This document shows positions 1 through 64,000 of a DNA stretch of 64,000 nucleotides, piece by piece. A program made the translations under genes and the position numbers. The notes under the pieces were generated by a model. That model worked only from the letters and a program-made list of their open reading frames with translations, was not told where the DNA came from and made no database searches. The DNA is from a virus, in IMG/VR virus record IMGVR_UViG_3300027319_000001; one strand, written 5' to 3'. Within the stretch, counting starts at the first letter, position 1, and every line of letters begins with the position of its first letter.

Positions 1-39
1 CCAAGTCCGTCTTTGCGCAGATGGTGAAGGCGGTGTGAC

Positions 40-456
40 GTGGCCGGTAATCCTACTACTGTTGGCGCGCAGGCTCTCGTTGACTTTCTGACGGGCCGTG
101 CCGTTGCCTGGGAAGAGCGTGACGTTTACCTTGCGCTGTGCACGAGCCTCCCGCCGGACAACGTCAGCCTGTCATCTCTTCCTGAGGTGACCACCCCTGG
201 GTATGCACGGCAGAAAGTGACCTGGGGCGCTGCGTCACCGTCTCGGCCTAGTGTGGCGAGCAATTCAGCTGTTGTCACATTCGGGCCTATGACCGATGAC
301 ATGAGCGTCCCCGTCACTCACGCCGCTCTCGTAACCGCTCAGACGGGTACAGCCGGGGACGTGCTTTTCATCTGGAGTCTGGACACCACGCAGCAAGCTG
401 TAAACGGACAGGCGTTGCAGATCGCCATTGGAAAGCTGACGATTTCGCTCTCCTGA
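40..456 (+). CDS. hypothetical tail-module protein
   Basis: 138-aa ORF (GTG start) co-oriented with the downstream structural genes. I recognise no motif. Confidence 0.5.
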   Translation: MAGNPTTVGAQALVDFLTGRAVAWEERDVYLALCTSLPPDNVSLSSLPEVTTPGYARQKVTWGAASPSRPSVASNSAVVTFGPMTDDMSVPVTHAALVTAQTGTAGDVLFIWSLDTTQQAVNGQALQIAIGKLTISLS

Positions 457-497
457 GAGACTGCCCGGTTCCCTTCGCTACCGCCGGGATGGAAAAA

Positions 498-532
498 AGA
501 AGACCCCGGGTACTTGATGCCCGGGGTCTTCT
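498..532 (-). terminator. intrinsic terminator of the reverse-strand gene 544..945
   Basis: 13-bp stem AGAAGACCCCGGG/CCCGGGGTCTTCT. On the minus strand it is followed by a T6 run. Confidence 0.7.
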
Positions 533-543
533 GTGCAGTGGGT

Positions 544-945
544 TCAAGCCTTGAAATATGCCCTTGCGGAACCGATGACGGCAACGACGCCGCCGACGAT
601 GAACTCTAAGATGATACCGACGGCAAGGGCAGTAGACACGTCCTCGTATCCAGCTCGCTTCACCAGCATGGTGATGATGAGCGTCACGAACGCCAGAGCG
701 ATGGTGACGCCGGACGTGATTGAGAAGAACGAGATGGCAGCCGCCACACCACGAGCGGGACGCTCATAGGCGGGTACACGCTCCAGGATTGGGTTCCCAG
801 CCGAGTCATACATGAGCTCCCCAGTGTACGGGTTTGTCAGGTGCCGATACTGGGGGTTACCCATGTTGTGCAGTAACTCAAGCCCGGCAACAACCCCAAG
901 GCTCTTAGCGACGTCTTCCGGGCCGGGGAACGGCACGTTGGACAT
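544..945 (-). CDS. small membrane protein, reverse-oriented (moron-like)
   Basis: 133-aa ORF antisense to the whole tail module. It has two long hydrophobic segments (AAAISFFSITSGVTIALAFVTLIITML and ALAVGIILEFIVGGVVAVIG) and its own terminator. Confidence 0.6.
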   Translation of the reverse strand: MSNVPFPGPEDVAKSLGVVAGLELLHNMGNPQYRHLTNPYTGELMYDSAGNPILERVPAYERPARGVAAAISFFSITSGVTIALAFVTLIITMLVKRAGYEDVSTALAVGIILEFIVGGVVAVIGSARAYFKA

Positions 946-1038
946 GGCTCCTCCTGCATCTTGGTGGTGTCTACTTCCAAGATACCCAATTCGGTAGAGC
1001 TATACCAGATTGCTGCCGGTTTTTTGGACAATTGTTAT

Positions 1039-1848
1039 ATGGCCGATATTGCTGAGATCCGCTCCCGCGTCAGGACGGCGCTGGGGGATCTCGGCGACCG
1101 ATTCAGCCTCACGCTCGCTGGCGGTCAATCCAGCTACCAGCTTGGATACCGCCGGGTCAGTGACCTAGTCGTACACGAGCTGTCCGGGTCCACGGTGTCC
1201 GAGATCCCCCCAGATGGGTATGAACTGGACGCATACGACGGTATCATCCGTTTCCCGGAGCCGATTCCTGACAACCACAGTCTGCTGATAACCGGTCGTG
1301 AGCACGGGCTTTTCACCGATAACGAGCTGGACCGGTACATCGACACTGCGGTCAAGAAGCACTGCTACGAGCGTGAGACGGTAGAGCGCAAGCGAAACGA
1401 GAAGGGCTTCATCGTCTACGAGCGCACCCCCATCACTCTGGAGAACCTTCCAGAGATTGAGGAAAGTGCCCTTGTCATCCTCGCCACCATAGAGGCTCTA
1501 TGGGATCTGGCCACGGATGCTGCCACGGACGTAGATGTCTGGACGGCTGAGGGCACGCACCTGTCTCGTGCGCAGCGCTACAACCAGCTGATGCAGCATC
1601 TGGACGTGCTGACTCAGCGGTATCAGACGCTGTGCCAGCAGCTGAACATTGGCCTCAACCGCATTGAGGTCTACACGCTCAGGCGTGTCAGCTACACCAC
1701 TGGCCGACTTGTACCGATCTTCCGTGAGCGGGAGTACGACGAGGTCGGGCCGGGCGCATGGCCGAAGCGGCTGCTGCCGCCCATCGACAGCCCGAACGAA
1801 GACGAATCCGGAATCCCGTCCCCGATTGCTGGTGGCTGGGGGCCGTGA
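1039..1848 (+). CDS. hypothetical structural protein
   Basis: ORF 961..1848 with the first ATG at 1039. Its stop overlaps the next start (TGATG at 1846..1850). Confidence 0.55.
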   Translation: MADIAEIRSRVRTALGDLGDRFSLTLAGGQSSYQLGYRRVSDLVVHELSGSTVSEIPPDGYELDAYDGIIRFPEPIPDNHSLLITGREHGLFTDNELDRYIDTAVKKHCYERETVERKRNEKGFIVYERTPITLENLPEIEESALVILATIEALWDLATDAATDVDVWTAEGTHLSRAQRYNQLMQHLDVLTQRYQTLCQQLNIGLNRIEVYTLRRVSYTTGRLVPIFREREYDEVGPGAWPKRLLPPIDSPNEDESGIPSPIAGGWGP

Positions 1849-2642
1849 TGGCACGACTGGACCACAAGAAGGGCCGATTCGACGTCGAATACGAATCCGA
1901 CGAAATAGACGGCGCGCTTCACGGTTACCAGGGTATCTATGGCCAGTCTGTCCTGTACTACAAGTACCTGAAGGACAGTAGCCAGTTTCACGCTGTCTAC
2001 GGGGAGCCGACCGGATCCGGCCGGATTTTCCAGCCGCCTGAAGCGATTCCTGTCCTTAGCGTTGTCCGTGAAGAGGGGAGCGCAGAGCAGCTGGACGGCG
2101 GTCTGTACTGGACCGACACCCTGCACCTATCTGCGTCTTTCGCGCAGCTCACTAAAGCTGGCCTGACACAGCTGGACATCGTTCACGGCCGTTATCTCAA
2201 TGACCGACTCGGCTATGACGGCCGGATTTGGAAAGTAACTCGCATCGCAGTTCTTGGACAGATCACCAAGAGAGACTTCATTGTCGGTGTTGACGCCGTC
2301 CAGATGAAGGGCGCGGATCTCACTGAGGATCCGCAATTCGCGGACTGGGCAAATGTCAACGTCGATATTGGCGACGGCTCCACGATCGATCTCCCGGACT
2401 GGACGATCAATATCCCAGAGATCCCTACAACCCTGCCGTCCGGAGATCCGATTGTCAAGGTGTTCAAACAGAACACCCCTGCATCCACGTGGATTATTGC
2501 ACACGGGCTCGGCTACAAGCCGCACGTAACACTACTCGATACCAGCGATCAGGAGATTCACACGGATGTCCACCACTTGGATGACAACACAATTTCAGTC
2601 GTCTGGTCACAGCCTACGAGCGGTACCGCACTGCTTACGTGA
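1848..2642 (+). CDS. hypothetical structural protein with C-terminal beta-sandwich-like domain
   Basis: ATG at 1848 is coupled to the upstream stop. The C-terminal ~70 aa (..WIIAHGLGYKPHVTLLD..) resemble the C-terminus of 2653..3546 (..FQVNHNLGTRDVQVKV..). Confidence 0.6.
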   Translation: MARLDHKKGRFDVEYESDEIDGALHGYQGIYGQSVLYYKYLKDSSQFHAVYGEPTGSGRIFQPPEAIPVLSVVREEGSAEQLDGGLYWTDTLHLSASFAQLTKAGLTQLDIVHGRYLNDRLGYDGRIWKVTRIAVLGQITKRDFIVGVDAVQMKGADLTEDPQFADWANVNVDIGDGSTIDLPDWTINIPEIPTTLPSGDPIVKVFKQNTPASTWIIAHGLGYKPHVTLLDTSDQEIHTDVHHLDDNTISVVWSQPTSGTALLT

Positions 2643-2652
2643 GAGGGTTTGA

Positions 2653-3546
2653 ATGGCAGTCAAGTTCGGGAATGGGATAGATCTCGATAACAACCGCATC
2701 ATTAATCTCGCTGATCCTTCGGCACCGACCGATGCGGTGAACAAGCAGTACACGGATGCGCTTGTCCGTGGACTTTCCTGGAAGCAGGCAGTTAAAGCCG
2801 CGACCACCACGAGCGGTGATCTTTCCAGCTCCTATGAGGCTGGGGACACACTGGATGGCGTTATTCTCCAGGCTGGTGACCGGATCCTAATCAAGGACCA
2901 GGCAAACGCTGCTGAGAACGGTATCTATATTGTCCAGGAATCTGGTGCTCCGACCCGTGCTCCTGATGCCGATTCTTCCGATGACCTTCGTGGCGCTACC
3001 GTCACCGTGCAGATGGGGACGGTCAATGCTGACAAGGTCTATCGCCTGATCACGGACAACGTCACTGTTGATACGACAGAGCAAATCTGGACGGAGATCG
3101 GCGGTGCCGCCCCGTCGTACTCGGCCGGTAATGGTCTTGTAGAAAACCCGGCCCGGGTTTTCAATGTTGGCGCTGGCGACGGTATTACGGTCAGCTCAAA
3201 CAGTGTCTCTCTTTCGTCCACTGTTGCCGGTAACGGTCTTTCCTACTCGTCTGGAATTCTCAACGTCAACACTGGTACCGGGCTGGTTGTTGAAGCTGAT
3301 GCCGTAGCGATCGATGTCAATGTCGTCACCCGGAAAATGGCGGCGAACATCGGCAATGGTACGGCTACCACGTTCCAGGTGAACCATAATCTTGGAACCA
3401 GAGATGTGCAAGTAAAGGTCCGATACAACAGCGCGCCATATAGCTTTATCGAAACCGACGTCGACGCAACGGACCCGAACTACGTGACTGTGACGTTCGC
3501 CAAACCTCCTGCCAGTAACGAATTCCGGGTGATTGTGTTCGGCTGA
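2653..3546 (+). CDS. tail fibre/needle-like structural protein
   Basis: The N-terminus GIDLDNNRIINLADPSAPTDAVNKQY is a motif I associate with phage fibre N-termini. It lies in the structural gene string. Confidence 0.6.
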   Translation: MAVKFGNGIDLDNNRIINLADPSAPTDAVNKQYTDALVRGLSWKQAVKAATTTSGDLSSSYEAGDTLDGVILQAGDRILIKDQANAAENGIYIVQESGAPTRAPDADSSDDLRGATVTVQMGTVNADKVYRLITDNVTVDTTEQIWTEIGGAAPSYSAGNGLVENPARVFNVGAGDGITVSSNSVSLSSTVAGNGLSYSSGILNVNTGTGLVVEADAVAIDVNVVTRKMAANIGNGTATTFQVNHNLGTRDVQVKVRYNSAPYSFIETDVDATDPNYVTVTFAKPPASNEFRVIVFG

Positions 3547-3547
3547 C

Positions 3548-4048
3548 ATGCTTCGATTCGCAACTGTTCTTGGACTCGATCTCGTCGATACGTCCCCTAA
3601 TCCGCCCTCTGGTCAGCTTGCGTTTTATGCACGAAACGGCAGGCTGCATACGAAAGACAGTGGCGGCAGCGAGGTAGCCTATGCGACCACCGCTGAGCTG
3701 CCGCCGCGTGTCATCCCCTACTCAATAGAAGGGGAGCTGGAGCCGATTGAGGGCAGGCTCAGGCTCTATAACGACAGTGGTCAGCCGTGGAACATCGTGG
3801 CTGTACGTGCCACTGTGTCGGAGCCGCCGACAGGAAGCTCGTTGATTGTAGACGTCAACATTGATGGAGAAACCATCTTCACCGATCAGAGCAAGCGGCC
3901 GACGATAGGGGACGGGCAGAACACAGCCAAGAGCACGGAGATGTCCGTCACCACCGTGCCAGATGGCTCCTACCTGACAGTGGATATTGATCAGGTGGGG
4001 AGTACTACGCCTGGTGAAACCCTAGTCGTGCAGATCACGGTGGTTTGA
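3548..4048 (+). CDS. hypothetical structural protein
   Basis: ATG at 3548 lies just after the upstream stop, in a co-oriented, tightly packed gene string. Confidence 0.55.
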   Translation: MLRFATVLGLDLVDTSPNPPSGQLAFYARNGRLHTKDSGGSEVAYATTAELPPRVIPYSIEGELEPIEGRLRLYNDSGQPWNIVAVRATVSEPPTGSSLIVDVNIDGETIFTDQSKRPTIGDGQNTAKSTEMSVTTVPDGSYLTVDIDQVGSTTPGETLVVQITVV

Positions 4049-4732
4049 GTGGCAGTCCGGTTCACCGACGAAACACAGACCTATGAGCGCGAGGTCAACC
4101 TTGGCGTTCAGTCTGAGTACACGCTGACGTGCTGGGTCAAGCTCTACTCGGACCGTGATTACTGGAACAGCGTGTGGTGTCTTGCAAACCCCGATTTGGG
4201 GGACCACTTTTCCCTTCTTCAGACGGACACCACCGGGACACAAGTGGTATTCATCACCAGCACGCAGTATATGGAAATCCCGATCGTGAATATGCAAGTC
4301 GGCACATGGTACTATATCGGAATCTCTATGAGCGGAGAAACCGGTGTAGCCGTGTGGCGTTCCGAGAATGATGAGAATTTCTACATTGTCCCCATCACCA
4401 ACCAGGGACCGATCAACCACAAGCTATTCCAGATCGGCAAGTCCATCTATGGCGGTGAATGGCTGGATGGTGCAATAACCGGGGTCAAATGGTGGTCTGC
4501 AGCACTCACTGACACTGAACTGATCGCTGAAGCGGCCCAGCTGGCTCCGGTTCGCAATGAGGACATCAGGGCTTACTACCTTCTCACGGTTCCGTCAACT
4601 GCCGACGATTCCGGGAATGGCTTTGACCTTACCGGTGGCACTGGAGCAACAGAGGTTCCAGGTCCTGATGTGCCAGTATTTTTCGGCCCGAAATACCGGG
4701 TCCGTGGCTGGGGTGTAATACCTATCGCTTAA
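4049..4732 (+). CDS. LamG/concanavalin-A-like lectin-fold structural protein
   Basis: GTG start. The pattern ..GGEWLDGAITGVKWWSAALTDTELI.. is typical of Laminin-G_3-type jelly-roll domains. Confidence 0.6.
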   Translation: MAVRFTDETQTYEREVNLGVQSEYTLTCWVKLYSDRDYWNSVWCLANPDLGDHFSLLQTDTTGTQVVFITSTQYMEIPIVNMQVGTWYYIGISMSGETGVAVWRSENDENFYIVPITNQGPINHKLFQIGKSIYGGEWLDGAITGVKWWSAALTDTELIAEAAQLAPVRNEDIRAYYLLTVPSTADDSGNGFDLTGGTGATEVPGPDVPVFFGPKYRVRGWGVIPIA

Positions 4733-4769
4733 GAACGAGTTTTATCATTCCATGTCACGCTAATTCTAT

Positions 4770-4803
4770 CCTGAATTGTGAGTGTAACTATTCACGATTC
4801 AGG
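4770..4803 (+). promoter_or_regulatory. hairpin abutting the RBS of the 4813 gene, in a low-GC intergenic gap
   Basis: CCTGAATTGTGA..TCACGATTCAGG forms a 12-bp stem (one G-U pair) and ends 10 nt before GTG 4813. Confidence 0.4.
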
Positions 4804-4812
4804 TGACCGAAA

Positions 4813-5439
4813 GTGCCGTGGCTTTTGCGAGAGGATGCCGCCGTCAAGGCGAAGCTTTCTGGCATCTCTATTGCCACGTCCACTGGTCATCGTGACGTTC
4901 CGGTTTCGTTTCAATACCCGGAGACCGAAGCGCAAGAAGCTACCTACCCGGCTATTTTGATTGACCGGGTCAGCGTAGAGCGCGCAACCGACCGCGAGCA
5001 CCGTGGATTCACTGCGGTTCGGTACCGACTAGAAGATCTTCCGAACCCAGGGCCGGACGATGAGTGGGGTTATTTCGGGGACTTCCCGATTCCCTACAAC
5101 CTTGACTATCAGGTGACTGCGCTCGCCCGTTTCCGGTCGCACCTGGCAGCACTGTGTGAGCGGCTTTCCAAGGGCGACAAGCTTCCTGCCCGGGGAGGCT
5201 GGGTTGAAATCCCCGGAATTGATGTGGTGGCGAGCCTAGATGTCCTCAGCGGGCCGGATCAGTCAGTCGTCATAGACAGTGACGGAAAACGACTCTATTC
5301 GGCTACCTGGCTGATTCGTGTCTACACGGAGATGTTTCCGTGGGATCCCCAGCGTTACGAGCCGGTTCGTGTTGTTTCCGGTCGTATTCGCGATTTCGAG
5401 GACACCAGAACCCTGATGACCTTCGACAGTGAGAGCTGA
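4813..5439 (+). CDS. tail completion / sheath-proximal protein (positional call)
   Basis: 208-aa ORF immediately upstream of the sheath gene. Function is inferred from position only. Confidence 0.45.
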   Translation: MPWLLREDAAVKAKLSGISIATSTGHRDVPVSFQYPETEAQEATYPAILIDRVSVERATDREHRGFTAVRYRLEDLPNPGPDDEWGYFGDFPIPYNLDYQVTALARFRSHLAALCERLSKGDKLPARGGWVEIPGIDVVASLDVLSGPDQSVVIDSDGKRLYSATWLIRVYTEMFPWDPQRYEPVRVVSGRIRDFEDTRTLMTFDSES

Positions 5440-5447
5440 GGTGCGTC

Positions 5448-7013
5448 TTGGCAAATTACCTGACTCCGGGCGTCTACGTTGAGGAGAATCTGACTCCTCC
5501 CGGTGGCGGCTCCGGTGCGGCGTCCCTCGCGGTTGGCGCGTTTGTCGGACTTGCGCCAAAGGGGCCGACTATTCCGACGCGAGTCCGCACGTGGACGCAG
5601 TATGTCAACATTTTCGGCGGTTTTGCTGACACGAGCAGCTACCTGCCGTACGCGGTTTATCAGTTCTTCGCCAATGGCGGTAGCTCCTGCTATGTCGTCC
5701 GGGCGACGCGTTCTGACGCTACCGCTGCGACGGCGGACATCATGGACTCCACTCCTGAGGGCGAGGGTCCGGATCCCGAGGGTCCGCTGGTCGCTCTTCA
5801 GGTGACGGCACTTGCCGTCGGTAGCTGGGGGAACAACACGCAGGTCCAGATCATCCCCACTGGTGCTCCCGGCGGGCGTTTTGACCTGCACGTGATTGAG
5901 GACGGTGTTGTTCGGGAGCGTTTCGGGGACCTCTCCTCGAATCCTAACGATCCCCGCTATGTGATCAGCATCGTCAACTCCCCGTATGCAGGGTCCACCC
6001 TCATCAAGCTGGCCAACCCTAAGGTAGCGACGCCCGGCTACGTCTATAATCCCGACACGGACGTCATCCCGGCGCAGACGGTCTCTCTCAGCGGTGGCAC
6101 CGACGGCAATGCGCCGTACGACTACACGGCCGCTGCAAAGCTGCTGCAGGACGTTCCGAACACCACCTTTGATCTGAACGTCCCAGGCATCTCTGACCCG
6201 AACGTACTCAATCCGATCATTGAGTGGGCTGAGCAGACTGGGCGCGTCTTCGTGGTCTGCGACGGTCCCAAGGCAGCTGAGGGTGCGACGTCCTCCCAGG
6301 TCATGGCCGGTTACATCGGCATGGTCGAGGGGCCGACCGCGCTCAGGGCGTCCAGCTATGCCGCTGTCTACGGTCCGTGGCTGCTGTGCTCTGACCCGTC
6401 GTCCTCCATGTACGGCGCGGTCAAGTGGCTCCCGCCGGGTGGTGCGGTGCTCGGGCAGATGGGCCGTATTGACGTAGTCCGGCACCCGGCGAAGGCTCCG
6501 GCTGGTGTTGAATCTGTTCTCCCGAACGTCGTTGCGACCGAAGCGCGGTTCACCGAAACCGAGCTGGACACCCTTTCAGACGCTCACGTCAATGTCATTC
6601 GGCTGATTCCTGGCTACGGACACGCGATCTGGGGTGCTCGGACCCTCAAGCGAGAACTTCCGGACAAGTACGTCCCGGTCCGCCGGACGCTGATCTTCCT
6701 CCGAAAGTCGCTGGCTGACGAGACTCGGTGGGCTGTTTTTGAGCCGAATGGTCCGGACCTGTGGGAAAAGCTTCGGCTCAACGTCTCCAGCTATCTTTCC
6801 CTGCTCCGCAGGGCTGGAATGCTGCAGGGTCAATCGGACTCGCAGGCTTTCTTCGTCAAGTGTGATGGCGACAACAACCCGCAGAGTGAAATCAATGCGG
6901 GCCGCGTGAATATCGACGTCGGTGTTGCGCTCCGGTACCCGGCCGAATTCGTGATCATTCGCATCGGCCAGTTCGACGGTGGCACCGATACCACTGAGGA
7001 GTCCCTTTTCTAA
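5448..7013 (+). CDS. tail sheath protein
   Basis: The N-terminus MANYLTPGVYVEEN is the classic sheath signature. It is 521 aa and followed by the tube gene. Confidence 0.9.
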   Translation: MANYLTPGVYVEENLTPPGGGSGAASLAVGAFVGLAPKGPTIPTRVRTWTQYVNIFGGFADTSSYLPYAVYQFFANGGSSCYVVRATRSDATAATADIMDSTPEGEGPDPEGPLVALQVTALAVGSWGNNTQVQIIPTGAPGGRFDLHVIEDGVVRERFGDLSSNPNDPRYVISIVNSPYAGSTLIKLANPKVATPGYVYNPDTDVIPAQTVSLSGGTDGNAPYDYTAAAKLLQDVPNTTFDLNVPGISDPNVLNPIIEWAEQTGRVFVVCDGPKAAEGATSSQVMAGYIGMVEGPTALRASSYAAVYGPWLLCSDPSSSMYGAVKWLPPGGAVLGQMGRIDVVRHPAKAPAGVESVLPNVVATEARFTETELDTLSDAHVNVIRLIPGYGHAIWGARTLKRELPDKYVPVRRTLIFLRKSLADETRWAVFEPNGPDLWEKLRLNVSSYLSLLRRAGMLQGQSDSQAFFVKCDGDNNPQSEINAGRVNIDVGVALRYPAEFVIIRIGQFDGGTDTTEESLF

Positions 7014-7027
7014 GGACCGGGGGATAA

Positions 7028-7609
7028 ATGCCTACGCAGACTACTCGACTTAAGGAAGACCCTCTCCGGAGTTTCCGGTTCCGGGTGCAGTTTGGTGACG
7101 GTGGTCGCTACCGTTTCGGCACCGGGAATTCGAACTCCACGGTCGAGGGTACCGCTGGGTTTATGAATGTGTCCGGCCTGTCTATGACAACTGAGGTCAT
7201 TCCGTACCGTGAGGGCGGAATGAATACGACCACTCGAAAGATGCCTGGCCAGTCCGATTTCACGCCGATTTCTCTTTCGCGTGGTCTCATTGTCGGTGAG
7301 CCCAGCATGATGCTGTGGATGAATGACCTGTTCGACGCGCTGCAGGGCACTGGCACCACCGGTGGCGGTGGCCAGATCCCTGATTTCCGCGTCAACGTGG
7401 ACATCTACGTGCTGGCTCACCCGTGGCCGGGTCCGAACCCAATCGCTCTTGCTGGCTGGCGTGTCTATAACGCTTGGCCAACCTCTATTTCCTTCTCGGA
7501 CCTTGATGCTGGTGCCAACTCCATCATCGTCAACCAGATGACTCTGGCACACGAAGGGTGGACCTTCAAGCTGAATCCGGACATTAGTGGTACTGGCGTG
7601 GTTCTGTAA
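7028..7609 (+). CDS. tail tube protein
   Basis: It has a ..DPLRSFRFRVQF.. gp19/FII-type tube motif and sits directly after the sheath gene. Confidence 0.85.
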   Translation: MPTQTTRLKEDPLRSFRFRVQFGDGGRYRFGTGNSNSTVEGTAGFMNVSGLSMTTEVIPYREGGMNTTTRKMPGQSDFTPISLSRGLIVGEPSMMLWMNDLFDALQGTGTTGGGGQIPDFRVNVDIYVLAHPWPGPNPIALAGWRVYNAWPTSISFSDLDAGANSIIVNQMTLAHEGWTFKLNPDISGTGVVL

Positions 7610-7671
7610 TTAAATAGATATGGGAAAACGGCCGGAAGCGGCCGGAACACAGTCGATTAAAAGGAGAAGCA

Positions 7672-8595
7672 GTGGAACGAATTATTGATCCTAATCCGGT
7701 CGCTCCGGCCGCGCCGTTGCTGCCTCCCAATGACCCGGGCAACCAGGCGATTCAGCAGCGTCGGGACCCGTTTGAGGACGCGGTTTCCCCTGTTGAGGAC
7801 CCGTCTGTCCTCAATAAGGTCGCAGAGGTCCTGAGCAAGGCCATCGGCAACACCACGATGCCCGCTCCCGTCAGTGATGTCGTCGAACTTCCTGTCGGAA
7901 TCGTGATTGGCGGGAACGTGGTTCGCCATGCCCGCGTCCGAGAGCTTACCGGTATTGATGAGGAAGAGATTGTTCGCGCCTCCTCTACCGGTGATCTTGA
8001 GCGATTCGTTGATGCGCTTCTCCGTGGCGTGGTGAGTATAGGCGATAATGTTGCCTCTGCCGATCTGCTGAACAAGCTCACGGTCGCCGACCGGGAAACC
8101 CTGATCATTGGGATCAGAAAGGTAACCTACGGCGAGGAAATCGAGTTTGAGAAGGTTCGCTGCTTCAAGTGTGAGAAGGACTATTCACTGGTCTATGACC
8201 TGAACGATTTTCCGATCAACAAACTCGATGATCCTTCCCAGGCCATCTTTGAGGTTCAGCTTCGGCGCGGCCGTACCGCTCGCGTCCGTCTTCCGAACGG
8301 TTATGACCAGAAGGCGATCTTTTCGGAGATGCGGAACAAGAACCTGAACGCCGCTGAGACCGACTCTGTTCTGCTCTCCAGATTGATCGTTGACATCACG
8401 GACCAGAACAGGACTTACCAGGTCAGTACTGTTGAGGATGCGCGGGCGCTGTCCATGGCAGACCGAAAGGCTATCCTTGACGCGATCAATAAGAAGAAGG
8501 TCGGACCCGATTTTGAGAATGCCCTCGTTGACTGTCCCGAGTGCAATCAGCAGACTCCTGTGCCGCTGAACATCCCCATTTTGTTTCGCATGTGA
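7672..8595 (+). CDS. tail assembly chaperone (positional), with Cys4 zinc-ribbon-like C-terminus
   Basis: It lies between the tube and tape-measure genes, with RBS AAAGGAG before GTG 7672. Cysteine pairs are CFKCEK...CPECNQ. Confidence 0.55.
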   Translation: MERIIDPNPVAPAAPLLPPNDPGNQAIQQRRDPFEDAVSPVEDPSVLNKVAEVLSKAIGNTTMPAPVSDVVELPVGIVIGGNVVRHARVRELTGIDEEEIVRASSTGDLERFVDALLRGVVSIGDNVASADLLNKLTVADRETLIIGIRKVTYGEEIEFEKVRCFKCEKDYSLVYDLNDFPINKLDDPSQAIFEVQLRRGRTARVRLPNGYDQKAIFSEMRNKNLNAAETDSVLLSRLIVDITDQNRTYQVSTVEDARALSMADRKAILDAINKKKVGPDFENALVDCPECNQQTPVPLNIPILFRM

Positions 8596-8755
8596 CCGAG
8601 AGAGCCTATACGACGCATACGAGCTGCTAATTCTGGCCTATCCGGGATGGACGCTCTCAGAGGTCAAGAAGATGACCCCTGCTGAACGCCGGTTTTTCAT
8701 AAAGCGGGCCGAGGAGCGGGCTGAAAGAAAGAGGTTGTACTTTGAGCGAAACTAA
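8570..8755 (+). CDS. putative frameshift extension of the chaperone (GpE-like motif), +1 frame
   Basis: The +1 frame is open from 8570 to TAA 8753..8755. It encodes ..AYELLILAYPGWTLSEVKKMTPAERRFFIKRAEERA.. and has no start codon of its own. Confidence 0.45.
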   Translation, partial: TSPFCFACDRESLYDAYELLILAYPGWTLSEVKKMTPAERRFFIKRAEERAERKRLYFERN

Positions 8756-11700
8756 CCCGGTAGGCGGGAACATCCCGCCGTCCACCGCTATTCAGGTGGT
8801 TGGCGGGAAGCAGCTCAAAGACGCCGCTGAGGTCTTCAGTCGCGCAACTGAAAAGACGACACAAGCCAACAGGCGGCTCTCTGAGCAGCTGGACAAACTC
8901 ACCAAAGAGCTGGACAAGCTGTCCAAGGCCCTGAACCAGCTGCGGGGGCTGTCCGGTGGCTGGGCTAACACTGCTGCCGCCCATCCCGGTACCGGGCACG
9001 GGACCACGCCAACCGGCCACGTCACTTATGGCGCGAACGGTGGCGGCCCGCGCACTGGGGCTGGGGAGTCTCGTCAAGCTGTCGGCCGCACGCCAACCGG
9101 CCACATCACCTACGGTGCCAACGGCGGCTCCGTAGCCTTCGGTGCACAGCAGCAAGGGCGCACGATCCTTCCCACGGGCCATGTCCAGTACGGACCCAAC
9201 GGTGGGAACGTTCCCGGCCTGCCGCGAGGCTGGTCCTACACGCCATACGGGATCGTGCCGCCTAGATGGGCCCAGTTCATGTCTGGGCTTTCTGGAATCC
9301 AGCCAAGGGGCTGGGCAACTCGAAATACTCTGGCTACCGCTGCTGGTGAGGGTGTACGTCACATCCTGCAGGGAGCTATCTCGCGTGGCGTTCAGCTGAT
9401 GCCTGACCAGCTCATGCTGGACGCCATCACCGCGTATGAACGTCAGCGTGGACTGGGCGGGCTTACTCAGCTGTCTACGCGGTACGGCATCCTCGGCGCG
9501 GACAACCCATCCGGTTGGATGAATGTTGGTGAGCTGTCGCGGATGAGCGTCCAGAGTGTTCAGGACGCCATCCAAGGTCAGCTTACGACCATAGGACTGA
9601 CTGGTTCTGGACGTAACGCTCCGTCCCGGATTTCCTCAATCCAAAGAGCCGCAGACGCTCTCGGTTTCGCTAACCCTGGCGTCAGCTGGTCTCAGAGCGT
9701 CAACGTGATCGGGCAGATGCTCAAACCGTCAACACGTCTGAACTTCATGCTCATGGGTCTGCCCGATCCAACCGCTCCTGACGGTTCTTATCGAGGCAAC
9801 GCGCGCTTCTTTGACGCTTTCCTGAAGCGAATTTACGGCGGCCGGGAATCAGTTCCTCCGGACGTTTTTGAGGACGACTTCCGCGAGGGCGGCGTCGGCT
9901 TGGAAAACCTGCGGATGCTCGTTGGTGAAGAGGGTGCTGAGCTGATGCTTGAACCTCTTCGCCGCTACAACGAGGCCAAGTTCCGTGGGAAGAACGTAAG
10001 CGACTTCGACACCATCATGGCCGAATCCAACCTGAGCGGTGAGCGTGGCGAGCGTGCCCGCCGTATCGCTCAGGAGAAGTACGGGTTCGAGCCGATCGCG
10101 TACCGGCAGGAGCAGGCGATTGCCGCAAAGGCCCGTGCCAGCGAACTTGCAGGTCATGACGAGTACATGGACGCCTACAAGGCTGGTGCGGCAGCCGCAG
10201 ATACCTTTGCCGATGCCGTCCATGAGTTTGTGAATGCTCCGTTCATCAAGGAGGTAAAGAACTGGACTGAGGCGTTTTTCGGGCGATTTTTTGGCGGAAA
10301 TAGCAGCGGTCTTCCTCCGGGTAACGGTATTGGTGGAACACTGCGAGCGCAAGGGGCGGAAGGTCTTCCTCCGGGTAACGGTATTGGTGGTCTGCTGACC
10401 GCACAAGGTCATGAGCCAAAATCCAATGCCAATGACCCCAGGACTACCGCTTCCGCTGATACCGGTGCCGATGACAAGGAAAGTGGTCCGAAGGAAACTC
10501 GGGCGAACCGCCTGGAAAATCTCCGTGAAGAGCTTGTCGCCTACGCGAAGTCCTTTGTCGGCAAAAAGCTGCGCTATGCCGGAAGAGGTTACGAAAGAAA
10601 ACGGAACGAGCCGGGATGGGCTGACTGCTCGTCTTTCGTCTCGCGTGTGTATGCGAGGTTTGGCTACACCGTCGGTCCGACCACCGTTCAGCTTTGGCGA
10701 CAGGGTGTCGGCGTACCGCTGAGCAAACTCCTCCCCGGCGACGTGCTGCTGTCCGGTAGTCGTACCGAGGGCGGCGGCGCGGCGCATGCCGGTATCTACC
10801 TTGGCGACGGCAAATACATTGACGTCAGCAGTGGGCGCGGTGACCGGGCCGCGCGAATCCAGCCCATGTCGGCACATCGCTGGGAAGGCGCTCGCCGGAT
10901 CATCGGCGCGAAGGGCATTAAACAAGGTGATTACGATCCGCTGAGCAAGGATGAGCGCGCGAACGGCGGAGGTAGCGGCAGCAACGACGACGGCTCCAGC
11001 TCGACGGGAGTCGCAGCGGACAACGTTCGCTACGGCATCATGTCCGCTGGTCTTGGTGGCGGCAGCATGGGGTTGGGGTCTCCCAACGCAGCCGCTTACT
11101 CTACGTCAGAGTACGCCGCTCTGGCGGCGATCCTTTCTGGTGGCGGTGGCGGCGGAATGCTGCTCACCGGTGATCCTTACGATGAAGCTGCTGGGGACGA
11201 GACATCAGCCAGCTCCGCCGACGCTGCTGACGGCAGCAGCACCGATAGCAGCACCGACAGTGGCACTGACTCGTCCGACAGCGCCGACGGTAGCAAGCTG
11301 CCGAAACGCGGCACGATGCATGACAGGTACGGGCCGTTCCGTCGGGACAGGTTTGCCAACCCGCGTGACGACAAGACCATTAAATGGGGCGAGAAATATG
11401 GTGCTAGCGGCAGATGGACACAGAACTTCGCCCCGAAGAACGCTCCCAAGCCAAACATTCCCGCGAACAAAGACTACGCGCGACGTGCCGCAAAGGCCAA
11501 GTACGGATGGGGTGATGCCGAATTCCGGGCTCTTGACCTGCTCTGGCAGTCAGAATCCGGGTGGAATCAATACGCGGATAATCCGTACTCGGATGCCTAC
11601 GGAATTCCGCAAGCGCTTCCTGCCTGGAAAATGGCAGAAAAGGGCAAGGACTGGCGGATCAATCCGCGCACTCAAATTGACTGGGGCCTTGAGTACATCA

Positions 11701-12098
11701 AAAAGCGCTATGGGACTCCATCCAAGGCGTGGGCTTTCAAGCGTGCCAAGAACTGGTATGAGAAAGGCGCGTGGGAGATTGAGCAGGATGAGATCGCCCA
11801 GCTGCACAAGGGTGAGATGGTCATCCCTGCGCAACAGGCACGGCGGATCCGTGATGTCCTTCTCGAAGAGAATATCGATCGACCGCGAGGGACGCAGCCG
11901 ACCTTCACCTCCACGACTGGTGACGGTATCACTGTCAATCTGAACTTCCAGCCGGGCGCGATTTCGCTTCACGCCAGTGGCAGTGCTAACGCTGCGCAGT
12001 CACTTGCGCGGCAGTTTATCCGAGAATTGGAGAAGAAGGATCTGTACGCGAAAATCATGAGAGGGGAGGGTAAGACTTTTGGCCCCGTCTCCAAGTAA
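8742..12098 (+). CDS. tape measure protein with NlpC/P60-like and lysozyme/transglycosylase-like domains
   Basis: 1118 aa, located after the chaperone. NlpC/P60-like: ..GWADCSSFVSRVY..HAGIYLGDGKYID... Transglycosylase-like: ..ESGWNQYADNPYSDAYGIPQALP... Confidence 0.9.
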   Translation: MSETNPVGGNIPPSTAIQVVGGKQLKDAAEVFSRATEKTTQANRRLSEQLDKLTKELDKLSKALNQLRGLSGGWANTAAAHPGTGHGTTPTGHVTYGANGGGPRTGAGESRQAVGRTPTGHITYGANGGSVAFGAQQQGRTILPTGHVQYGPNGGNVPGLPRGWSYTPYGIVPPRWAQFMSGLSGIQPRGWATRNTLATAAGEGVRHILQGAISRGVQLMPDQLMLDAITAYERQRGLGGLTQLSTRYGILGADNPSGWMNVGELSRMSVQSVQDAIQGQLTTIGLTGSGRNAPSRISSIQRAADALGFANPGVSWSQSVNVIGQMLKPSTRLNFMLMGLPDPTAPDGSYRGNARFFDAFLKRIYGGRESVPPDVFEDDFREGGVGLENLRMLVGEEGAELMLEPLRRYNEAKFRGKNVSDFDTIMAESNLSGERGERARRIAQEKYGFEPIAYRQEQAIAAKARASELAGHDEYMDAYKAGAAAADTFADAVHEFVNAPFIKEVKNWTEAFFGRFFGGNSSGLPPGNGIGGTLRAQGAEGLPPGNGIGGLLTAQGHEPKSNANDPRTTASADTGADDKESGPKETRANRLENLREELVAYAKSFVGKKLRYAGRGYERKRNEPGWADCSSFVSRVYARFGYTVGPTTVQLWRQGVGVPLSKLLPGDVLLSGSRTEGGGAAHAGIYLGDGKYIDVSSGRGDRAARIQPMSAHRWEGARRIIGAKGIKQGDYDPLSKDERANGGGSGSNDDGSSSTGVAADNVRYGIMSAGLGGGSMGLGSPNAAAYSTSEYAALAAILSGGGGGGMLLTGDPYDEAAGDETSASSADAADGSSTDSSTDSGTDSSDSADGSKLPKRGTMHDRYGPFRRDRFANPRDDKTIKWGEKYGASGRWTQNFAPKNAPKPNIPANKDYARRAAKAKYGWGDAEFRALDLLWQSESGWNQYADNPYSDAYGIPQALPAWKMAEKGKDWRINPRTQIDWGLEYIKKRYGTPSKAWAFKRAKNWYEKGAWEIEQDEIAQLHKGEMVIPAQQARRIRDVLLEENIDRPRGTQPTFTSTTGDGITVNLNFQPGAISLHASGSANAAQSLARQFIRELEKKDLYAKIMRGEGKTFGPVSK
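10309..10391 (+). repeat. 29-bp direct repeat inside the tape measure gene
   Basis: GGTCTTCCTCCGGGTAACGGTATTGGTGG occurs at 10309..10337 and 10363..10391 (period 54 bp). It encodes GLPPGNGIGG twice. Confidence 0.9.
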
Positions 12099-12996
12099 GA
12101 ATATCAACCTGCCAGGTGCGGGAAACTGGAATCTTCCGTTCCATCAGAACCTTATCGGTTACCCGAGCATTGGCGCGATTCCTTCAACGGCGGGGTCTAC
12201 CAGCATCGGTGCAAAAAATCGTGAAGTATATGTTGAGCGTGGGTACATCAAGTCAGACCCCAACGCTTATACGGCTGACCAGACGAAGGCTCCCCTCCGG
12301 TACCTGTACTTCCTCTATAACCCGTCCACGATTTCCACGGGTTACAGCATGCAGACGGATGCGCCAACCATCGCGCTGATGTTGCGGAAGGACAACGGCC
12401 GGGCGCAACCGCTTACGCAGCTGCAGCAGAGCTTGGACTTCGCCCTGCTGTTCGACCGGACCTATGAGGTCCTTGAAGGTGATACGGAAGGCGCGTGGCG
12501 GGATGTGCGCGCTGCACTGGCGCTGGTTGGCGTGATGGACAACATAGAGGACCGTGGCGGTGATATATACCAGTCTGACTGGAACTTCCAGACTGGTCCC
12601 ATGCTTCCTCGCGCCATGTACTTCCACTTCGGAAATCAGCGCGGTGGCATGATGTTCTATGGGATGATCACATCGTTGTCCATTGAGTACACTCATTTTT
12701 CCCGCGACATGATTCCCATGCGCGTTGGCATGCGCGTGTCAGCTCAGCTGCTTCCTGACCCGTCCGAGGTTCCCCTGTGGCAGCCTCCATCGTCCAGGGA
12801 ACCGAGCAATTACGTAAACCTTCCGGGAGAGGGGAGCTTCTTTGATTTCGACTCCCCGGATGACTGGTTCTTCGGCCCGGTTACTGCAGAACCAACGGGA
12901 AACCGACCGTCGAACAACTCAGTGAGTAACACTCCATCATCTGGTGGACTCGTCCCTACTCCTACTCCTGGTCCCCGGCCGACGCCGCCTCGGTGA
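12079..12996 (+). CDS. tail/baseplate-proximal protein, proline-rich C-terminus
   Basis: 305-aa ORF (TTG start) overlapping the tape measure end by 20 nt, in the structural string. Confidence 0.6.
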   Translation: MAPSPSKNINLPGAGNWNLPFHQNLIGYPSIGAIPSTAGSTSIGAKNREVYVERGYIKSDPNAYTADQTKAPLRYLYFLYNPSTISTGYSMQTDAPTIALMLRKDNGRAQPLTQLQQSLDFALLFDRTYEVLEGDTEGAWRDVRAALALVGVMDNIEDRGGDIYQSDWNFQTGPMLPRAMYFHFGNQRGGMMFYGMITSLSIEYTHFSRDMIPMRVGMRVSAQLLPDPSEVPLWQPPSSREPSNYVNLPGEGSFFDFDSPDDWFFGPVTAEPTGNRPSNNSVSNTPSSGGLVPTPTPGPRPTPPR

Positions 12997-13008
12997 TTGG
13001 AGCAGAAA

Positions 13009-13275
13009 ATGGCGTGGAGCAGATATGAGGACGTCCCGATAGAGTACGGCGTCTATCGTGGCCGACTTGTTCGTGGGAAAGCCATTCGGCGCGTGCCGTA
13101 CAAGCAGTTCGCCTGGACCCCACATAAGTTCAAAGAAGGGGAGCGGATAGAGCTTGTGGCGGACAGCTTCTATGGAGACCCGTTTATGTGGCCGATCATC
13201 GCGGATGCGAATCCAGAGCATTTCTGGTTTGGGAACTTCGGACCTTCGGACGTGATCAGGGTGCCGTATGTCTGA
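13009..13275 (+). CDS. LysM-like tail protein (P2 gpX-like)
   Basis: RBS GGAG precedes ATG 13009. The motif ..ERIELVADSFYGDPFMWPIIADANP...VIRVP is LysM-like, and the gene sits before the gpD-like gene. Confidence 0.6.
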   Translation: MAWSRYEDVPIEYGVYRGRLVRGKAIRRVPYKQFAWTPHKFKEGERIELVADSFYGDPFMWPIIADANPEHFWFGNFGPSDVIRVPYV

Positions 13276-14422
13276 AGCCAAGGTTCACTATGAGGTTTGG
13301 ATCAACGGCACCAAAAAGATCGAGCCTGGTCCGTACAGCATGAAGATCACCCGGTCAATCGGGATGAACACCCTCGTTGTCGCCAAGGTCGCCCGGCCGT
13401 TTACTCGTGATCCTAATGCGGCAGACCTGCCGGAATCCGGAACTCCGGTAAAGGTCGTGTGGGGGACAAAACCGGACAAGCTGCGCACGTGGTACGGGTA
13501 TATTCACTACGCGCAGATCAATGATGACGACCCCACAGGACCAGCAAATCATGAAGTGGTCGAATACGCCATGCTCGGCACGGGAATGGCACTGGAAAAC
13601 GAACGGAATCGGGACTGGCGGGAGATCACGGACTCGGGTATTGCTCTGAAGATAGCGGAAGAGTACGGGCTTGCTTGCGTCGTGCATCAGACTAAGCGTG
13701 TCCACAAGTACCTGTATCAACCAGGTGTATCCGATCTGGAGTGGCTGAGGCAGCGGGCTCGTGAATGTGAGAGACGTGTCCACGTCGAAAACGGCGTGCT
13801 TTACTTCGTGGATCCAGCCTCTCTTGCGCTGGCCAGGAAGCAGCAGCCTATACGTTCCATCATGAACAAGGGGCGCGAGGCTGACGAGGTCAAGAACATC
13901 GAGCCGATCTATGGTGCACTTGTGCCTCGTGCAGGCAAGCAAGCGCAACGTGTTGTTTCCGGCCTGGACATTAAGACGAACCAGCTGCTGGAAACCAAGG
14001 CTGTTCCTCAGAAGCCGGTTTTGGAGTGGGTGGCTCGGGATGCCAATGTTGCAGACGTAGCCGAGCTGTACGAGCGTGCGAACGCTTACAACGTCGAGCA
14101 CGAGGAATGGCTGCACGCCAAAATGGAGATCGAACACTACTCAAATGTCGACCACCTGCCAGGACAGCTGGTCGACATCGACGGTCGTGCAGTCCACCCA
14201 ACAATGCGGGGAATCTGGATGATCACACAGTCGGAACACTATCTTGAGTCCCGTTTTGTTTCCGGTACTGGTGTTCGGAGGTTTGATTCTGAGCTGATCA
14301 TCACGAGGAATTCGCCTAGCACCTACAGCCTTCGGGATCGGCAAGTGCCAAACATTGACGATGCGTGCATGCTTTCCGGCAACTTTTGGATTAGCGTGAA
14401 TCAGCAGAAGGTGATCCTATGA
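13268..14422 (+). CDS. baseplate hub / late-control gpD-like protein
   Basis: 384 aa, between the gpX-like and gpV-like genes, matching P2-type gene order. Confidence 0.55.
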   Translation: MSEAKVHYEVWINGTKKIEPGPYSMKITRSIGMNTLVVAKVARPFTRDPNAADLPESGTPVKVVWGTKPDKLRTWYGYIHYAQINDDDPTGPANHEVVEYAMLGTGMALENERNRDWREITDSGIALKIAEEYGLACVVHQTKRVHKYLYQPGVSDLEWLRQRARECERRVHVENGVLYFVDPASLALARKQQPIRSIMNKGREADEVKNIEPIYGALVPRAGKQAQRVVSGLDIKTNQLLETKAVPQKPVLEWVARDANVADVAELYERANAYNVEHEEWLHAKMEIEHYSNVDHLPGQLVDIDGRAVHPTMRGIWMITQSEHYLESRFVSGTGVRRFDSELIITRNSPSTYSLRDRQVPNIDDACMLSGNFWISVNQQKVIL

Positions 14423-15093
14423 ACCCGAGCGCGCTGTATCAGGGGATTGTTGTCTCAAGCCAGGATCCGGAAGGAAAGAACCGGATCACCGCTCGCGTGC
14501 CTCACGTCCTTGGGAACACTATTTCAGAATGGGCGCGTCCTGGTTCTGCCATTCATTGTGAGCTGAAGCCGGGAAGCGTGGTGTGGATCGCCTTCCCGAA
14601 CGGAGACACCAGGTACCCGATCTACTATCCGCCAAATGATCCGGCGATCGGCCGCATCATCCCCGGATATGACCAGATGGCGATCAATGGGCCGTCGTCC
14701 GGCGGTATCGTGCTGAACGCAGACGTGCACGCAAAACGCGGTGATGGCGGATACGTGAGAGTCTACGCCTCAGAATTCGTCACTGCGTCATCATCCGACT
14801 ACAAGGACAACATAACCCAGATTCCTAGCAACTATAACGCCTTGCAAAAGATTGGGAACGCGCCGGTATACACCTGGACCTATAAACCTTCGTATGCTGC
14901 TTCCGGTGGCAGTGGAATCGGTCCGCTGGTCGAGAACCTGCCGGACGAGGTCAAGAATTCGGACGGCACAGTGAATCTGTTATCACTTGTGGGTGTGCTT
15001 TGGCAAGCGCTGAGAGAACAGCGTCAAATCAACCAGCAGCTGCAGAACCGTATATCCAACCTTGAGGACTTCATCGGGACAATCGGGGTTTGA
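14419..15093 (+). CDS. baseplate spike (gpV/gp5 OB-fold-like) with C-terminal S74-type intramolecular chaperone-like domain
   Basis: N-terminus: ..GIVVSSQDPEGKNRITARVPHVLG..SEWARP. C-terminus: ..VYTWTYKP..GIGPLVENLPDEV..LLSLVGVLWQALREQRQINQQLQNRISNLE. Confidence 0.7.
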   Translation: MNPSALYQGIVVSSQDPEGKNRITARVPHVLGNTISEWARPGSAIHCELKPGSVVWIAFPNGDTRYPIYYPPNDPAIGRIIPGYDQMAINGPSSGGIVLNADVHAKRGDGGYVRVYASEFVTASSSDYKDNITQIPSNYNALQKIGNAPVYTWTYKPSYAASGGSGIGPLVENLPDEVKNSDGTVNLLSLVGVLWQALREQRQINQQLQNRISNLEDFIGTIGV

Positions 15094-15105
15094 TTCAAAA
15101 TAACG

Positions 15106-15161
15106 CACCTCCCGAGAATACACTGAAATAGACCTGGAAGTTAAGATTTGACCGGGAGGTG
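15106..15161 (+). promoter_or_regulatory. long-range hairpin whose 3' arm contains the gp25-like gene RBS
   Basis: CACCTCCCG (15106..15114) pairs with CGGGAGGTG (15153..15161). The GGGAGG Shine-Dalgarno lies in the 3' arm, 6 nt before TTG 15167. Confidence 0.4.
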
Positions 15162-15166
15162 TTTGC

Positions 15167-15589
15167 TTGTTTGATAATCTTCCGGTCGCCGTTGACCTGC
15201 CTTTTCGATTTGAGAATGGGCAGATCGCGACGAATCGTGACGTCGATCGGCAAATCCGGCAACGGCTGATTGCCATCATCGGGACCAACCCGACTGAGCG
15301 GATCATGCTGCCGAATCTTGGTGTTGGCGTCGCACGTTTCGTCTTCGAACCGGATCCTGCCCAGGTCACCTCTGATCTCACCACAGAAATCAAGAATCAG
15401 GCTGCCAGGTATGAACCGGGCGCGACGATCGTCAGAGTGATTCCTCGCCCAAACGCCAAAAAGGGCGAGGCGATCCTTGACATTGAATACGAACGCACCG
15501 ACACGCCGGATTCCAACCGTGGTAGCCGTTTCGTCCACATGGCTGCTATCGGCCCTGGCGGTATTGTGCACGAGGTGATCCGTGGCTGA
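15167..15589 (+). CDS. baseplate wedge protein gp25/gpW-like
   Basis: ..LPFRFENGQIATNRDVDRQIRQRLIAIIGTNPTERIMLPNLG.. is the GPW_gp25 pattern. Confidence 0.8.
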   Translation: MFDNLPVAVDLPFRFENGQIATNRDVDRQIRQRLIAIIGTNPTERIMLPNLGVGVARFVFEPDPAQVTSDLTTEIKNQAARYEPGATIVRVIPRPNAKKGEAILDIEYERTDTPDSNRGSRFVHMAAIGPGGIVHEVIRG

Positions 15590-17096
15590 CGAAACCCTGG
15601 AATCCATTGGTTATGACCCGGGCATAGTCAGCCTGGATTACACTGCCCGGGATTATCCTGCCGTCCTTGCCGAACTGGTGCGGCGTGCCCAACAGGTGAT
15701 CCCTGAATGGACCGCCAGAGGTGAGGGCGACTTCGTCATGATGATCGCTGAGATCGTCGCCGCTGGCGTCGATCTGGCGAACTACTACATTGATCGTGTT
15801 CTGTCGGAAAGCACTCTCGCCACTGCTACCAGTCGCGAGCAGATCCTCGCCCTGGCCGAGCAGCTTGGGTACATCACCCACGGTTCTATTCCGAGCAAGG
15901 CCACCGTCACGGTTCGGACGGACGTCAACGGCCCCCCTGTGACCATCGCGGCCGGGACGCAATTCATTAGCGACTATGTCCCGGAAATCGACGGACCTGT
16001 GGTTTTTGAAGCCGACGAGGACGTGATCGTGCCTGGCAACGGCGGCACGGCAGAGGTCCCTGTGACGCAGGGACAGACCGTACAGCCGTACCTTGCTGGC
16101 CACGGATCTGGTCAGCCGGGCTTCCAGCTGCTGCTGCCGCACCAGGGAGTGATTGAGGGCAGCGTCCGAGTGTGGGTGCAGGGTCCTCACGCGAATGTCG
16201 AGTGGACACGGGTGAACAGGCTCGTACAGGCCGCTCCTGGCGAACAAGTGTTCGAGGTGCGGCTGCGCGCTGACGGGACCACGGTGGTGCGTTTCGGTAC
16301 TGGAGCGAACGGAGCTATCCCTGATCTTGGTGCCGAGATCTACCTGTCGTACCGCGTTGGTGTAGGCAAGTACGGGAATCTCCCGGCAGGGAAAATCCGC
16401 CACATTGCGCTTCCCTCGCAGCAGTCCGGCGTGGTCGTAGCCGTGGACTCGTCCAACCAGCCGCTATCTACGGCTGCCACTGGCGGCGCTGACCCGGAGA
16501 GCAACACGGAGATCCGGCGCAACGCTCCCCAGGCATTCGCTGCCCAAAACCGTTGCGTAACCCTGGAGGACTTTGAACGTCTTGCTCTCCAGGTTCCTGG
16601 TGTGAGCGCAGCTAACGCTGTGAGCGCAAGGACTGCCAGCGTCACGGTCTATGTCGCCGGACCTGATCGGACCATCCCCAACCAGTCTCTTCTAGAGGCG
16701 GTGCAGGCACACCTTGCAGCGCATGCCGTTGCTGGCGTGATGGTATCAGCCAACGCTCCGCAACAGGTGCCTGTGAACTTCGGGACGGAACAGGACCCGT
16801 TGCGGGTTTACGTGGCTCCAGGCTGGCGGGATGTGCAGGTCGCGGAGACCGTACGCACGGAGCTAGCCAATATTTTCAAGAGCGAGGATGTCACGCTCGG
16901 CTCGCGTATCACGCTCTCCACGGTCTACACCAGGCTGTCCCAGCTGCCTGGTGTCATCAACGTTTCCATTCCGGTGATGGCTCGCGCTGATGCTCCGCAA
17001 TCCGGGGCGGATGACGCAGTCATGGAGCCTCATGAATTGCCTGTTCTGGGGAGCGTAGAGCTGATCACCGTCGGCGGCGTCATCACGCCTGTGTGA
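15582..17096 (+). CDS. Baseplate J-like protein
   Basis: 504 aa with ..YTARDYPAVLAELVRRAQQVIPEWT..DFVMMIAEIVAAGVDLANYYIDR... It follows the gp25-like gene. Confidence 0.85.
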   Translation: MADETLESIGYDPGIVSLDYTARDYPAVLAELVRRAQQVIPEWTARGEGDFVMMIAEIVAAGVDLANYYIDRVLSESTLATATSREQILALAEQLGYITHGSIPSKATVTVRTDVNGPPVTIAAGTQFISDYVPEIDGPVVFEADEDVIVPGNGGTAEVPVTQGQTVQPYLAGHGSGQPGFQLLLPHQGVIEGSVRVWVQGPHANVEWTRVNRLVQAAPGEQVFEVRLRADGTTVVRFGTGANGAIPDLGAEIYLSYRVGVGKYGNLPAGKIRHIALPSQQSGVVVAVDSSNQPLSTAATGGADPESNTEIRRNAPQAFAAQNRCVTLEDFERLALQVPGVSAANAVSARTASVTVYVAGPDRTIPNQSLLEAVQAHLAAHAVAGVMVSANAPQQVPVNFGTEQDPLRVYVAPGWRDVQVAETVRTELANIFKSEDVTLGSRITLSTVYTRLSQLPGVINVSIPVMARADAPQSGADDAVMEPHELPVLGSVELITVGGVITPV

Positions 17097-17106
17097 GGAC
17101 GGTGAA

Positions 17107-17796
17107 ATGAGCGCGACATATCCGGCGGGAATCCGCACCTGGACGACCAAGCGTGGGTGGTACCACATTCTTTGGGCCGCCCACATGAATGATATGCAAG
17201 ATGAGATTCACGCTACACAGGTCACGCTTGGCGTGAATCCGCATATCTCTTACAACAATCCAGGTGGAATCACCCGGCAATACGGGACTTTCGATAATCG
17301 CCTAACACAACATGCGAGGGGAACAGATATCCCCATCTATCGCGGCCGTGCGATGAACGTGAACCTTACCCCGAACACCTGGACAACCATTAATTTCGAG
17401 CACAGGAGCGATCCTTTCCATCTCGCCGAGGGTGACGGCACTATCCGGCTCAACACGCACGGCTTGTGGCTGCTTGCTGCTCGTGCAGAGTATCGTGCGA
17501 CAGGCCACAGCCTGCAGAAACAGGCTGGTCGGCGGATGCGCATCCTGGTCGACGGGCAGGACGTCGGACTGTCTGACTTCACCGGGGAAACGAGCAAGAA
17601 TTCGTTCGCCCTACATAATCACATCACTTGGCCGGAAGTGCTTCCTTTCGGTACCCGGCTTCGCGTCCAGATTCGCACGGACATGGACGCGCCGCCTCAC
17701 GACATTCTGGCGAATGTTACATTCCGAGTAACCCTCCTGCGCACGGTAGATGCCGTGAATGAAGCAGGGAAAATTCGGCTTGCGGAGGCTGCCTGA
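17107..17796 (+). CDS. tail fibre / baseplate-distal protein, paralog 1
   Basis: It shares the N-terminal block YP..IR.WTTK......H.N..QDEIHATQ...GVNP with 17796.. and 19107... Confidence 0.65.
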   Translation: MSATYPAGIRTWTTKRGWYHILWAAHMNDMQDEIHATQVTLGVNPHISYNNPGGITRQYGTFDNRLTQHARGTDIPIYRGRAMNVNLTPNTWTTINFEHRSDPFHLAEGDGTIRLNTHGLWLLAARAEYRATGHSLQKQAGRRMRILVDGQDVGLSDFTGETSKNSFALHNHITWPEVLPFGTRLRVQIRTDMDAPPHDILANVTFRVTLLRTVDAVNEAGKIRLAEAA

Positions 17797-19106
17797 TGCA
17801 TGTCTATCCCGGTCAGATCCGCGAGTTCACCACCAAGTACGACTACACAACTGTAGTCCTTGGCGAGCATTTCAACAGCGTTCAGGATGAGCTGACCGAA
17901 GGTATCCAGAAAACGCTCGGGTTGATGCCGCAGGTAGCCGAGGAAGACCCTGGTAGCACGCCTTTTGAGGTGATTCCGATTGTCGAGTGGATCGTGAGAA
18001 CTCCACTCGACCGCTATGGGGATCTTACTGACCTCCTGGACAATCGGGGAGCGTACGTTCACAGCTGGGACTATCGGACGGTTCGCAGCTATCTGGAGCG
18101 TGATTTTCCCCAGGTTATCCAGACTGACCAGGTAGCACGGTGGATTGTCACAGCTAACCGGCAGGGACTGGGTGAGCTGGTTCGGAATCTCAGTGCCCGG
18201 CAGAGTCAGGGTCAGACGGCTACCAGGGAACAGGCTCACCGGTGGGTGTGCCGAGCGCACCGCTGGGAGCAGCCGTCGTCGGGCGGGGGATCCCGTACGT
18301 CGGACCGCCCCCCTTTCGTCGGCCCCCGGGATCACCAGACCATCGCCAAGCGCATGGAGTTCCAGTCCCGGGGGAAGCACATCCCGTATTTCCGTGCTGC
18401 CGCCTACAACCAGGAGATACCGAACAACCGGTGGACTCCGGTATCACTCAAGCCATATTCAGATCCTTTCCAGCTGGCGAACGGAAATGGCTTCATCGTC
18501 AATCAGGATGGAATCTGGGTCGTCATCGTCAAGACCGACTGGTCTTTAGGAAAGGCTTCCGCAATCGTTGGAACCGGCCAGGCAACAACGCTCCTGGTAA
18601 ACGGCCAGGAAGTCGCGCTTCGCGACTACCTGGACGATGACGCATACGCTGCGAAGGCACCAATCAATACTTTCACCTGGATTGATTTCTTCGAAGCCGG
18701 GTCCAACCTGAGTGTTTCCGTCCGTACCGAGGGACTTGGCGACAACTACATTGCCAGAGCGAATGTTTACCTGCGCGCTTTCCTGGTGCGCTGCCTTGAT
18801 GGTGCTTTCGATATGCGCGGCTTTGAACTTCCTCCAGACCCGAATTTCCCCGAGCGTGACTACCCGCTTCGCGGGTACTGCCAGATCTCCGATTCGATGC
18901 CGACGCTTCCGCACCAGCCGAATACCTACTCACCGGACGGTGGCGTCACATGGGGAACACGGGGACCGATGGTCAATGAGGTAGACGGGACGGTGCAGTA
19001 CTACTGGTACAGCTCACAGGGCATCACCCCGGTTCGGACGAACTACAAGTATGAGCCGTCCGATTGGTCTGCTGGCAACGTCCCGGTCTGGACGGGGGAG
19101 TGGTAA
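17796..19106 (+). CDS. tail fibre protein, paralog 2 (with GC-rich insert)
   Basis: The N-terminus MHVYPGQIREFTTKYDY..HFNSVQDEL and the core ..RGKHIPYFRAAAY..SDPFQLANGNGFIV.. are paralogous to its neighbours. Confidence 0.65.
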   Translation: MHVYPGQIREFTTKYDYTTVVLGEHFNSVQDELTEGIQKTLGLMPQVAEEDPGSTPFEVIPIVEWIVRTPLDRYGDLTDLLDNRGAYVHSWDYRTVRSYLERDFPQVIQTDQVARWIVTANRQGLGELVRNLSARQSQGQTATREQAHRWVCRAHRWEQPSSGGGSRTSDRPPFVGPRDHQTIAKRMEFQSRGKHIPYFRAAAYNQEIPNNRWTPVSLKPYSDPFQLANGNGFIVNQDGIWVVIVKTDWSLGKASAIVGTGQATTLLVNGQEVALRDYLDDDAYAAKAPINTFTWIDFFEAGSNLSVSVRTEGLGDNYIARANVYLRAFLVRCLDGAFDMRGFELPPDPNFPERDYPLRGYCQISDSMPTLPHQPNTYSPDGGVTWGTRGPMVNEVDGTVQYYWYSSQGITPVRTNYKYEPSDWSAGNVPVWTGEW

Positions 19107-20264
19107 ATGGCCTTCTATCCTCAGCAGTACCGGCCATGGACTACCAAACGGGACTTCTCCCAAATCATCCACGAGTCCCACGTTAATGATGTCCAGGACG
19201 AAATTCACGCAACGCAGACCGTAATTGGCGTGAATCCTCAGATCGCCGTGAACGATCCTGGCGGCATTATCAAGGACTACGGGACTGTCGCCGCGAGACA
19301 GACCGCGTACGCCCGTGGTGAGCAGCTGCCCTACTATCAAGGCAGCATCTTCGGGCACCTTCTCGACCCCCGGCCGACTGATCCCAACGGTCCCCAGGAT
19401 CCTACTCCTGAGCGTCCTGGGCGTTTCCGTCAGCGGTGTAAGGAGCTTGTCGATCCTCACGGACGTCATTGGCTGCTGCCGATTTACCGGCTGAAGGACG
19501 ATCCGCAGACTGAAATCTGCGGTCTTCCTCTGTGTGCCGACGACAACAAGACAATCGCAGACGGTGGCTGGCAGCGTATCCCATTCACTGCCAATGACGA
19601 CCCCTTCGAAATGGGAATGCTAGATGGGGTGATCCTCAATGAAACCGGGCTGTGGTTGATCTCTCTGAAAGTAGACCACGTTCCAACCGAGGACACTACG
19701 CTGGTCCAGGCTAGACGACGTGCACGCCTGGAGATAGACGGCCGTGACGTCACGCTCGTGCACATGGTGCGTGAGAACGCGCGGACCGCAGATGGGCACC
19801 TGCACAATCTCATCAACTGGATTGAGATCCTGCCTAAGGGCACCAAAATCACTGCGTCAGCGCGAGTGGATGGAACTGACCTCACCGAAAAAGTGCCGAT
19901 CAACGCATACCTCCGTGTCTTTTTGGTGAGGTGCATTGATGACGTGCCGACGGACGGCTACCTTGCCGATTGGCCTCAATCCATCTACAAGCCGCCCCCG
20001 CCGCCGCGCCCGGTTTCTCCGGCACCCGATCCGGTGACGCCGATTCCCACGCCATCGCCTGGAAGCACCGGTGGGGTGAATTGGGAACCAACCGGTTTCT
20101 ACGGTGGCGGAACCGTATATGAGCTTTCTCCAGGCGTTTGGGTTGGTCAGTATCCGGGTGGCTACAACGTCATCAAAACCACTGATCCGGGCGGGATGAT
20201 TCCGCAATTCCCCGGAATCAGCCAGACGTATTCGAATCGGGACTTTGTGGGAGCTGGCTGGTAA
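19107..20264 (+). CDS. tail fibre protein, paralog 3
   Basis: The N-terminus MAFYPQQYRPWTTKRDF..HVNDVQDEIHATQTVIGVNPQ is nearly the same as in 17107... Confidence 0.65.
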   Translation: MAFYPQQYRPWTTKRDFSQIIHESHVNDVQDEIHATQTVIGVNPQIAVNDPGGIIKDYGTVAARQTAYARGEQLPYYQGSIFGHLLDPRPTDPNGPQDPTPERPGRFRQRCKELVDPHGRHWLLPIYRLKDDPQTEICGLPLCADDNKTIADGGWQRIPFTANDDPFEMGMLDGVILNETGLWLISLKVDHVPTEDTTLVQARRRARLEIDGRDVTLVHMVRENARTADGHLHNLINWIEILPKGTKITASARVDGTDLTEKVPINAYLRVFLVRCIDDVPTDGYLADWPQSIYKPPPPPRPVSPAPDPVTPIPTPSPGSTGGVNWEPTGFYGGGTVYELSPGVWVGQYPGGYNVIKTTDPGGMIPQFPGISQTYSNRDFVGAGW

Positions 20265-20266
20265 TA

Positions 20267-22246
20267 ATGGCTGTTTACCGAGTTGATCGTTACGCTAGGA
20301 CTTTTTACGGGCCGAACCCAGAGGTCCCTTCGTTTGACGAGCGGGAGTTCTGGGCCTATTCGGTCGGATATGAAGGAATTTTCATCACTTGGGACCTTCC
20401 CACCGGTGAATACGAGGCTTTCCGTCTGGTTGGTTCCGTGTGGGGGTTCCCGACGCATCCGGACGATGGCCGGATCATTGTGGAAACGGAGTCCGCTCCT
20501 GCCTCAGCTGTGGATGAGGACACCATTCCCGGTCGTTTCCACTATTACGCCATCTTTCTGAAGATCAACGGTGTGTGGGTGCGTGCCGGTACCGCTTCCA
20601 CCCTACACATCCATGACTGGGAAATGACCAAGTGGGTCACGGACCTCACTCCGTACCATTACAAGCTGCTGCGAGGTAACCATCTCACGCTGTATGCGGA
20701 TGAGAATGAGCAGCTGCTGCGTTTCCTCGGCGTCATCGGGTATGGGTTGGACCGTCTCCGCACTTCTCTCAACGCCGCCCTGCACAGCCGTGACGTTGCC
20801 ACCACACACATTTCCACGGTGGCGCACATTGCCTACAGCCTAGGTGCGGAAATTCCTGAAGGTATCACGCCCACGCAGATGCGCCTGATCACGCTCAATT
20901 CCGCCTATCTGGCATCAGAGCGTGGGCACCCGGACACGATGCTGTATTTCGCTCGGGCTGCAACCGGCTGGGACATGGATCTGCGGATGAGCTACAACCT
21001 TGTTCCCAGCTATGACATGGCTGAGCAGATCAACCCTGTTCCTCCCCAGTGGGATGCAAGCGTCCGCTACAAAATTGGGGATCTGGTAACCGTAGACGGC
21101 TTCCTGTACCGGTGTGTACAGCCCGCATACGGCATGGATGAAGCACCCCCTGGAAACGGGAGCAACAACAGCTGGTGGGAGGTCTACACCGTTGTTCAAG
21201 GGGACACGCCTGCATATGACCAGCAGCTAAAAACCACGCATGGCTGGTCCGGCGTCTCACACACCCAGGGTGTCAGCAATAGCCAGGTCGTACCTCGGAT
21301 CGTTCGCGGCGTCCCCCACCCCTTGGATCCCGACAAGCGCGACGCGAACGCGTTGACGATTCACAACACCAGCAGCACGACGGCTACGTGCTCTCTTTTC
21401 TCCCTGCCTCTGGAGACCGGAGACAGCTTGGTTGCTGTCAAGTACGGGATTCCCCTCCCGCGCGTCTTCACCTATGACCACACAGCCTCCTACAAGCCTG
21501 GCGACCTCGTCAACTACCTGGGTCAGGTCTACAAGTGCGTCAGGGCTGCACAGGGACACCGCCCTTCACAGCACCCCGAACGGTGGGAGCGTAACAGCAT
21601 TGATGAGCGCTTGCGTATCACCGTGAGCGCCTACACCCACCAGCCTCACGGGACGTCACAGGCAACCGCCCAAGTCACCCCGTACGTGACCTGGTACGAC
21701 GAGCTGGGACGCGAAATCGGTACCGTAGTGGCAGGACCGAGCACGCGCGTCCTAGATACTTTCAACACATATCCGGGGTCAGATGCTCTTGCGCCGCTCG
21801 GCGGACGCAATACTGATGAGGGTGGTAAAACCTGGTCCGATGTCGTTCCCGGTTTCATCCGCGACTCGTACTTGGATGGTGTTGCCCGCCCTGCCGACCC
21901 GGATGCTTCCCGGAATTTGAGCGTAATTGACTACGGGTCTGCCAACGCCACTGTGGCTGCTACCTTCGCCACGGAGCCGAGAGGTAACAAAAAGCAGGCG
22001 CTGATTCTCCGTCTGTCTGACGAGAACAACTACATCAGGGCAACGAGAACGGCGCTGGAAAGGGTTTCCTCTGGTACCGTCATCACACTGGCGACCTATG
22101 CGTCTCCTGTGGTGGACGGAGACCGTCTCACGGTGCGTGTCACTGGAAACAATTACACCGTGTGGCGGAATAATGTGCAAGTAGCGACTGCAACTGAATC
22201 CTTCAACAACACGGCCACGAAGTTCGGAATCGCGGTGGAGGACTGA
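20267..22246 (+). CDS. tail fibre / receptor-binding protein with two CBM5/12-like carbohydrate-binding motifs
   Basis: VRYKIGDLVTVDGFLYRCVQP and YKPGDLVNYLGQVYKCVRAAQGH resemble the Y-x-x-GD-x-V-x-Y-x-G-x-x-Y-x-C chitin-binding-type motif. Confidence 0.6.
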   Translation: MAVYRVDRYARTFYGPNPEVPSFDEREFWAYSVGYEGIFITWDLPTGEYEAFRLVGSVWGFPTHPDDGRIIVETESAPASAVDEDTIPGRFHYYAIFLKINGVWVRAGTASTLHIHDWEMTKWVTDLTPYHYKLLRGNHLTLYADENEQLLRFLGVIGYGLDRLRTSLNAALHSRDVATTHISTVAHIAYSLGAEIPEGITPTQMRLITLNSAYLASERGHPDTMLYFARAATGWDMDLRMSYNLVPSYDMAEQINPVPPQWDASVRYKIGDLVTVDGFLYRCVQPAYGMDEAPPGNGSNNSWWEVYTVVQGDTPAYDQQLKTTHGWSGVSHTQGVSNSQVVPRIVRGVPHPLDPDKRDANALTIHNTSSTTATCSLFSLPLETGDSLVAVKYGIPLPRVFTYDHTASYKPGDLVNYLGQVYKCVRAAQGHRPSQHPERWERNSIDERLRITVSAYTHQPHGTSQATAQVTPYVTWYDELGREIGTVVAGPSTRVLDTFNTYPGSDALAPLGGRNTDEGGKTWSDVVPGFIRDSYLDGVARPADPDASRNLSVIDYGSANATVAATFATEPRGNKKQALILRLSDENNYIRATRTALERVSSGTVITLATYASPVVDGDRLTVRVTGNNYTVWRNNVQVATATESFNNTATKFGIAVED

Positions 22247-24432
22247 TGCCGGTATACGGAAACTATATTTCGAATCCAAGCTTCGAACTTGGGACGTCTT
22301 CGTGGTCGGTCAAGCACCCTGAGCTAAGAACCGGCGGGGGGATCAACCAGGCACAGACGAATATTTCCCGGGTCACTCAGGGTGCGGTAGCCGGTAGCTA
22401 CGCTCTGAGGCTTTCCGTCACCACCGGATCAGAAACCGGCTACCTGTACGGCTACTGGGGCGGTGCCTACACCATTGTCCAAATAGACCCTGCTGCTGGT
22501 CAGCCGTACACGCTCAGCTGGCAGGCTGGGAACTTTGCAGTTACCGGTGCCAGCTCTTCCTACAACCAGGGTCTTCGCGTCGGTGTCTGGCAATTCTCCA
22601 GCCAGAACGCTATCACCATCCCCTTCCAGGACTGGCCCAACACAGGTTTCCAGGACTATAGTCCGGCACCACTGGCAACCAAGGCCGCTTCCAAGTCCAC
22701 CTCGCGGCAGTCCTTGACGTTCACACCAGCCGCTTCCACGCAATATCTGCTGATTCTCTTTGAGATTGCGCAGAACTATTGGACGCCTGAGAACGCGCTG
22801 TACACGGCAACATGTACTATTGACGCAATCAAACTTGAGCAAGGAACCGTTGCCACCGCTTACGGTGACGGTTCCTATGCCGGTTGGACATGGTCTGGAG
22901 CGCCACACAATTCGCCTTCTCTTCGCGCTGCGGAAATTGCATCATCCGGCAGTATTTCCGTCACCGGTGCTCCAGTTGAAATCCTGAAGCACATCAACCT
23001 CACCGCATCCGGCAATATCACGGTTTCCGGTACTTTCGAGGAGCTGACGGCGGAAGGTACGCTGTCTGCCTTTGGTGATGCCAGCGCCGACGGCAGCATC
23101 GACCTGTGGCTGTATAGCGGCGAGATGGAAGCCGACGGCAATTCCGCAATGATCGGCACCATCGAGCTTGCCGCACTTATCGATATCGAGGCGCACGGCT
23201 TTATAGGCACTGGCACCGGAGCGGACACGCCGAAGATCGAGCTGATCAAGGCTTGGGGAACCCAGGGGGCCGGTTCCGCTTCCATGGATGGAAGCATCAC
23301 ACTTCAATTCCCGATCAACCTGTCTGGGTCGACTGGCACCGCTTCCGTCACAGGTACCGCCCACGTAGACATCGGTCTGCAGATGTCCTCTGACGGGTCA
23401 ATGACCCTCGTTGGTGATCTTGAGCTGACGGACGCGATTCCCCCTGGAGCATTCGCGGATTTCGCGATTTTCGGCACGAGTGAGGAAGACCCGTACAAGC
23501 TGGGCGTCGGACCGACCAACGCACCCCTTGCGTCCGGTGCCCAGAACCAGCCCTGGACTCGCGTGTACGCGGAATTTTCCGCACCTGCCGATCAGCCGTC
23601 CGGTACTCCCGGCCAGTACGTGTGGCGTCGTGCCGCCTATGCGGCCGTCGGTTTCCGGTTCGCCAACATGGGCGCGAATACGTACCAGGAACTTACCTGC
23701 GTCCAGGTGGAAACTTCGCGATATGGAAAACCTGGTCCGAGGGATTACCAGACTCCTCAGACCATCACGCCGCTAGTCATCGCTGACCGTGCGAATTTCG
23801 CCACCGGTGACGTGGAGCCGAGCGACCATGAGGATTCCGCAGTTTCCGTCACTCCAGGTGGAGACAGCCCGGCACCGGGAGAGCTTCGCAAGGAACAGGT
23901 GTGCACGAAGACCATGGCCACGGATACGGTGTTCGTGGCCAAGGCTGTGGATTTCGTTCCGGGGCGAACCGTCACGTTCTCCTGCTGGCTGAGGCCCGGT
24001 ATCGGGGTGGACGATATCACCGTCAGGGTGGTTGACGTCAACGATCCGGACCACGAGGTCACCGACCCGGTTACCTGGTCCGGTTTTGAGGCTGACACGG
24101 AGGGCTGGGCCCGCGTCCACCTGACCTTCATAGCAAGAGAGAAGATGATCGTGGAGTTCCATACGGACCCAGATGGGAACTACCCGCAGACCTTCTCTGT
24201 GGCCGGTATCCTCTGGGAGGAGTCTGACAGGCTCAGACCGTACTTTGACATGCAGCTGGGCAGCGGAGAGACGTACTACCGGCATAACGGGGAGGATCCT
24301 ACGCAGGGGGTCTTCCTGTATAAGAACATTGATCTACGAGAACCCGTGCTCATTGAGGCCCTGCGTGCCCAAGCCCCGCTGGGTGTTAGGATCGGGTGGC
24401 CTGAGTACGGAAAGTTCCCACACCTGGACTAA
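22246..24432 (+). CDS. large tail fibre / receptor-binding protein
   Basis: 728 aa, last gene of the tail string. It has an N-terminal jelly-roll-like region and a Gly/Ser/Thr-rich repetitive middle. Confidence 0.6.
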   Translation: MPVYGNYISNPSFELGTSSWSVKHPELRTGGGINQAQTNISRVTQGAVAGSYALRLSVTTGSETGYLYGYWGGAYTIVQIDPAAGQPYTLSWQAGNFAVTGASSSYNQGLRVGVWQFSSQNAITIPFQDWPNTGFQDYSPAPLATKAASKSTSRQSLTFTPAASTQYLLILFEIAQNYWTPENALYTATCTIDAIKLEQGTVATAYGDGSYAGWTWSGAPHNSPSLRAAEIASSGSISVTGAPVEILKHINLTASGNITVSGTFEELTAEGTLSAFGDASADGSIDLWLYSGEMEADGNSAMIGTIELAALIDIEAHGFIGTGTGADTPKIELIKAWGTQGAGSASMDGSITLQFPINLSGSTGTASVTGTAHVDIGLQMSSDGSMTLVGDLELTDAIPPGAFADFAIFGTSEEDPYKLGVGPTNAPLASGAQNQPWTRVYAEFSAPADQPSGTPGQYVWRRAAYAAVGFRFANMGANTYQELTCVQVETSRYGKPGPRDYQTPQTITPLVIADRANFATGDVEPSDHEDSAVSVTPGGDSPAPGELRKEQVCTKTMATDTVFVAKAVDFVPGRTVTFSCWLRPGIGVDDITVRVVDVNDPDHEVTDPVTWSGFEADTEGWARVHLTFIAREKMIVEFHTDPDGNYPQTFSVAGILWEESDRLRPYFDMQLGSGETYYRHNGEDPTQGVFLYKNIDLREPVLIEALRAQAPLGVRIGWPEYGKFPHLD

Positions 24433-24512
24433 CGAATGATGGGAATTCCAGGTAGGCGTTGGGACATCTGGATCTTCTGAATTACAAAAATCCATCCATA
24501 TTGACCTACCGT

Positions 24513-24545
24513 GAAACCCAGGACCGCATTGGCGGCCTGGGTTTC
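24513..24545 (+). terminator. hairpin after the tail module
   Basis: GAAACCCAGG..CCTGGGTTTC forms a 10-bp stem with an inner CCGC/GCGG extension. There is no clear U-tract. Confidence 0.5.
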
Positions 24546-24556
24546 GGAGGTTTTGG

Positions 24557-24880
24557 ATGGTTGTTTTTGACACCGCTCAGGTCCTTTCCATCGTCATCGG
24601 TGTCGTCCTTCCGCTCATTGTTGGCCTCGTCACCAAGGCGTCTTGGCCGGGAAGCTGGAAGGCTGTTCTTCTGCTGGCACTTTCCGCGCTTTCCGGTTTT
24701 CTGACGGAACTTTATGACGCGGTCTCCGCCAATACCGCGTTCGATTACGGTTCCGCGATTCTCGGTTTTGTCGCGACCTTCCTCACCGGTGTGGGCATGC
24801 ATTTCGGCCTCTATAAGCCCGTAGGGGCGACGGCCGCTGTGCAGCGCACTGGCGTTACGGACAAGGTCGTTCCGGAGTAA
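24557..24880 (+). CDS. small membrane protein (holin-like by size and topology only)
   Basis: RBS GGAGG precedes ATG 24557. The 107-aa product has about 3 hydrophobic helices. Confidence 0.6.
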   Translation: MVVFDTAQVLSIVIGVVLPLIVGLVTKASWPGSWKAVLLLALSALSGFLTELYDAVSANTAFDYGSAILGFVATFLTGVGMHFGLYKPVGATAAVQRTGVTDKVVPE

Positions 24881-25158
24881 TGCAGATCATCCTGATCGGG
24901 CTTGCGGCGTGGATGGTCTGGGAGGCCGTCCGCGCCGCCTGGCCATACAGCATCTGGCCTGTCGCACAGTTGATCATCGTCGCCGGTACGTGCTACGCGC
25001 TTACGTACGCGGATGACCGGATCATCACAGCTCTTGCGGCGGCGGCCGTCGTGGCCGGTATCCGCCAGCTTGTGGCACGGCTAGAGGCACCTAGCACCGT
25101 TGTGATCCCGCGCACGCGCCGCCCGGCGTCTGCAGGCCGGATCCCCGACCTCCCCTGA
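24880..25158 (+). CDS. small membrane protein
   Basis: Its start is coupled to the upstream stop (TAATG). The 92-aa product has 2-3 hydrophobic helices. Confidence 0.6.
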   Translation: MQIILIGLAAWMVWEAVRAAWPYSIWPVAQLIIVAGTCYALTYADDRIITALAAAAVVAGIRQLVARLEAPSTVVIPRTRRPASAGRIPDLP

Positions 25159-25191
25159 ACGGGGGAGTCTCCGGAGCTTTTTCGTTCCCGG

Positions 25192-25224
25192 AGTTGATAC
25201 GCGAGTTGCGCACGTAGTTGATAC
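25192..25224 (+). promoter_or_regulatory. two direct AGTTGATAC boxes abutting the first replication-module gene
   Basis: AGTTGATAC occurs at 25192..25200 and 25216..25224. The second copy ends 1 nt before GTG 25225. Confidence 0.5.
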
Positions 25225-26304
25225 GTGCTGGACACTCGGGCCGTCCCATCCGCACCAGATTGGATCGATGTGACCAAGTCAATCGTGTTCGCTGTCGCCG
25301 GGGGTGGCGACATCAAGCCCGAGACGGTCGAGTCGCTGCTTGACCACTTCCTTGAGGTAGACACGGACAACCCTCGTGATGTTGCCGCTGTCTACCTCCC
25401 TGCCGATGTCAGGCTGACCACTAGCGCCGTCCGTTACGCAGCCCGGTGGATGGATGACGTTGGCCTGCCCTACATCGCTGTCAGAGGTGATCGTCCCGGA
25501 CGTTTTGGCCGGGAGATCGCTGATGGGGCTCAGGAGGTCATCACCGGTGAGTCGGTCGTAGACGCACTGCGCTCCCACAAGGACGACGACGTCGACATCT
25601 ACCTCCTGCTTGCGTGGGGCGATGACCCTGAGCAGGCAGCAGACGTGGAGACAGAGGATCTCCTCACCAACGCGCACGAGTCCGGCATCACTGTGCTGGA
25701 TCTCAACGCCGGGCTTGATGAGATCGTTGTGGACGATGGATCCGAGGACCAGGATGACGAGCAGCCTTCGGAATTCTCGTCCGACGTAGACGAAGAACCT
25801 GGGCCGTCCGACGACAAGAGCGAAGCTCCTGACCTCCCTGAGCTGAACGAGGAGACCCAGGAGCTGGAGCCCACCGACGAGGCACAGGCCACGATCCGGC
25901 CGTCGGAGCCGACTGAAAAGGACGAGGCAGACGTCCCGGACCTGGCCACCACGCTGTCCTTTGTGTACCTGGCCATGTCCAGTCTGGACCGTGCGATTGC
26001 CGCACTGCGGATGGAACATCCGCGCTTCAGCCCGATTACCAGGGTGGTCCGGCACCACCTCCACCAGATGCTCAAGGACGACCTGCCGTCCACTGTGGAC
26101 GAGCTGGACAAGCTGATTGAGGAGACTCGCCCGAAGCTGCGTGGAAAGCCTCGCGACACCTCATCCGATGAGGTCAATGTCCTGATTGACCGGGACAAAA
26201 AGACCATTCGCCTCGCTGGCCGGGGCCGCCCTCGTAAGGGTGAGGTTCAGGAGCGCATGACACGCGCAGAATTCGAAAAGCTTGCCACCGACTGGGGGAG
26301 CTGA
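25225..26304 (+). CDS. highly acidic protein with C-terminal AT-hook-like motif
   Basis: 359-aa ORF. The central ~90 aa are D/E-rich (..DDGSEDQDDEQPSEFSSDVDEEPGPSDDKSE..), and GRGRPRKG lies near the C-terminus. The start is uncertain (GTG 25225 or GTG 25270). Confidence 0.6.
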   Translation: MLDTRAVPSAPDWIDVTKSIVFAVAGGGDIKPETVESLLDHFLEVDTDNPRDVAAVYLPADVRLTTSAVRYAARWMDDVGLPYIAVRGDRPGRFGREIADGAQEVITGESVVDALRSHKDDDVDIYLLLAWGDDPEQAADVETEDLLTNAHESGITVLDLNAGLDEIVVDDGSEDQDDEQPSEFSSDVDEEPGPSDDKSEAPDLPELNEETQELEPTDEAQATIRPSEPTEKDEADVPDLATTLSFVYLAMSSLDRAIAALRMEHPRFSPITRVVRHHLHQMLKDDLPSTVDELDKLIEETRPKLRGKPRDTSSDEVNVLIDRDKKTIRLAGRGRPRKGEVQERMTRAEFEKLATDWGS

Positions 26305-26479
26305 AAAAGAACCGCCCGCCGGGAGGAGGCGCACACGTAACCCGGCGGGCGGCTCAGACACCACCATCCACGCACCCAAGGAGGGCGAACGGGAGCACGG
26401 GGAAGGGAACCCGACCCACGAAAAAAGCATGACACATAGTCGCCCTGAACGCAAATACGGTAGTTGATAGGCGGCAAAT

Positions 26480-27547
26480 TTGGCCATCTCAATCATCACG
26501 GAAGTCTGGAAGAAGGCTCCCCGGGACATCAAAAACACCACACTTCTGGTGTTGCTGAAGCTGGCGGACAGCGCTTCCGAAGATTACCGGACAACATTCA
26601 TCGGTGTCGACCGGATCGCCAGGGAGGTCCGGGCGTCTAAGAAGACTGTCTACAACGCTCTGCGAACCCTCGAGGACCGGGGAATCATCGAAACGATCAT
26701 TGACGAGACTCCTCCAGGGCCGTATGAGTCTGCCGTCCGGTACATCACCCCGGCTGACACCTGGACTGAGCTCACAGAGCCGGACGAGGATGATGAGTTG
26801 GGATGCGTACCAACTGAGGAAAAAATTTCCTCAGTTGTGATGTCGGGTGACGGGAGTTGTGATGTATCAACTCCTGAGCGCGTACCAACTAGGGAAAAAA
26901 TTTCACCTAAACCGTCATATATAGATAGTTATATATCTTTGAGTTATCCCCCTTCGGGGGATAACTCTGTCGCGCCGGGGGCGCGACAGGGGCGCAAGCG
27001 CCGCAAGAAGAAGAAGGCCAAGGGGACTGGGCATGACCCCTACAACCCGGTTGAGAACCACCCGGATCTGATGGACCTGGTGGTCCGGGAAGAGCCTGAG
27101 CCGGAGCCCGAAACCCAGCATCGGTTCCAGATACCTGACCGGGATTCCTCCCAGGGGCTGGCCTACTACTTCACATTCAGGCTGGGGCCGGTACTGGGCA
27201 AGCTTGGCCAGATGGACCTTGCCAATCGCACCGCCCTGGCTCGGGCTTTCAGCCGCTGGCTCAAGTCCGGGCTCAGCCCGGACTACATCCGGAAGATGAT
27301 TGACGCCTACGCCAAAACCCCCGGATACCAGGCGGACGGGGTCACCCCTTGGAAGGACTTCTTGGCCAAACGGGCTCTGCTGCATAAGCACGTGGAGCGT
27401 GCCGAGCGTGAGCGGCTTATGGACGACCCTGCGGGCTACGAGGACCTGAAGTCCCAGCACGCGCCCTGGATTACTGAGAACGGAGAGTTTGACGAAGAGG
27501 CGTGGATGGCCTCCGTCATGGACGAAGTACGGAGGAAGGCCCGATGA
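26480..27547 (+). CDS. replication initiator-like protein (N-terminal winged-HTH)
   Basis: The N-terminus ..LLVLLKLADSASEDYRTTFIGVDRIAREVRASKKTVYNALRTLEDRGIIE is wHTH-like. It is followed by a DnaC-like loader and DnaB, and its linker region contains ori-like DNA. Confidence 0.6.
   Translation: MAISIITEVWKKAPRDIKNTTLLVLLKLADSASEDYRTTFIGVDRIAREVRASKKTVYNALRTLEDRGIIETIIDETPPGPYESAVRYITPADTWTELTEPDEDDELGCVPTEEKISSVVMSGDGSCDVSTPERVPTREKISPKPSYIDSYISLSYPPSGDNSVAPGARQGRKRRKKKKAKGTGHDPYNPVENHPDLMDLVVREEPEPEPETQHRFQIPDRDSSQGLAYYFTFRLGPVLGKLGQMDLANRTALARAFSRWLKSGLSPDYIRKMIDAYAKTPGYQADGVTPWKDFLAKRALLHKHVERAERERLMDDPAGYEDLKSQHAPWITENGEFDEEAWMASVMDEVRRKAR
26807..26988. other. candidate origin of replication embedded in the initiator gene
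   Basis: It contains 26-bp direct repeats, a 12-bp-arm palindrome, 11-bp repeats, a ~30-bp AT-rich patch and two GC hairpins. See the findings for coordinates. Confidence 0.5.
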
Positions 27548-28233
27548 GCGAGCAGGAGATCTACCAGCTGCCCATTGCGTCCGACGGCCCTGATTTGGCT
27601 CTTGCGATGCATCGGCGAGGGTTTCCTGCCAAGCACATCGCGCGGGGGATTGACGCTTGGGATGCCCATGACGCAGCCTCAGAGCGCGCTAGAGAGCTTT
27701 GCAGGGCGTTCGTGGGGGATTGGGTCAACCGCACGCAGATAGGCCCTGAGAACGCACGTGAGCGGCTTGGGAAGGGTCTTCTGATTTACGGCACGCCCAG
27801 CACCGGGAAGACGACGCTGGCTTGCGCGGTAGCGTACGAGATCCGCCGCCACGGCGCGGCCGTCCGGTTCATCACGGCGGCCGACTTCGTTGCCGCGCTA
27901 GGGGATGAAAACAAACTCCGTACGCTGGCCGAACGCGGTGATACGCGTGCGCTTGAGGAGTTCTGGGGGATCCGCCACCTGATCGCACATGTGCGGCGTG
28001 TGCCGCTGCTTGTGCTTGACGATCTCGGGCGTGAGCACCGCACGGCTACCGACATGGCGCGCGATGAGATTGCGCGTCTTCTGCGGCAGCGGCATGCGGC
28101 CGCGAAACCCACCATCGTGACCACGAATTTCCCGCCGGATGCGTGGCGGGACTTGTACGACCCGGCAACAGCCGAATTCGCCTATGAGGCATTCGACATG
28201 ATCAAACTTGTGGGGAAGGGGTTTCGGCGCTGA
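27544..28233 (+). CDS. DnaC/IstB-like AAA+ helicase loader
   Basis: Walker A GTPSTGKTTLA and Walker B LLVLDDLGRE are present. ATG 27544 overlaps the upstream stop (ATGA). Confidence 0.75.
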   Translation: MSEQEIYQLPIASDGPDLALAMHRRGFPAKHIARGIDAWDAHDAASERARELCRAFVGDWVNRTQIGPENARERLGKGLLIYGTPSTGKTTLACAVAYEIRRHGAAVRFITAADFVAALGDENKLRTLAERGDTRALEEFWGIRHLIAHVRRVPLLVLDDLGREHRTATDMARDEIARLLRQRHAAAKPTIVTTNFPPDAWRDLYDPATAEFAYEAFDMIKLVGKGFRR

Positions 28234-28514
28234 TGGTCATTAAAGATTCGCGCTGTTGCATCAAGGTTTTCCTGCGCAACGCCGTGGTTCCCAATCAGAT
28301 CGGTCCGGAAGAACGCACGGAGGTCATCAACCGTATGGAGCGTCTGATGGCGGTCGCCGCCTGGGAACAGGGTTATTACTTCAAAGAGACGAACATGTTC
28401 GTCGTCGACCGTGGCGAAAACGGCACGGAATATGCCGTGTTAGGGATCGGTTTCCCGCGTAGACGGGATATACTCTTTCTCGACCCTGCGGAGTATGGCC
28501 ATGGAGCATGGTGA
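28233..28514 (+). CDS. hypothetical protein
   Basis: 93-aa ORF coupled to the upstream stop. Confidence 0.5.
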   Translation: MVIKDSRCCIKVFLRNAVVPNQIGPEERTEVINRMERLMAVAAWEQGYYFKETNMFVVDRGENGTEYAVLGIGFPRRRDILFLDPAEYGHGAW

Positions 28515-28953
28515 CATCAGTAATCAGCTGCTTCCCAGGCTCCTGGTTGAGTGGGAGAACCTTCTTGGGATTCCTCCGCAGGATGCGAAATTCTGGAAGG
28601 ATCCCTACCGTGTACGCAGATCATGGCGGCTTAAGGATCCTTTGTCTCGGTGGCAGCTGAATGAGCTTGCCGCGAAGGCGATCACTAATCGTTCCTGGCT
28701 TGATTGCCAGGAGTATGAGGTGATCACCCTCGGTCCTCCGGAGTTCGCAGAGGCGCTTGCCAAGTATTTGGATCGTCAGGCTATCCCTGTTCGTTCTGTG
28801 TGGTCGTATGATCCGACCACGCTTGGCAAGAATTTGCCGAACATGAAGCACGTAGCTGCCATCTACACCGCCAACCCGCTGCACATCCTGAAGTACGGGC
28901 ATTGGGGTCGTTTGGTTACTGAGCACAACGTCACGGAGATTGGGCGCTTCTGA
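28495..28953 (+). CDS. hypothetical protein
   Basis: 152-aa ORF in the co-oriented string. Confidence 0.55.
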   Translation: MAMEHGDISNQLLPRLLVEWENLLGIPPQDAKFWKDPYRVRRSWRLKDPLSRWQLNELAAKAITNRSWLDCQEYEVITLGPPEFAEALAKYLDRQAIPVRSVWSYDPTTLGKNLPNMKHVAAIYTANPLHILKYGHWGRLVTEHNVTEIGRF

Positions 28954-28954
28954 C

Positions 28955-30232
28955 GTGGACGTTGAAAACCTTCTGATTTCCCGCGTGGTTGAAGAGGGGA
29001 CACTCGGTCCCGCAGCTAACATCACTCCGGATTGGTTTTCCGACCCCGCGTCTGCTCGGGTCTGGAAGCTGATCCTGGAGCACGTTTCCAAGTATGGCAA
29101 TGTTCCCTCTGTTGGGGTCGTCAAGTCCGATTACCCGACCTACAAGCTGGTCAAGTCCCCTGAAGGGCTTGAGTACCTGACAGAGCGGATGGTCAAGCAC
29201 CGGACTATGGCCATCATGGAACGTGCTATTCATGATGCCGCTCAGTACCACATGAGCGGGGATGTTGATCGTGTTCTTTCCAGGCTGCATGCGGCGCTCG
29301 CTGACGTTGCCAAGCTGGACATTCATTCAAGCGACGTTGATCTTGCAGAGAACATTGATGAGCGTCTGCAGCACTACCAGAAATTGTCTGAGCTGGCAGG
29401 TGGCCTTCGGGGCATTCCTAGCGGGTTTCCTTCTATTGACGAGTCACTTGGCGGTTTCCAGCCTGGCCAGCTGATCACATTCGTTGGTCCCCCTAAGGTC
29501 GGCAAAAGCACGTCGATGCTGCTCATGGCGAACGCCTCGAACATGAGCGGTAAGTCGCCACTGTTCGTCGGCTTCGAAATGAGCAATTTCGAGCAGATGG
29601 AACGCCTGGACGCCATTCGTGCGCAGGTGTCCCACACTCGTCTGATCCGCGGTACGCTCAATCTTGTTGAACGGAAGAAGCTCGTTAAGGCTGTCAATCT
29701 TGCTAAGAGGCTCCCCTCTTTCTACCTGACGCAGGACACAGGGTCTGTAATGACCCTGACTGGTTTGAGGACAAAGATTGAGTCCGTCAAGCCGGACATC
29801 GTCTTCGTTGACGGTGTCTACATGATGCAGGACGAAAACGGGGAGCCATCCGGGAGTCCTCAGGCCCTCACCAACATCACCCGTGGCTTGAAGCGCCTTG
29901 CGCAGCAGCTGCGACTTCCCATCGTCATTGCCACCCAGGCCCTTGAATCAAAAATGAGCGGAAACAAGCTGACTACGTATTCGGTCGGCTACAGCTCCAG
30001 TTTTGTACAGGACTCGGACGCTGTTTTTGGTGCAGAGCGTACCGAGGATCCGGGCATCATCAAGATCAAGCTGCTTCTTGCTCGTAATGCGCGTCCTATG
30101 GAAGCTTACTACCGGTGGATTTGGGATCCCCCGGTGTTTGAGGAGCTGCCGTATGACCCGTTTGGTGATGAGGGGGTCGCTGAAGAGTTCGGATCGTTCA
30201 AGGACGTTGACTTCTCGTTCTCGTACGCATGA
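28955..30232 (+). CDS. dnaB: DnaB-type replicative helicase
   Basis: ..SGFPSIDESLGGFQPGQLITFVGPPKVGKSTSML.. gives the RecA-fold Walker A, preceded by a DnaB-N-like domain. The start is GTG 28955 (alternative TTG 28940). Confidence 0.85.
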   Translation: MDVENLLISRVVEEGTLGPAANITPDWFSDPASARVWKLILEHVSKYGNVPSVGVVKSDYPTYKLVKSPEGLEYLTERMVKHRTMAIMERAIHDAAQYHMSGDVDRVLSRLHAALADVAKLDIHSSDVDLAENIDERLQHYQKLSELAGGLRGIPSGFPSIDESLGGFQPGQLITFVGPPKVGKSTSMLLMANASNMSGKSPLFVGFEMSNFEQMERLDAIRAQVSHTRLIRGTLNLVERKKLVKAVNLAKRLPSFYLTQDTGSVMTLTGLRTKIESVKPDIVFVDGVYMMQDENGEPSGSPQALTNITRGLKRLAQQLRLPIVIATQALESKMSGNKLTTYSVGYSSSFVQDSDAVFGAERTEDPGIIKIKLLLARNARPMEAYYRWIWDPPVFEELPYDPFGDEGVAEEFGSFKDVDFSFSYA

Positions 30233-31227
30233 TGAGGGGAAGAACTAGCCTTCGTAGGAAACCTCGGGAATCCAACAATGTGATCCCTGGGGACATCGTC
30301 GGGGCTGTTCACAAGCTCGGCATCAGGGTCAATCAGATAACGGATTCAGGGGAAATAAATTGCTGGTGCCCGGCCCACTTTGAGCGGTTGGGCCGGGCCG
30401 ACAGGAAGCCAAGCTTTAACATCAACATCGCCAAGGGCGTCTTCAACTGCTGGTCTTGTCACTTCTCCGGGAATTTTCCGCAGCTGGTCGCGTACATGCT
30501 TGGTGCGTCTATCGATGAGGCGATCAGCTGGATCCACAAGCAGGGAACGATCCAAGCTGTTCCACGGATACTCGCCAAAAGAGAAAAAGACAGCAGTGTA
30601 GAGGAAATAAGCGAGGCATCGCTTGCTCTGTTCGTTCCACCACCTCGGTGGGCTCTGCGTCGGCGCAGACTGACCATTGAGGCATGCGAGCGCTATGGGG
30701 TTCTGTGGGATCGGGAGCGTGATCTTTGGATTATCCCAGTAAGGGATGAGACTGGAAAGCTTATCGGCTGGCAGGAAAAAGCCGAAGACTATCGGTACTT
30801 CAGTAACTACCCCAAGCGCTTGAAGAAGAGTCATTGCCTGTTCGGGCTGGAAACTGTCCCGGTGGGTGTTGACCGAATGTTTCTCCTGGAATCCCCGCTT
30901 GATGCCGTGCTGATGCACTCTCTTGGGTATGAGGGAGCTGTTTCTTCCTACGGTGCGAGCGTTTCCGACGAGCAGTTCAAGCTCGTTCTTAAGCGGACAG
31001 ACTTGCTTATCTCGCTATTCGATGATGATGCTCCTGGCCGTCAGGCTCGGGACAAACTGTACGGAAGGTATATGGGAAGCGGGCTGAGGATTGCCGTTCC
31101 CGACTACCGGAAAATTCCGGGCCTTAAGGGGAAAGATCCGGGTGAGATGACCGAGGAACAGATCAGAATCATGGTGGAAACGGTGGTTCCGGCCACGCTT
31201 CTTCCCTTGCTTCGTGCACGGGAATAA
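30229..31227 (+). CDS. dnaG: DnaG-type primase (CHC2 zinc finger + TOPRIM)
   Basis: Zinc finger: CWCPAHFERLGRADRKPSFNINIAKGVFNCWSCHFSG. TOPRIM-like: ..LLESPLDAVL..LFDDDAPGRQA. Confidence 0.8.
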   Translation: MMRGRTSLRRKPRESNNVIPGDIVGAVHKLGIRVNQITDSGEINCWCPAHFERLGRADRKPSFNINIAKGVFNCWSCHFSGNFPQLVAYMLGASIDEAISWIHKQGTIQAVPRILAKREKDSSVEEISEASLALFVPPPRWALRRRRLTIEACERYGVLWDRERDLWIIPVRDETGKLIGWQEKAEDYRYFSNYPKRLKKSHCLFGLETVPVGVDRMFLLESPLDAVLMHSLGYEGAVSSYGASVSDEQFKLVLKRTDLLISLFDDDAPGRQARDKLYGRYMGSGLRIAVPDYRKIPGLKGKDPGEMTEEQIRIMVETVVPATLLPLLRARE

Positions 31228-31263
31228 CTCGAGTTGATCCGCCGCGTTCAAGTTTGTGTGGTG

Positions 31264-32817
31264 ATGAAGGTCCCGCTTTACCCGTACCAGGAACCGGCGG
31301 TTGACAAGCTGATCGAACGCGGGAACTTCTTGCTCGCGTTTGATATGGGTCTGGGAAAGACGATCACGGCGATAGCGGCGGCCGAGGAACTGCTCGGACT
31401 CGGCAAGATTGATCAGGTGCTGGTCCTGTGTCCTGCCGGGCTGAAGTGGCAGTGGGCAGCCGCTATCGCCAAGTACACCGATGTTGCGACCGAGGAGATC
31501 AAGGCTGGTGAGGATTACCTCATCGTGCCTGAGGAACGGTATTGCATCGTTGTTGACGGGGGGCCGGAGAAGCGTCGGCGCGCCTACGAGAAGATTTCGT
31601 CCCTCAATCCCCAGTACGTGATAGCCGGGTATCAGACGGTCGTAACGGATCGAGCACAGTTCCTGCGGATGCGTCCGGGTCTGATCATCGCGGACGAGAT
31701 GACCGTGATCAAAAATCCGGCAGCCAGGGTCACCCGGGCGGTCCGCAGGCTCAAAGCCCCCTACAAGCTCGGGCTTACCGGGACGCCTGTGGAGAATCGG
31801 CTGGAGGAGCTGTTCCAGCTTTATAGATGGCTAGATGCGGATTTGCTTGGCAGTGAGGTAGCCTTCGACCGGGCTTACATCATCCGCGACTATTGGGGGA
31901 ACGTAAAAGGCTACCGTAATACGCATGTCCTTCACAAGAAGGTCGCTCCCGCCATGCTTCGGCTGCGCGCTGACGACCCCCAGGTCGCGCCGTACATGCC
32001 AAAGCTCGACAGGGAGCGCTGGACGGTCCGCATGGATGATGCAACGGCGGCCGTGTACCGGAAGATCATGGCTGACCTCGCAGCCGAGCTTGAGCAGCTC
32101 CCGCGTCGGGAGCAGTTCGACGTCTTGTCCCATTACAACGGTGATCGTCCGGATGAGCGGACTCCTGCGGGCCGCGTCATGGCGGTGCATCTGGCGGCTC
32201 AGCAGCTGCTGACCCATCCTCCGCTCCTGGAGAGCAGCCCATCTCGATACGCCAGAACGCTGGTGGATTCTGGGGTGCTGGCAGGTCTTCCTGAGTCCGC
32301 CAAGCTCCTCAAGCTGAAAGAGGAGGTCTCCAGGATCCTGCGGGATGACCCAGCGTCGAAGATCATCATCGTGACCCGGTTCCGGGGACTGTTGGCATAC
32401 CTGGAAACCCTGTTTACCGGCCATGTCGTCTACCACGGAGGCATGAACGCAGCCAGCCGTCAGGCCGCCGTCAATGCTTTCCAGACCAATCCCGATCTCC
32501 GGCTCTTCCTCATGTCCCACGCTGGCGCGTACGGCGTCGACCTCCCCGCAGCGAACTGGTTGATCAACATTGACCCGGCTCGTAGCGCCGGGCAGCGTGC
32601 CCAGATTGACGCCCGGCACGTGCGTGCCAGCTCAGAGCATGAGCGTGTGAACGTGGTGGATCTTGTCACGGCGGGGACGATTGAGGAGCGCACCTATGAT
32701 CGTCTCGACCTGCGGGGACGTGTGGCGCGGGCTGTTGTTGACGGTGCAGCTGGCGGCATGATCACTGAAGAGGTGACGAGCCTGAGCGAGCACATCCGGC
32801 AGGTTCTCGCTGCGTGA
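31264..32817 (+). CDS. SNF2/RAD54-family helicase
   Basis: LYPYQEPAV..GLGKT (motif I) and DEMTVIKN (DExx) are followed by a helicase-C region. Confidence 0.8.
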   Translation: MKVPLYPYQEPAVDKLIERGNFLLAFDMGLGKTITAIAAAEELLGLGKIDQVLVLCPAGLKWQWAAAIAKYTDVATEEIKAGEDYLIVPEERYCIVVDGGPEKRRRAYEKISSLNPQYVIAGYQTVVTDRAQFLRMRPGLIIADEMTVIKNPAARVTRAVRRLKAPYKLGLTGTPVENRLEELFQLYRWLDADLLGSEVAFDRAYIIRDYWGNVKGYRNTHVLHKKVAPAMLRLRADDPQVAPYMPKLDRERWTVRMDDATAAVYRKIMADLAAELEQLPRREQFDVLSHYNGDRPDERTPAGRVMAVHLAAQQLLTHPPLLESSPSRYARTLVDSGVLAGLPESAKLLKLKEEVSRILRDDPASKIIIVTRFRGLLAYLETLFTGHVVYHGGMNAASRQAAVNAFQTNPDLRLFLMSHAGAYGVDLPAANWLINIDPARSAGQRAQIDARHVRASSEHERVNVVDLVTAGTIEERTYDRLDLRGRVARAVVDGAAGGMITEEVTSLSEHIRQVLAA

Positions 32818-33120
32818 CAGAATTGTTACCAATTTCTTGTTTGCCTGCGTCTGATCTGTATGTCCGTTTTGGTGCTAGTGTGACGCCATGTCTCCTCGTT
32901 GCCGATGTGGCGACACTAGCAAGCGCCTGTGGGAACGTTTCCATAACTGCGTAGAGTTGGTTAAACCAACTGTTATATGTCGTAGACCTCACAGAGTGTG
33001 ACATTACAAATAAACAGGCGCAATCGTGCAAGATGGTGTTGTGTCCGGCCCAAAACCGGAGTAAAGTAACGCCCCCTTGTGGGGGCGTACCAACTACCGA
33101 GACGGAAAGGACGCTCCTGC

Positions 33121-33603
33121 ATGCGTCGTGCTCGCCGCCCTCGTCGTATTAGACGAGTCCGGACCAGCACCAGTGATGCCACTGTGGGCATTGCGAGATT
33201 GACCGACGCTGAGCGTCTTTTCCGTCAGCTTCTGCAGCTTGAGCATCTTATACGGCGCAAGGACGAGATCCGTCGTGAGCTGCTGAAGATTGCCGAGGAA
33301 AGCGGATCGGTAGATGAAAAGGGCTCGCAGTATGTGGAGCTGACCACTCCGCTGACTGTGGGCGACACCACCTATAAGGGCTTTGTCCGCCGTCGGAAAG
33401 TAAGCACCACTCTTGACGAGGACAGAGTTCGCCAGCTGGCCGAAGAGAAGGGAATCACGGACCTTATCTACCGGCAGGTGACCATCACGGAGCTGGATAC
33501 GGACGCTCTCTACGCCTGCCAGCAAGAGGGCCGGATTACTGAGGCAGAGCTGGAGTCCTGTATCCGCACCGAAATCAAGTACGCCCTGGAGAAGATCAAG
33601 TGA
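33121..33603 (+). CDS. hypothetical protein, very basic N-terminus
   Basis: ATG 33121 follows RBS GAAAGGA. It is the in-frame subset of ORF 33079..33603. Confidence 0.5.
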   Translation: MRRARRPRRIRRVRTSTSDATVGIARLTDAERLFRQLLQLEHLIRRKDEIRRELLKIAEESGSVDEKGSQYVELTTPLTVGDTTYKGFVRRRKVSTTLDEDRVRQLAEEKGITDLIYRQVTITELDTDALYACQQEGRITEAELESCIRTEIKYALEKIK

Positions 33604-34007
33604 CCACCACTGTCCCGAGCAGCCTTCCCTGGAAGCCGACACCCAGGACCGATGGCGGTCGTGACCCTCTTGCTGGGCTCAAGGCCAGGGAATACCCGGT
33701 CAACGGGAAGAGGGTTCAGTTTTTTGACATTGGTCAGCTGGCTAAGGCTCTGAACAGGGAGAGCGTCACTCTGCGAAAGTGGGAGCGGGAGGGGATCATT
33801 CCTAAGCCGACCTTCCGTAAGAAGGGGAAGGATATTCGGGGATCACGCCGCCTGTACACGCGAGCCCAGGTCATTGGGCTCATCAAGATTGCTATCGAGG
33901 AGGGCGTCTTCTACCCGCATCAGCGCCCGATCCGGGAGACGCAGTTCGCGGCGAAGGCGCACAAGCTGTTTGCGGACCTGCGGAGGGAAGAGGCGGTCGC
34001 TGCGTGA
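33600..34007 (+). CDS. MerR/excisionase-type HTH DNA-binding protein
   Basis: ..FFDIGQLAKALNRESVTLRKWEREGIIPKP...RLYTRAQV is the MerR-like HTH pattern. Confidence 0.55.
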   Translation: MTTTVPSSLPWKPTPRTDGGRDPLAGLKAREYPVNGKRVQFFDIGQLAKALNRESVTLRKWEREGIIPKPTFRKKGKDIRGSRRLYTRAQVIGLIKIAIEEGVFYPHQRPIRETQFAAKAHKLFADLRREEAVAA

Positions 34008-34234
34008 GGATATCTCGCACTATAACGCATCACATAAATACCGGACCGTACGAATTCCGGGAAGATGCGATAACGGTAGAAATTTCCGACGAAGACTACC
34101 CTGGTAAGACGCCTGACGAGCTTCTTGATATCGCGGAAGAAATGATCAATGATCACTTCCGTCCGATTCTTAGGAAGATCTCGCAGTACGCGTCTGATGA
34201 TAGTTATGTGCATCTGATGAAAGGTGATAGGTGA
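34004..34234 (+). CDS. hypothetical protein
   Basis: 76-aa ORF with a coupled GTG start. Confidence 0.4.
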   Translation: MRISRTITHHINTGPYEFREDAITVEISDEDYPGKTPDELLDIAEEMINDHFRPILRKISQYASDDSYVHLMKGDR

Positions 34235-34240
34235 TCAGTG

Positions 34241-34921
34241 ATGGCGCGCCCTGTGCGTCGTGCCGTGAGGCGGCATGATGAGCCGTATGACTCTGACGTG
34301 GATGCGCCCGACAATTACGAGCAGCAGGGCTCTGCTTCACGTCCTGGTATCGTGCGGCGATCTTCCCAGGTGTCTCGCGGCTGGGACGCGGTTAAGCGTC
34401 TTTCTCATGCCACGCGTCGCACCAAGTACCTCAAGCTTGGTGATGGTGACTCGGTCACCGTGAAGTTCCTCGAAAAGGATCCATTCGCCACCTACCACGC
34501 TCATTGGGTCGGGGGAAAGACGTACACCGGTCCTGAGGAAGATTGCCCTCTGTGTGAGATCGGTGATCCGCCTCGGCATTACATCCTTTTCAACGTGGTG
34601 GATGTGGCCACGCGGGAGGTCATGATCTGGCGTACCGGTCTCCGTACCGCCAACACCCTCCATTCCTTTTCGGAAAAGCCCAGGACGAATCCGATCAACC
34701 GGGACGACCTGTACTGGGAGATCAAGCGGACCGGTACCGGCGTCAGCACCAACTATCTGATTTATCCGGTTGACCAGTCCGTCGTGGAGGCGGATGGGCT
34801 CACGCTGATCGGAAAGGACGAGCTGGAGAGGCTTAATGGGGAGGCATACGATGCCTCCGTTGTCTACTACAACTCCCGTGAGGAACTTGAGGACGTCGCT
34901 GATCAGCTGAGTTCTTCCTGA
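34241..34921 (+). CDS. hypothetical protein, possibly gp32-like ssDNA-binding (H..H..CxxC)
   Basis: The H/C cluster YHAHW..(13)..CPLCEIG is reminiscent of the gp32 zinc site, and the gene sits next to the polymerase. The functional call is weak. Confidence 0.35.
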   Translation: MARPVRRAVRRHDEPYDSDVDAPDNYEQQGSASRPGIVRRSSQVSRGWDAVKRLSHATRRTKYLKLGDGDSVTVKFLEKDPFATYHAHWVGGKTYTGPEEDCPLCEIGDPPRHYILFNVVDVATREVMIWRTGLRTANTLHSFSEKPRTNPINRDDLYWEIKRTGTGVSTNYLIYPVDQSVVEADGLTLIGKDELERLNGEAYDASVVYYNSREELEDVADQLSSS

Positions 34922-35004
34922 TCGGCACAAACGGCCCGCTCGCTGGTGCCTGACCACCATCAGCGAGCGGGCCGTCACTTCCGCGCAATAATCAGAGGGG
35001 AATC

Positions 35005-36957
35005 GTGGCCTACAGCCGTAATATCGTGCTCTCTACTGACCATCTTGAGCACGTAGTGCGTCATTTTCTTCGGCACGGCGCGTTTTCTTTTGATGTTGAA
35101 ACTGTTGATCCGCATAGGAATATCCCGCCGTACAACACGGTGACGTGGATTTCGCTTGCCACGTATGGGATGGCGGTCACCATTCCGATGGGTCACGAAC
35201 GTGGTGACCGGATCATTGGCCAGAAAAAGGAGCCAAGGCTGACGAAAACTGGGAAAATTCAGAACCGTACGGTTCACATCTGGTCTAAAGCGCCGGAGCA
35301 GCTTCGCCCGTCACAGGTGTTTGAGGCGCTTGATCCTCTGTTTTCGTCGGATCGCCTCAAGATCGCGCACAACGCTGTTTTTGATCTGGGCAGTATTGCG
35401 AAATACCGAGAAGGTAAGCCGCCTGCGGAGCCGTACTATGACACCCAGATCACGTGCGCTTTGGTTGATGAGAACCAGCTGAAGAGCCTTAAGGCTCAAG
35501 TGAACAGGATCTGGGGCGTCGACTACGACAAGGAGGAAATTGGGCGAACCGGTGTCGACCGGTTTCCTTTCTCGCAGGTTGCTCGCTACTCCTACTTGGA
35601 CAGTCTTTTCACATGGTTGCTTTATCTCAAGCTTGATCCTCTGATTGACAAGCTCGGGATTCGGGACTTGTGTGATCTGGAGATGGCGAACATCCCCGGA
35701 ATCCTGGACATGGTGATGCACGGCGCTCCCGTGGACGCGTCCGTCCTGAGGGAGTTTGGAGATGAGCTGAGGAAGCGCAAGGTCGATATCCAGGCAGAGG
35801 TCTATAAGCGCGCTGGCAAGGTCTTCAATCTTGGATCTTCCCGGCAGAAGGCAGAGGTTCTGTACCTTCCGAAAAGCAAGGGAGGGCAGGGTCTTAAGCC
35901 CATGATGCTGACGGATGGCGGCATCAAGAAAAAGAAGACTGGCCAGAAGCTGGACATTTACGACTATTCCACCAAAGCTGATGCGCTTGAGCCCTACGCC
36001 AAGAATCCGGTGGTCGAAAAGATTCTCGAATACCAGGCTGTTGAGAAGCTGATCAGCACCTACGTGGATGGGATTCTCGGCGTTGAAGGGAATCCGGATA
36101 AACCGTGCATCCTCATCAACGGCCGTGTCCACGGAAGCTTCAACCCTGTTGGTGCGCGGACAGGCCGGTTCTCGTCGTCCAACCCGAACCTTCAGAACAT
36201 TCCTTCGCGAACTGAGGATGGTCGGCGGATCCGCAGCGCTTACTGCGCTGACCCTGGCTATGCGTTAGTGGTCTTCGACTACTCGCAGATTGAGTTGGTG
36301 CTGCTTGCGCACTTCATTGGCAAGGGAGCACTTTTTGACGGTTTCTGGAACGGTGTCGATCCTCACACGATGACCGCGTCGCTGGTGTTTGGTGTGCCTG
36401 TTGAGACGGTCGCAAAGGAAATGCGTTCAGTCGCCAAGGGTCTGAACTTTGCGATCGTGTACGGCGCTGGTCCGGCGACCGTTGCTGACATGGCTGGTAT
36501 CAGCGTGGATGAGGCAAAGACACATATGGCCACGCATCGCAAGATGTTTCCGGAAATCTATCGCTACAGGAACTATGTGATCAGCACTGCCAGGAGGCAA
36601 AAGCCTCCGCACGTTCGTACGCTTCTTGGGCGCTATCGCCGACTTCCTGAGCTTCTGTCCTCTAACGATGAGGTTCGGGCTCGTGCTGAGCGTCAGGCGT
36701 TCAACGCTCACATTCAGGGCTCCGGAGGGGACCTGATGAAACTCGCCATGGTGCGGCTTCGTAAGCGCCTTCCCAAGGGGGCGACAATGATTTTGACTGT
36801 ACACGACGAAATCGTGGTCCATGCTCCGAAGGAAATTAGCGAGGAAGTCGCAGAGGCGGTGAGAGAAGCGGCAACGGGAGAAGAGATTCAGAAACTGTTC
36901 CGCGTTCCTGTTACCGGAGAGCTGGCCATTGTGGAGAGGTGGAGTGATGCTAAGTGA
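35005..36957 (+). CDS. polA: family A DNA polymerase (Pol I-like with 3'-5' exonuclease domain)
   Basis: Motifs DYSQIELVLLAH, KGLNFAIVYGAG and LTVHDEIVV are present, with an N-terminal exo-like FDVETV. Confidence 0.9.
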   Translation: MAYSRNIVLSTDHLEHVVRHFLRHGAFSFDVETVDPHRNIPPYNTVTWISLATYGMAVTIPMGHERGDRIIGQKKEPRLTKTGKIQNRTVHIWSKAPEQLRPSQVFEALDPLFSSDRLKIAHNAVFDLGSIAKYREGKPPAEPYYDTQITCALVDENQLKSLKAQVNRIWGVDYDKEEIGRTGVDRFPFSQVARYSYLDSLFTWLLYLKLDPLIDKLGIRDLCDLEMANIPGILDMVMHGAPVDASVLREFGDELRKRKVDIQAEVYKRAGKVFNLGSSRQKAEVLYLPKSKGGQGLKPMMLTDGGIKKKKTGQKLDIYDYSTKADALEPYAKNPVVEKILEYQAVEKLISTYVDGILGVEGNPDKPCILINGRVHGSFNPVGARTGRFSSSNPNLQNIPSRTEDGRRIRSAYCADPGYALVVFDYSQIELVLLAHFIGKGALFDGFWNGVDPHTMTASLVFGVPVETVAKEMRSVAKGLNFAIVYGAGPATVADMAGISVDEAKTHMATHRKMFPEIYRYRNYVISTARRQKPPHVRTLLGRYRRLPELLSSNDEVRARAERQAFNAHIQGSGGDLMKLAMVRLRKRLPKGATMILTVHDEIVVHAPKEISEEVAEAVREAATGEEIQKLFRVPVTGELAIVERWSDAK

Positions 36958-37346
36958 CTCCTGAAGAAGAGCAGGAGTACGTGACAACTCGATTGCGTCA
37001 GAACGTGGTGATGGATCTGTGTCACAACAAGGATCCGTTACCTATTATGCGCCGTGCCGGGCTGGTCCCGCCGAGTACTGAGGGATTGAAAATTGCTCGG
37101 GCCGAAAGTGAGCACCGTCTTGCTTGCGTTGCTCCACTAGTTTTTGAGGTGAATCGTCTCGCTCAGATTGTTTCTGAGATGGTCATGCACATTATCCTGA
37201 GTGGAGACGGTGAAAAGCCACCTCCTGAAGTTGTGGCTGAGGCTGAGGTGCAGAACGCGATGCTTATCAGAATCGGGACACTGATAGTTATCGCGCATCT
37301 GCTCGAAGCCGATATTTTGCATTACTCGGAGAGGGTTGTGAAATGA
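36954..37346 (+). CDS. hypothetical protein
   Basis: 130-aa ORF with a coupled GTG start. Confidence 0.5.
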   Translation: MTPEEEQEYVTTRLRQNVVMDLCHNKDPLPIMRRAGLVPPSTEGLKIARAESEHRLACVAPLVFEVNRLAQIVSEMVMHIILSGDGEKPPPEVVAEAEVQNAMLIRIGTLIVIAHLLEADILHYSERVVK

Positions 37347-37753
37347 CTGGGTTCTGGGCGCAGAGGCTTGCCGAGATGCGTGGCAGGAAGTTCACTATTG
37401 CGGATCGAGCTCCTGTAGCGCCCGTATATCGGCCGTGGTGGGATCAGAACCCGTATCAGCCTCAGGAGCAGCCTCAGCCTCAGCAGCTTGCAGATCAGGA
37501 GATCCGCATTCCTAAGGGGCTCCGGTCTGCGCATTTGACCGATCGTTGTCCCGGGTGCGCTTCGCAGAACTATATGGCACCGCCCAACACGAATGCTCGG
37601 AAACGGTGCTATGACTGCGGCTTTCCGATTGTTCAGTCGGGCACCGACGCAGGTTTGCCTGGTGATAGTTCGATGCCTGTCCAGCCTGCGCGTCAGATTC
37701 ACGACGGAACAAGTAATTACAACCCTTCGCACATCGTCGCCCGGGTTGGTTGA
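37343..37753 (+). CDS. hypothetical zinc-ribbon protein
   Basis: CPGCASQ...CYDCGF cysteine pairs, with a coupled start. Confidence 0.5.
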   Translation: MTGFWAQRLAEMRGRKFTIADRAPVAPVYRPWWDQNPYQPQEQPQPQQLADQEIRIPKGLRSAHLTDRCPGCASQNYMAPPNTNARKRCYDCGFPIVQSGTDAGLPGDSSMPVQPARQIHDGTSNYNPSHIVARVG

Positions 37754-37802
37754 TCCATAAGGTTGGTTAATCCATAAACTTCTCACCCGTAAGGACAAGA
37801 CC

Positions 37803-39758
37803 TTGAGCGTTCTCGCCCTTGACGGGTCTCTGATCGACCCGTACAGCCAGTTCATCGCCCTTTCCCGCTACGCCCGCTACCTGGACGAAAAGAATCGGCG
37901 GGAGAAGTGGGTAGAGTCTGTCGAGCGCTATATGGATTTCATGGTGGCGCATCTGAAGCGCAAGCACGGATACGTTCCGGATCCTGTGCTTGTGGACGAG
38001 ATCGCTTACGCCATTAAGAATCTTGAGATTATGCCGTCTATGCGGGCACTCATGACGGCAGGTCCGGCTCTGGATATTTCAAATGTGGCCGGGTACAACT
38101 GCTCGTATCTGCCTATTGATGATCTGGCTGCGTTCTCAGAGATCTTGTTTATCCTGATGAACGGCACCGGTGTTGGTTATAGCGTTGAGCGCTATTACGT
38201 GGACCAGTTGCCACCGGTTGCTGAGGCCCGAAGGGAGACGAACGTTCCGAATATCATCGTAGGTGACTCCAAGCTTGGGTGGGCGACCGCGTATCGTTCA
38301 CTGATCAGCTACCTGTGGGAGTACGGCGTCACGCCAACCTATGACCTGTCGCAGGTGCGTCCGGCTGGTTCTCGTCTGAAGACCTTTGGCGGCCGTGCCA
38401 GCGGACCGGAGCCTCTTCGCGAGCTTTTTGAGTACACGATTGAGCTGCTTAACAGCGCTCGCGGCCGGAAGCTGCGTCCGATTGAGGTGCATGATCTCGT
38501 CTGCAAGATCGCAAGCGTGGTGGTCGTAGGCGGCGTGCGCCGTTCGGCGATGATTGCGCTTAGTGATCTGGACGATGAGGAGATGGCCACTGCGAAATCG
38601 GGCGAGTGGTGGACAACCCATCCTCATCGCGCACTGGCCAATATCAGCGCCGTCTACCATGACAAGCCAAGCCGCGAGGATTTCAACCGCGAATGGGACA
38701 CTCTGGTAAGCAGCGGCTCAGGTGAGCGTGGGATCTTCAACCGCGCTTCCGCGCAGCGGCAGGCCGCTCGTAATGGCCTCCGGGACATTACTGCCCGTTA
38801 CGGAACCAATCCGTGCGGTGAGATCATCCTTAAGCCTATGTCGTTTTGCAACCTGACTGAGGTTATCGTCAGGCCGAAGGATGATCTGCACCTTCTGCGC
38901 TGGAAGGGCCGCCTCGCCACGATTCTCGGGACCTGGCAGTCAACCTTGACGGACTTCCCCTTCCTGCGACCTCAGTGGAGGCGCAACGCTGAGGAAGAGC
39001 GCCTGCTCGGTGTGTCTCTGACGGGAATCTATGACAACCCGTTGACGGCTAACACTACCGATGAGCTGGGCGACGCGCTGGCCATCCTCCGTACGGAGGC
39101 TCGCGCAGCTAACGCCATTGAGGCGGCGAAAATCGGCATTCCGGTAAGCGCTGCCATCACGTGCGTCAAGCCCTCTGGGACTGTCTCTCAGCTGGCTGGC
39201 TCCGCTTCTGGAATCCACCCCTGGCATGCGCGGTACTACATCAGGAGAGTCCGTGCGGATATCAAGGATCCGCTCGCGCAGCTTATGCGGGACAGCGGAG
39301 TCCCGTGTGAGCCGGATATCACGGCTCCGGACAAGACGCTGGTGTTTTCTTTCCCTATCGCCGCTCCGGAGGGCGCGGTGACCCGTGCCGACCTGTCGGC
39401 CGTTGAGCATCTGGAGCACTGGCTGGTCTACAGGCGTTATTGGTGTGAGCACAATCCCTCAGTCACGGTTAGTGTGCGGAGGGACGAGTGGGACAAGGTC
39501 AGGGAATGGGTCTGGGAGCACCTTGAGGATTTGACGGGTGTGACCTTCCTGCCGTATGCAGACGAGGATCACGTGTACGAACAGGCTCCCTACCAGGAAA
39601 TCACCGAGGACACCTATCGCGCTCTCCGTGCTGAATTCCCTGAGGTCCGGTGGGAAGACCTCCCCTTCTATGAGATGGAGGACTCCACTCAGGGCGTGCA
39701 GGAGCTCGCCTGCTCGGCAGGTGCCTGTGACGTGGCGGATCTGACGTCGGCAGCGTAA
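37803..39758 (+). CDS. nrdJ: ribonucleotide reductase, class II (B12-dependent)-like
   Basis: The active-site motif TNPCGEI is present. The N-terminus ..SRYARYLDEKNRREKWVESVERY is typical of NrdJ-type enzymes, and no beta-subunit gene lies nearby. Confidence 0.75.
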   Translation: MSVLALDGSLIDPYSQFIALSRYARYLDEKNRREKWVESVERYMDFMVAHLKRKHGYVPDPVLVDEIAYAIKNLEIMPSMRALMTAGPALDISNVAGYNCSYLPIDDLAAFSEILFILMNGTGVGYSVERYYVDQLPPVAEARRETNVPNIIVGDSKLGWATAYRSLISYLWEYGVTPTYDLSQVRPAGSRLKTFGGRASGPEPLRELFEYTIELLNSARGRKLRPIEVHDLVCKIASVVVVGGVRRSAMIALSDLDDEEMATAKSGEWWTTHPHRALANISAVYHDKPSREDFNREWDTLVSSGSGERGIFNRASAQRQAARNGLRDITARYGTNPCGEIILKPMSFCNLTEVIVRPKDDLHLLRWKGRLATILGTWQSTLTDFPFLRPQWRRNAEEERLLGVSLTGIYDNPLTANTTDELGDALAILRTEARAANAIEAAKIGIPVSAAITCVKPSGTVSQLAGSASGIHPWHARYYIRRVRADIKDPLAQLMRDSGVPCEPDITAPDKTLVFSFPIAAPEGAVTRADLSAVEHLEHWLVYRRYWCEHNPSVTVSVRRDEWDKVREWVWEHLEDLTGVTFLPYADEDHVYEQAPYQEITEDTYRALRAEFPEVRWEDLPFYEMEDSTQGVQELACSAGACDVADLTSAA

Positions 39759-39788
39759 TCAAATCTTTATAAAGATCTTCGGCTCTAG

Positions 39789-39858
39789 AGTTGATACGTC
39801 GGTTGAGGCCATGCGGGTAGACATTTAACCTCTCTCCGCATGGCCTCAAGTATCAACT
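39789..39858 (+). terminator. large dyad (14-bp stem) flanked by inverted AGTTGATAC boxes, between RNR and RecA genes
   Basis: AGTTGATAC (39789) .. TTGAGGCCATGCGG (39803) .. CCGCATGGCCTCAA (39836) GTATCAACT (39850). There is no U-tract. Confidence 0.45.
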
Positions 39859-39867
39859 AGGGGAAAC

Positions 39868-40932
39868 GTGACACCGGAAACCCTCGCGCTTATCAACCAG
39901 ATCAATAAAAAGCTGGGTGAGGGAACTCTTGTAACCGGATCCGAGATGGCCGTAACCGGCCGGATCACTAGCGGTTCTCTGGGGCTGGACATCATCCTCG
40001 GGGGAGGCTGGCCAGTCAATCAGTGGCACGAAATCATCGGGAAGGAAAGCCACGGGAAAACGGCTATCGCATTGAAGACGGTTGCCGCGAACCAGGCGAA
40101 GAATCCGGATTTCGTCACCCTGTGGGTAGCAGCTGAGAAGTATGACGTCGGTCAGGCTGAGGCCATTGGAGTGGACAATTCACGTGTCGTTGTGCTGCCC
40201 ACTCAGGATATGGAGCTGGCATATGAAACCATGCTCCAGTTTGCTGAGCGGCGTGCGTGTGACCTGATTGTCCTGGATTCTTATCCGGCTCTCATTCCCG
40301 CTGAAGAGGCGGAGAAGAGCATGGATGAGTCCGTGATGGCTATTGGTGCCAGGCTGACTGGGAAGTTTTTCCGCAAGGCGGGAAAGGCCACCAAGCGAAG
40401 TTTGACCGGTGATGATCGACCGGTTACCGGTCTGATCATTAACCAGTGGAGAGACGCTATTGGAGTGTTCTCTCCGCAGGGCACTGCGCAGACCACGCCA
40501 GGTGGGAACGCAAAGAACTATTTTTTCTACACACGTGTTGAGGTAAAGCGGGACGAATACATTGATGAAACCCGTCCGGGACATGGCAAGGCCCGAGTTG
40601 GGCAAGTGATCAAATTCCGGACCATCAAGAACAAGTCTGCACCCCCTCAGCAAGTCGCCACCGTTGATTTCTACTTCCGTGACGCTCCGTTCCTTGGTTT
40701 CCTGCGTGGAGAGTTCGATACCGCGAAGGAAATCTTTGTCTACGCGGTGCTATACGGGATCATTCAGCGCCGGGGAGCCTACTACATCCTCGGTGACAAC
40801 AAGTGGCAGGGCAAGGAAGCCGTACTGGATCACATCAGGGCGAACACAGAGCTGCAGGACAAACTGCTCCGCGATGTTATCGAGCAGTCCAGGCGGCCGG
40901 ATCGGGAGCTCTATTCGCAGGAGGAGCCGTGA
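39868..40932 (+). CDS. recA: RecA-like recombinase
   Basis: ..ITSGSLGLDIILGGGWPVNQWHEIIGKESHGKTAIAL.. parallels RecA STGSLSLD..GPESSGKTTL. Confidence 0.85.
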   Translation: MTPETLALINQINKKLGEGTLVTGSEMAVTGRITSGSLGLDIILGGGWPVNQWHEIIGKESHGKTAIALKTVAANQAKNPDFVTLWVAAEKYDVGQAEAIGVDNSRVVVLPTQDMELAYETMLQFAERRACDLIVLDSYPALIPAEEAEKSMDESVMAIGARLTGKFFRKAGKATKRSLTGDDRPVTGLIINQWRDAIGVFSPQGTAQTTPGGNAKNYFFYTRVEVKRDEYIDETRPGHGKARVGQVIKFRTIKNKSAPPQQVATVDFYFRDAPFLGFLRGEFDTAKEIFVYAVLYGIIQRRGAYYILGDNKWQGKEAVLDHIRANTELQDKLLRDVIEQSRRPDRELYSQEEP

Positions 40933-41148
40933 ATTACGATGAAGTGAATAAGCTGAGGCTGCTGAGGATGTAATCAAGTTTTTTCTACGGCTTCATCGTT
41001 CTCATCCTTGCGCAGAAGAAGGAACATCCTCGCCGCCGGACGGGCGGAGAGGCTAAACGCCTGTGGAGGCGACGTAAGACCCCCCTTTGGGGTGGCAGAC
41101 GCCTGTGAAGCAGGAAGCCGCAGAAGTGCCGAACTGGCACAGGCTGAA

Positions 41149-41180
41149 TCCCCGGCCTTCAGGCGGGGAGCGCGTCAACT
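41149..41180 (+). repeat. orphan copy of the conserved TTCA-loop hairpin element
   Basis: TCCCCGGCCTTCAGGCGGGGAGCGCGTCAACT nearly matches 61765..61796 (1-nt deletion). Confidence 0.7.
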
Positions 41181-41248
41181 GCGGAGACACGCCCATGGGT
41201 CGTCCGAGTGGATTCGCTTGCTAGAACATGAGCTAATCGGAAGTGAGC

Positions 41249-41329
41249 ATGGAAATCCTCGCTACCCTTGCAGCCATGGCAGTTTCGCTGGTTGTGTACT
41301 CACTGGTAAGTAGATGGGAGCGAGGATGA
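41249..41329 (+). CDS. micro-ORF, hydrophobic peptide (26 aa)
   Basis: MEILATLAAMAVSLVVYSLVSRWERG. Its stop overlaps the next ATG (ATGA). Confidence 0.4.
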   Translation: MEILATLAAMAVSLVVYSLVSRWERG

Positions 41330-41433
41330 GCATCGAAGTCGCGATCACCATTCTCGTCGTTGCGATAGTGGTGGCACAGGGACTTGTAGACGCCATCGTC
41401 GAATGGTTTGAGCACAGAAGGGATCCAAGATGA
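41326..41433 (+). CDS. micro-ORF, single-TM peptide (35 aa)
   Basis: MSIEVAITILVVAIVVAQGLVDAIVEWFEHRRDPR, with ATGA overlaps at both ends. Confidence 0.45.
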   Translation: MSIEVAITILVVAIVVAQGLVDAIVEWFEHRRDPR

Positions 41434-41717
41434 GCAACAAGGCGTCGTTCGACCTGAACTTCAAGGATTTCCTCGGGAACCAGATCAGTGTCCCCGGTTA
41501 TGTGCTCTATCCGGGCTCTGATGGGGAGATGGTGTACGGACGCTTGGTTGGTCTCCGCACGTGGGCTGGGACGAATGGCCCTGAGGTCCGGCTGCGCATC
41601 ATTCCTTTGAAGCGGTCTTCTATTTCTGACGGCATTTGTGCTGAGCTCCAGATTCCGGTGGTAGTGAAGAATTGGCGGAACGTAGTCGCGGTTAATGCAG
41701 CTATCGGCGGGTTTTGA
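41430..41717 (+). CDS. hypothetical protein
   Basis: 95-aa ORF, translationally coupled on both sides. Confidence 0.55.
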   Translation: MSNKASFDLNFKDFLGNQISVPGYVLYPGSDGEMVYGRLVGLRTWAGTNGPEVRLRIIPLKRSSISDGICAELQIPVVVKNWRNVVAVNAAIGGF

Positions 41718-42022
41718 TGGATAGCCGTATTAGAGCGTCACGGCGTCAGGAGATCAGGGGCGCGAAACTCCACGGAGGAACCAGGAATTCGGGGTCTGGA
41801 AACGGCCCTTGGCGGAAGGCCGACGTCCGTACTCCTGATGAGCTGTGGGAGTTCAAGCGCACTGACAAAGAACAGTTTACTTTGAAGCTGAGGGATCTCC
41901 TCACAGCAGAGAAGCATGCCCTTTCTGAGGGACGCTCTATGCGGTTTGGAATCGAAATTGGCGGCAGACACTGGGTTGTTCTCTCCGAAGAGGACTACCT
42001 AGAGCTTCGGGGGAACACATAG
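41717..42022 (+). CDS. small PD-(D/E)XK-like nuclease (resolvase-like), tentative
   Basis: ..GSGNGPWRKADV...ELWEFKRTD.. resembles a D..E.K nuclease core. This is a weak call. Confidence 0.4.
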   Translation: MDSRIRASRRQEIRGAKLHGGTRNSGSGNGPWRKADVRTPDELWEFKRTDKEQFTLKLRDLLTAEKHALSEGRSMRFGIEIGGRHWVVLSEEDYLELRGNT

Positions 42023-42426
42023 TGGTACTGAAGCCACGAATGAACGCTCCGGATTGGACAGCGGGAGGGAACGAGGAAAAGGCGGCAAAGTGTATAAAGT
42101 TTCCTCCTGACCGTGAATCCGGATATGACCCATGGTTCATGGAGGAGTACGAGGAAGACTGTCTGGATATCTGCAATGGGACATGGGACGGGAAGGTCTG
42201 TCCCATGCGCCAGCAGTGTCTGGAGTTTTCAATTATCAATAACGAAGCTTATGGCGTATGGGGCGGACTCCCACCGCATGACCGCCTCGTAATGAGAAAA
42301 GCTCGCCGCCAGAACCCTTACATGGAAATCAAATGGCATCCACCTACTCCCAGGAAACCGGATCTGTCCGAAGAAGACCTGCTCGACCTGGAGGAAGTCG
42401 ACGAACTGGAAGAAGTACTCGACTGA
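42022..42426 (+). CDS. whiB: WhiB-family transcription factor
   Basis: It has four Cys (C..C..C..CPMRQQC) followed by EAYGVWGGL, the WhiB signature. Confidence 0.8.
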   Translation: MVLKPRMNAPDWTAGGNEEKAAKCIKFPPDRESGYDPWFMEEYEEDCLDICNGTWDGKVCPMRQQCLEFSIINNEAYGVWGGLPPHDRLVMRKARRQNPYMEIKWHPPTPRKPDLSEEDLLDLEEVDELEEVLD

Positions 42427-42497
42427 CCGGTCGTCTTGCCGATTTCGCCAAGGCCAAGCAGACTGGTGGAATTCTCGGAGATGTCCGGCTGTACCTG

Positions 42498-43568
42498 ATG
42501 CGCAAGGCCGATCAGGCTAGTGATCGCAGGCAGGACATCATCCATCCCAGCGAGATGGCATCACATGAGTGGTGTCCGCGTAGAACGTATTACCGGATCA
42601 GGGATGTGCGCGCTGGACGCGCGTGGACTCCCGAGAGGCACTCCGCAGGAACCCTGGCCATTTTTGAGGAAGGGCACTTCATCCATCGCAAATGGCAGGG
42701 CTGGCTGCGTGAGATGGGTGTCCTGAAGGGGCGCTGGGATTGCCTGGAGTGTGCGCGGAAGGGCGTGGCTTATGGGCTTGATCCTGGCTCGTGCCCGGAG
42801 TGCAGCAGTGTCGTGGGAGTGGTGTATGGGGAGGTGCCTCTTGACGCCACTCGTGAGCTGCTGATTGCTGGCAGCTCAGATGGATGGGTGGGAGACTCCC
42901 TTATTGAGATCAAGGGGATCGCAACCGGAACTCTGCGGATTGAGGCTCCTGAGCTCCTTAGGGAGCACACCCACAAGACGATCGGCGGAAAAGAGATTGT
43001 CGATATCAACGGAGCGTGGGAAGCGCTTAGCCGTCCGCTCCCGGCCCATATTCGGCAGGGACAGATCTACCTGCATCTTGCAGCCCTGATTGGCGTGCCG
43101 GTTGACACCATCACCTACCTGTATGAGTGCAAGGTCAACCAGCAGGTCAAGGAATTCACTATAAGGCGTTCTGAGCGGATTGTACGGCCGCTGCTTGAGA
43201 AGGCAGAGACGATCGCGAATGCGATCAGGCATCCGGATGAGGCCCCGATTCCTGACCGGGCTTTTGATAACCCTGATAAGCGCCCTTGCAAGACCTGCGA
43301 GTTTGCCAAGGAATGCTATGCGGAAAATTCGGCGGCAGCACAGCAATCGCGTAGCTCAGAGAGATCAGCAGCTGGTGGAGCGTATCGCCAGCCTGGACGT
43401 TCCGCCAGCGCCAGCCGATTCGCCTCCCATGCTCCCCAGGGACGTGACGGAGCTGTCATACCAGGATCTGATGATCTTGTTCGGGGAGATGACCGGGTGG
43501 GCCGCACACTACGCGGGACTCCTGGCACAGGCGGAAGCCCGCGAAGAGTCCGCAGAATCGCTTCTTGA
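42498..43568 (+). CDS. cas4: Cas4/RecB-like PD-(D/E)XK exonuclease with 4-Cys cluster
   Basis: N-terminal Cys (EWCPRRTYY), core D..EIKG, RQGQIYLH (QxxxY), and C-terminal CKTCEFAKEC. The start and the true C-terminus are both uncertain (see finding). Confidence 0.65.
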   Translation: MRKADQASDRRQDIIHPSEMASHEWCPRRTYYRIRDVRAGRAWTPERHSAGTLAIFEEGHFIHRKWQGWLREMGVLKGRWDCLECARKGVAYGLDPGSCPECSSVVGVVYGEVPLDATRELLIAGSSDGWVGDSLIEIKGIATGTLRIEAPELLREHTHKTIGGKEIVDINGAWEALSRPLPAHIRQGQIYLHLAALIGVPVDTITYLYECKVNQQVKEFTIRRSERIVRPLLEKAETIANAIRHPDEAPIPDRAFDNPDKRPCKTCEFAKECYAENSAAAQQSRSSERSAAGGAYRQPGRSASASRFASHAPQGRDGAVIPGSDDLVRGDDRVGRTLRGTPGTGGSPRRVRRIAS

Positions 43569-43827
43569 GTTCCGGCGAGCACAGGCGAAAGAGGCTATTG
43601 CGAATCGAGGAGGGAAGAAGTCTGCGACTGAGGTTAAGGCGGCGGCTGAGGCTGATGAAGACGTCCAGTCCGCAAAAGAGGAGTACCTGAAGGCTCGCGC
43701 TGAGCGTCGGCTGGCACAGGTCCGTTACGACAACTCGTGCAGGTTTGCTGCGTTTCTGAGCCGTGAGTTGTCCCGCCGTACCGCTACCAGAGACCAGGAC
43801 GGTAGAGCTGAGAAGTGGTTGCCCTGA
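43318..43827 (+). CDS. coiled-coil hypothetical protein
   Basis: The frame has high third-position GC from ATG 43318 (alternative ATG 43429). It overlaps the open tail of the Cas4-like ORF. Confidence 0.55.
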   Translation: MRKIRRQHSNRVAQRDQQLVERIASLDVPPAPADSPPMLPRDVTELSYQDLMILFGEMTGWAAHYAGLLAQAEAREESAESLLEFRRAQAKEAIANRGGKKSATEVKAAAEADEDVQSAKEEYLKARAERRLAQVRYDNSCRFAAFLSRELSRRTATRDQDGRAEKWLP

Positions 43828-43847
43828 GGAACGAAATTGGGGGAACG

Positions 43848-44537
43848 ATGGACGTTCGTCTGCTTGCATACACGGTGATTACTGATCACGTACGGGATCG
43901 GCTCGGGAACGAGCCGGGAGTTTCGGACATTGATTTGCTTGCCGAGTATGCTGGCCGGAATTGTTACCAGTCATGGCACAAGCCAAATCCCGCTACTCGG
44001 GAAAACAGCGGATACATCGAAAACATCCGGAATCACAGGCATTGGTCCGTTCTGGAGCATGGGCAGGCCACATTTGAGGTTGAGGGGGTTTCTCTTGCGC
44101 TCATGTGGGAGCTGACCAGGCACCGCCATCTTTCGTTCTCTATTCGTTCTACGCGTTATTGCCCGCCGGATGGTTATGCCCTGCACCCCACACTTGCTCT
44201 GTTCGGGAAGCACAACAGGTCCATTATTGATTCTGTTGAGTCGGTGTGGGATGAGGCTCTTGCAGAGTATCACAATATTTTTGTGACTCTTCGTAAGAAT
44301 GGTGTTCCGCTTAAGTCCTGCCGTGAGGCGGCTGCGCAGTTTCTTCCGGTGATGACGTCTACCTGTATTGTTGTGTCGGGCAATATGAGGGCGTGGCGGG
44401 AGGTTATTGAGAAGCGGAATGATCCCGCTGCTAACGCTGAGATTCAGATGCTGGCCAAGCTGGTCCTTGCCGAGCTGAAGGCGCTTGCTCCTAATACGTT
44501 TGCTGACCTGGAGCTGAATCCGGGGGAGAAGAAGTAG
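43848..44537 (+). CDS. thyX: flavin-dependent thymidylate synthase ThyX
   Basis: The ThyX motif RHRHLSFSIRSTRY is present, and RBS GGGGGA precedes ATG 43848. Confidence 0.9.
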   Translation: MDVRLLAYTVITDHVRDRLGNEPGVSDIDLLAEYAGRNCYQSWHKPNPATRENSGYIENIRNHRHWSVLEHGQATFEVEGVSLALMWELTRHRHLSFSIRSTRYCPPDGYALHPTLALFGKHNRSIIDSVESVWDEALAEYHNIFVTLRKNGVPLKSCREAAAQFLPVMTSTCIVVSGNMRAWREVIEKRNDPAANAEIQMLAKLVLAELKALAPNTFADLELNPGEKK

Positions 44538-44539
44538 CC

Positions 44540-44659
44540 ATGGACTGGTTGGATTTCCTGATTCTCATCGCTGTCATGGGATTGTTCATCAATGAGGCAG
44601 CATCTTACCTGGTGGCTGCTCGGGATTCCATTGAGCAGAACAGACAGATGAACGTTTAG
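44540..44659 (+). CDS. micro-ORF, single-TM peptide (39 aa)
   Basis: MDWLDFLILIAVMGLFINEAASYLVAAR... It fills the gap between thyX and the kinase gene exactly. Confidence 0.4.
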   Translation: MDWLDFLILIAVMGLFINEAASYLVAARDSIEQNRQMNV

Positions 44660-44668
44660 GAGGGCTTG

Positions 44669-45235
44669 ATGGGGGTTGTCCTCGGTTTGCACGGTTATGG
44701 TGGTGTCGGCAAGGACACGCTTGCCGATGCTCTGGTGGACAACTACGGGTTTGTAAAAATCGCGTTTGCCGATCCGGTCAGGGAAATCCTGTATCGGATG
44801 AATCCGGTCGTGGTGATTGAGGACAACCAGCCCGTCTCCCTTCAGGAGGTTGTTGACCGGATCGGCTGGACGGAGGCCAAGCATTTGTATCCGTCGGTTC
44901 GGGAAATGCTTGTCGGTCTTGGGATGGGGGCGCGTCAGTCCATCGGACCGCGTGTATGGATCGATGAGGCTATGCGCCGTGCCGGGAATCATGAGCGAAT
45001 AGTGTTTTCTGATGTCCGAATGCTGGACGAGGCGGTGTTCCTCCGGGACGTGTATCGCGCGATCTTGGTGCACGTCGTGCGTCCTGGTGTTGGTCCGGCG
45101 CACAATCAGGAGTTGTCCTCGCTCCCACCAGCAATGCTGGATTATGTAATCGAGAATGACGGTGACATCGTTGATTTGAAGGCCAAGGCCGACATTCTGA
45201 TGAACCGGCTTGCTCTGAAAGGCCTTGTGTCCTGA
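44669..45235 (+). CDS. deoxynucleoside monophosphate kinase-like P-loop protein
   Basis: RBS AGGAGG precedes the start, and the P-loop is GYGGVGKDTLA. Its size and context fit a phage dNMP kinase. Confidence 0.6.
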   Translation: MGVVLGLHGYGGVGKDTLADALVDNYGFVKIAFADPVREILYRMNPVVVIEDNQPVSLQEVVDRIGWTEAKHLYPSVREMLVGLGMGARQSIGPRVWIDEAMRRAGNHERIVFSDVRMLDEAVFLRDVYRAILVHVVRPGVGPAHNQELSSLPPAMLDYVIENDGDIVDLKAKADILMNRLALKGLVS

Positions 45236-45255
45236 TTCATGTGTGAGGACGAGCA

Positions 45256-45858
45256 TTGAAGTACGTCGGAATCGACCCGTCATACTCTGGTTTCGGGATC
45301 ACTATTTTGGATGAAGACGGGTCACATGAGACCCATGTGTGGGACTTTAGCGCAAGGACCTGCAAGGGATCTGGCTCAAACCAGCTGTATGCGGTTTATC
45401 GCAAACTCGCTGAATATCTGGTGTTTGCTGCCGAGCCTGAGCAGTACGCGCACGTGGGTCTTGAAGGATACGCTTTCAATGCTAAGCGTGGCGTTGCAAA
45501 ATCCGGGGAACTTGGAGGAGTTGTCAAGGTCGTCTTGATGCTCGTGATGCCGATGCCCGTGTGCTACCCAACCATCATTGCACCGCCTCAGGTAAAGCGT
45601 TACGCGTCTGGTGAGGGTGATGCCGCCAAGGACAATATGCTCTTGTACGTCTATAAGCAGTGGGGTGTCGAGTTTGACCATATTCCTCCGAGGCTTCGGA
45701 ACAACGCTGCGGACTCTTATGCGATTGCCCGCATGGTGATGGATCTGGAAGGCGGTACGGCAGAGCACCAGTATCAGAGAGATGTGATTGCGAAACTCAA
45801 GCCGCATACGGAGGGTGGTGCGGCGTATGAGGACTGGCTGAAGGACCTCTCTGCCTAA
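45256..45858 (+). CDS. ruvC: RuvC-like Holliday junction resolvase
   Basis: The N-terminus KYVGIDPSYSGFGITILDEDG matches the RuvC GIDPG..G pattern. Confidence 0.7.
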   Translation: MKYVGIDPSYSGFGITILDEDGSHETHVWDFSARTCKGSGSNQLYAVYRKLAEYLVFAAEPEQYAHVGLEGYAFNAKRGVAKSGELGGVVKVVLMLVMPMPVCYPTIIAPPQVKRYASGEGDAAKDNMLLYVYKQWGVEFDHIPPRLRNNAADSYAIARMVMDLEGGTAEHQYQRDVIAKLKPHTEGGAAYEDWLKDLSA

Positions 45859-45871
45859 TCCGGATTGTCTG

Positions 45872-45899
45872 AGAGCCCGCCGTGAGGCGGGCTCTTTTT
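45872..45899 (+). terminator. intrinsic terminator after the RuvC-like gene
   Basis: AGAGCCCGCC gtga GGCGGGCTCT is followed by TTTT. Confidence 0.8.
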
Positions 45900-45971
45900 G
45901 TGTTACCAGAATTTCAGTTCGTATCCCTAATCTTGACTTAAGTGGCAGAATACGGAAATTCAGGTAACACA

Positions 45972-46253
45972 ATGAGTGAAAACGCTAACGGTCTGACCGT
46001 GCTTAAGGTGCGGTCCTCGTCAAACGCATCGGCACTCGCCGCTGCGCTCAGCCATGCCATCTATGACGGTAAGGATGTGGCGCTGCGTGCTATCGGCGCA
46101 GGAGCGGTCAACCAAGCAGTTAAGGCTGTCGCTATCGCTCAGGGGTTTGTCGGTACGCGGGGGATCACGCTGTCGGTACGCCCTGGCTTCGACATCGTGA
46201 AAATGCCCGAGGGTGATATCACGGCAATGGTGCTGCGGATCATTACCGACTGA
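45972..46253 (+). CDS. spoVS: SpoVS-like protein
   Basis: ..LKVRSSSNASALAAALSHAI..LRAIGAGAVNQAVKAVAIAQGFV.. closely parallels my recollection of B. subtilis SpoVS (..LKVSAKS..IQAIGAGALNQAVKAIAIARGFV..). Confidence 0.75.
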   Translation: MSENANGLTVLKVRSSSNASALAAALSHAIYDGKDVALRAIGAGAVNQAVKAVAIAQGFVGTRGITLSVRPGFDIVKMPEGDITAMVLRIITD

Positions 46254-46312
46254 TAGATAAACGGGAAACCGGCCTACACTAAAAACGTCCGTAGAGATAT
46301 CGGGTGGGAAGT

Positions 46313-46555
46313 ATGGATCGAAACAACGAGTTCACCACAGGTGCGCTTGGTGGCATGCCATTTTTCCACTCGATACAGCAAGAGCACCCCCAGGGATATC
46401 GGCCTTTGTCGGTTCTGGATAATCCCACTCGTAGTCCAATCGGTCTCGGCCTGTCGGAAACTCAGCGTCTAATGCCTGACGGACGCCTGCTGCCGAGTAA
46501 AAACGGGGTCTCCGACGAAACGTATGAGCGCCGTGCCTGGCTAGGGGCTATGTGA
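46313..46555 (+). CDS. hypothetical protein
   Basis: ATG 46313 follows a GGGTGGGA RBS. Confidence 0.5.
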   Translation: MDRNNEFTTGALGGMPFFHSIQQEHPQGYRPLSVLDNPTRSPIGLGLSETQRLMPDGRLLPSKNGVSDETYERRAWLGAM

Positions 46556-46567
46556 GGGATTGGAGTC

Positions 46568-46891
46568 ATGGCCGATAGGACTATCACTGAGTACCCGACC
46601 ATGGGGAAGTCCGCCGCCACCGATTGGCGGAATGTGAGCGGTACGGTGTATCGCGGTGATCTGGAGCAGCGCCACACCTATAGCAAGGACAGCATGGTGA
46701 TGGCTGCCCTTCACCCGTCGCGGCGCAATGTGCATGAGCGTCTTGGTTTTGTCGGCGGCATCCAGGTGCGCCATGTGTATCCGAACGTCCCCGAGGCTAG
46801 TCTGACCCAGCGCAATGTTCGGACAATGCCGAACCGGCATGGACTGAGCGATTTTTGGGCGAAGCGGCAGTACGGACAGCGCATGCAGTGA
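46568..46891 (+). CDS. hypothetical protein
   Basis: 107-aa ORF with RBS GGAG. Confidence 0.55.
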   Translation: MADRTITEYPTMGKSAATDWRNVSGTVYRGDLEQRHTYSKDSMVMAALHPSRRNVHERLGFVGGIQVRHVYPNVPEASLTQRNVRTMPNRHGLSDFWAKRQYGQRMQ

Positions 46892-46900
46892 GGTGACCTA

Positions 46901-47080
46901 ATGCCCGCGTTTCTTGCTCCTCTTGCTGGCGTTGCTGCTCGCGTCGCCGCGTCCAGTCTGGGTCGCCAGCTGATCAAGGGTGCGGTCAGCCACACGGCTG
47001 GCTACATGCTCGCCAACCGTCTGCAGAACCAGCAGAACCAGCAGCCTCAGGACCCTTACCAGCAGCACCGTTATGCCTAA
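46901..47080 (+). CDS. small protein (59 aa), hydrophobic N-terminus and Q-rich tail
   Basis: It falls below the ORF-track cutoff. RBS GAGGTG precedes ATG 46901, and its stop overlaps the next start (ATGCCTAA). Confidence 0.5.
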   Translation: MPAFLAPLAGVAARVAASSLGRQLIKGAVSHTAGYMLANRLQNQQNQQPQDPYQQHRYA

Positions 47081-47573
47081 CGTCAACTACTCACAGTTCC
47101 CCGCCGCCACCACGGTCGGTGGCGGCGGTGGTTTCCGGGACTTGATGGATGCCCGTCGGTCCGGTGTGTATCCAACGGCTCCACATTCTAACTATCCGGA
47201 CGGCTATCTCGGCACCATCCGGACCCGGCGGGATGACAGGCTGCTGCGCGCGGTACAGGAACGCCTCACGCAGAGGTCCTACCAGCGCGGGGTCCACAAG
47301 GGAGAAAAGGTAGAGCTTTCCGACTATTTCTGGCCACCGGACTTTGGTCCAACAACCGGTCTTGAGTATCAGGAGCGTGGGCGGCGCTGGACGGCAAAGG
47401 GAGACCCAGTAGAACGGTTCGCCTATGGCGGCAGGCATCTGCTCACCTCTCCGTCTGAGCTTGGGGAGCTGGCCAAGCGCTATGGCGTGTCCGCCTACCG
47501 TCCTGAGAGTCGTGCCGAGACGGATCCGGCCTTCGCCCAGTACATGCGCCGCTATCTGCCCACGTGGAGGTGA
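47073..47573 (+). CDS. hypothetical protein
   Basis: ATG 47073 is coupled to the upstream stop. Confidence 0.55.
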   Translation: MPNVNYSQFPAATTVGGGGGFRDLMDARRSGVYPTAPHSNYPDGYLGTIRTRRDDRLLRAVQERLTQRSYQRGVHKGEKVELSDYFWPPDFGPTTGLEYQERGRRWTAKGDPVERFAYGGRHLLTSPSELGELAKRYGVSAYRPESRAETDPAFAQYMRRYLPTWR

Positions 47574-47575
47574 CC

Positions 47576-47851
47576 ATGGTCGCCGGACCTTGGGCATCCC
47601 TGCCGGAAAAAATCCTGTCAGGTCGTCTTGATGCGTTGATGAGGGCTGACGCCCGGACTCTGGAGTCTATTCGTCCCCCGATTCCGAACATCGGCAAGGT
47701 GTTTCCTCGCTACACCGGTAAAGAGCGTCGTCCTATAACGATTCGGGATGTCGTAAATTTGGGGCTGAAGTATCCAGGCCCAAACGCTGATCCTCTTTCT
47801 CAGCGTCCCGGTTATATGGGTTCACCGTTACCAGGATTTGGCTTGTCTTGA
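47576..47851 (+). CDS. hypothetical protein
   Basis: RBS GGAGG precedes ATG 47576. Confidence 0.5.
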   Translation: MVAGPWASLPEKILSGRLDALMRADARTLESIRPPIPNIGKVFPRYTGKERRPITIRDVVNLGLKYPGPNADPLSQRPGYMGSPLPGFGLS

Positions 47852-47891
47852 ATACTCTGGATTTCGGCGAAGGATTAACCGAGGTTTTGGA

Positions 47892-48071
47892 ATGGCCAAG
47901 AAACCGTTTAGGGCCGACGACAAGCGTCGTGGCGGCCTTGGGGACAATGTACCTATCACGGCTTCCGACAATGACGGTGCTGGTCCGTCGCTCTATGACA
48001 TCTTGGGCCGTGGCAAATACCTCCTGAACAGCAAGCAGTTCTCCATTGGTCAGGGAAAGAGGGTTGCCTGA
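47892..48071 (+). CDS. hypothetical small basic protein
   Basis: ATG 47892 is in frame within ORF 47838..48071. Confidence 0.45.
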   Translation: MAKKPFRADDKRRGGLGDNVPITASDNDGAGPSLYDILGRGKYLLNSKQFSIGQGKRVA

Positions 48072-48235
48072 TGGCTTATCCCCCGTCTCGCAGCTGCATG
48101 TCCGAGTTCATTGAAGGTGCAACCGATGGTGGCATGCGAAAGCCCACGCCGAATCGGGGCGGTTTTGATCGCTCCCCGGCGAATACCTACCCAACTTCGC
48201 CGATGGTTGGCGTGATTAAGGGGCGTGAGCGGTGA
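48071..48235 (+). CDS. hypothetical small protein (54 aa)
   Basis: A TGATG overlap lies upstream and a GTGA overlap downstream. Confidence 0.4.
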   Translation: MAYPPSRSCMSEFIEGATDGGMRKPTPNRGGFDRSPANTYPTSPMVGVIKGRER

Positions 48236-48360
48236 GCGTCTACAAGCAGCCTATTCCTGAAAATCGCCCGGATATGGCACCGGTCCGCCCTGAGGATGGT
48301 GACCAGGACGCTAAGGTTCAGGTGCGCCCCCTTCCTGAGTTCGACGAGAGGGGGACGTGA
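48232..48360 (+). CDS. hypothetical small protein (42 aa)
   Basis: The GTG start is coupled upstream, and the stop overlaps the endolysin ATG. Confidence 0.35.
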   Translation: MSVYKQPIPENRPDMAPVRPEDGDQDAKVQVRPLPEFDERGT

Positions 48361-49160
48361 TGAGTCTGACCGCTGACGCTTTTATTGCCGTTGCTGAGCG
48401 GGAGATTGGCTACAAGGAAGACAAGAACGGAGCAACCAAGTACGGTATTTGGTACGGCAAGCGGCATAAGAATCCGGCATATGACAAGGCAGCCTGGTGT
48501 GACATGTTCCTTGTCTGGTGCGCCTACCAGGCTGCAGGTGAAGCAGGTGTCGCTATCGTCGGTGATTTCGCCTACACGCCGTGGCATGCGAGCTGGTTTG
48601 CTCGTAACGGGCGTTTCGGCAACACCCCGAAGAGGGGCGCGATCGCCTTTTTCGACTGGGGGGGATCGAAGAACATCTACGCCATTGACCACGTCGGCAT
48701 TGTTCTAGGGACTGACTCTCTCGGCCGCGTGGTGACGATTGAGGGCAATACGTCCAACCAGGTAGCCAAGCGTTACCGGTCCATGTCCACCATCGTCGGC
48801 TACGGATATCCTAAGTTCGCCGCTGCCGCCAAGAATGCGTCGGTCAAGGCGGCGAATACCAAGCCTGCTACCACGAAGAAGCCGTCGGTTCCGGCATATC
48901 CGCTGCCGAAGGGTCACGTTCTCGGCTACCCAAAGACCAAGTACATCCACGACGGTACGGAGAACGCGACGTATAAGAATGCTGTCCGTACGGCCCAGAA
49001 CCGCTTTAAGGAGCGGGGCTGGACCATCACCGTGGACGGTATTTTCGGGCCGCAGACGACTAAGGTCACCAAGGCATTCCAGGCTGAGAAGGGCCTGGAA
49101 GTTGACGGCCGTATCGGTCCGATCACTTGGAATGCACTCTGGACCGCGCCGATCACTTGA
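48360..49160 (+). CDS. endolysin: CHAP amidase/peptidase + PG_binding_1 domain
   Basis: CHAP-like: ..AAWCDMFLVWCAY.. and ..DHVGIV... C-terminus: ..VDGIFGPQTTKVTKAFQAEKGLEVDGRIGPITWNALW. Confidence 0.85.
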   Translation: MSLTADAFIAVAEREIGYKEDKNGATKYGIWYGKRHKNPAYDKAAWCDMFLVWCAYQAAGEAGVAIVGDFAYTPWHASWFARNGRFGNTPKRGAIAFFDWGGSKNIYAIDHVGIVLGTDSLGRVVTIEGNTSNQVAKRYRSMSTIVGYGYPKFAAAAKNASVKAANTKPATTKKPSVPAYPLPKGHVLGYPKTKYIHDGTENATYKNAVRTAQNRFKERGWTITVDGIFGPQTTKVTKAFQAEKGLEVDGRIGPITWNALWTAPIT

Positions 49161-49182
49161 TTCGTGATTAACGGGGGATGAT

Positions 49183-49683
49183 TTGAGCAAGATCCGGCTA
49201 CTCGTTTGTCATAATTGCAAGACGATTGAAGAACTTCCCGACTTTCAGGGCAATCCTCGTGATGACCACGTGCTGGCGTACTTGATTGAGCAGAAGCATA
49301 CGACCCCTGAGGGTACGGCGCATATCGGAAATCTGTTTGATATTGATGAACACCAGTGGCGGCGTCCTGAGGTTCGGCTTGAGGTCCTTAAGGAAATCAA
49401 GCAAATGAGCGGAAAGGGCCTTGGAGACGAGTTCTACGAGGTCAAGGCCACATTCCAGGAGGATGCCGCGCAGTGCTGGAGGAGTAAGAAGCTCACTCGG
49501 AACAATTGTGATGAGTACCGCTCTGAGCGGAAGGCGCTTGTCCCCAACACCAAGGACATCAGAAAGGAACTTGGTCTCGGGAAACCTCCCAAGCTTCGCT
49601 ACTTGTGTGACTTCTGTCCGTACACGTCCAAGGTCATGCAGCGCAAGCGTGCTGCAGCGGGTTATTACGACTACGTCGATTAG
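49183..49683 (+). CDS. hypothetical Cys-rich (zinc-binding-like) protein
   Basis: Cysteines follow the pattern CHNC...C...C...CDFC. TTG start after a GGGGGA RBS. Confidence 0.5.
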   Translation: MSKIRLLVCHNCKTIEELPDFQGNPRDDHVLAYLIEQKHTTPEGTAHIGNLFDIDEHQWRRPEVRLEVLKEIKQMSGKGLGDEFYEVKATFQEDAAQCWRSKKLTRNNCDEYRSERKALVPNTKDIRKELGLGKPPKLRYLCDFCPYTSKVMQRKRAAAGYYDYVD

Positions 49684-49692
49684 TCCGGAACA

Positions 49693-49896
49693 TTGAAGCA
49701 TTATTTGTTTGTGTACGGCCATCGTAAGGCTCGCATTCTGAAGTCGCCGAAGTTCGATGACGGGCGTATTGCGCTGCGGCGACGTTTTTCTTTGGAGCGG
49801 AATTGCGATGGTATCGGCGATGTTGAAGTTGTCGTCTTAGGCGCTCATTCGATGGATCAGTTTAAGCGACGCATTCGAGGTGCCCGTACCGGATGA
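49693..49896 (+). CDS. hypothetical protein
   Basis: 67-aa ORF with a TTG start and weak signals. Confidence 0.35.
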   Translation: MKHYLFVYGHRKARILKSPKFDDGRIALRRRFSLERNCDGIGDVEVVVLGAHSMDQFKRRIRGARTG

Positions 49897-49991
49897 TTTG
49901 AGGAATGGCTATTCTGGTGGTATGGCGTCCGGCAGACGCGATTCGTGATTTTTCCGAGGGATTTTTGTGACAGGGATGTGAGGGCGAATAG

Positions 49992-50339
49992 ATGGTTGCA
50001 GAATCTGGGGCCGTGCCGCTGATCGGGCAGAATTCGGGGGAGCAGAACGAAGCCAAGCCGCTTGAGGTCCGGACGGCAGTTGTTCTGTTCATGACCAACG
50101 ATGGTGAAGTTGTTGGATCAAATGATCTTCGTTTGATCAACGACAAGCTGCTGAGGGTTCAGAAGATCGCACACCCGGATGAGTTCCTTGCCATGTGTCA
50201 TGTAGCCGCGTCTGATATTGACGCTCAGCGCACAGCTGGTGAGGTAAGCCGGGTTATGCAGATGGCTGCGCGTGCCGCTATGGAGCAGCAGCGTAACGCC
50301 GCGATCCTTTCTCAGCTGAAAAATAACGGAAAGGGATAA
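49992..50339 (+). CDS. hypothetical protein
   Basis: 115-aa ORF. Confidence 0.5.
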   Translation: MVAESGAVPLIGQNSGEQNEAKPLEVRTAVVLFMTNDGEVVGSNDLRLINDKLLRVQKIAHPDEFLAMCHVAASDIDAQRTAGEVSRVMQMAARAAMEQQRNAAILSQLKNNGKG

Positions 50340-50359
50340 TCGCAAAATAGAATGGGGGT

Positions 50360-51361
50360 ATGGCCTACCAGTCCCCAGATTACTATCTGAGAAAAGCCGC
50401 TGCGGCCACTCCTGATATTGTTCCGGAGCCCGGTCACAGTGGCTATTTCTCTTCCCCTACAGAGGGGCTGGACCCGGATCTTTTCATTGGTGATCGGATC
50501 CGGCTTGACGTGCGGGAGAAGATCATCGCCCCGCTGGACGCTTTCTTCCGGCAGCGCGGACTGAGTGACTGGGGCCGCTACACACGTGTGTGGCTCGCCG
50601 GTAGTGGGATCTCATATCAGTGGGACGCCGATCGTGGGAATGGCGATTTGGACGTCCTGATCGGTATTGATGCAGCTGAGCTGCGTCGTGTCGCGCCCCC
50701 CTTCCAGGGGCTGTCTGATACCGAGGCTGCCGACGTACTGAACAGCTGGCTCCGCCGTGACCTGTGGCCTCTGACGGCCCAGACCCGGATTGGGAGCAAG
50801 GTATACGAGGTCACGTACTACTGGAATCCGGGTGTCACTGACTCCCCAGGTGCCATCAGGAGCATCCGGCCGTATGCCGCCTATGACCTGACCACGCCGG
50901 GATGGGTCGTACGGCCGCCCAGGCTGCCGTCGGACCCGGCGCTGTTGTATCCCCGAGAGTGGCATCAGGCTATCCAGCGCGAGGTTCAGACGGCGAGAGA
51001 GATCTTGAGCCGATTCAATGCGGCTCGTGCGCAGGTGCTGTCAACCACTGGTCCGGCACAGACAAACGCCCTGACTCGGATGCGCCTTGCCGCTGCGCAG
51101 GCCGCCGCGCTCTATGACGACATCCATATGGGTCGCCGCGCTGCTTTTCGGCAGGGTGGTGAGGGATACCGCGATTGGGCGAACTTCCGCTGGCAGAGCC
51201 ACAAACGGTACGGCACCGCACAGGCTCTCGCGGCTGTCAGACGGCTGGCCGATGAGGCATCACAGCAGGCCAGCGCAGCACTCTACGGAGGTCCTGTGGC
51301 TGACGCTGAGGCGGCGCGTATAGCAGCTCTCCAGTGGACCAACGCTAGGGGGATGCTATGA
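50360..51361 (+). CDS. nucleotidyltransferase-fold (Pol-beta-type) protein
   Basis: WLAGSGISYQWDADRGNGDLDVLIGID fits the hG[GS]-x(9-13)-D-h-D-h NTase signature. Confidence 0.55.
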   Translation: MAYQSPDYYLRKAAAATPDIVPEPGHSGYFSSPTEGLDPDLFIGDRIRLDVREKIIAPLDAFFRQRGLSDWGRYTRVWLAGSGISYQWDADRGNGDLDVLIGIDAAELRRVAPPFQGLSDTEAADVLNSWLRRDLWPLTAQTRIGSKVYEVTYYWNPGVTDSPGAIRSIRPYAAYDLTTPGWVVRPPRLPSDPALLYPREWHQAIQREVQTAREILSRFNAARAQVLSTTGPAQTNALTRMRLAAAQAAALYDDIHMGRRAAFRQGGEGYRDWANFRWQSHKRYGTAQALAAVRRLADEASQQASAALYGGPVADAEAARIAALQWTNARGML

Positions 51362-51870
51362 GCGGTATCGCCGTGGTCACCATGGACGGCATCATCCGTG
51401 ATCCTGTCCATGACACGCTGATCACAAGCGGTCGTGATCTCGCCGTTGCGTTGAGCGCGGATTACCGCGTGGTATTTCTTGCGGACACGGATGATCACGA
51501 TCTGTGGGATTTGTGGTTGGCGCGCCATGATTTTACAGAGCACGCTTTTGTTGTTGAGCGCCGTCCTGAGGACCCAGAAGACACCGCAATCCGGCGTGTA
51601 CGGCAGATAGAGCGGTTGCGCGGTCAGGGTGCATCTGTAGAGCTGTTCATTGATTCCGATCCTGGCGTTATCGCCACTGTTATGCGTCTGGGCGTGCCCT
51701 GTCTCCTATACGTTCACCCTCAATACGCGCGCCCGGAATTCCGGCCGGATTATCAGGCAGAGATTCGTCCGTGGGACACGTTGGTGATGGAACTTAACCG
51801 GACTAAAGAACTGCGGGCGGCAGACCCACGATATAGGAGACCTAGTGTTCGACTTCAACGCATTGAATAA
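51358..51870 (+). CDS. HAD/NT5C-like protein with apparently substituted nucleophile
   Basis: The N-terminus VVTMDGIIRD contrasts with the canonical DMDGV. The C-terminal FIDSDPGVI..GVPCLLY resembles HAD motif IV. Confidence 0.35.
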   Translation: MSGIAVVTMDGIIRDPVHDTLITSGRDLAVALSADYRVVFLADTDDHDLWDLWLARHDFTEHAFVVERRPEDPEDTAIRRVRQIERLRGQGASVELFIDSDPGVIATVMRLGVPCLLYVHPQYARPEFRPDYQAEIRPWDTLVMELNRTKELRAADPRYRRPSVRLQRIE

Positions 51871-52681
51871 GACCGTAGACAGCAATATAGCTCGCGTTCA
51901 CGGCGGCTGGGGACGCTGGAACGACAAATTTGTTCGGAAGCAGCTTGACCGGTCCTTCTCCAGGATGAGGGAGAAGGCTCGTGCTGAGCAGCTGCGAAAG
52001 ACCTATGGCCCTAGCCAGGTAGCTGATCGTGTTTTCCGGACTGGCGCTGAGGGCGAGTACGCCCGCAATCGCCGTGTGACCTTCAAAGGGCCTTCCCAGG
52101 CTTCACAAATCGGTGGGATGAAAATCAACCGTTTGCAGTCCGCTGAGCCTGGGTCTATCAAGTCCACGAATCTGAGTAAGACGCCATCGACATACTACAC
52201 GCCTTCCGTGCGCGGTCCCCAGTTCGGGGGTAGCACGTACCCGGCGTTCCGTACCACGGGTTTGCCGTCTCCCAAGGGTGGGATGCCTCCCGCGAGGGAG
52301 AGCATCAGGGCTTACCAGGACCGAAGGCTGCGCTCGCGCACGCCAGCGCCGAAGAGCTGGCAGCAGACCGAACTTCCTATCCCTAAGGCTTCTCCAACGT
52401 CTAGAGGTACGCAGCTGGAGCTTCCTGTTGCCCGTAGGTCGAATCTGGTGCCGCAGTCGCGCTTTGAGGGCCGTTACGAGGGGCCTCCGGAGAACAAACG
52501 ACCTGGGCAGATGGCGCTGTTCCAGCCGTGGGCACAGCAGTCTCTGCCCATAATTCCTCACCGCGAGTCAACCTGGACGCCGCCTGAGCGCACCACACCC
52601 AAGACGCACCAGTACAAGATTCCGTACAAGGGCACTTACAAGGGTAATAAGCCTCCGCGCAAGCCACTGCCGCCCATGTAG
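51845..52681 (+). CDS. very basic, proline-rich, probably disordered protein
   Basis: 278 aa rich in R/K/P/S/T/Q, with few hydrophobic residues. GTG start. Confidence 0.5.
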   Translation: MFDFNALNKTVDSNIARVHGGWGRWNDKFVRKQLDRSFSRMREKARAEQLRKTYGPSQVADRVFRTGAEGEYARNRRVTFKGPSQASQIGGMKINRLQSAEPGSIKSTNLSKTPSTYYTPSVRGPQFGGSTYPAFRTTGLPSPKGGMPPARESIRAYQDRRLRSRTPAPKSWQQTELPIPKASPTSRGTQLELPVARRSNLVPQSRFEGRYEGPPENKRPGQMALFQPWAQQSLPIIPHRESTWTPPERTTPKTHQYKIPYKGTYKGNKPPRKPLPPM

Positions 52682-52747
52682 CGAGCGGGTTTAGGGGAAG
52701 GGGACCCAGCCCCGATACGTCGTTATCGGAGCATTTAGGGGTTCCCA

Positions 52748-54238
52748 GTGCTGACCCTTTATTTTGGGGGAGCTGAAATCCCTGGTTGGCGGAAATTTCT
52801 CGCCGATCAGGGGGTCACACACGTATCGATGTCTTTCGTCGGTCTGCTGCGGCGGACACGTCTTGTGCGGCCGTGGCTGATTGATGAGAAATTCCCGGAA
52901 GACATGGCGATCTTTCTGGATTCTGGCGGTTACACGCTGAACAAGAATCCGGAGAAATACACGATTGAAGAGCTCCACGAAATGGCGCATAAGTACCGGG
53001 ATTTCGTGGAGATGAATTATGACCGCTTGGAAATGGTATCGGAGTTTGACGCCCTTGTCCTCGGTCAGGAGTGGATTCAGCGTGAGCGCGCCAGCTTCTG
53101 GGAGGGTCTTGGAGATAAGTGGCTGCCCATCTGGCACGCAGAGACGGGCATAGCGGAGCTGGAGCGTCTTGCCGCCACATACGGCCGTGTAGGCGTCCCT
53201 CAGACGTCTGTAGGCGGCCGGGACATTATCCCGGTACTCAACAGGCTGGCTCGTGATGGTGTGCGACTGCATGGCGTCGCCATGACCAAGACGACGCTTC
53301 TGGAAGAAGTTGCATTCGATTCCGTAGCGTCCACGTCTTGGCTCTCTCCCGCGCAATACGGGGATACTCAGATTTGGACCGGACACGAACTTAAACGCTA
53401 TCCCCGCAAATACAAGGAACAGGGGCGTAAAAGGCACCGCCAGCACCTCGCATCTCAGGGGTTCAACACCGAGGCGATTGAAGCAGATGACCATAACGAG
53501 GTGTTGCGTGTTGCCGTTTGGAGCTGGCAGCAGTACATCGCGCACCTGAATCGTGGGGGAGTAGTTAGTACATTGCGGAATAGGGATAATCCCGAAAATC
53601 GGGAAAACGAGCGCGCAGAAGTTGATACGCAGGTTTCCGAAACCAGTACCGAAGTATCAACTAGAAATCCGTTTCCGCGCGAGCGTCGGCAGCTTTTGCC
53701 GGGCGTCGTACTGGACGTCGTAAGCCGCTCTGAGCTGGGAGAAGACGGTCAACCGGTCCAACGAGAGGAACGCCGTGTCGGTGTAGATCGTATTGCTCTA
53801 CGCCAGTGTGATAGTTGCTACATTGCCAGCCGTTGCCCGGCGTTCGTGCCTCATGCCGAGTGTGGTTATGAGATCCCGGTACAGATAAAAACCCGGGAAC
53901 AGCTGGACGCGGCACGGCGCGCTGTCCTTGCCATGCAGCTGCAGCGCGTCATGTACATGCGGTTGGTGGAGGAGCTGGAAGGCGGTTATTCCGATCCGAA
54001 TCTCTCCAAAGAAATCGATCTGTTCAACCGCATGGCTACCCAGCTCTCAGAGGAAGACGCCGAGTCGGTTTCCATCAGCATAAAGGCTCGTGCTCGCTCC
54101 GATGGCGAGACCGGAATGATCGGCCGTCTGTTCGGCCGCGAGGCGGCAGAACAGGTTCGCGCGCTTCCTGAGACCGTGGAGTCGGACGATCTGCTTCAGC
54201 ACATGGGAGTTGTTGACGCTGAGGTAGTGGATCGCTGA
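52748..54238 (+). CDS. TGT/DpdA-like transglycosylase domain fused to a C-terminal Cys-containing helical domain
   Basis: IFLDSGGYTL compares with TGT TDSGGFQ, and RLHGVAMTK..VAFDSVASTSW compares with TGT LMGVG..DMFDCV. The C-terminal half carries CDSCYIASRC..HAEC. Confidence 0.5.
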   Translation: MLTLYFGGAEIPGWRKFLADQGVTHVSMSFVGLLRRTRLVRPWLIDEKFPEDMAIFLDSGGYTLNKNPEKYTIEELHEMAHKYRDFVEMNYDRLEMVSEFDALVLGQEWIQRERASFWEGLGDKWLPIWHAETGIAELERLAATYGRVGVPQTSVGGRDIIPVLNRLARDGVRLHGVAMTKTTLLEEVAFDSVASTSWLSPAQYGDTQIWTGHELKRYPRKYKEQGRKRHRQHLASQGFNTEAIEADDHNEVLRVAVWSWQQYIAHLNRGGVVSTLRNRDNPENRENERAEVDTQVSETSTEVSTRNPFPRERRQLLPGVVLDVVSRSELGEDGQPVQREERRVGVDRIALRQCDSCYIASRCPAFVPHAECGYEIPVQIKTREQLDAARRAVLAMQLQRVMYMRLVEELEGGYSDPNLSKEIDLFNRMATQLSEEDAESVSISIKARARSDGETGMIGRLFGREAAEQVRALPETVESDDLLQHMGVVDAEVVDR

Positions 54239-54246
54239 CCGGAAAA

Positions 54247-54290
54247 CGCTAGAAGCCCCGCGCCAAAAATCTGGCGTGGGGCTTCTAGCG
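54247..54290 (+). terminator. 19-bp-stem hairpin terminator
   Basis: CGCTAGAAGCCCCGCGCCA aaaatc TGGCGTGGGGCTTCTAGCG lies directly after the 54238 stop. Confidence 0.75.
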
Positions 54291-54491
54291 TACTTTGGCT
54301 ATTCCCATTCGGCGAAGAAGCGTATTAACGCCCCCGGTTATAATCGAAATTGTCCGAGAATTCGGCACGTGATTGGGGATTATGTGGCGGCTCGACGAAC
54401 TGCTCGACGAACTCTGCCGCATCGCCGCCGCGGGCCTCAGCGACGGAATCCTCACCTCCGCATTCGGTCACACATAAGTGAGAAGGAGACC

Positions 54492-56114
54492 ATGTCCCCC
54501 AGGAAGAAAAAGATCACCGAACAGGCGGCCCTGCTGGGCATGCCCGCCATGGCCGACCTGTACGACACCCTGTGGAAGGCCGCGAACAAGCTGCGTGGCT
54601 ACATGGACGCCGCACAGTACAAGGACTTCGTCCTGGGCCTGGTGTTCCTCAAGTACGTCTCGGACGCGTTCGAGGAGCGCCGCGAGGCCATCCGCGCGGA
54701 GATCCTGGCGCAGGGCATCCCCGAGTCCCGTCTCGACATGTTCCTCGACGACAAGGACGCGTGCATCGGCCACGGCGTCTTCTGGGTCCCGGAAGAGGCG
54801 CGCTGGTCGCACCTGGCTGCGCACGCCAAGAGCGACGGCATCGGCGAGCTCATCGACCGTGCCATGGACGCCATCATGAAATCCAACCCGTCGCTTGCTG
54901 GCGTACTGCCCAAGATCTTCAACCGGGACAACGTGGATCAGCGCCGTCTCGGCGAGCTGGTCGACCTCATCAGCGACGCCAGCTTCACCGGCCACGGCGA
55001 CAGGCCCGCCCGGGACGTGCTCGGCGAGGTCTACGAGTACTTCCTAGAGAAGTTCGCCCGCGCCGAAGGCCAGCGCGGCGGCGAGTACTACACCCCGCCC
55101 AGCGTGGTCAAGCTCCTGGTCCAGGTGCTGGAGCCGTACTCCGGCCGCGTCTACGACCCCTGCTGCGGATCAGGCGGCATGTTCGTGCAGGCCGAGAAGT
55201 TCGTGATCGCCCACCGCGGCATCCAGCACAAGGACGGCATCACCGTCTACGGCCAGGAATCCAACGAGCGCACCTGGCGGCTGGCGAAGATGAACCTCGC
55301 CATCCACGGCATCAGCGGCAACCTCGGCCCCCGCTGGGCGGACACCTTCCGCGAGGACAAACACCCCGACCTCAAAGCCGACTACATCCTCGCCAACCCG
55401 CCGTTCAACATGTCCGACTGGTCACGCACCGTGGACGACCCCAGGTGGCGCTTCGGCACGCCCCCGGCGAACAACGCCAACTTCGCCTGGCTGCAGCACA
55501 TCATTTCCAAGCTCGCCGAACGCGGCACCGCAGGCGTCGTGCTCGCCAACGGCTCCATGACCTCCATGAAGTCCGGCGAGGGCGAGATCCGCGCCGCCAT
55601 CGTCGAAGCCGACCTGGTCTCGTGCATGGTCGCACTGCCGCCGCAACTGTTCCGCACCACTCAGATCCCCGTCTGCCTGTGGTTCTTCGACAAGGACAAG
55701 AGCCCGCAGGGTGCCAAGCGGCTGGCAGACAGGCGCGGCGAGGTGCTGTTCATCGACGCCCGGAACATGGGCACGATGGTCGACCGCACCGAGCGCGTCC
55801 TCACTGACGACGACATCGCCCGCATCGCTGACACCTACCACGCCTGGCGGGGCACCGCCTCAGCCCGCGCCAAGAACCTGACGTACGAGGACGTGCCGGG
55901 ATACTGCTATTCAGCCACCCTCGAGGAGATCCGCCAGCACGACCACGTTCTGACCCCGGTCCGGTACGTCGGCGTGCCCGAGGTCGAGAACGACGATGAC
56001 GAGCCGATCACCGACAAGATCGCCCGGCTCGCCAAGGAGCTGTACGCCCACTTTGAGGAGTCCGCGCGGCTGGAGAAGGACGTGCGCGAGCAGTTGGAGC
56101 TGATCGATGGGTGA
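54492..56114 (+). CDS. hsdM: type I restriction-modification methyltransferase subunit
   Basis: RBS GAAGGAG precedes ATG 54492. It has an HsdM_N-like N-terminus (LWKAANKLRGYMDAAQYKDFVLGLVFLKYVSD), the AdoMet motif DPCCGSGGMF and the catalytic ANPPFN. Confidence 0.9.
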   Translation: MSPRKKKITEQAALLGMPAMADLYDTLWKAANKLRGYMDAAQYKDFVLGLVFLKYVSDAFEERREAIRAEILAQGIPESRLDMFLDDKDACIGHGVFWVPEEARWSHLAAHAKSDGIGELIDRAMDAIMKSNPSLAGVLPKIFNRDNVDQRRLGELVDLISDASFTGHGDRPARDVLGEVYEYFLEKFARAEGQRGGEYYTPPSVVKLLVQVLEPYSGRVYDPCCGSGGMFVQAEKFVIAHRGIQHKDGITVYGQESNERTWRLAKMNLAIHGISGNLGPRWADTFREDKHPDLKADYILANPPFNMSDWSRTVDDPRWRFGTPPANNANFAWLQHIISKLAERGTAGVVLANGSMTSMKSGEGEIRAAIVEADLVSCMVALPPQLFRTTQIPVCLWFFDKDKSPQGAKRLADRRGEVLFIDARNMGTMVDRTERVLTDDDIARIADTYHAWRGTASARAKNLTYEDVPGYCYSATLEEIRQHDHVLTPVRYVGVPEVENDDDEPITDKIARLAKELYAHFEESARLEKDVREQLELIDG

Positions 56115-57297
56115 GGCCGTAACGCTGGCTGACGTCTGCGAACTTATTGTCTGTAGTCATAGTACTCCTCCGGAGTGTCCCGCCGAGGAGGCTTACGGGT
56201 TCGCCGTTGGCACGCCAAATGTCCGTGACGGACGAATTGTTCTTGAATCCGCCAAACGAGTAAATCGCGAGACGTTCGCCACCTGGACCGCGCGTGCTGT
56301 ACCACAAGCTGGCGACTTGATCGTCACACGTAGGGGACCGGTAGGTCGAGTTGGGATAATTCCTGAAGGGGTGAAAATTTGCCTGGGGGCGAGAACCGTG
56401 CTTCTCAGAGCGAATGCGGAGATTGTTCACCCCCGTTTCCTGCACTATCTGCTGATGGGGCCTGACATGCAACATGCCATGCACGCCCTAAGCGGTGGAT
56501 CTACCGTTCTCAACCTTAAAGCAGAAGATTTCCGTAATCTCAAACTCCCGCCCCTCCCTTCCCTAATGCAGCAGCGAATGATTGGCGAGCTGCTCGGCGC
56601 GCTGGACGACAAGATCGCGGCCAACGAGCGGATCGCACGGGCCAGCCTCGACTTGGCGGACGCGCACTTTGAATTGGTCGCCCGCAATCTCGCATATAGC
56701 TCTGAAACGTTCGGAACGGTAGCTGAGGTGTTCGTCGGAGGTACACCACGGACCTCAGAGCCCGCGTACTGGGATGGATCGATTGCCTGGGCCACGCCAT
56801 CTGATGTCACTGGCCTGAGCGGACCCTATCTCTTCACCACGGCGAGAAAGATCACAGAGAAGGGCCTTACCCAGTGTGGTTCGCGGATCTACCCGCCTGG
56901 CTCAATCTTCATGACGTCGCGCGCGACGATCGGAGCCTTCGCGGTACCACAGATCCCGACAGCGGTGAGTCAAGGAATCATCGTCATCATTCCACGGCAG
57001 CCTGAAATGCGGTGGTGGTTGTTCCATGAAATGCGATCTCGGGTCGAGGAGATGCGTAGTCTCGCGAACGGCTCAGTTATCCTTGGACTGACTTGCGAGG
57101 ATTTCAAGGCCATGCGCGTCCGATTGGCCGAACCCGACGTGATCGCCCGCTTCTCTGCGCAAGTTGATCCTCTGCATAAGCGAGCAGCTAAGTGCGTCGA
57201 GGAGTCGTATGTCCTGGCTGAGCTTCGCGACACACTCCTGCCCAAGCTGATGTCCGGTGAGATCCGCGTACGAGACGCGGAGAAGGCGGCCGATTAA
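56107..57297 (+). CDS. hsdS: type I restriction-modification specificity subunit
   Basis: It overlaps the hsdM stop by 8 nt. It has two target-recognition halves separated by conserved helices (..QQRMIGELLGALDDKIAANERI.. and ..LAELRDTLLPKLMSGEIRV). Confidence 0.85.
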   Translation: MGEAVTLADVCELIVCSHSTPPECPAEEAYGFAVGTPNVRDGRIVLESAKRVNRETFATWTARAVPQAGDLIVTRRGPVGRVGIIPEGVKICLGARTVLLRANAEIVHPRFLHYLLMGPDMQHAMHALSGGSTVLNLKAEDFRNLKLPPLPSLMQQRMIGELLGALDDKIAANERIARASLDLADAHFELVARNLAYSSETFGTVAEVFVGGTPRTSEPAYWDGSIAWATPSDVTGLSGPYLFTTARKITEKGLTQCGSRIYPPGSIFMTSRATIGAFAVPQIPTAVSQGIIVIIPRQPEMRWWLFHEMRSRVEEMRSLANGSVILGLTCEDFKAMRVRLAEPDVIARFSAQVDPLHKRAAKCVEESYVLAELRDTLLPKLMSGEIRVRDAEKAAD

Positions 57298-57334
57298 CCT
57301 TGGAAGCGCCCCGCCGACAGGCGGGGCGCAACCA
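57285..57334. repeat. 50-bp repeat copy 1 (hsdS 3' end + terminator hairpin)
   Basis: GGCGGCCGATTAACCTTGGAAGCGCCCCGCCgacaGGCGGGGCGCAACCA. It also acts as a bidirectional terminator. Confidence 0.9.
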
Positions 57335-57402
57335 GGATCAATCGGACATGTTCAGGAGCTTTTCAATTTCAGCGAACGAAATGGTGATCTCGCTCTCCAG
57401 AG

Positions 57403-57618
57403 CTATCCGTGGTTGTTGTAGGCTTCGACTATATGCTGCCCAAGGAAGACACCACACATTACGGTGGCGATAAGGGACACGAGGAATGCGATTAAAGCGA
57501 GCATCTTTTCTGAGCCTTCCCGGCTGTTAATCGTGATGTTTAAGAAGTACCCTGTTCCACTTGCGAGAACCATTACGGTGACCAGGGAAATTACGGCAAC
57601 GAACTGCTCGTCGGTCAT
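57403..57618 (-). CDS. small two-TM membrane protein
   Basis: The start is MTDEQF.. at 57618, after a GGGAG RBS. Hydrophobic segments are VAVISLVTVMVLASGTGYFL and MLALIAFLVSLIATVMCGVFL. Confidence 0.55.
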   Translation of the reverse strand: MTDEQFVAVISLVTVMVLASGTGYFLNITINSREGSEKMLALIAFLVSLIATVMCGVFLGQHIVEAYNNHG

Positions 57619-57619
57619 T

Positions 57620-57706
57620 CGGATTTCTCCCGGATTTTTCCGTTTTGCTATGGCCGTCTCCCAACCGGATTTTTTCGGCTGGGAGACGACTAAAGCCAAA
57701 CGGATT
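57620..57706 (+). repeat. CGGATT array 1 (4 copies)
   Basis: CGGATT occurs at 57620, 57631, 57666 and 57701, all on the + strand. Confidence 0.85.
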
Positions 57707-57750
57707 ACCGGCTCTCCAATTTGTATCGTTTCCGGCGTCTCAGAAGAAGA

Positions 57751-58437
57751 TCAAAGTGCGTCGTCCAGTGTGTAGTCTACGAGACGTAGTCTGTCCAGCC
57801 CCTCTCGTTTCGCAATGATTGCTGCCGTCTCTTCAGTTAACCCACGGGCGCGGTGCTTTTCATAGAGTTTTGCGGCTTCTTCTGCCGTATGGGCGTCCCT
57901 GTACCGTGTGCCCAGGTCTCCGAAAGGATGTCCGTATTCCGGGTCCCTGACCATCGCACCCCAGGATGTTACCGTGCTCGCTTCTGTACCTACATATACG
58001 GTGGTACGGAACCTGCGGATCTCTACTTCATCCCCTGTGTCCAGTGTTAGTACGTGCTCCAGCTGACCTGCGTCAGCCTCCCACAGCTGCGGAGGCTCCT
58101 CCCCCGGCGCGTAGCCAAAATACTCTCCGAATCTCTTGAGTCCGGCAAGCCCACGCCTGAACCGTTCCCGAAACATGGCTCCAGCACGCGGAACCCGGCA
58201 CAGCTGCAAGATGTCCGTTGGTGTAAGTTCCACGTGCGTGATCCGTTCAACCCTGGTTGGGAACCCTCCACGCTGCTTATGTATGCGGACACGATTGCCA
58301 AAGAAGGTGATGAAAGTCACCGACTTAGGATCTGTCCGCACCACGATCTTCCTAGCCGTGCGGTTACCGCTCCTAGCGGCGACCGTGTATGAGCAGACAT
58401 CCCCAACTTTAAGGTTGCGCGTCTCAACCAACTCCAT
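57751..58437 (-). CDS. hypothetical protein (228 aa)
   Basis: A clean ORF beginning MELVETR.., with RBS GAGG. I recognise no motif. Confidence 0.6.
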   Translation of the reverse strand: MELVETRNLKVGDVCSYTVAARSGNRTARKIVVRTDPKSVTFITFFGNRVRIHKQRGGFPTRVERITHVELTPTDILQLCRVPRAGAMFRERFRRGLAGLKRFGEYFGYAPGEEPPQLWEADAGQLEHVLTLDTGDEVEIRRFRTTVYVGTEASTVTSWGAMVRDPEYGHPFGDLGTRYRDAHTAEEAAKLYEKHRARGLTEETAAIIAKREGLDRLRLVDYTLDDAL

Positions 58438-58460
58438 AGCGCCTCACTCCATAGCGCCTC
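58431..58460 (-). repeat. perfect 15-bp tandem duplication of the RBS + start codon of 57751..58437
   Basis: ACTCCATAGCGCCTC occurs twice. The minus strand reads GGAGGCGCTATGGAGTGAGGCGCTATGGAG. Confidence 0.95.
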
Positions 58461-58465
58461 CAAGT

Positions 58466-58515
58466 GGCGGCCGATTGGCCTTGGAAGCGCCCCGCCTGTC
58501 GGCGGGGCGCAACCA
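58466..58515. repeat. 50-bp repeat copy 2 (loop inverted)
   Basis: GGCGGCCGATTGGCCTTGGAAGCGCCCCGCCtgtcGGCGGGGCGCAACCA. It is the terminator for 58524..58808(-). Confidence 0.9.
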
Positions 58516-58523
58516 TGGTCACC

Positions 58524-58808
58524 TTAGTCCTCGATGGTGATCAGGTAGTGACGCTTACGGTACGTTTTCCTGGTCACCTGCGCGAGCGGATCCCGAGGGC
58601 AACCGTTATCAATGTAGTCCTGCCAGCCACGGATATGGCGCTGAATAGCGGATCTGCGAGTCTTGAGGATACTGGCCACGTACTTGCTTGGCTTTGCCTT
58701 GAGCTGCGACTCAATGTCGGCAAGCTCAACCTGACGGTCCGCGATCATCGCGAGCGCCGCCTGCAGGCGGACCGCATAGTCATAGTGAGCGAAAGGGTTG
58801 CTGTTCAT
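58524..58808 (-). CDS. hypothetical protein (94 aa), stand-alone transcription unit
   Basis: It begins MNSNPFAHYDY.. at ATG 58808 after a GGGAG RBS. It has its own consensus promoter and terminators on both sides. Confidence 0.55.
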   Translation of the reverse strand: MNSNPFAHYDYAVRLQAALAMIADRQVELADIESQLKAKPSKYVASILKTRRSAIQRHIRGWQDYIDNGCPRDPLAQVTRKTYRKRHYLITIED

Positions 58809-58836
58809 CGCGCTCCCGTGTCTTGGTGGTGGCTCC

Positions 58837-58865
58837 ACTATAGCGGGGTGCGTGACGAGTGTCAA
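58837..58865 (-). promoter_or_regulatory. near-consensus sigma-70/HrdB-type promoter
   Basis: The minus strand reads TTGACA - 17 nt - TATAGT (-35 at 58865..58860, -10 at 58842..58837). Confidence 0.65.
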
Positions 58866-58912
58866 CCTATCGCGCAGTAGTCGGGAACAGAGCTGTGACC
58901 TGGGGAAACGAA

Positions 58913-58943
58913 AGTCCCCGCGTCGCATTCCGACGCGGGGACT
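58913..58943 (-). terminator. intrinsic terminator of the HicA-like gene
   Basis: AGTCCCCGCGTCG cattc CGACGCGGGGACT. On the minus strand it is followed by TTCGTTTCC. Confidence 0.75.
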
Positions 58944-58948
58944 GGAAA

Positions 58949-59209
58949 TCAACCCTTTACGTCAAGCTTAGGAAATTTCCGTGCCTTGCCCTTATACCTC
59001 CCATGCGGGTTTCTGTACACCAGCCCTATCTTGGCTAGCTGACTGAGCGTGTTGTTCCTGCCGTGCTTGTCGCTGTTGGTGCGAGACACGATAACCAGTC
59101 CTCCATCCTGAGGATTTCGGACGTGGTAGTGACGCCCATTTTTCTTGATCAGGAAACCTTGCCTTGCCGCGAGTCTCAAGATGGCCTTGATGTCTTTTCG
59201 GTCGGTCAT
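58949..59209 (-). CDS. hicA: HicA-like (YcfA-fold) protein, no adjacent HicB
   Basis: ..KDIKAILRLAARQGFLIKKNGRHYHVRNPQDGGLVIVSRTNSDKHGRNNTLSQLAKIGL parallels the HicA pattern ..L...GF......GSH.......G....vp.H......gtl..il...gl. Confidence 0.5.
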   Translation of the reverse strand: MTDRKDIKAILRLAARQGFLIKKNGRHYHVRNPQDGGLVIVSRTNSDKHGRNNTLSQLAKIGLVYRNPHGRYKGKARKFPKLDVKG

Positions 59210-59237
59210 GTCACTCTGGTCTTGGTGCGGTGCGTTT

Positions 59238-59267
59238 AGCTTAGTGGCTTTGGGGTGGTTTGGTCAA
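59238..59267 (-). promoter_or_regulatory. candidate promoter of the HicA-like gene
   Basis: The minus strand reads TTGACC - 18 nt - TAAGCT, about 25 nt upstream of ATG 59209. Confidence 0.45.
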
Positions 59268-59321
59268 CAGCTGTCTGAGTCCTCCAGCAAGTGTCTTAGG
59301 AAAGATCACGTGATCGGCCAT

Positions 59322-59407
59322 CGGATTTTCCTCCAAGTTTGATTCGGATTTTTCCAGCAAGAGAGTTCGGATTTCTCTGGCGGATTACCAACCTGCCAGA
59401 CCGGATT
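59322..59407 (+). repeat. CGGATT array 2 (5 copies)
   Basis: CGGATT occurs at 59322, 59345, 59368, 59381 and 59402, all on the + strand. Confidence 0.85.
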
Positions 59408-59432
59408 TTGTGCCCGGCAGGAAGGGGATTCG

Positions 59433-59546
59433 TCAGAGGTATTCGTAGAGGATCAGTTCCTTGGTGGACTCGCTTAGCGCTCTGCCATCCTGTCCAAGGA
59501 AGACGTCCATCAGGTCTTTTACGATCTCTTCGATCTTATCCCGCAT
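59433..59546 (-). CDS. micro-ORF (37 aa)
   Basis: MRDKIEEIVKDLMDVFLGQDGRALSESTKELILYEYL. Its ATG sits at the centre of an 11-bp-arm palindrome. Confidence 0.4.
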   Translation of the reverse strand: MRDKIEEIVKDLMDVFLGQDGRALSESTKELILYEYL

Positions 59547-59740
59547 TGCGGGATAAGGATGCACTGCATGTTGGTGTCTGGATCCTCCGACAACATTTCT
59601 TTGAAGCGCTTGACCGTGGCGGCATCTGCACAAGCGCGCCTGTACGCCTTGGCTGCCGCAGAAAGGTAGGGGGTTTGTCTCGTTCGATCAGCGAGGTCGT
59701 GCAGTGCGTCGCCGCTGAGCGTGTACTCTTGCGCTTCCAT
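59519..59740 (-). CDS. hypothetical small protein (73 aa)
   Basis: It begins MEAQEYTLSGDALHDL.. from the second copy of a duplicated start region. Confidence 0.45.
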   Translation of the reverse strand: MEAQEYTLSGDALHDLADRTRQTPYLSAAAKAYRRACADAATVKRFKEMLSEDPDTNMQCILIPQCGIRSKRS

Positions 59741-59770
59741 GGGTGACTGTGCGCTTCCATGGGTGACTGT
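59731..59770 (-). repeat. perfect 20-bp tandem duplication of a start-codon region
   Basis: GCGCTTCCATGGGTGACTGT occurs twice. The minus strand reads ACAGTCACCCATGGAAGCGC twice. Confidence 0.95.
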
Positions 59771-59898
59771 ACGTTGCCAAGATCGGCGGGATAGACGTCC
59801 GCTCTGGATGGGTAATCCTAGCTTGACTGCGCGAGGCCTGTCGACCCGTCGCTCAGCGGTTGTTCGTGTGGGCATATCCCCAGGTCACAACGTTTTAT

Positions 59899-59938
59899 GC
59901 GCGACGGGTTGACACATGTCGCGCACTCCCATTAGTGT
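59899..59938 (+). promoter_or_regulatory. promoter/operator unit P1
   Basis: GCGCGACgggTTGACAcatGTCGCGCactcccatTAGTGT. The -35 and -10 are 18 nt apart, and the dyad GCGCGAC/GTCGCGC brackets the -35. Confidence 0.6.
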
Positions 59939-60167
59939 TAGGGGCGTCCTGCAGGGAATGGAGCACAGGGAGGTAGCCGTGAGAGGCAGAGCGTTAGGGA
60001 ATAGCGGCGGTTCCAGCAGATCTCCGCCTAGAGACCCGGCCCTATTAGGGAGGGTGGGCGGGACACTCGACTAGTTCGGTTATAGGGAGTGCGGCTGGTG
60101 TTGCCGCACTCCCACTAATCGGCCTAGCCGAGACGACCACCAAACCGCACCATAACCGGAGGAAACC

Positions 60168-60422
60168 ATGACTCGTGTCATCCCCAAACACGCCCGAATC
60201 ATTAATCGGCGTTGGGCGTTGAAGGACGGGGAGGTGGCTTGGGTCGTGATGTACGACGCGACCGTGCCCTGCCGCCGTCGCGGTGAATCCAAGCTGGTTT
60301 TCGGTCTCGCTAAATACATCTCCCGTGGGGATGAAGTTATGATCCTCTCCCGCCGTGAGTATGGGGAGGAAGAGCTGAGCCAACTCCAGGACAGCTTTGA
60401 GTCTGCGTGTGCCACCCTCTAG
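60168..60422 (+). CDS. hypothetical protein (84 aa)
   Basis: RBS GGAGGA precedes ATG 60168. Confidence 0.55.
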   Translation: MTRVIPKHARIINRRWALKDGEVAWVVMYDATVPCRRRGESKLVFGLAKYISRGDEVMILSRREYGEEELSQLQDSFESACATL

Positions 60423-60443
60423 TTGACGTGACAAGGAGGACAA

Positions 60444-60719
60444 ATGCGAGCAAGAGACATTCTTCTCGTCGTGGGCACCACACTCTGTGCCATCGCCGTC
60501 GCCATTCCTATCACGGCGGCGCTCCACTCGGCGGAGCCCACCGCCGAGGAGCGGAGAGCCCGAGCGGACTCCAGAATCAAAAACAACACCAGGGTCGTGG
60601 TGTTGACAGTCGAAGGGCGGGAGCTCCCGTGCGTCGTGTGGACCGGAAGCCGCATGGGCGGGATCTCCTGCGATTGGTCGAGATGGGGTCAAACGCCCAC
60701 CCCGGCCCCCACCAACTAG
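60444..60719 (+). CDS. small secreted/membrane-anchored protein
   Basis: RBS AGGAGG is present. The N-terminal hydrophobic segment is ILLVVGTTLCAIAVAIPITAAL. Confidence 0.55.
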   Translation: MRARDILLVVGTTLCAIAVAIPITAALHSAEPTAEERRARADSRIKNNTRVVVLTVEGRELPCVVWTGSRMGGISCDWSRWGQTPTPAPTN

Positions 60720-60753
60720 CACGCTGCATCCAATTCTCAACTCAAAAGGGACG

Positions 60754-61155
60754 ATGATGATGATCGTCAACCTGACCCCGCACCCCATCCACATCTACGC
60801 GCCGGACACCCCGGATGTGGTCGGCCCGGAGCACAAACCCCTCTACACTATCCAGCCGTCCGGCACCTACGCCCGCATCACCACCACACGCACTCCCAGC
60901 GGCACCATCACGGTCGGCGGCTGGGAGGTCCCCCTCGTGGAAACAACCTACGGAAGTGTCGTTGACCTCCCCGACCCCAAGCCTGGGGTGCTCTATCTGG
61001 TGAGCTTGGCGTGTGCCACGGAGATGCGGCACTCCGGCCGAGACGACCTCATCGTCGTCGACAGGCTCGTACGCAACTCGGAGGGCACGGTTGTGGGAGC
61101 GCGCGGCTTCAGCCGCGTCGCGACGCGGATGATCGACCACGATACAGTCGACTAG
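60754..61155 (+). CDS. hypothetical protein (133 aa)
   Basis: The start is ATGATGATG, followed by ..IVNLTPHPIHIY... I recognise no function. Confidence 0.55.
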   Translation: MMMIVNLTPHPIHIYAPDTPDVVGPEHKPLYTIQPSGTYARITTTRTPSGTITVGGWEVPLVETTYGSVVDLPDPKPGVLYLVSLACATEMRHSGRDDLIVVDRLVRNSEGTVVGARGFSRVATRMIDHDTVD

Positions 61156-61163
61156 CGGCATCA

Positions 61164-61214
61164 CCGGTAGTTGGCAGCCCCGGTCTTCAGGCCGGGGCTT
61201 GCGCCGCCAACTAC
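61164..61214 (+). terminator. conserved box + TTCA-loop hairpin, copy B
   Basis: CCGGTAGTTGGCA GCCCCGGTC ttca GGCCGGGGC ..GCCAACTAC begins 9 nt after the stop. Confidence 0.65.
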
Positions 61215-61243
61215 ATCATTGAATAGCACCCATCGGAGGAAAA

Positions 61244-61729
61244 ATGGCTTGGGACATTCTTCGCATCGGCAGACCGAAGCACTTGGGTGGTACGGATTAC
61301 TACCGCCATGTTACCGCTGTCCAGTGCCCAAAGTGCCGGGAACTGGAGGTCACTGTATACGATGATTTCAGCGGAGAGTATCGGTGCATGGCGTGCGATA
61401 GAAATATCGGCACGCCTAAGGAAATCGTAATCACTGTTTGGAATGAATTCACCAATCACACAAAGTCGCAACAAGGGCGACGTCCCGGCTGTCGTTGGTG
61501 CCGTACCGGAACCTACGGTATGTGTGCTGAAGGCATGAAGTACCTCAGCAGGATCAGGGAGCACGAGGTTAGGTATGAGGTCCCCTACCTTGCCATTCTG
61601 GGGACAGGTCCGGACAGCATGATTGAGGTTCGCGCGCTTTGGCATACACAGGAGAGGGATATCACCCGGGTCATGCACCCACACGCTGTGCTAGTGGATC
61701 AGCCCCACATTTTCCAGGTTCTGTGGTGA
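61244..61729 (+). CDS. hypothetical zinc-ribbon protein
   Basis: RBS GGAGGA is present. Cysteine motifs are CPKC..(16)..CMAC and CRWC..C. Confidence 0.55.
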   Translation: MAWDILRIGRPKHLGGTDYYRHVTAVQCPKCRELEVTVYDDFSGEYRCMACDRNIGTPKEIVITVWNEFTNHTKSQQGRRPGCRWCRTGTYGMCAEGMKYLSRIREHEVRYEVPYLAILGTGPDSMIEVRALWHTQERDITRVMHPHAVLVDQPHIFQVLW

Positions 61730-61742
61730 ACCTCAGCGTTGA

Positions 61743-61799
61743 CCGGTAGTTTGGCGCGCAAGAGCCCCGGCCTTCAGGCCGGGGAGCGCGTCAACTAGG
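61743..61799 (+). terminator. conserved box + TTCA-loop hairpin, copy C
   Basis: CCGGTAGTTTGGCGCGC..GCCCCGGCC ttca GGCCGGGG..GCGCGTCAACTAGG. Confidence 0.65.
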
Positions 61800-61867
61800 C
61801 GCGACACACCACCGCCGCCGCCCGGCAGCGGGGCGGCGGCTCCCATCTGATCGGAGGAGAGATTCCA

Positions 61868-62104
61868 ATGGCACGTTCCCCGCGCATCTTCACCTTGATT
61901 TCCGCCCTCGCAGGTGACCGCATGCCCGAGGGTGCAGTTGAGCTTTCCGACCCAAGCTGCCCGTTCTCGTGGGCGTCACTGCCACCATCCGCCCAGCGAT
62001 GGGCGGAGGAGCAGGGATACGGCAGCGACGACGCCGAGCTGCTGTACGTACTGCCCGGCGATGCAGAGGTCCACGGGTGGCCAACCTACCGCATTGAGCG
62101 CTGA
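61868..62104 (+). CDS. hypothetical protein (78 aa)
   Basis: RBS GGAGGAG precedes ATG 61868. Confidence 0.55.
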   Translation: MARSPRIFTLISALAGDRMPEGAVELSDPSCPFSWASLPPSAQRWAEEQGYGSDDAELLYVLPGDAEVHGWPTYRIER

Positions 62105-62152
62105 CCGGTAGTTGGGCGGCTTACTCCGGTCTTCAGGCCGGAGTAAGCCGCC
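62105..62152 (+). terminator. conserved box + TTCA-loop hairpin, copy D
   Basis: CCGGTAGTTG GGCGGCTTACTCCGGTC ttca GGCCGGAGTAAGCCGCC starts at the first nt after the stop. Confidence 0.7.
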
Positions 62153-62186
62153 ACCTTCGTCACGCACACGTGTTAGTTTATGAGCC

Positions 62187-62612
62187 ATGGAAGCCACCAT
62201 TACCACGCCACCTATTCCGGACGCCATTCCTGATGGATGGGATCGCATCAATTTCTCGTGGTTCTGTACACGCATCTTCATGGAGGATCGTGTGCTGGAA
62301 ACCGTTCTGACCGTACGTCGTTTTGATACTCGGGAGTGCGCTGCAACTGATCTCCGCAGCGTCCTTAAGACGCTGGGAAGTTGTGAAGAAGACCATGGCG
62401 ATGTAGCCATGGCTCGCTGGTTTAAGGACCATGCGTACACCTGGGCGCGGCTGGATTTGGATAAGATCCCGGTGATTCAGCACGTTCTGTTCAATCACGG
62501 CATGCTAATCACAGGAATCATTGGTTTTGTATCGGGGACTGACCCAAAAATCACCCTTAAGCACCTGTTGAGTAACTCGGAAAATTTCTCCATCGTCATA
62601 AAGGAAGAGTAG
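62187..62612 (+). CDS. hypothetical protein (141 aa)
   Basis: A clean ORF with a weak RBS. Confidence 0.5.
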   Translation: MEATITTPPIPDAIPDGWDRINFSWFCTRIFMEDRVLETVLTVRRFDTRECAATDLRSVLKTLGSCEEDHGDVAMARWFKDHAYTWARLDLDKIPVIQHVLFNHGMLITGIIGFVSGTDPKITLKHLLSNSENFSIVIKEE

Positions 62613-62613
62613 C

Positions 62614-62971
62614 CGGATCTCCAGGGTTCCGGATGTATTTATTGAGCTCGGATTTCGAATCGGTTTTCCACACGGCAAACCGGATTCTCAATAACAGGTT
62701 TGGAAGCGGATTTTCCGGAAATCGGGAAATCTAAATGTCTGCGGACGTCCCGATGGATTTCGTGATTCTTTTTAGCTGACGAGAGGGTGAATTCATCGCG
62801 CCGTGTTTTCCGGATTCTGGGAATGATGTGCGCGGATTGACCGGATAGGTCACCCAGGTTACCGGATTGAACGGCGGATTTTTGATATCTCAGTGGTCCC
62901 GGTAAAAGCCGGATACGCTCCGTTTCGCACGTGAGGTTTCGCACGGCGAGCTTAACCAGGCGCGCCCGGAT
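62614..62971 (+). repeat. CGGAT(T) array 3 (12 exact CGGAT, all + strand), ORF-free
   Basis: Copies lie at 62614, 62630, 62649, 62681, 62707, 62811, 62833, 62842, 62863, 62875, 62910 and 62967. Confidence 0.9.
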
Positions 62972-62993
62972 ATTCCCGGGCGCGTCTTTTCTT
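62961..62993 (+). terminator. intrinsic terminator closing the repeat array
   Basis: CGCGCCCGG atattc CCGGGCGCG is followed by TCTTTTCTT. Confidence 0.75.
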
Positions 62994-63059
62994 GTACGTA
63001 CCTCTGTATGTCCCCCTTGCGCATACCAGCTGCCATATCGCCATCAGATTACGGTGGGT

Positions 63060-63098
63060 GCGCGACGTCTTGCGCACCATCGCGCAGTGGGTTATCCT
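63060..63098 (+). promoter_or_regulatory. promoter/operator unit P2
   Basis: GCGCGACgtcTTGCGCaccaTCGCGCAgtgggtTATCCT, with a 17-nt spacer. Confidence 0.55.
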
Positions 63099-63156
63099 GC
63101 CAACTGATCACCGGCTCTGACCAGGCCGGGTAACCGCACCAAACCGGAGAGTGACG

Positions 63157-63579
63157 ATGGCGAAGCGAGGTACCGGAATCCGGAGAGGTACCGGCATTCG
63201 TGAGTACCTGCCAGGGGACCGGATTTCCTGGATGCATTACCACCTGGATGGCACGGCTACGCAGCGGACCGGGACCGTGTGGGACGCAGCACCTCCCGTG
63301 CGTATGGGGGATCTGCACACGCGTGACAGCATCCAGGTGGCCTGGTGGGTTGTGCCTGATGAGGCACTCCCCACCGATGCCTACCACTGCATCGCTGTCG
63401 GCAAGGCACGCCGGGAAAAGCCCGCTCACGGCAGGTGGCTTGACGGGATCGGCGGAGCGTGGGTCACGGGTGGGACCCTGTACTCCAGCGACTACGTCGG
63501 CTCAGCGCCGGGATGGCTGACCAACCGCGCTGCTAGGGTGGCGTGGGAGACTCGTCAAGCCAACGCCGCCGCCGCTTAG
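63157..63579 (+). CDS. hypothetical protein (140 aa)
   Basis: RBS GGAGAG precedes ATG 63157. Its leader is shared with the 60168 gene. Confidence 0.55.
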   Translation: MAKRGTGIRRGTGIREYLPGDRISWMHYHLDGTATQRTGTVWDAAPPVRMGDLHTRDSIQVAWWVVPDEALPTDAYHCIAVGKARREKPAHGRWLDGIGGAWVTGGTLYSSDYVGSAPGWLTNRAARVAWETRQANAAAA

Positions 63580-63612
63580 CCCAGCTAGGACCTGCCAGCA
63601 AAGCCGCCGTCG

Positions 63613-63643
63613 GACCCCCGCCCTGCATGGGCGGGGGTCTTTT
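63613..63643 (+). terminator. intrinsic terminator
   Basis: GACCCCCGCCC tgcat GGGCGGGGGTC is followed by TTTT. Confidence 0.8.
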
Positions 63644-63688
63644 CGTCCTTAGTGTCTGATTTTGTATCACGATGCTATAACAACTGCT

Positions 63689-63726
63689 GCGCGACGCCTT
63701 GCGCACCATCGCGCATTGAATAACGT
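63689..63726 (+). promoter_or_regulatory. promoter/operator unit P3
   Basis: GCGCGACgccTTGCGCaccaTCGCGCAttgaaTAACGT, with a 16-nt spacer. Confidence 0.55.
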
Positions 63727-63762
63727 GTGAGGCACACGAACGAACGAACGGAGGTTCACCAA

Positions 63763-64000
63763 ATGCCGCTCCCTCTGGAAATCAACATCATCCGGACCGC
63801 GCTCGCGGAGACCGGAGTCCCGCGCAAGGCGGTCCGGTACCGCAAGGTCGGCAGCGAGGCGTACGAGGCGTTCATTGTGGACCCTGAGTGGGCTGCCTAC
63901 GTGGGGGAGTCTGCGCACGCCTACGCTCAGCAGTGCGGCCTTGACCTGTGGGTGGTCCGCCACCGCTGTGGCCATGTGGCTAGGGTCCGCATTCGCCTGG
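63763..64000 (+). CDS. hypothetical protein, 3'-truncated by the window end
   Basis: RBS GGAGG precedes ATG 63763, and the frame stays open to the window end (MPLPLEINIIRTALAETGVPRK..). The antisense track ORF 63667..63975 is less plausible. Confidence 0.5.
   Translation, partial: MPLPLEINIIRTALAETGVPRKAVRYRKVGSEAYEAFIVDPEWAAYVGESAHAYAQQCGLDLWVVRHRCGHVARVRIRL

What the first reader, a model, noticed from the sequence alone, without database searches (positions are those of the whole stretch)
52748..54238. TGT/DpdA-like transglycosylase domain fused to an unrelated Cys-bearing C-terminal domain, with no visible preQ0 pathway
The first ~270 aa carry IFLDSGGYTL and RLHGVAMTK..VAFDSVASTSW. As I recall them, the two catalytic-Asp regions of tRNA-guanine transglycosylases are TDSGGFQ and LMGVG..DMFDCV. 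These features are shared by the DpdA DNA transglycosylases that insert 7-deazaguanines into phage DNA.

The protein continues for ~220 aa through a low-complexity linker into a domain with CDSCYIASRCPAFVPHAEC and predicted helices. That addition is not part of the canonical TGT or DpdA as I know them.

No folE, queD, queE or queC-like genes are visible in these 64 kb. The base donor would therefore have to be host-made, encoded outside the window, or different. The gene sits next to an orphan type I methyltransferase, so this corner of the genome may be a DNA-modification and anti-restriction island.
Basis: partly seen in the sequence, partly recalled or inferred. Interest (0 to 1): 0.6.

Follow-up and report, generated by a model that had tools for sequence, protein, structure and literature searches.

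The report
DpdA-like enzyme missing its nucleophile
This phage gene belongs to a large two-domain branch of the DNA 7-deazaguanine transglycosylase (DpdA/TGT) family, but its lineage has lost both the catalytic nucleophile aspartate and every known source of 7-deazaguanine, so it probably no longer does the textbook reaction.

Summary
The ORF (52748-54238, +, 496 aa) and all quoted motifs are real. Residues 1-275 fold as a TGT/DpdA TIM barrel (VIA Z 16-17 to human, archaeal and bacterial TGT; 16.2 to DpdA 7UI4). The Cys-bearing C-terminal part is not a one-off fusion. It is the norm of a large family (PHROG 887; 1193 clusters at 50% identity) with four invariant Cys (C-x2-C-x5-C-x8-C) and no detectable relative among known folds.

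The main correction is to the second "catalytic Asp". Alignment with proven DpdA1 (Iggy, Vid5) and with Bacillus phage BCD7-type relatives puts the nucleophile Asp (motif D-S-x-[ST]-W) opposite Ala194, not D191. This column holds Asp or Glu in 1 of 105 family members. The general-acid Asp58 and the guanine-edge residues Asp101 and His130 are kept.

- **Sister clade that keeps the Asp:** 6 of 6 sampled members sit beside preQ0 genes, a QueC-like gene or a preQ transporter.
- **Asp-less actinophage clade:** none of these genes in this 77-kb record or in three complete relatives (GiJojo, BRock, pSt2308). Two lysogen hosts lack QueC.

Most likely this is a neofunctionalised DpdA derivative that still binds a guanine in nucleic acid, with unknown chemistry. 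I class it as a new variant of a known kind.

The parts
52748..54238 (+). DpdA-like two-domain gene (496 aa, P0001)
   Evidence: ORF and translation. PHROG 887 matched over the full length, E 1.7e-64. 341 and 1193 homologues.
52748..53572 (+). N-terminal TGT/DpdA-fold (beta/alpha)8 barrel, residues 1-275
   Evidence: AF2 pLDDT about 97. Foldseek hits to TGT at E 3e-6. VIA Z 16-17 with rmsd 3.5 A over about 260 residues; DpdA 7UI4 Z 16.2. Direct tblastn hits from Vid5 DpdA (E 1.7e-5) and Iggy DpdA (E 8e-4) on the 77-kb record.
52919..52921 (+). Asp58 codon (LDSGGY), equivalent of the general acid/base Asp (bDpdA D95, E. coli TGT D89)
   Evidence: Aligned to TDSGGFQ by hhalign and to FLDSGAFS of DpdA1. 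D or E in 34 of 34 close relatives and 77% of the wide family.
53048..53050 (+). Asp101 codon (EFDA), probable equivalent of the base-recognition Asp (bDpdA D130)
   Evidence: Invariant in 34 close relatives. The equivalence is inferred from strand order together with the D130 role stated in PMC10164549. In A5 it lines up with the Asp of the BCD7-type proteins, while the DpdA1 rows are ambiguous in this region.
53135..53137 (+). His130 codon (IWH), probable equivalent of bDpdA His181
   Evidence: Aligns with the CFH of DpdA1. Present in 33 of 34 close relatives.
53327..53329 (+). Ala194 codon, at the position of the canonical nucleophile Asp (DpdA1 C-D-S-S-S-W; BCD7-type x-D-S-T-T-W)
   Evidence: Alignment A5. 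The spacing fits on both sides: +18 from the HG motif and -11 to the invariant Gly205, as in DpdA1 and E. coli TGT. The family column is S43/A19/G14/T14, with D or E in 1 of 105. In close relatives it is A28/S5/G1.
53363..53365 (+). Asp206 codon (YGDT), an acidic residue conserved across the two-domain family
   Evidence: D or E in 102 of 105. Invariant in close relatives. It is E in all BCD7-type proteins and T or S in DpdA1. An intein is inserted at this site in P0142.
53561..53701 (+). Disordered, poorly conserved linker, residues 272-318
   Evidence: pLDDT below 50. Variable and gapped in A1.
53620..53662 (.). Inverted pair of the 9-mer AGTTGATAC (53620-53628 +, 53654-53662 -) inside the linker-coding DNA
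   Evidence: 7 copies in the window against 0.18 expected. Other copies lie at 25192, 25216, 26864, 39789 and 39850.
53702..54235 (+). C-terminal domain, residues 319-496: beta-hairpin, Cys4 knuckle, long helical hairpin and terminal helices
   Evidence: AF2 model of the domain alone, pLDDT 86. No Pfam family in 105 members. No PDB or Atlas relative beyond a generic helical hairpin.
53807..53863 (+). Cys354-x2-Cys357-x5-Cys363-x8-Cys372 metal-binding motif
   Evidence: All four Cys are invariant in 105 diverse homologues. The same spacing occurs in 71 of 75 BCD7-type proteins. Inteins are inserted at Cys357 in P0123, P0144, P0179 and P0238.
51358..51870 (+). P0268, a 170-aa protein whose gene lies just upstream of the DpdA-like gene in this clade
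   Evidence: Homologues lie just upstream of the DpdA-like gene in GiJojo, BRock, the Nonomuraea prophage, the Terracoccus prophage and a distant metagenomic phage. In this window, GiJojo, BRock and Nonomuraea, one further gene (the P0269-type) lies between them. No family hit.
50360..51361 (+). P0267, a 333-aa nucleotidyltransferase-fold protein that often accompanies the pair
   Evidence: GSG...DLDV motif. Atlas look-alikes are named nucleotidyltransferase, with NTP_transf_2 in 12-23% of members. Homologues are present in 4 of 5 contexts.
51845..52681 (+). P0269, a 278-aa basic, Pro/Arg/Lys-rich low-complexity protein between P0268 and the DpdA-like gene
   Evidence: Translation. No family hit. 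No tblastn match in the other loci.
54276..56114 (+). Type I methyltransferase subunit HsdM
   Evidence: N6_Mtase E 2.6e-107 and HsdM_N E 6e-28.
56107..57297 (+). Type I specificity subunit HsdS
   Evidence: Methylase_S, two stretches, E 2e-21. No HSDR_N match in the record.

Best explanation
The gene encodes a member of a large, uncharacterised two-domain branch of the phage DpdA/TGT superfamily. It has a TGT-fold barrel, a disordered linker and a Cys4/helical-hairpin domain.

The ancestral form of this branch, seen in Bacillus phage BCD7-type phages, keeps all three active-site Asp and sits at the end of a folE-queC-queE-queD cassette. By association it is very probably a 7-deazaguanine transglycosylase.

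The actinophage clade to which this window belongs has lost the nucleophile Asp, which is Ala194 here. It has also lost every recognisable source of 7-deazaguanine. It keeps under strong constraint:
- the general-acid Asp58
- the stacking Tyr62
- the guanine-edge residues Asp101 and His130
- the family-specific acids Glu10, Glu99 and Asp206
- a basic helix (residues 216-231)
- the Cys4 domain

I therefore read it as a neofunctionalised DpdA derivative. It still binds nucleic acid, most likely DNA, using the basic helix and the metal-bound C-domain, and it still takes a guanine into the old pocket. It can no longer run the covalent Asp double-displacement that inserts preQ0.

The most likely activity is a changed guanine-directed reaction. 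This could be hydrolytic excision, or exchange through another carboxylate such as Asp206 or Glu10. The conserved neighbours P0268 and the nucleotidyltransferase-fold P0267 may take part.

**Shown:** the fold, the architecture, the residue pattern, and the gene-context correlation.
**Inferred:** nucleic-acid binding, guanine binding, and the nature of the chemistry.
For: **Fold and homology**
- VIA gives Z 16-17 to TGTs and 16.2 to DpdA 7UI4 over residues 1-275. The top 50 Foldseek hits are almost all TGT.
- Homology chain: P0001 to BCD7 gp21 across both domains (E 7e-20 and 4e-12). BCD7 to DpdA1 of Vid5, Iggy and 9g-like phages. Vid5 and Iggy DpdA also hit the gene directly.

**Residue mapping**
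- DpdA1 S-C-D-S-S-S-W and BCD7-type x-D-S-T-T-W align to S-V-A194-S-T-S-W.
- Column 194 holds D or E in 1 of 105 members.
- D58, D101, H130, H175 and D206 are invariant or nearly so in 34 close relatives.
- PMC10164549 states that D95, D130 and D256 are invariant in TGT and DpdA, and that D95A and D256A abolish exchange.

**Context correlation**
- Members that keep the Asp have a deazaguanine source next door in every case sampled. BCD7, P0438, P0459 and P0455 have full cassettes. BS162P1 has a QueC-like gene. phiFN37 has a Vut_1 transporter.
- Asp-less members have none. No QueC, QueD, FolE or Vut_1 is found in this record, GiJojo, BRock or pSt2308. None lies within 10 kb in three further loci.
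- Two lysogen hosts lack a real QueC. Only about 14 of 121 genomes of that order have one.

**Signs of continued function**
- Strong conservation across the family.
- Inteins inserted exactly at D206|T207 and at Cys357.
- Conserved neighbours P0268 and P0267 across members only about 30% identical.
Against: - No residue-level structural superposition was available, so A194 = nucleophile rests on sequence alignment and motif spacing. hhalign against a low-diversity TGT profile aligned only the DSGG region, at low probability.
- In the most distant family members even D58 and H130 drift (Y, H or N at position 58 in about 20%). That pattern fits a non-catalytic binder as well as a changed enzyme.
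- Asp206 is also present (as Glu) in the Asp-keeping sister clade, so it is not a newly gained replacement.
- No experiment on any family member was found.
- The record is only about 78% complete.
- Whether the substrate is DNA or tRNA is not established for any two-domain member. BRock carries 29 tRNA genes (PMC7453282).
Confidence: 0.45

Rival explanations
1. It is a catalytically dead pseudo-enzyme. The barrel only binds nucleic acid, or a flipped guanine, and the C-domain oligomerises it. It would serve a structural, regulatory or anti-defence role by shielding or occupying DNA. A comparison, from my own knowledge, is the non-catalytic QTRT2 subunit of eukaryotic TGT.
For: - The nucleophile Asp is absent in 104 of 105 members.
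- In distant members the general-acid Asp and His130 also decay.
- No base donor pathway is present.
- The gene sits at the end of the late/lysis block rather than among the nucleotide-metabolism genes.
- The residues invariant across the whole family are mostly structural (G8, W198, four Cys).
Against: - In the clade of this window, D58, D101, H130 and D206 are invariant or nearly so. A mere scaffold would not be expected to keep them.
- Inteins target D206|T207, as they usually target active sites.
- No catalytic paralogue that could partner it exists in the record.
Confidence: 0.28
2. It is still a working 7-deazaguanine (preQ0-type) DNA transglycosylase. It would use a base salvaged from the host or the environment, with another carboxylate (D191, D206 or E10) acting as nucleophile.
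For: - TGT/DpdA fold with a retained guanine pocket.
- The sister clade is wired to preQ0 genes.
- P0001 itself has D191 three residues upstream.
- 'Singleton DpdA' phages are known, some relying on host supply (PMC6884629).
- About 12% of genomes in the order of one lysogen host do have QueC.
Against: - D191 is not conserved even among close relatives (23 of 34; S, A, G or T in the rest). By the AF2 secondary structure it sits at the start of beta8, not at the catalytic end.
- No QueC, QueD, FolE or preQ transporter is found in three complete relatives.
- Two lysogen hosts lack QueC.
- D256A abolishes exchange in bacterial DpdA (PMC10164549).
Confidence: 0.17
3. It acts on RNA, either phage or host tRNA, rather than on DNA. 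It would be a divergent tRNA-guanine-directed enzyme of large actinophages that carry many tRNA genes.
For: - The fold is that of tRNA-guanine transglycosylases.
- Relatives such as BRock carry 29 tRNA genes.
- Database labels read 'queuine tRNA-ribosyltransferase'.
Against: - The closest sequence relatives with experimental backing are DNA-modifying DpdA1 enzymes (Iggy, Vid5).
- No tRNA gene occurs in the 77-kb record.
- The same loss of nucleophile and of base donor applies here too.
- Database labels are transferred names, not tests.
Confidence: 0.1

Closest known systems
Bacillus phage BCD7 gp21-type two-domain DpdA-like proteins (uncharacterised; 75 relatives found)
   Same: - Same architecture: TGT-fold barrel, linker, then a C-x2-C-x5-C-x8-C plus helical domain.
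- Shared E10, E-x-D, HG, S-T-x-W and YG[DE] motifs.
- Both domains align to P0001.
- A SpoVS gene lies upstream in both lineages.
   Different: - The BCD7 type keeps the nucleophile Asp (x-D-S-T-T-W).
- It is 650-780 aa long, with a much longer linker.
- It lies directly after folE-queC-queE-queD.
- The window's clade has Ala, Ser, Gly or Thr at that position and no such genes.
Phage DpdA1 (Enterobacteria phage 9g, Pseudomonas phage Iggy, Pantoea phage Vid5), DNA preQ0/dADG/dG+ transglycosylases
   Same: TGT-fold barrel. Shared LDSG, H-G and S-x-S-W...G motifs. Direct BLAST similarity.
   Different: - DpdA1 is about 310 aa with a single domain.
- It has the nucleophile Asp (C-D-S-S-S-W).
- It lacks E10 and D/E206 and has no Cys4 C-domain.
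- It is embedded in a preQ0 cassette.
Bacterial DpdA (Salmonella Montevideo, PDB 7UI4)
   Same: Fold match with Z 16.2, rmsd 3.7 A, 260 residues. Equivalents of D95, F99, D130 and H181 are present.
   Different: - Bacterial DpdA has D256 as nucleophile.
- It has a structural Zn site, CXCX2CX22H, in Ins8 of the barrel.
- It needs the ParB-like ATPase DpdB (PMC10164549).
- Here there is no Cys in the barrel, and no dpdB gene was seen among the genes that were annotated. No dedicated search for dpdB was run.
tRNA-guanine transglycosylases (bacterial TGT, archaeal ArcTGT, human QTRT1)
   Same: Best structural matches, Z 16-17. The DSGG motif aligns.
   Different: - No Pfam TGT (PF01702) match even at E 10.
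- No nucleophile Asp and no Zn site in the barrel.
- The TGTs are 370-580 aa, with a different N-terminal lid and different C-terminal domains.
Cap10, the TGT-like protein of type IV CBASS (PDB 9NTN)
   Same: Fold match with Z 16.0. It is an example of a TGT-fold protein recruited to a non-tRNA substrate.
   Different: It works with a QueC-like Cap9 on a protein substrate, according to the entry title. No QueC-like partner is present here.

Membership tests
TGT/DpdA superfamily | (beta/alpha)8 barrel of the TGT type | tested here: met
   AF2 model with pLDDT about 97 for residues 1-270. The top 50 Foldseek hits are almost all TGT. VIA Z 16-17; DpdA 7UI4 Z 16.2.
TGT/DpdA superfamily | General acid/base Asp in a DSGG-type motif (bDpdA D95, E. 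coli TGT D89) | tested here: met
   D58 lies in LDSGGY. It aligns to TDSGGFQ and to FLDSGAFS of DpdA1.
TGT/DpdA superfamily | Base-recognition Asp and His (bDpdA D130, H181) | tested here: met
   H130 aligns with the CFH of DpdA1 in A5. D101 lines up with the Asp of the BCD7-type proteins there, but its match to DpdA1 and to bDpdA D130 is inferred from strand order, because the DpdA1 rows are ambiguous in that region. Both residues are conserved in 33-34 of 34 close relatives. The mapping to bDpdA numbering is inferred from PMC10164549.
TGT/DpdA superfamily | Nucleophile Asp at the end of beta8 (bDpdA D256, Z. mobilis TGT D280, E. coli D264) | tested here: not met
   Ala194 occupies the aligned position. 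The spacing agrees with DpdA1 and E. coli TGT. The column holds D or E in 1 of 105 members. This rests on sequence alignment, since no residue-level superposition was possible.
TGT/DpdA superfamily | Structural Zn site CXCX2CX(22-25)H in the insertion after beta8 | tested here: not met
   There is no Cys anywhere in residues 1-353. A different C-x2-C-x5-C-x8-C cluster lies in the separate C-domain.
TGT/DpdA superfamily | Match to the Pfam TGT model PF01702 | tested here: not met
   No hit at E up to 1 on the protein or up to 10 on the whole record.
Phage 7-deazaguanine DNA-modification system (DpdA plus a base supply) | Genes for preQ0 synthesis (FolE, QueD, QueE, QueC) or a precursor transporter in the phage, or the pathway in the host | tested here: not met
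   None in the 77-kb record. None in the complete relatives GiJojo, BRock and pSt2308. Two lysogen hosts lack a real QueC. The record is incomplete and the true host is unknown.
Phage 7-deazaguanine DNA-modification system (DpdA plus a base supply) | 7-deazaguanine present in virion DNA | not testable with these tools
   This needs LC-MS/MS of virion DNA. No published analysis of any family member was found.
PHROG 887 / two-domain DpdA-like family | Full-length match covering both the barrel and the Cys4/helical C-domain | tested here: met
   E 1.7e-64 over profile positions 11-506 of 509. Four Cys are invariant in 105 members.
[4Fe-4S] DNA-enzyme cluster motifs (C-X2-C-X5-C of EndoIII/MutY and AddB/Cas4, recalled from knowledge) | Cys spacing and fold of a known Fe-S cluster domain | tested here: inconclusive
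   C354-x2-C357-x5-C363 matches the recalled spacing. However, the domain has no fold or Pfam relative. Whether the metal is Zn or Fe-S cannot be told from sequence.

The most novel reading that the evidence does not exclude
The Asp-less actinophage clade may be a new kind of guanine-directed nucleic-acid enzyme that evolved from DpdA. It would use a different catalytic carboxylate (Asp206 or Glu10) and a metal-bound C-domain. Together with the conserved neighbours P0268 and the nucleotidyltransferase-fold P0267, it would install or remove a base that is not a 7-deazaguanine. That would be a previously unknown phage DNA (or tRNA) modification pathway, widespread in large phages of Actinobacteria.
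Probability: 0.25. Interest if true: 0.85.

Novelty: new variant of a known kind. Interest (0 to 1): 0.6.

Why it matters
DpdA is currently treated as a signature gene for 7-deazaguanine in phage DNA (PMC10516641). 'Singleton DpdA' phages of Actinobacteria, whose hosts make no deazaguanine, were flagged as an open puzzle in 2019 (PMC6884629).

This gene represents a very large family (over 1000 clusters at 50% identity) that carries the DpdA label in databases. In it, the nucleophile Asp and the base supply appear to have been lost together, while the rest of the pocket stays conserved.

If this holds, annotation-based predictions of deazaguanine-modified genomes are wrong for this clade. The clade would also offer a natural case of an enzyme fold being repurposed. 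The sister clade (BCD7 type) would be a fifth, two-domain form of phage DpdA, with a Cys4 domain replacing the canonical Zn site.

Isolated phages are available (BRock, GiJojo, LuckySocke, Alone3, pSt2308 and BCD7), so the question can be tested directly.

Tried and rejected
- **Family and sequence searches.** Pfam and NCBIfam scans of the whole protein and of each half found nothing useful. phmmer and profile hmmsearch against PDB sequences gave only noise.
- **Profile-profile comparison.** hhalign of the family (A2, A5) against a TGT alignment (A4) aligned only the DSGG region, at low probability. The TGT alignment was of low diversity (83-97% identity), so this is a weak test.
- **C-domain.**
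  - Foldseek against PDB gave no match below E 0.25.
  - VIA wide gave a best Z of 8.4, to a generic helical hairpin.
  - The Atlas shape search returned only the family's own clusters.
  - The Atlas feature search scored 0.81 or lower.
  - Pfam on 105 C-domains returned noise.
- **Small-terminase hints.** A BFVD hit to a Gordonia phage 'terminase small subunit', T4 and T6 small-terminase helical hairpins at Z 6.6, and T5_Terminase_small at 0.79 were considered. I rejected them as generic helical-hairpin similarity or transferred annotation.
- **Complex prediction of P0001 with P0268.** No verdict, score 0.00. This counts neither for nor against binding.
- **Prophage search.** A search for P0001 homologues in 400 genomes of the class found only the known one. 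A presence/absence cross-tabulation against QueC was therefore not possible.
- **Near-identical phage DNA.** megablast found none.
- **Literature.** Searches for BCD7 or BRock together with deazaguanine found nothing. The supplements of PMC10516641 are not held.
- **D191 as nucleophile.** Rejected because of poor conservation and its position at the start of beta8.
Full report
**1. What is there**

The ORF at 52748-54238 (+) starts with GTG, preceded by an AGGGG ribosome-binding-like site. It encodes 496 aa.

The window is the reverse strand of bases 1-63999 of a 77,024-bp IMG/VR virus record, rated 78% complete and linear. The record encodes a myovirus-type phage:
- terminase, portal and major head genes on the 13 kb outside the window
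- tail sheath, baseplate and tape-measure-like genes
- a replication and nucleotide block: initiator, DnaB, primase, helicase, Pol I, RNR, RecA-like, Cas4-like exonuclease and ThyX
- a CHAP endolysin at 48357

After the endolysin come three genes without family hits (50360-52681), then the gene in question, then HsdM and HsdS. GC content is about 58%. There are no tRNA genes.

**2. Family**

Pfam and NCBIfam see nothing. PHROG 887, labelled 'queuine tRNA-ribosyltransferase', matches end to end (E 1.7e-64, profile positions 11-506 of 509), and each half matches its own half of the profile.

A word-indexed search found 341 homologues, nearly all 480-510 aa with no Pfam domain. They include prophage-borne copies in Nonomuraea, Streptosporangium, Microbispora, Streptomyces and Terracoccus. 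An exhaustive search found 1193 clusters at 50% identity.

Named phages with full-length homologues at about 39% identity are the Streptomyces phages BRock, GiJojo (annotated 'dpdA-like tRNA-guanine transglycosylase'), LuckySocke, Alone3 and pSt2308. Bacillus phage BCD7 matches at 26%. The two-domain layout is therefore the norm of a big family, not a local fusion.

**3. N-domain**

An AlphaFold2 model from a 105-sequence alignment gives pLDDT about 97 for residues 1-270. It shows eight beta/alpha units, followed by a disordered linker at residues 272-318.

Foldseek against the PDB returns almost only tRNA-guanine transglycosylases in the top 50, at E about 3e-6, with Cap10 among them. VIA-align gives the following matches over residues 1-275:

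| Target | Z |
|---|---|
| Human TGT | 17.0 |
| Archaeosine TGT | 16.9 |
| Z. mobilis TGT | 16.4 |
| Bacterial DpdA 7UI4 | 16.2 |
| Cap10 | 16.0 |

BFVD matches include many phage 'queuine tRNA-ribosyltransferase' (DpdA) models.

Sequence links also exist. BCD7 gp21 aligns to both domains of P0001. The BCD7 barrel in turn hits the DpdA of Pantoea phage Vid5, Pseudomonas phage Iggy and 9g-like coliphages. Vid5 and Iggy DpdA hit the gene directly in the 77-kb record, at E 1.7e-5 and 8e-4. Iggy is experimentally dPreQ0-modified (PMC10484667, abstract).

**4. Active site**

PMC10164549 gives these roles for bacterial DpdA:
- D95 is the general acid/base.
- F99 and L236 stack on the base.
- D130 and H181 read the Watson-Crick edge.
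- D256 is the nucleophile.

The paper states that the three Asp are invariant in TGTs and DpdAs, and that D95A and D256A abolish exchange.

Alignment A5 contains P0001 and relatives, BRock, BCD7, the Bacteroides phage BS162P1 N-gene, Fusobacterium phage phiFN37, and Iggy and Vid5 DpdA. In it:
- LDSGGY lines up with FLDSGAFS, giving D58 and Y62.
- IWH lines up with CFH, giving H130.
- LHGVAMT lines up with VHGFGLT.
- The beta8 motif reads S-C-D-S-S-S-W in DpdA1, x-x-D-S-T-T-W in the BCD7 type, and S-V-A-S-T-S-W in P0001.

D101 (EFDA) lines up with the Asp of the BCD7-type proteins. The DpdA1 rows are ambiguous in that region, so its match to bDpdA D130 is inferred from strand order.

The Asp therefore falls on Ala194. 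The spacing agrees on both sides. Position 194 is 18 residues after the Gly of the H-G motif and 11 residues before the invariant Gly205. The same spacing holds in DpdA1, and in E. coli TGT from G245 through D264 to G275.

It is present in only 32 of 105 members and 23 of 34 close relatives.

Column 194 reads S43/A19/G14/T14, with one acidic residue in 105. In the close clade, E10, D101, H175 and D206 are invariant, D58 is D or E in 34 of 34, and H130 is present in 33 of 34. The pocket is thus kept while the nucleophile is cleanly missing.

**5. Sister clade and context**

A search with BCD7 gp21 found 75 proteins of 650-780 aa, some carrying inteins. Every one in which the motif could be read has D-S-T-T-W...Y-G-E. 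Of the 75, 71 carry the same C-x2-C-x5-C-x8-C cluster.

The gene contexts separate the two clades:

| Clade | Member | Deazaguanine-related neighbours |
|---|---|---|
| Asp kept | BCD7 | FolE, QueC, QueE and QueD directly upstream |
| Asp kept | Metagenomic P0438, P0459, P0455 | Same full cassette directly upstream |
| Asp kept | BS162P1 (split form) | QueC-like gene next door |
| Asp kept | phiFN37 (single-domain) | Vut_1 queuosine-precursor transporter next door |
| Asp lost | This 77-kb record | No QueC, QueD, FolE or Vut_1 |
| Asp lost | GiJojo, BRock, pSt2308 (complete genomes) | No QueC, QueD, FolE or Vut_1 |
| Asp lost | Three further loci | None within 10 kb |

The two lysogen genomes, Nonomuraea typhae and a Terracoccus, have only sub-threshold PP-loop hits to QueC. 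About 14 of 121 genomes sampled from that order have a real QueC.

A SpoVS gene lies a few kb upstream in both lineages. This suggests a shared ancestry of the region, with the preQ0 cassette lost in the actinophage line.

In place of the cassette, the Asp-less clade carries other conserved neighbours:
- P0268 is a 170-aa protein just upstream of the DpdA-like gene in 5 of 5 contexts, including one whose DpdA-like protein is only 30% identical. In this window, GiJojo, BRock and Nonomuraea, a further gene of the P0269 type lies between P0268 and the DpdA-like gene.
- P0267 is a nucleotidyltransferase-fold protein, present in 4 of 5 contexts.

**6. C-domain**

Folded alone (pLDDT 86), residues 312-496 form a long beta-hairpin, a Cys knuckle, a helical hairpin of about 60 residues, and two short helices. 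The four Cys are invariant in 105 sequences.

No Pfam family, PDB fold or Atlas cluster other than the family itself matches.

Canonical TGT and DpdA hold a structural Zn through CXCX2CX22H inside the barrel's last insertion (PMC10164549). This barrel has no Cys at all. The Cys4 module may be a relocated structural metal site. The C-X2-C-X5-C spacing, as I recall it, also resembles the [4Fe-4S] motifs of EndoIII/MutY and AddB/Cas4. This could not be decided.

A conserved basic helix (ELKRYPRKYKEQGRKRHR, residues 214-231) fits nucleic-acid binding.

Inteins sit at D206|T207 (P0142) and at Cys357 (P0123, P0144, P0179, P0238). This marks both motifs as functionally central.

**7. Reading**

The fold, the homology chain and the context of the sister clade make family membership secure. 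Two defining features fail in this clade: the nucleophile Asp and the barrel Zn site. The base supply is also missing.

I therefore do not file the gene as a working 7-deazaguanine transglycosylase. My readings, in order of weight:
- **0.45:** a DpdA derivative with retained guanine pocket and nucleic-acid binding but changed chemistry
- **0.28:** a non-catalytic binder
- **0.17:** a still-canonical DpdA using salvage and another carboxylate
- **0.10:** a tRNA-directed role

The 2019 survey already noted singleton DpdAs in phages of Mycobacterium, whose hosts lack the pathway, and asked whether they had diverged in function (PMC6884629). Neither this two-domain family nor the loss of the nucleophile is mentioned in the papers I could read.

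**8. Limits**

- No residue-level structural superposition could be obtained.
- The TGT profile used for hhalign was shallow.
- The record is incomplete and its host is unknown.
- Context was sampled for a handful of members only.
- No experimental data exist for any member of the family.

Noticed in passing
window 25192-25224, 26864-26872, 39789-39858, 53620-53662: The 9-mer AGTTGATAC occurs 7 times against 0.18 expected. Two direct copies lie just upstream of the ORF at 25225. One copy lies inside the replication-initiator-like gene (26480-27547). One inverted pair lies in the RNR/RecA-like intergenic gap, and another inverted pair lies inside the disordered-linker coding part of the DpdA-like gene. 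It looks like a binding site for a phage regulator or initiator. An earlier first-reader note (e1-3685749) had spotted the last pair.
   Followed up: partly
window 50360-51870: A nucleotidyltransferase-fold protein (P0267, GSG...DLDV motif) and a 170-aa protein (P0268) lie just upstream of the DpdA-like gene, with P0269 in between. P0268 has an MDG motif that resembles a HAD motif I lacking its first Asp. Its GiJojo homologue is annotated 'hydrolase'. Both are conserved next to the DpdA-like gene across very divergent phages. Their function is unknown.
   Followed up: partly
window 54276-57297: A type I methyltransferase pair HsdM plus HsdS, with no HsdR N-terminal domain found anywhere in the 77-kb record. 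It is probably a phage self-methylation module. It is absent at this position in GiJojo, BRock and the prophage relatives.
   Followed up: partly
L004:8022-10694 (-), outside the window: The large terminase ORF is 890 aa, and its PHROG matches cover only residues 456-877. Two HNH/endonuclease VII-like genes follow it before the portal gene. This may be an intein or an extra N-terminal domain. It was not examined further.
   Followed up: no
L013:7013-8645 (Bacteroides phage BS162P1): Here the two domains of the family are annotated as two separate adjacent genes: a 275-aa barrel and a 251-aa Cys/helical domain. This is either a natural split or a frameshift or annotation break.
   Followed up: no
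proteins P0123, P0142, P0144, P0179, P0238 and P0402, P0408, P0419 and others: Both clades of the family repeatedly carry LAGLIDADG inteins. The mapped insertion points are D206|T207 and Cys357.
   Followed up: partly
L002, L003, L018, L021-L023: A SpoVS-family gene lies a few kb upstream of the DpdA-like gene in both the actinophage loci and the BCD7-type loci, together with a PDDEXK_15 and a signal-peptidase-like gene in the latter. This is conserved synteny between phages of different host phyla.
   Followed up: no

What the first reader, a model, noticed from the sequence alone, without database searches (positions are those of the whole stretch)
62614..62993. ORF-free 0.36-kb tract packed with same-strand CGGAT(T) repeats and closed by an intrinsic terminator
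What is seen:
- The tract starts 2 nt after the stop of 62187..62612.
- It holds 12 exact CGGAT copies, 7 of them CGGATT, all on the + strand (positions in the feature list).
- Near-variants also occur: TGGATT 62754, CGGAA 62716, CGGTTT 62661.
- I saw no ATCCG on the + strand in the tract.
- A given 5-mer is expected about once per kb per strand.
- The extended consensus is roughly CGGATTTYTCC.
- The tract ends in the hairpin CGCGCCCGG/CCGGGCGCG followed by TCTTTTCTT.
- The only track ORF here (62639..62944, minus strand) is a patchwork of the repeats read in mixed frames.
- Three copies place GGAU in the loops of short hairpins: AAACC[GGATTCTCAATAACA]GGTTT at 62677..62701, TTCC[GGATTCTG]GGAA at 62808..62823, and GACC[GGATA]GGTC at 62839..62851.

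Interpretation: a terminator-bounded RNA with many looped GGA motifs is the architecture of the CsrB/RsmZ-type protein-sponge sRNAs of proteobacteria. Actinobacteria generally lack CsrA, so any partner would be different and possibly phage-encoded.

Equally possible is a DNA iteron array for a phage DNA-binding protein (regulator, partition centromere, or packaging-recognition site). Copy spacings of 9 to 57 bp cluster near 10-12, 20-23 and 35. I know of no described element of this form in actinophages.
Basis: partly seen in the sequence, partly recalled or inferred. Interest (0 to 1): 0.8.

Follow-up and report, generated by a model that had tools for sequence, protein, structure and literature searches.

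The report
Same-strand CGGATT repeat array in phage
A 0.36-kb gene-free stretch at the end of an early operon of an uncultivated large actinobacterial-type phage carries 12 same-strand copies of CGGAT(T); the enrichment is real, two smaller clusters lie nearby, it looks more like protein-binding sites on DNA than a CsrB-type RNA sponge, and its function is unproven.

Summary
The tract 62614-62993 has 12 CGGAT (7 CGGATT) on the + strand and no ATCCG. The next-best 380-nt window in 64 kb has 5. A 12-bp intrinsic terminator (-26 kcal/mol) closes it.

New facts:
- Two more same-strand clusters exist, at 57620-57711 (4 copies) and 59322-59412 (5 copies). Both lie between minus-strand genes, so the motif is antisense to local transcription there.
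- Outside the three clusters the motif has no strand bias.
- The extended site is CGGATTT(Y)(Y)CC. Full copies read CGGA-T(3-5)-TCCG.
- The small clusters are phased at about 11.5 bp (p=0.007). The tract alone is not (p=0.36).
- A 96% relative keeps the motif count and strand exclusivity. Its 5' two-thirds diverge at about the synonymous rate and carry a 25-nt duplication that adds a copy.

The CsrB/RsmZ reading is not supported. GGA is not preferentially unpaired, one proposed hairpin is broken in the relative, there is no Rfam hit, and no CsrA was found.

Best reading (about 0.4): an iteron-like array of DNA-binding sites whose binder is unknown. Rivals are a repeat-bearing 3'UTR RNA (about 0.25) and a functionless decaying repeat (about 0.25).

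All known relatives are near-identical, so selection on the motif could not be shown.

The parts
62614..62957 (+). Body of the array: 11 exact CGGAT (7 CGGATT) plus the near-variants CGGTTT 62661, CGGAA 62716 and TGGATT 62754. G+T-rich on the + strand, GC 0.47-0.52 against 0.58 for the window. No gene is called here.
62958..62993 (+). Intrinsic terminator with a 12-bp stem, 6-nt loop and a TCTTTTCTT tail. It holds the 12th CGGAT (62967) in its stem and loop, and closes the early operon.
   Evidence: scan; -26.2 kcal/mol. 100% identical in L014/L015.
62187..62612 (+). 141-aa ORFan gene that ends 2 nt before the first repeat. It is always found together with the tract, and it is a real coding gene: 8 synonymous and 6 non-synonymous differences from the 96% variant.
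   Evidence: No Pfam or PHROG hit. AlphaFold2 pLDDT 33.
59322..59412 (+). Cluster B: 5 same-strand copies (CGGATTTTCC, CGGATTTTTCC, CGGATTTCTC, CGGATTACC, CGGATTTTG) spaced 23, 23, 13 and 21 nt. It lies in the gap upstream of the minus-strand HicA-like 86-aa gene. All 5 cores are intact in three sequence variants.
57620..57711 (+). Cluster A: 4 same-strand copies (CGGATTTCTCC, CGGATTTTTCC, CGGATTTTTTC, CGGATTACC) spaced 11, 35 and 35 nt. It lies in the 132-nt gap between two minus-strand genes (228 aa and 71 aa). Copy 57631 is an exact CGGATTTTTCCG.
63220..63230 (+). Isolated high-scoring copy, CGGATTTCCTG (PWM 13.2 bits), inside the next gene. Whether it belongs to the system is uncertain.
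   Evidence: (families D4, D14)
59895..59945 (+). Rightward early promoter with operator (TGCGCGAC-GGG-TTGACA-...-GTCGCGCA, then TAGTGT). It is the only promoter-like element between here and 63056, so it is the likely source of the transcript that ends at the tract's terminator (inferred).
63056..63100 (+). Next promoter/operator copy (TGCGCGAC-GTC-TTGCGC-...-TCGCGCA, then TATCCT). It starts the following transcription unit and bounds the element on the right.

Best explanation
The tract is the largest of three clusters of short, same-oriented binding sites on double-stranded DNA for a sequence-specific DNA-binding protein, probably of the winged-helix type.

- The unit is CGGATT followed by a T-rich tail and often CC(G).
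- The complete site is the 12-mer CGGA-TTTT-TCCG, two inverted 4-bp half-sites around a T-tract. Most copies in the tract are half-sites.
- The clusters bracket the immunity and early-control region (57.6-63.0 kb). They would load or titrate several copies of one protein there. Possible purposes are control of replication, copy number or segregation, or control of early versus leftward transcription.

Shown:
- The motif enrichment is real.
- All copies in the three clusters lie on one DNA strand, whatever the local gene direction.
- The motif has no strand bias outside the clusters.
- Clusters A and B are phased at about 11.5 bp.
- The motif count and strand exclusivity persist in a diverged relative.

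Inferred: that a protein binds the sites, that it acts on DNA and not RNA, and what the binding achieves. The binder is unidentified.
For: - Three clusters lie on the same DNA strand although A and B sit between minus-strand genes and C follows a plus-strand gene.
- There is no strand bias outside the clusters: CGGAT is 122 on the + strand and 133 on the - strand. Seven of the 8 CGGATTTT on the + strand are inside clusters.
- All PWM hits of at least 12 bits between 55 and 72 kb are on the + strand, and all but one lie in the clusters.
- Spacings in A and B (11, 35, 35; 23, 23, 13, 21) fit multiples of about 11.5 bp, p=0.007 against random placement.
- The core is invariant and the flanks look random (information profile). 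This is the usual look of binding-site arrays and not of decayed tandem units. Tandem Repeats Finder finds no array.
- Full copies are half-palindromic: 57631 CGGATTTTTCCG, 62707 CGGATTTTCCGG, 57666 CCGGATTTTTTCGG.
- The 12-mer CGGAAAAATCCG is repeated 4-6 times inside the linker-coding part of HTH_36-type initiator genes. It occurs in two independent high-GC viral contig families whose proteins are only 33% identical.
- In the 96% relative the motif count is kept (CGGAT 12 to 11, GGATT 8 to 11, ATCCG 0 in both). This holds despite 8.2% substitutions and a 25-nt duplication that adds an exact 12-mer.
- All 5 cores of cluster B are intact in three variants.
- Literature precedent in Actinobacteria: clt loci and plasmid iterons are 50-300-bp non-coding stretches with 5-9-bp direct repeats bound by winged-helix proteins (PMC4447253, PMC3583192).
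Against: - No candidate binder was found. The adjacent 141-aa gene is an ORFan and its model is unusable.
- No ParA/ParB, ribbon-helix-helix, FtsK/TraB or L006-type initiator is present in the 72.6 kb available.
- The phage's own HTH_36 initiator (26480-27547) carries different repeats and a typical ori structure 36 kb away.
- The tract itself is not significantly phased (p=0.36). All three clusters together give p=0.07.
- Only 5-7 nt are well conserved, much less than classical 17-22-bp iterons.
- Substitutions between the two variants do not avoid the cores significantly: 2 of 20 fall in 40 of 243 nt, against 3.3 expected.
- Two further clusters agree with the first in orientation one time in four by chance.
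- The link to initiator iterons came from a search built around this motif. The same pattern hits at least 120 unrelated bacterial contigs, mostly tandem or coding repeats.
Confidence: 0.4

Rival explanations
1. RNA element. The tract is the 345-nt 3'UTR of the first early operon (P at about 59908 to T at 62958), or a stable 3'-derived sRNA processed from it. Its 11-12 CGGAU(U) motifs act on RNA in one of two ways. (a) They serve as a multi-site decoy for an RNA-binding protein, so it works like CsrB without being a member. (b) They serve as repeated antisense seeds that pair with the AAAUCCG motifs carried by the leftward mRNAs at clusters A and B. Two of those motifs sit between a Shine-Dalgarno sequence and a start codon (GGAGAAAUCCGAAUG at 57630-57616, GGAGGAAAAUCCGAUG at 59334-59319).
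For: - No terminator lies between the stop codon (62612) and the strong terminator at 62958, so the tract must be transcribed with the 141-aa gene. Every other small gene nearby has its hairpin 10-40 nt after the stop.
- The array fills the space from stop codon to terminator exactly.
- Version (b) would explain why clusters A and B are on the DNA strand complementary to their own mRNAs.
- The tract folds better than shuffles: z = -4.15 including the terminator.
- The phage encodes possible RNA-binding proteins: SpoVS-like at 45942-46253, a weak CvfB S1-like match at 46568-46891, and HicA-like at 58949-59209.
Against: - GGA is not preferentially unpaired (0.26 against 0.35).
- The minus strand folds almost as well (z = -3.4), so the stability is not strand-specific.
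- Cluster B RNA is not unusually structured (z = +0.38).
- There are no compensatory changes, and one proposed hairpin is broken in L014.
- No Rfam match, no internal promoter and no CsrA found.
- The ATG of the 26-aa minus-strand ORF at cluster B is lost in L014 (CAT to CGT). This weakens the idea of a translational target there.
- Complementarity between C and A/B does not extend beyond the shared 7-12-nt motif.
Confidence: 0.25
2. No present function. The tract is a spacer built by repeated local duplication or slippage of a short CGGATTTTTCC-containing unit. It may be a remnant of iterons from an initiator gene acquired by recombination, and is now decaying.
For: - The 5' 243 nt differ from the L014 variant by 8.2% plus a 25-nt tandem duplication. 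This is about the synonymous rate of the adjacent gene (8 synonymous changes in 141 codons; gene overall 3.3%).
- Cores are hit about as often as expected, 2 observed against 3.3.
- Copy number changes by duplication.
- The locus is known only from near-identical relatives, and the gene next to it is an ORFan.
- Phage genomes here are mosaics with breakpoints next to cluster B.
- Short CGGATTT-type repeats arise in many unrelated genomes.
Against: - Neutral decay of tandem units should erode all positions alike. Here a 5-6-nt core is exact in 21 copies while the flanks are random.
- Three separate clusters share the core, the T-rich tail and the strand.
- ATCCG is completely absent from the + strand in both variants.
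- Motif number is maintained through turnover: one copy improved from CGGATC to CGGATT, one GAATT became GGATT, and one copy was added by duplication.
- Phage genomes rarely keep 0.35 kb of useless DNA inside a tightly packed early region.
Confidence: 0.25
3. Specialised cis site of a known class: a secondary origin of replication, a partition centromere, a pac/cos recognition site, or attP arm-type sites.
For: - Direct repeats in a lower-GC non-coding stretch near the immunity region.
- In contig L002 the same module abuts a leftward operon that includes an SPP1-type portal gene, about 300-400 nt from cluster B.
Against: - No initiator, ParA/ParB/ParR, terminase or integrase gene lies next to any cluster.
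- There are no tRNA genes and no tRNA-like core.
- There is no AT-rich unwinding element.
- A canonical ori sits inside the initiator gene at 26.8 kb.
- The L002 genes next to cluster B have no terminase signature.
Confidence: 0.08

Closest known systems
Iteron arrays of plasmid and phage replicons (lambda ori inside gene O; P1 incC/incA; Streptomyces pWTY27/pFP11 iterons)
   Same: - Many same-oriented short repeats in a 0.1-0.4-kb stretch, some half-palindromic around an A/T tract.
- Spacings of about 11 and 23 bp in clusters A and B.
- A second or third array at a distance from the first, as with P1 incA, can titrate or handcuff.
- The identical 12-mer CGGAAAAATCCG is the in-gene repeat of HTH_36 initiators in viral contigs L006/L009/L013 and L007.
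- pWTY27 has five 8-bp direct repeats in a 300-bp non-coding region bound by RepA (PMC3583192).
   Different: - Only 5-7 nt are strongly conserved, against 17-22 bp in classical iterons.
- Spacing in the main tract is irregular.
- There is no adjacent initiator gene and no AT-rich unwinding element.
- The phage's own initiator has other repeats elsewhere.
clt loci / TraB recognition sequences of Streptomyces conjugative plasmids
   Same: Found in Actinobacteria. These are non-coding stretches next to a gene, with several direct 5-9-bp repeats recognised by a winged-helix domain. The motifs are polar (PMC4447253, PMC3583192).
   Different: No FtsK/TraB-like translocase gene was found in the 72.6 kb available. 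This is a phage, not a conjugative plasmid. The motif sequence is different.
CsrB/RsmY/RsmZ protein-sponge sRNAs
   Same: A terminator-bounded transcribed region with about a dozen GGA-containing motifs, all on the transcribed strand.
   Different: - GGA is not presented in loops.
- There is no Rfam match, no own promoter and no CsrA in the phage proteins scanned.
- From general knowledge, Actinobacteria lack CsrA.
- The conserved unit is CGGAUU(U), not A(N)GGA.
- The sister clusters are antisense to their local genes.
Dispersed regulatory repeats of actinophages (Cluster A stoperators, Cluster K start-associated sequences)
   Same: Short asymmetric motifs repeated in intergenic DNA of actinophages. 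Two copies here overlap a Shine-Dalgarno-to-start-codon interval on the opposite strand, as start-associated sequences do. This comparison rests on my own knowledge of the literature, not on a tool result.
   Different: Those motifs are 13-14 bp and occur as single copies spread over the whole genome, in a fixed orientation relative to transcription. Here a 5-7-nt core is packed into three clusters, and it shows no bias elsewhere.

Membership tests
CsrB/RsmZ-type sponge sRNA | Multiple GGA motifs exposed in hairpin loops or single-stranded linkers | tested here: not met
   The mean unpaired probability of GGA in the 11 body copies is 0.26, against 0.35 for the whole tract. One cited hairpin is broken in L014.
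CsrB/RsmZ-type sponge sRNA | Sequence and structure match to a curated family model | tested here: not met
   cmscan of 58000-64000 at E<=10 gave no hit inside the tract.
CsrB/RsmZ-type sponge sRNA | A cognate CsrA/RsmA protein is present | tested here: inconclusive
   There is no CsrA domain among about 80 phage proteins scanned against Pfam or PHROGs. The host is unknown and more than 80 kb of the genome was not available.
CsrB/RsmZ-type sponge sRNA | Independent transcription unit with its own promoter and terminator | tested here: inconclusive
   The terminator is present. No promoter-like site or operator copy lies between 62613 and 62957. The tract would be a 3'UTR.
Iteron-type replication origin | At least 3 well-conserved 17-22-bp direct repeats | tested here: not met
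   Information content is confined to CGGAT plus about 2-3 bits in the next 5 positions. Tandem Repeats Finder and the repeat finder give no long repeat family in the tract.
Iteron-type replication origin | An initiator gene adjacent to or enclosing the repeats | tested here: not met
   The neighbours are ORFans without HTH domains. The HTH_36 initiator lies at 26480-27547 with its own repeats. tblastn with the L006 initiator finds nothing near the clusters.
Iteron-type replication origin | Helical phasing of the repeats and a neighbouring AT-rich unwinding region | tested here: inconclusive
   Clusters A and B are phased at about 11.5 bp (p=0.007). The tract is not (p=0.36). The lowest GC is 0.45-0.47 and there is no AT-rich block.
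Partition centromere (parS/parC/sopC) | Partner genes parA/parB or parM/parR in the same element | tested here: inconclusive
   None was found in the 72.6 kb scanned. The rest of the genome, which totals at least 150 kb, could not be fetched.
Streptomyces clt / TRS | An adjacent FtsK-like TraB translocase | tested here: not met
   There is no FtsK/SpoIIIE domain among the proteins scanned. The adjacent genes have no Pfam hit.
Type III toxin-antitoxin RNA (ToxI-like) | Near-identical tandem repeats of about 36 nt directly upstream of a toxin gene | tested here: not met
   There is no tandem array. The cluster B units upstream of the HicA-like gene share only the short core.
attP with integrase arm-type sites | An adjacent integrase gene and a core matching a host tRNA or gene | tested here: not met
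   No integrase was found near the clusters. There are no tRNA genes or tRNA-like segments.
Genome-wide polar motifs (Chi, KOPS/SRS) | Strand-skewed distribution along the whole replicon | tested here: not met
   Outside the clusters CGGAT is 122 on the + strand and 133 on the - strand. CGGATT is 20 and 35.

The most novel reading that the evidence does not exclude
The array is a decoy that soaks up a nucleic-acid-binding protein. It could do this as RNA: the 3'UTR of the immediate-early operon would act as a CsrB-like sponge for a non-CsrA RNA-binding protein in an actinobacterial host, and its seeds would also pair with the leftward mRNAs at clusters A and B. It could instead do this as DNA: 'foreign' CGGAAAAATCCG iterons would titrate the HTH_36-type initiator of a competing phage or plasmid, a form of replicon interference. 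Neither version has been described for actinophages.
Probability: 0.12. Interest if true: 0.8.

Novelty: new variant of a known kind. Interest (0 to 1): 0.42.

Why it matters
If the clusters are real protein-binding arrays, they mark an unrecognised control layer around the immunity and early region of a large, uncultivated actinobacterial-type myovirus. The available sequence has no recognisable repressor, partition or integration genes. The arrays would therefore give a handle for finding the binder by DNA or RNA pull-down.

If the RNA reading is right, this would be a sponge-type or multi-seed regulatory RNA in a lineage without CsrA or Hfq, which would be notable.

If it is decaying repeat DNA, it is a caution that striking short-motif arrays can arise by local duplication. 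With only near-identical relatives available, the case cannot yet be settled by computation.

Tried and rejected
- Rfam at E<=10 over 58-64 kb gave nothing in the tract.
- BLAST of the locus against GenBank phages (near and distant) and against plasmids gave no match.
- Protein-based search for relatives of both flanking genes in IMG/VR found none.
- The 141-aa gene finds only itself among 5.8 billion clustered proteins and 1.84 billion representatives.
- The AlphaFold2 model has pLDDT 33 and is unusable, so no fold search was run.
- Exact-protein look-ups gave four contigs with a 100% identical tract, which carry no information on covariation.
- The JGI metagenome scan gave one useful variant, seen twice (L014 and L015).
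- The operator pattern is absent from IMG/VR.
- The array pattern in GTDB genomes gave at least 120 hits in all phyla. Most are tandem or coding repeats, so the pattern is not specific and neither host nor binder could be inferred.
The one relative fetched, L138, has no cluster.
- Coding potential was rejected. There is no + strand ORF longer than 33 aa, the 101-aa minus-strand ORF is uncalled, and it reads the repeats in mixed frames.
- A tRNA-like or attP core was rejected.
- A ToxI-like antitoxin was rejected.
- A Chi/KOPS-like polar motif was rejected.
- A relic of an initiator gene was rejected. tblastn with the L006 initiator hits only the phage's own HTH_36 gene at 26.5 kb.
Full report
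**Context**

The window comes from a large phage with a contractile tail and an actinobacterial flavour.
- It encodes a tail sheath, baseplate J, an NlpC/P60-SLT tape measure, and a CHAP + PG_binding_1 endolysin.
- It encodes a full replication module: an HTH_36 initiator, a DnaC-like loader, DnaB, primase, PolA, RNR, RecA, RuvC, ThyX and a Cas4-like exonuclease.
- It also encodes a DpdA-like transglycosylase and HsdM/HsdS.
- The PolA is only 45% identical to its best GenBank phage match, Streptomyces phage BRock. No GenBank phage or plasmid matches the locus at the DNA level.
- A 97-kb ENA contig starts at window position 55823 and runs rightwards, so the genome is at least about 150 kb.

**Local anatomy**

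- Genes are on the + strand up to 57297.
- A block of minus-strand genes (71, 228, 94 and 86 aa) occupies 57403-59209.
- A divergent promoter/operator pair lies at 59815-59945.
- From 60168 onwards there are small + strand ORFan genes.
- A palindromic operator wrapped around a -35 box (TGCGCGAC...TTGACA/TTGCGC...TCGCGCA) recurs at 58846, 59825, 59895, 63056 and 63685.
- No copy lies between 59895 and 63056. The genes 60168-62612 therefore probably form one early operon that ends at the terminator closing the tract (inferred).
- The other small genes have their hairpin 10-40 nt after the stop codon. The 141-aa gene has 345 nt between its stop and the terminator.

**Checking the observation**

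- All counts are right: 12 CGGAT, 7 CGGATT, and no ATCCG on the + strand.
- The next-richest 380-nt window in 64 kb has 5 copies.
- In 5000 dinucleotide-preserving shuffles of the tract, any 5-mer reached 12 copies 4 times.
- The terminator is found by the scan and folds at -26.2 kcal/mol. The 12th copy is part of it.
- Tandem Repeats Finder reports no tandem array.
- There is no credible ORF. The longest + strand ORF is 33 aa, and the 101-aa minus-strand ORF is not called on any public contig.

**What was not in the finding: two more clusters**

- Cluster A lies at 57620-57711 and has 4 copies spaced 11, 35 and 35 nt.
- Cluster B lies at 59322-59412 and has 5 copies spaced 23, 23, 13 and 21 nt.
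- Both are on the same DNA strand as the tract. Both lie in gaps between minus-strand genes, so there the motif is antisense to local transcription.
- Aligning all 21 copies gives C-CGGAT-T-T-Y-Y-C, with random flanks.
- Full copies read CGGA-T(3-5)-TCCG, for example 57631 CGGATTTTTCCG and 62707 CGGATTTTCCGG.
- A PWM scan of 72.6 kb puts every hit of at least 12 bits between 55 and 72 kb on the + strand. All are in the clusters except one copy at 63220, inside the next gene.
- Outside the clusters the motif has no strand bias: CGGAT is 122 on the + strand and 133 on the - strand. This is a local, clustered feature, not a genome-wide polar sequence.

**RNA tests**

- The tract folds better than shuffles on both strands: z = -4.15 on the + strand and -3.4 on the - strand, with the terminator included.
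- Cluster B does not fold unusually well (z = +0.38).
- In the ensemble, the GGA of the motif copies is less exposed (0.26) than the average nucleotide (0.35).
- Rfam gives nothing.
- No promoter lies inside the tract.
- No CsrA domain was seen among about 80 proteins scanned.
- The tract is almost certainly transcribed as a 3'UTR, but it does not have the CsrB/RsmZ architecture.

**DNA tests**

- Pairwise spacings peak at 11.3-11.6 bp in each cluster separately.
- Against random placement the peak is significant for A and B together (p=0.007).
- It is not significant for the tract alone (p=0.36). All three clusters together give p=0.07.

A pattern search in IMG/VR for the motif array returned nine contigs.
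- Four are coding or simple tandem repeats.
- L006/L009/L013 (one element) and L007 are different. They carry 4-6 copies of CGGAAAAATCCG inside the linker-coding part of an HTH_36-type replication initiator gene. This is the arrangement known from lambda O and ori.
- The two proteins are only 33% identical.
- L011 carries the same 12-mer inside an ORF that is cut by the contig end.
- This 12-mer is therefore a plausible winged-helix protein site.

The link to the window's tract is weak for two reasons.
- The window's own HTH_36 initiator (26480-27547) has different repeats: GCGTACCAACTRRGGAAAAAATTTC twice and AGTTGTGATGT twice. It also has an AT-rich block, a canonical ori 36 kb away.
- The same pattern hits at least 120 contigs from every bacterial phylum, mostly tandem or coding repeats.

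**Comparative evidence**

- Four public contigs carry a 100% identical tract.
- One of them, L002, joins the same early module to a different left arm (with an SPP1-type portal) at window 59261, about 60 nt from cluster B.
- One diverged variant was recovered (L014/L015; the 141-aa protein is 96% identical).

| Segment (window coordinates) | Difference from L014 |
|---|---|
| 141-aa gene, 62187-62612 | 3.3% (8 synonymous, 6 non-synonymous) |
| Tract, first 243 nt | 8.2%, plus a 25-nt tandem duplication that adds an exact CGGATTTTTCCG |
| Tract, last 138 nt, including the terminator | 0.7% |

- Two cores are lost (62630 C>T, 62846 T>G).
- One copy improves from CGGATC to CGGATT, one GAATT becomes GGATT, and one copy is gained by the duplication.
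- Net counts are CGGAT 12 to 11, GGATT 8 to 11, and ATCCG 0 in both.
- Substitutions hit the cores about as often as chance predicts (2 observed, 3.3 expected).
- The five cores of cluster B are intact in three variants. The ATG of a 26-aa minus-strand ORF that overlaps the first copy is lost in L014.
- The data fit selection on motif number with free turnover. They do not prove it.

**Candidate binder**

None was identified.
- The 141-aa gene, always linked to the tract, is an ORFan in 1.84 billion representative proteins. Its single-sequence model is unusable (pLDDT 33).
- The proteins next to clusters A and B have no domain hits, apart from a weak HicA-like signal for the 86-aa protein.
- No ParA/ParB, ribbon-helix-helix, FtsK/TraB or integrase was found in the 72.6 kb available.

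**Weighing**

| Reading | Estimated probability | Main grounds |
|---|---|---|
| DNA-level array of binding sites | about 0.4 | It explains the uniform DNA-strand orientation across oppositely transcribed regions, the phasing of A and B, the half-palindromic full sites, the invariant core with random flanks, and the match to presumed initiator iterons. It has precedents in actinobacterial clt loci and plasmid iterons (PMC4447253, PMC3583192). |
| RNA element | about 0.25 | The tract is certainly part of a transcript and fills the stop-to-terminator gap exactly. The tract RNA is complementary to the leftward mRNAs at A and B. |
| Functionless decaying repeat | about 0.25 | This follows from the near-neutral divergence and the narrow distribution of the locus. 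|
| Origin, centromere, pac or attP site | less than 0.1 in total | Each of these known site classes fails at least one defining feature. |

**Verdict**

The feature is real and statistically solid, and it is wider than reported: three clusters, not one. Function and binder remain unknown, and the evidence for selection is inconclusive. Interest is moderate.

Noticed in passing
window 58846-58878 (-), 59825-59857 (-), 59895-59927, 63056-63088, 63685-63717: A family of about 30-bp palindromic operator-like sites (TGCGCGAC...TCGCGCA), each wrapped around a -35 box (TTGACA or TTGCGC) and followed by a -10-like hexamer. It looks like a repressor-controlled set of early and divergent promoters. The 94-aa minus-strand gene at 58524-58808 is a candidate repressor.
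   Followed up: partly
window 26800-26945, inside ORF 26480-27547: A canonical origin-like structure inside the HTH_36 initiator gene. It has two 25-nt repeats (GCGTACCAACTRRGGAAAAAATTTC at 26805 and 26880), two AGTTGTGATGT repeats (26833 and 26855), and an AT-rich block. A DnaC-like loader, DnaB and primase genes follow.
   Followed up: partly
window 61176-61197, 61763-61784, 62115-62152: Three copies of a hairpin with the same loop (CCGG-TCTTCAGG-CCGG core), each placed just after a small early gene and none followed by a T-run. They may be U-tract-less terminators or RNA-stabilising or processing elements.
   Followed up: no
window 52748-57297: A DNA-modification module. It has a 496-aa protein matching phrog_887 (queuine tRNA-ribosyltransferase, DpdA-like; E 1e-64), followed by HsdM (N6_Mtase) and HsdS, with no HsdR seen. 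This suggests 7-deazaguanine and/or methyl modification of the phage DNA.
   Followed up: no
L001 13800-15450 (about 5.6-7.3 kb beyond the window end): A 1.7-kb gene-free region full of repeat families. It has a phased A-tract array (GAAAAATAGGAAAAAATAGGAAAAATAAGTGAGAAAAATCAGAAAAATCGG) and direct repeats CTCCGGGATAAGATCATC x2, CCTCAGTCAAC x2 and GACAGTGGC...GGGGGTTAGCAG x2. The GAAAAATCGG units resemble the reverse complement of the tract motif, but the core is CCGAT, not CGGAT. It could be a second origin or the region of the genome ends.
   Followed up: partly
window 59261 (breakpoint); L002 1-5870: Contig L002 carries the early module 59262-64000+ at 96-99.5% identity. It is joined to a completely different left arm of minus-strand genes that includes an SPP1-type portal. 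This is either a phage mosaic or an assembly chimera.
   Followed up: partly
window 59730-59769: A perfect 20-bp tandem duplication (TGCGCTTCCATGGGTGACTG x2) that covers a minus-strand ATG. It is a single copy in L002.
   Followed up: no
window 62165-62189: The window has a 5-nt insertion (TTTAT) relative to L014, exactly in the Shine-Dalgarno region of the 141-aa gene. L014 reads TTAGGAGCCATG and the window reads TTAGTTTATGAGCCATG. Translation of this gene may be weakened in the window's phage.
   Followed up: no
window 45942-46253 and 46568-46891: A SpoVS-family protein (PF04232, E 1e-22) and a small protein with a weak CvfB S1-like match. Both are unusual in a phage and could bind nucleic acid.
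   Followed up: no
window 58949-59209 (-) and 57403-57618 (-): A HicA-like 86-aa protein (weak PHROG toxin hits) with no obvious HicB partner, and a 71-aa protein that appears to have two hydrophobic segments (judged by eye). Each sits directly downstream, in its own reading direction, of one of the small motif clusters.
   Followed up: partly
window 57303-57335 and 58476-58521: Two copies of the GC-rich hairpin GGAAGCGCCCCGCC-NNNN-GGCGGGGCGCAACC at the borders of the minus-strand gene block.
   Followed up: no
L001 12468-12830: A 120-aa protein with an Arr-ms (rifampin ADP-ribosyltransferase) domain (E 1e-10) among the early genes.
   Followed up: no
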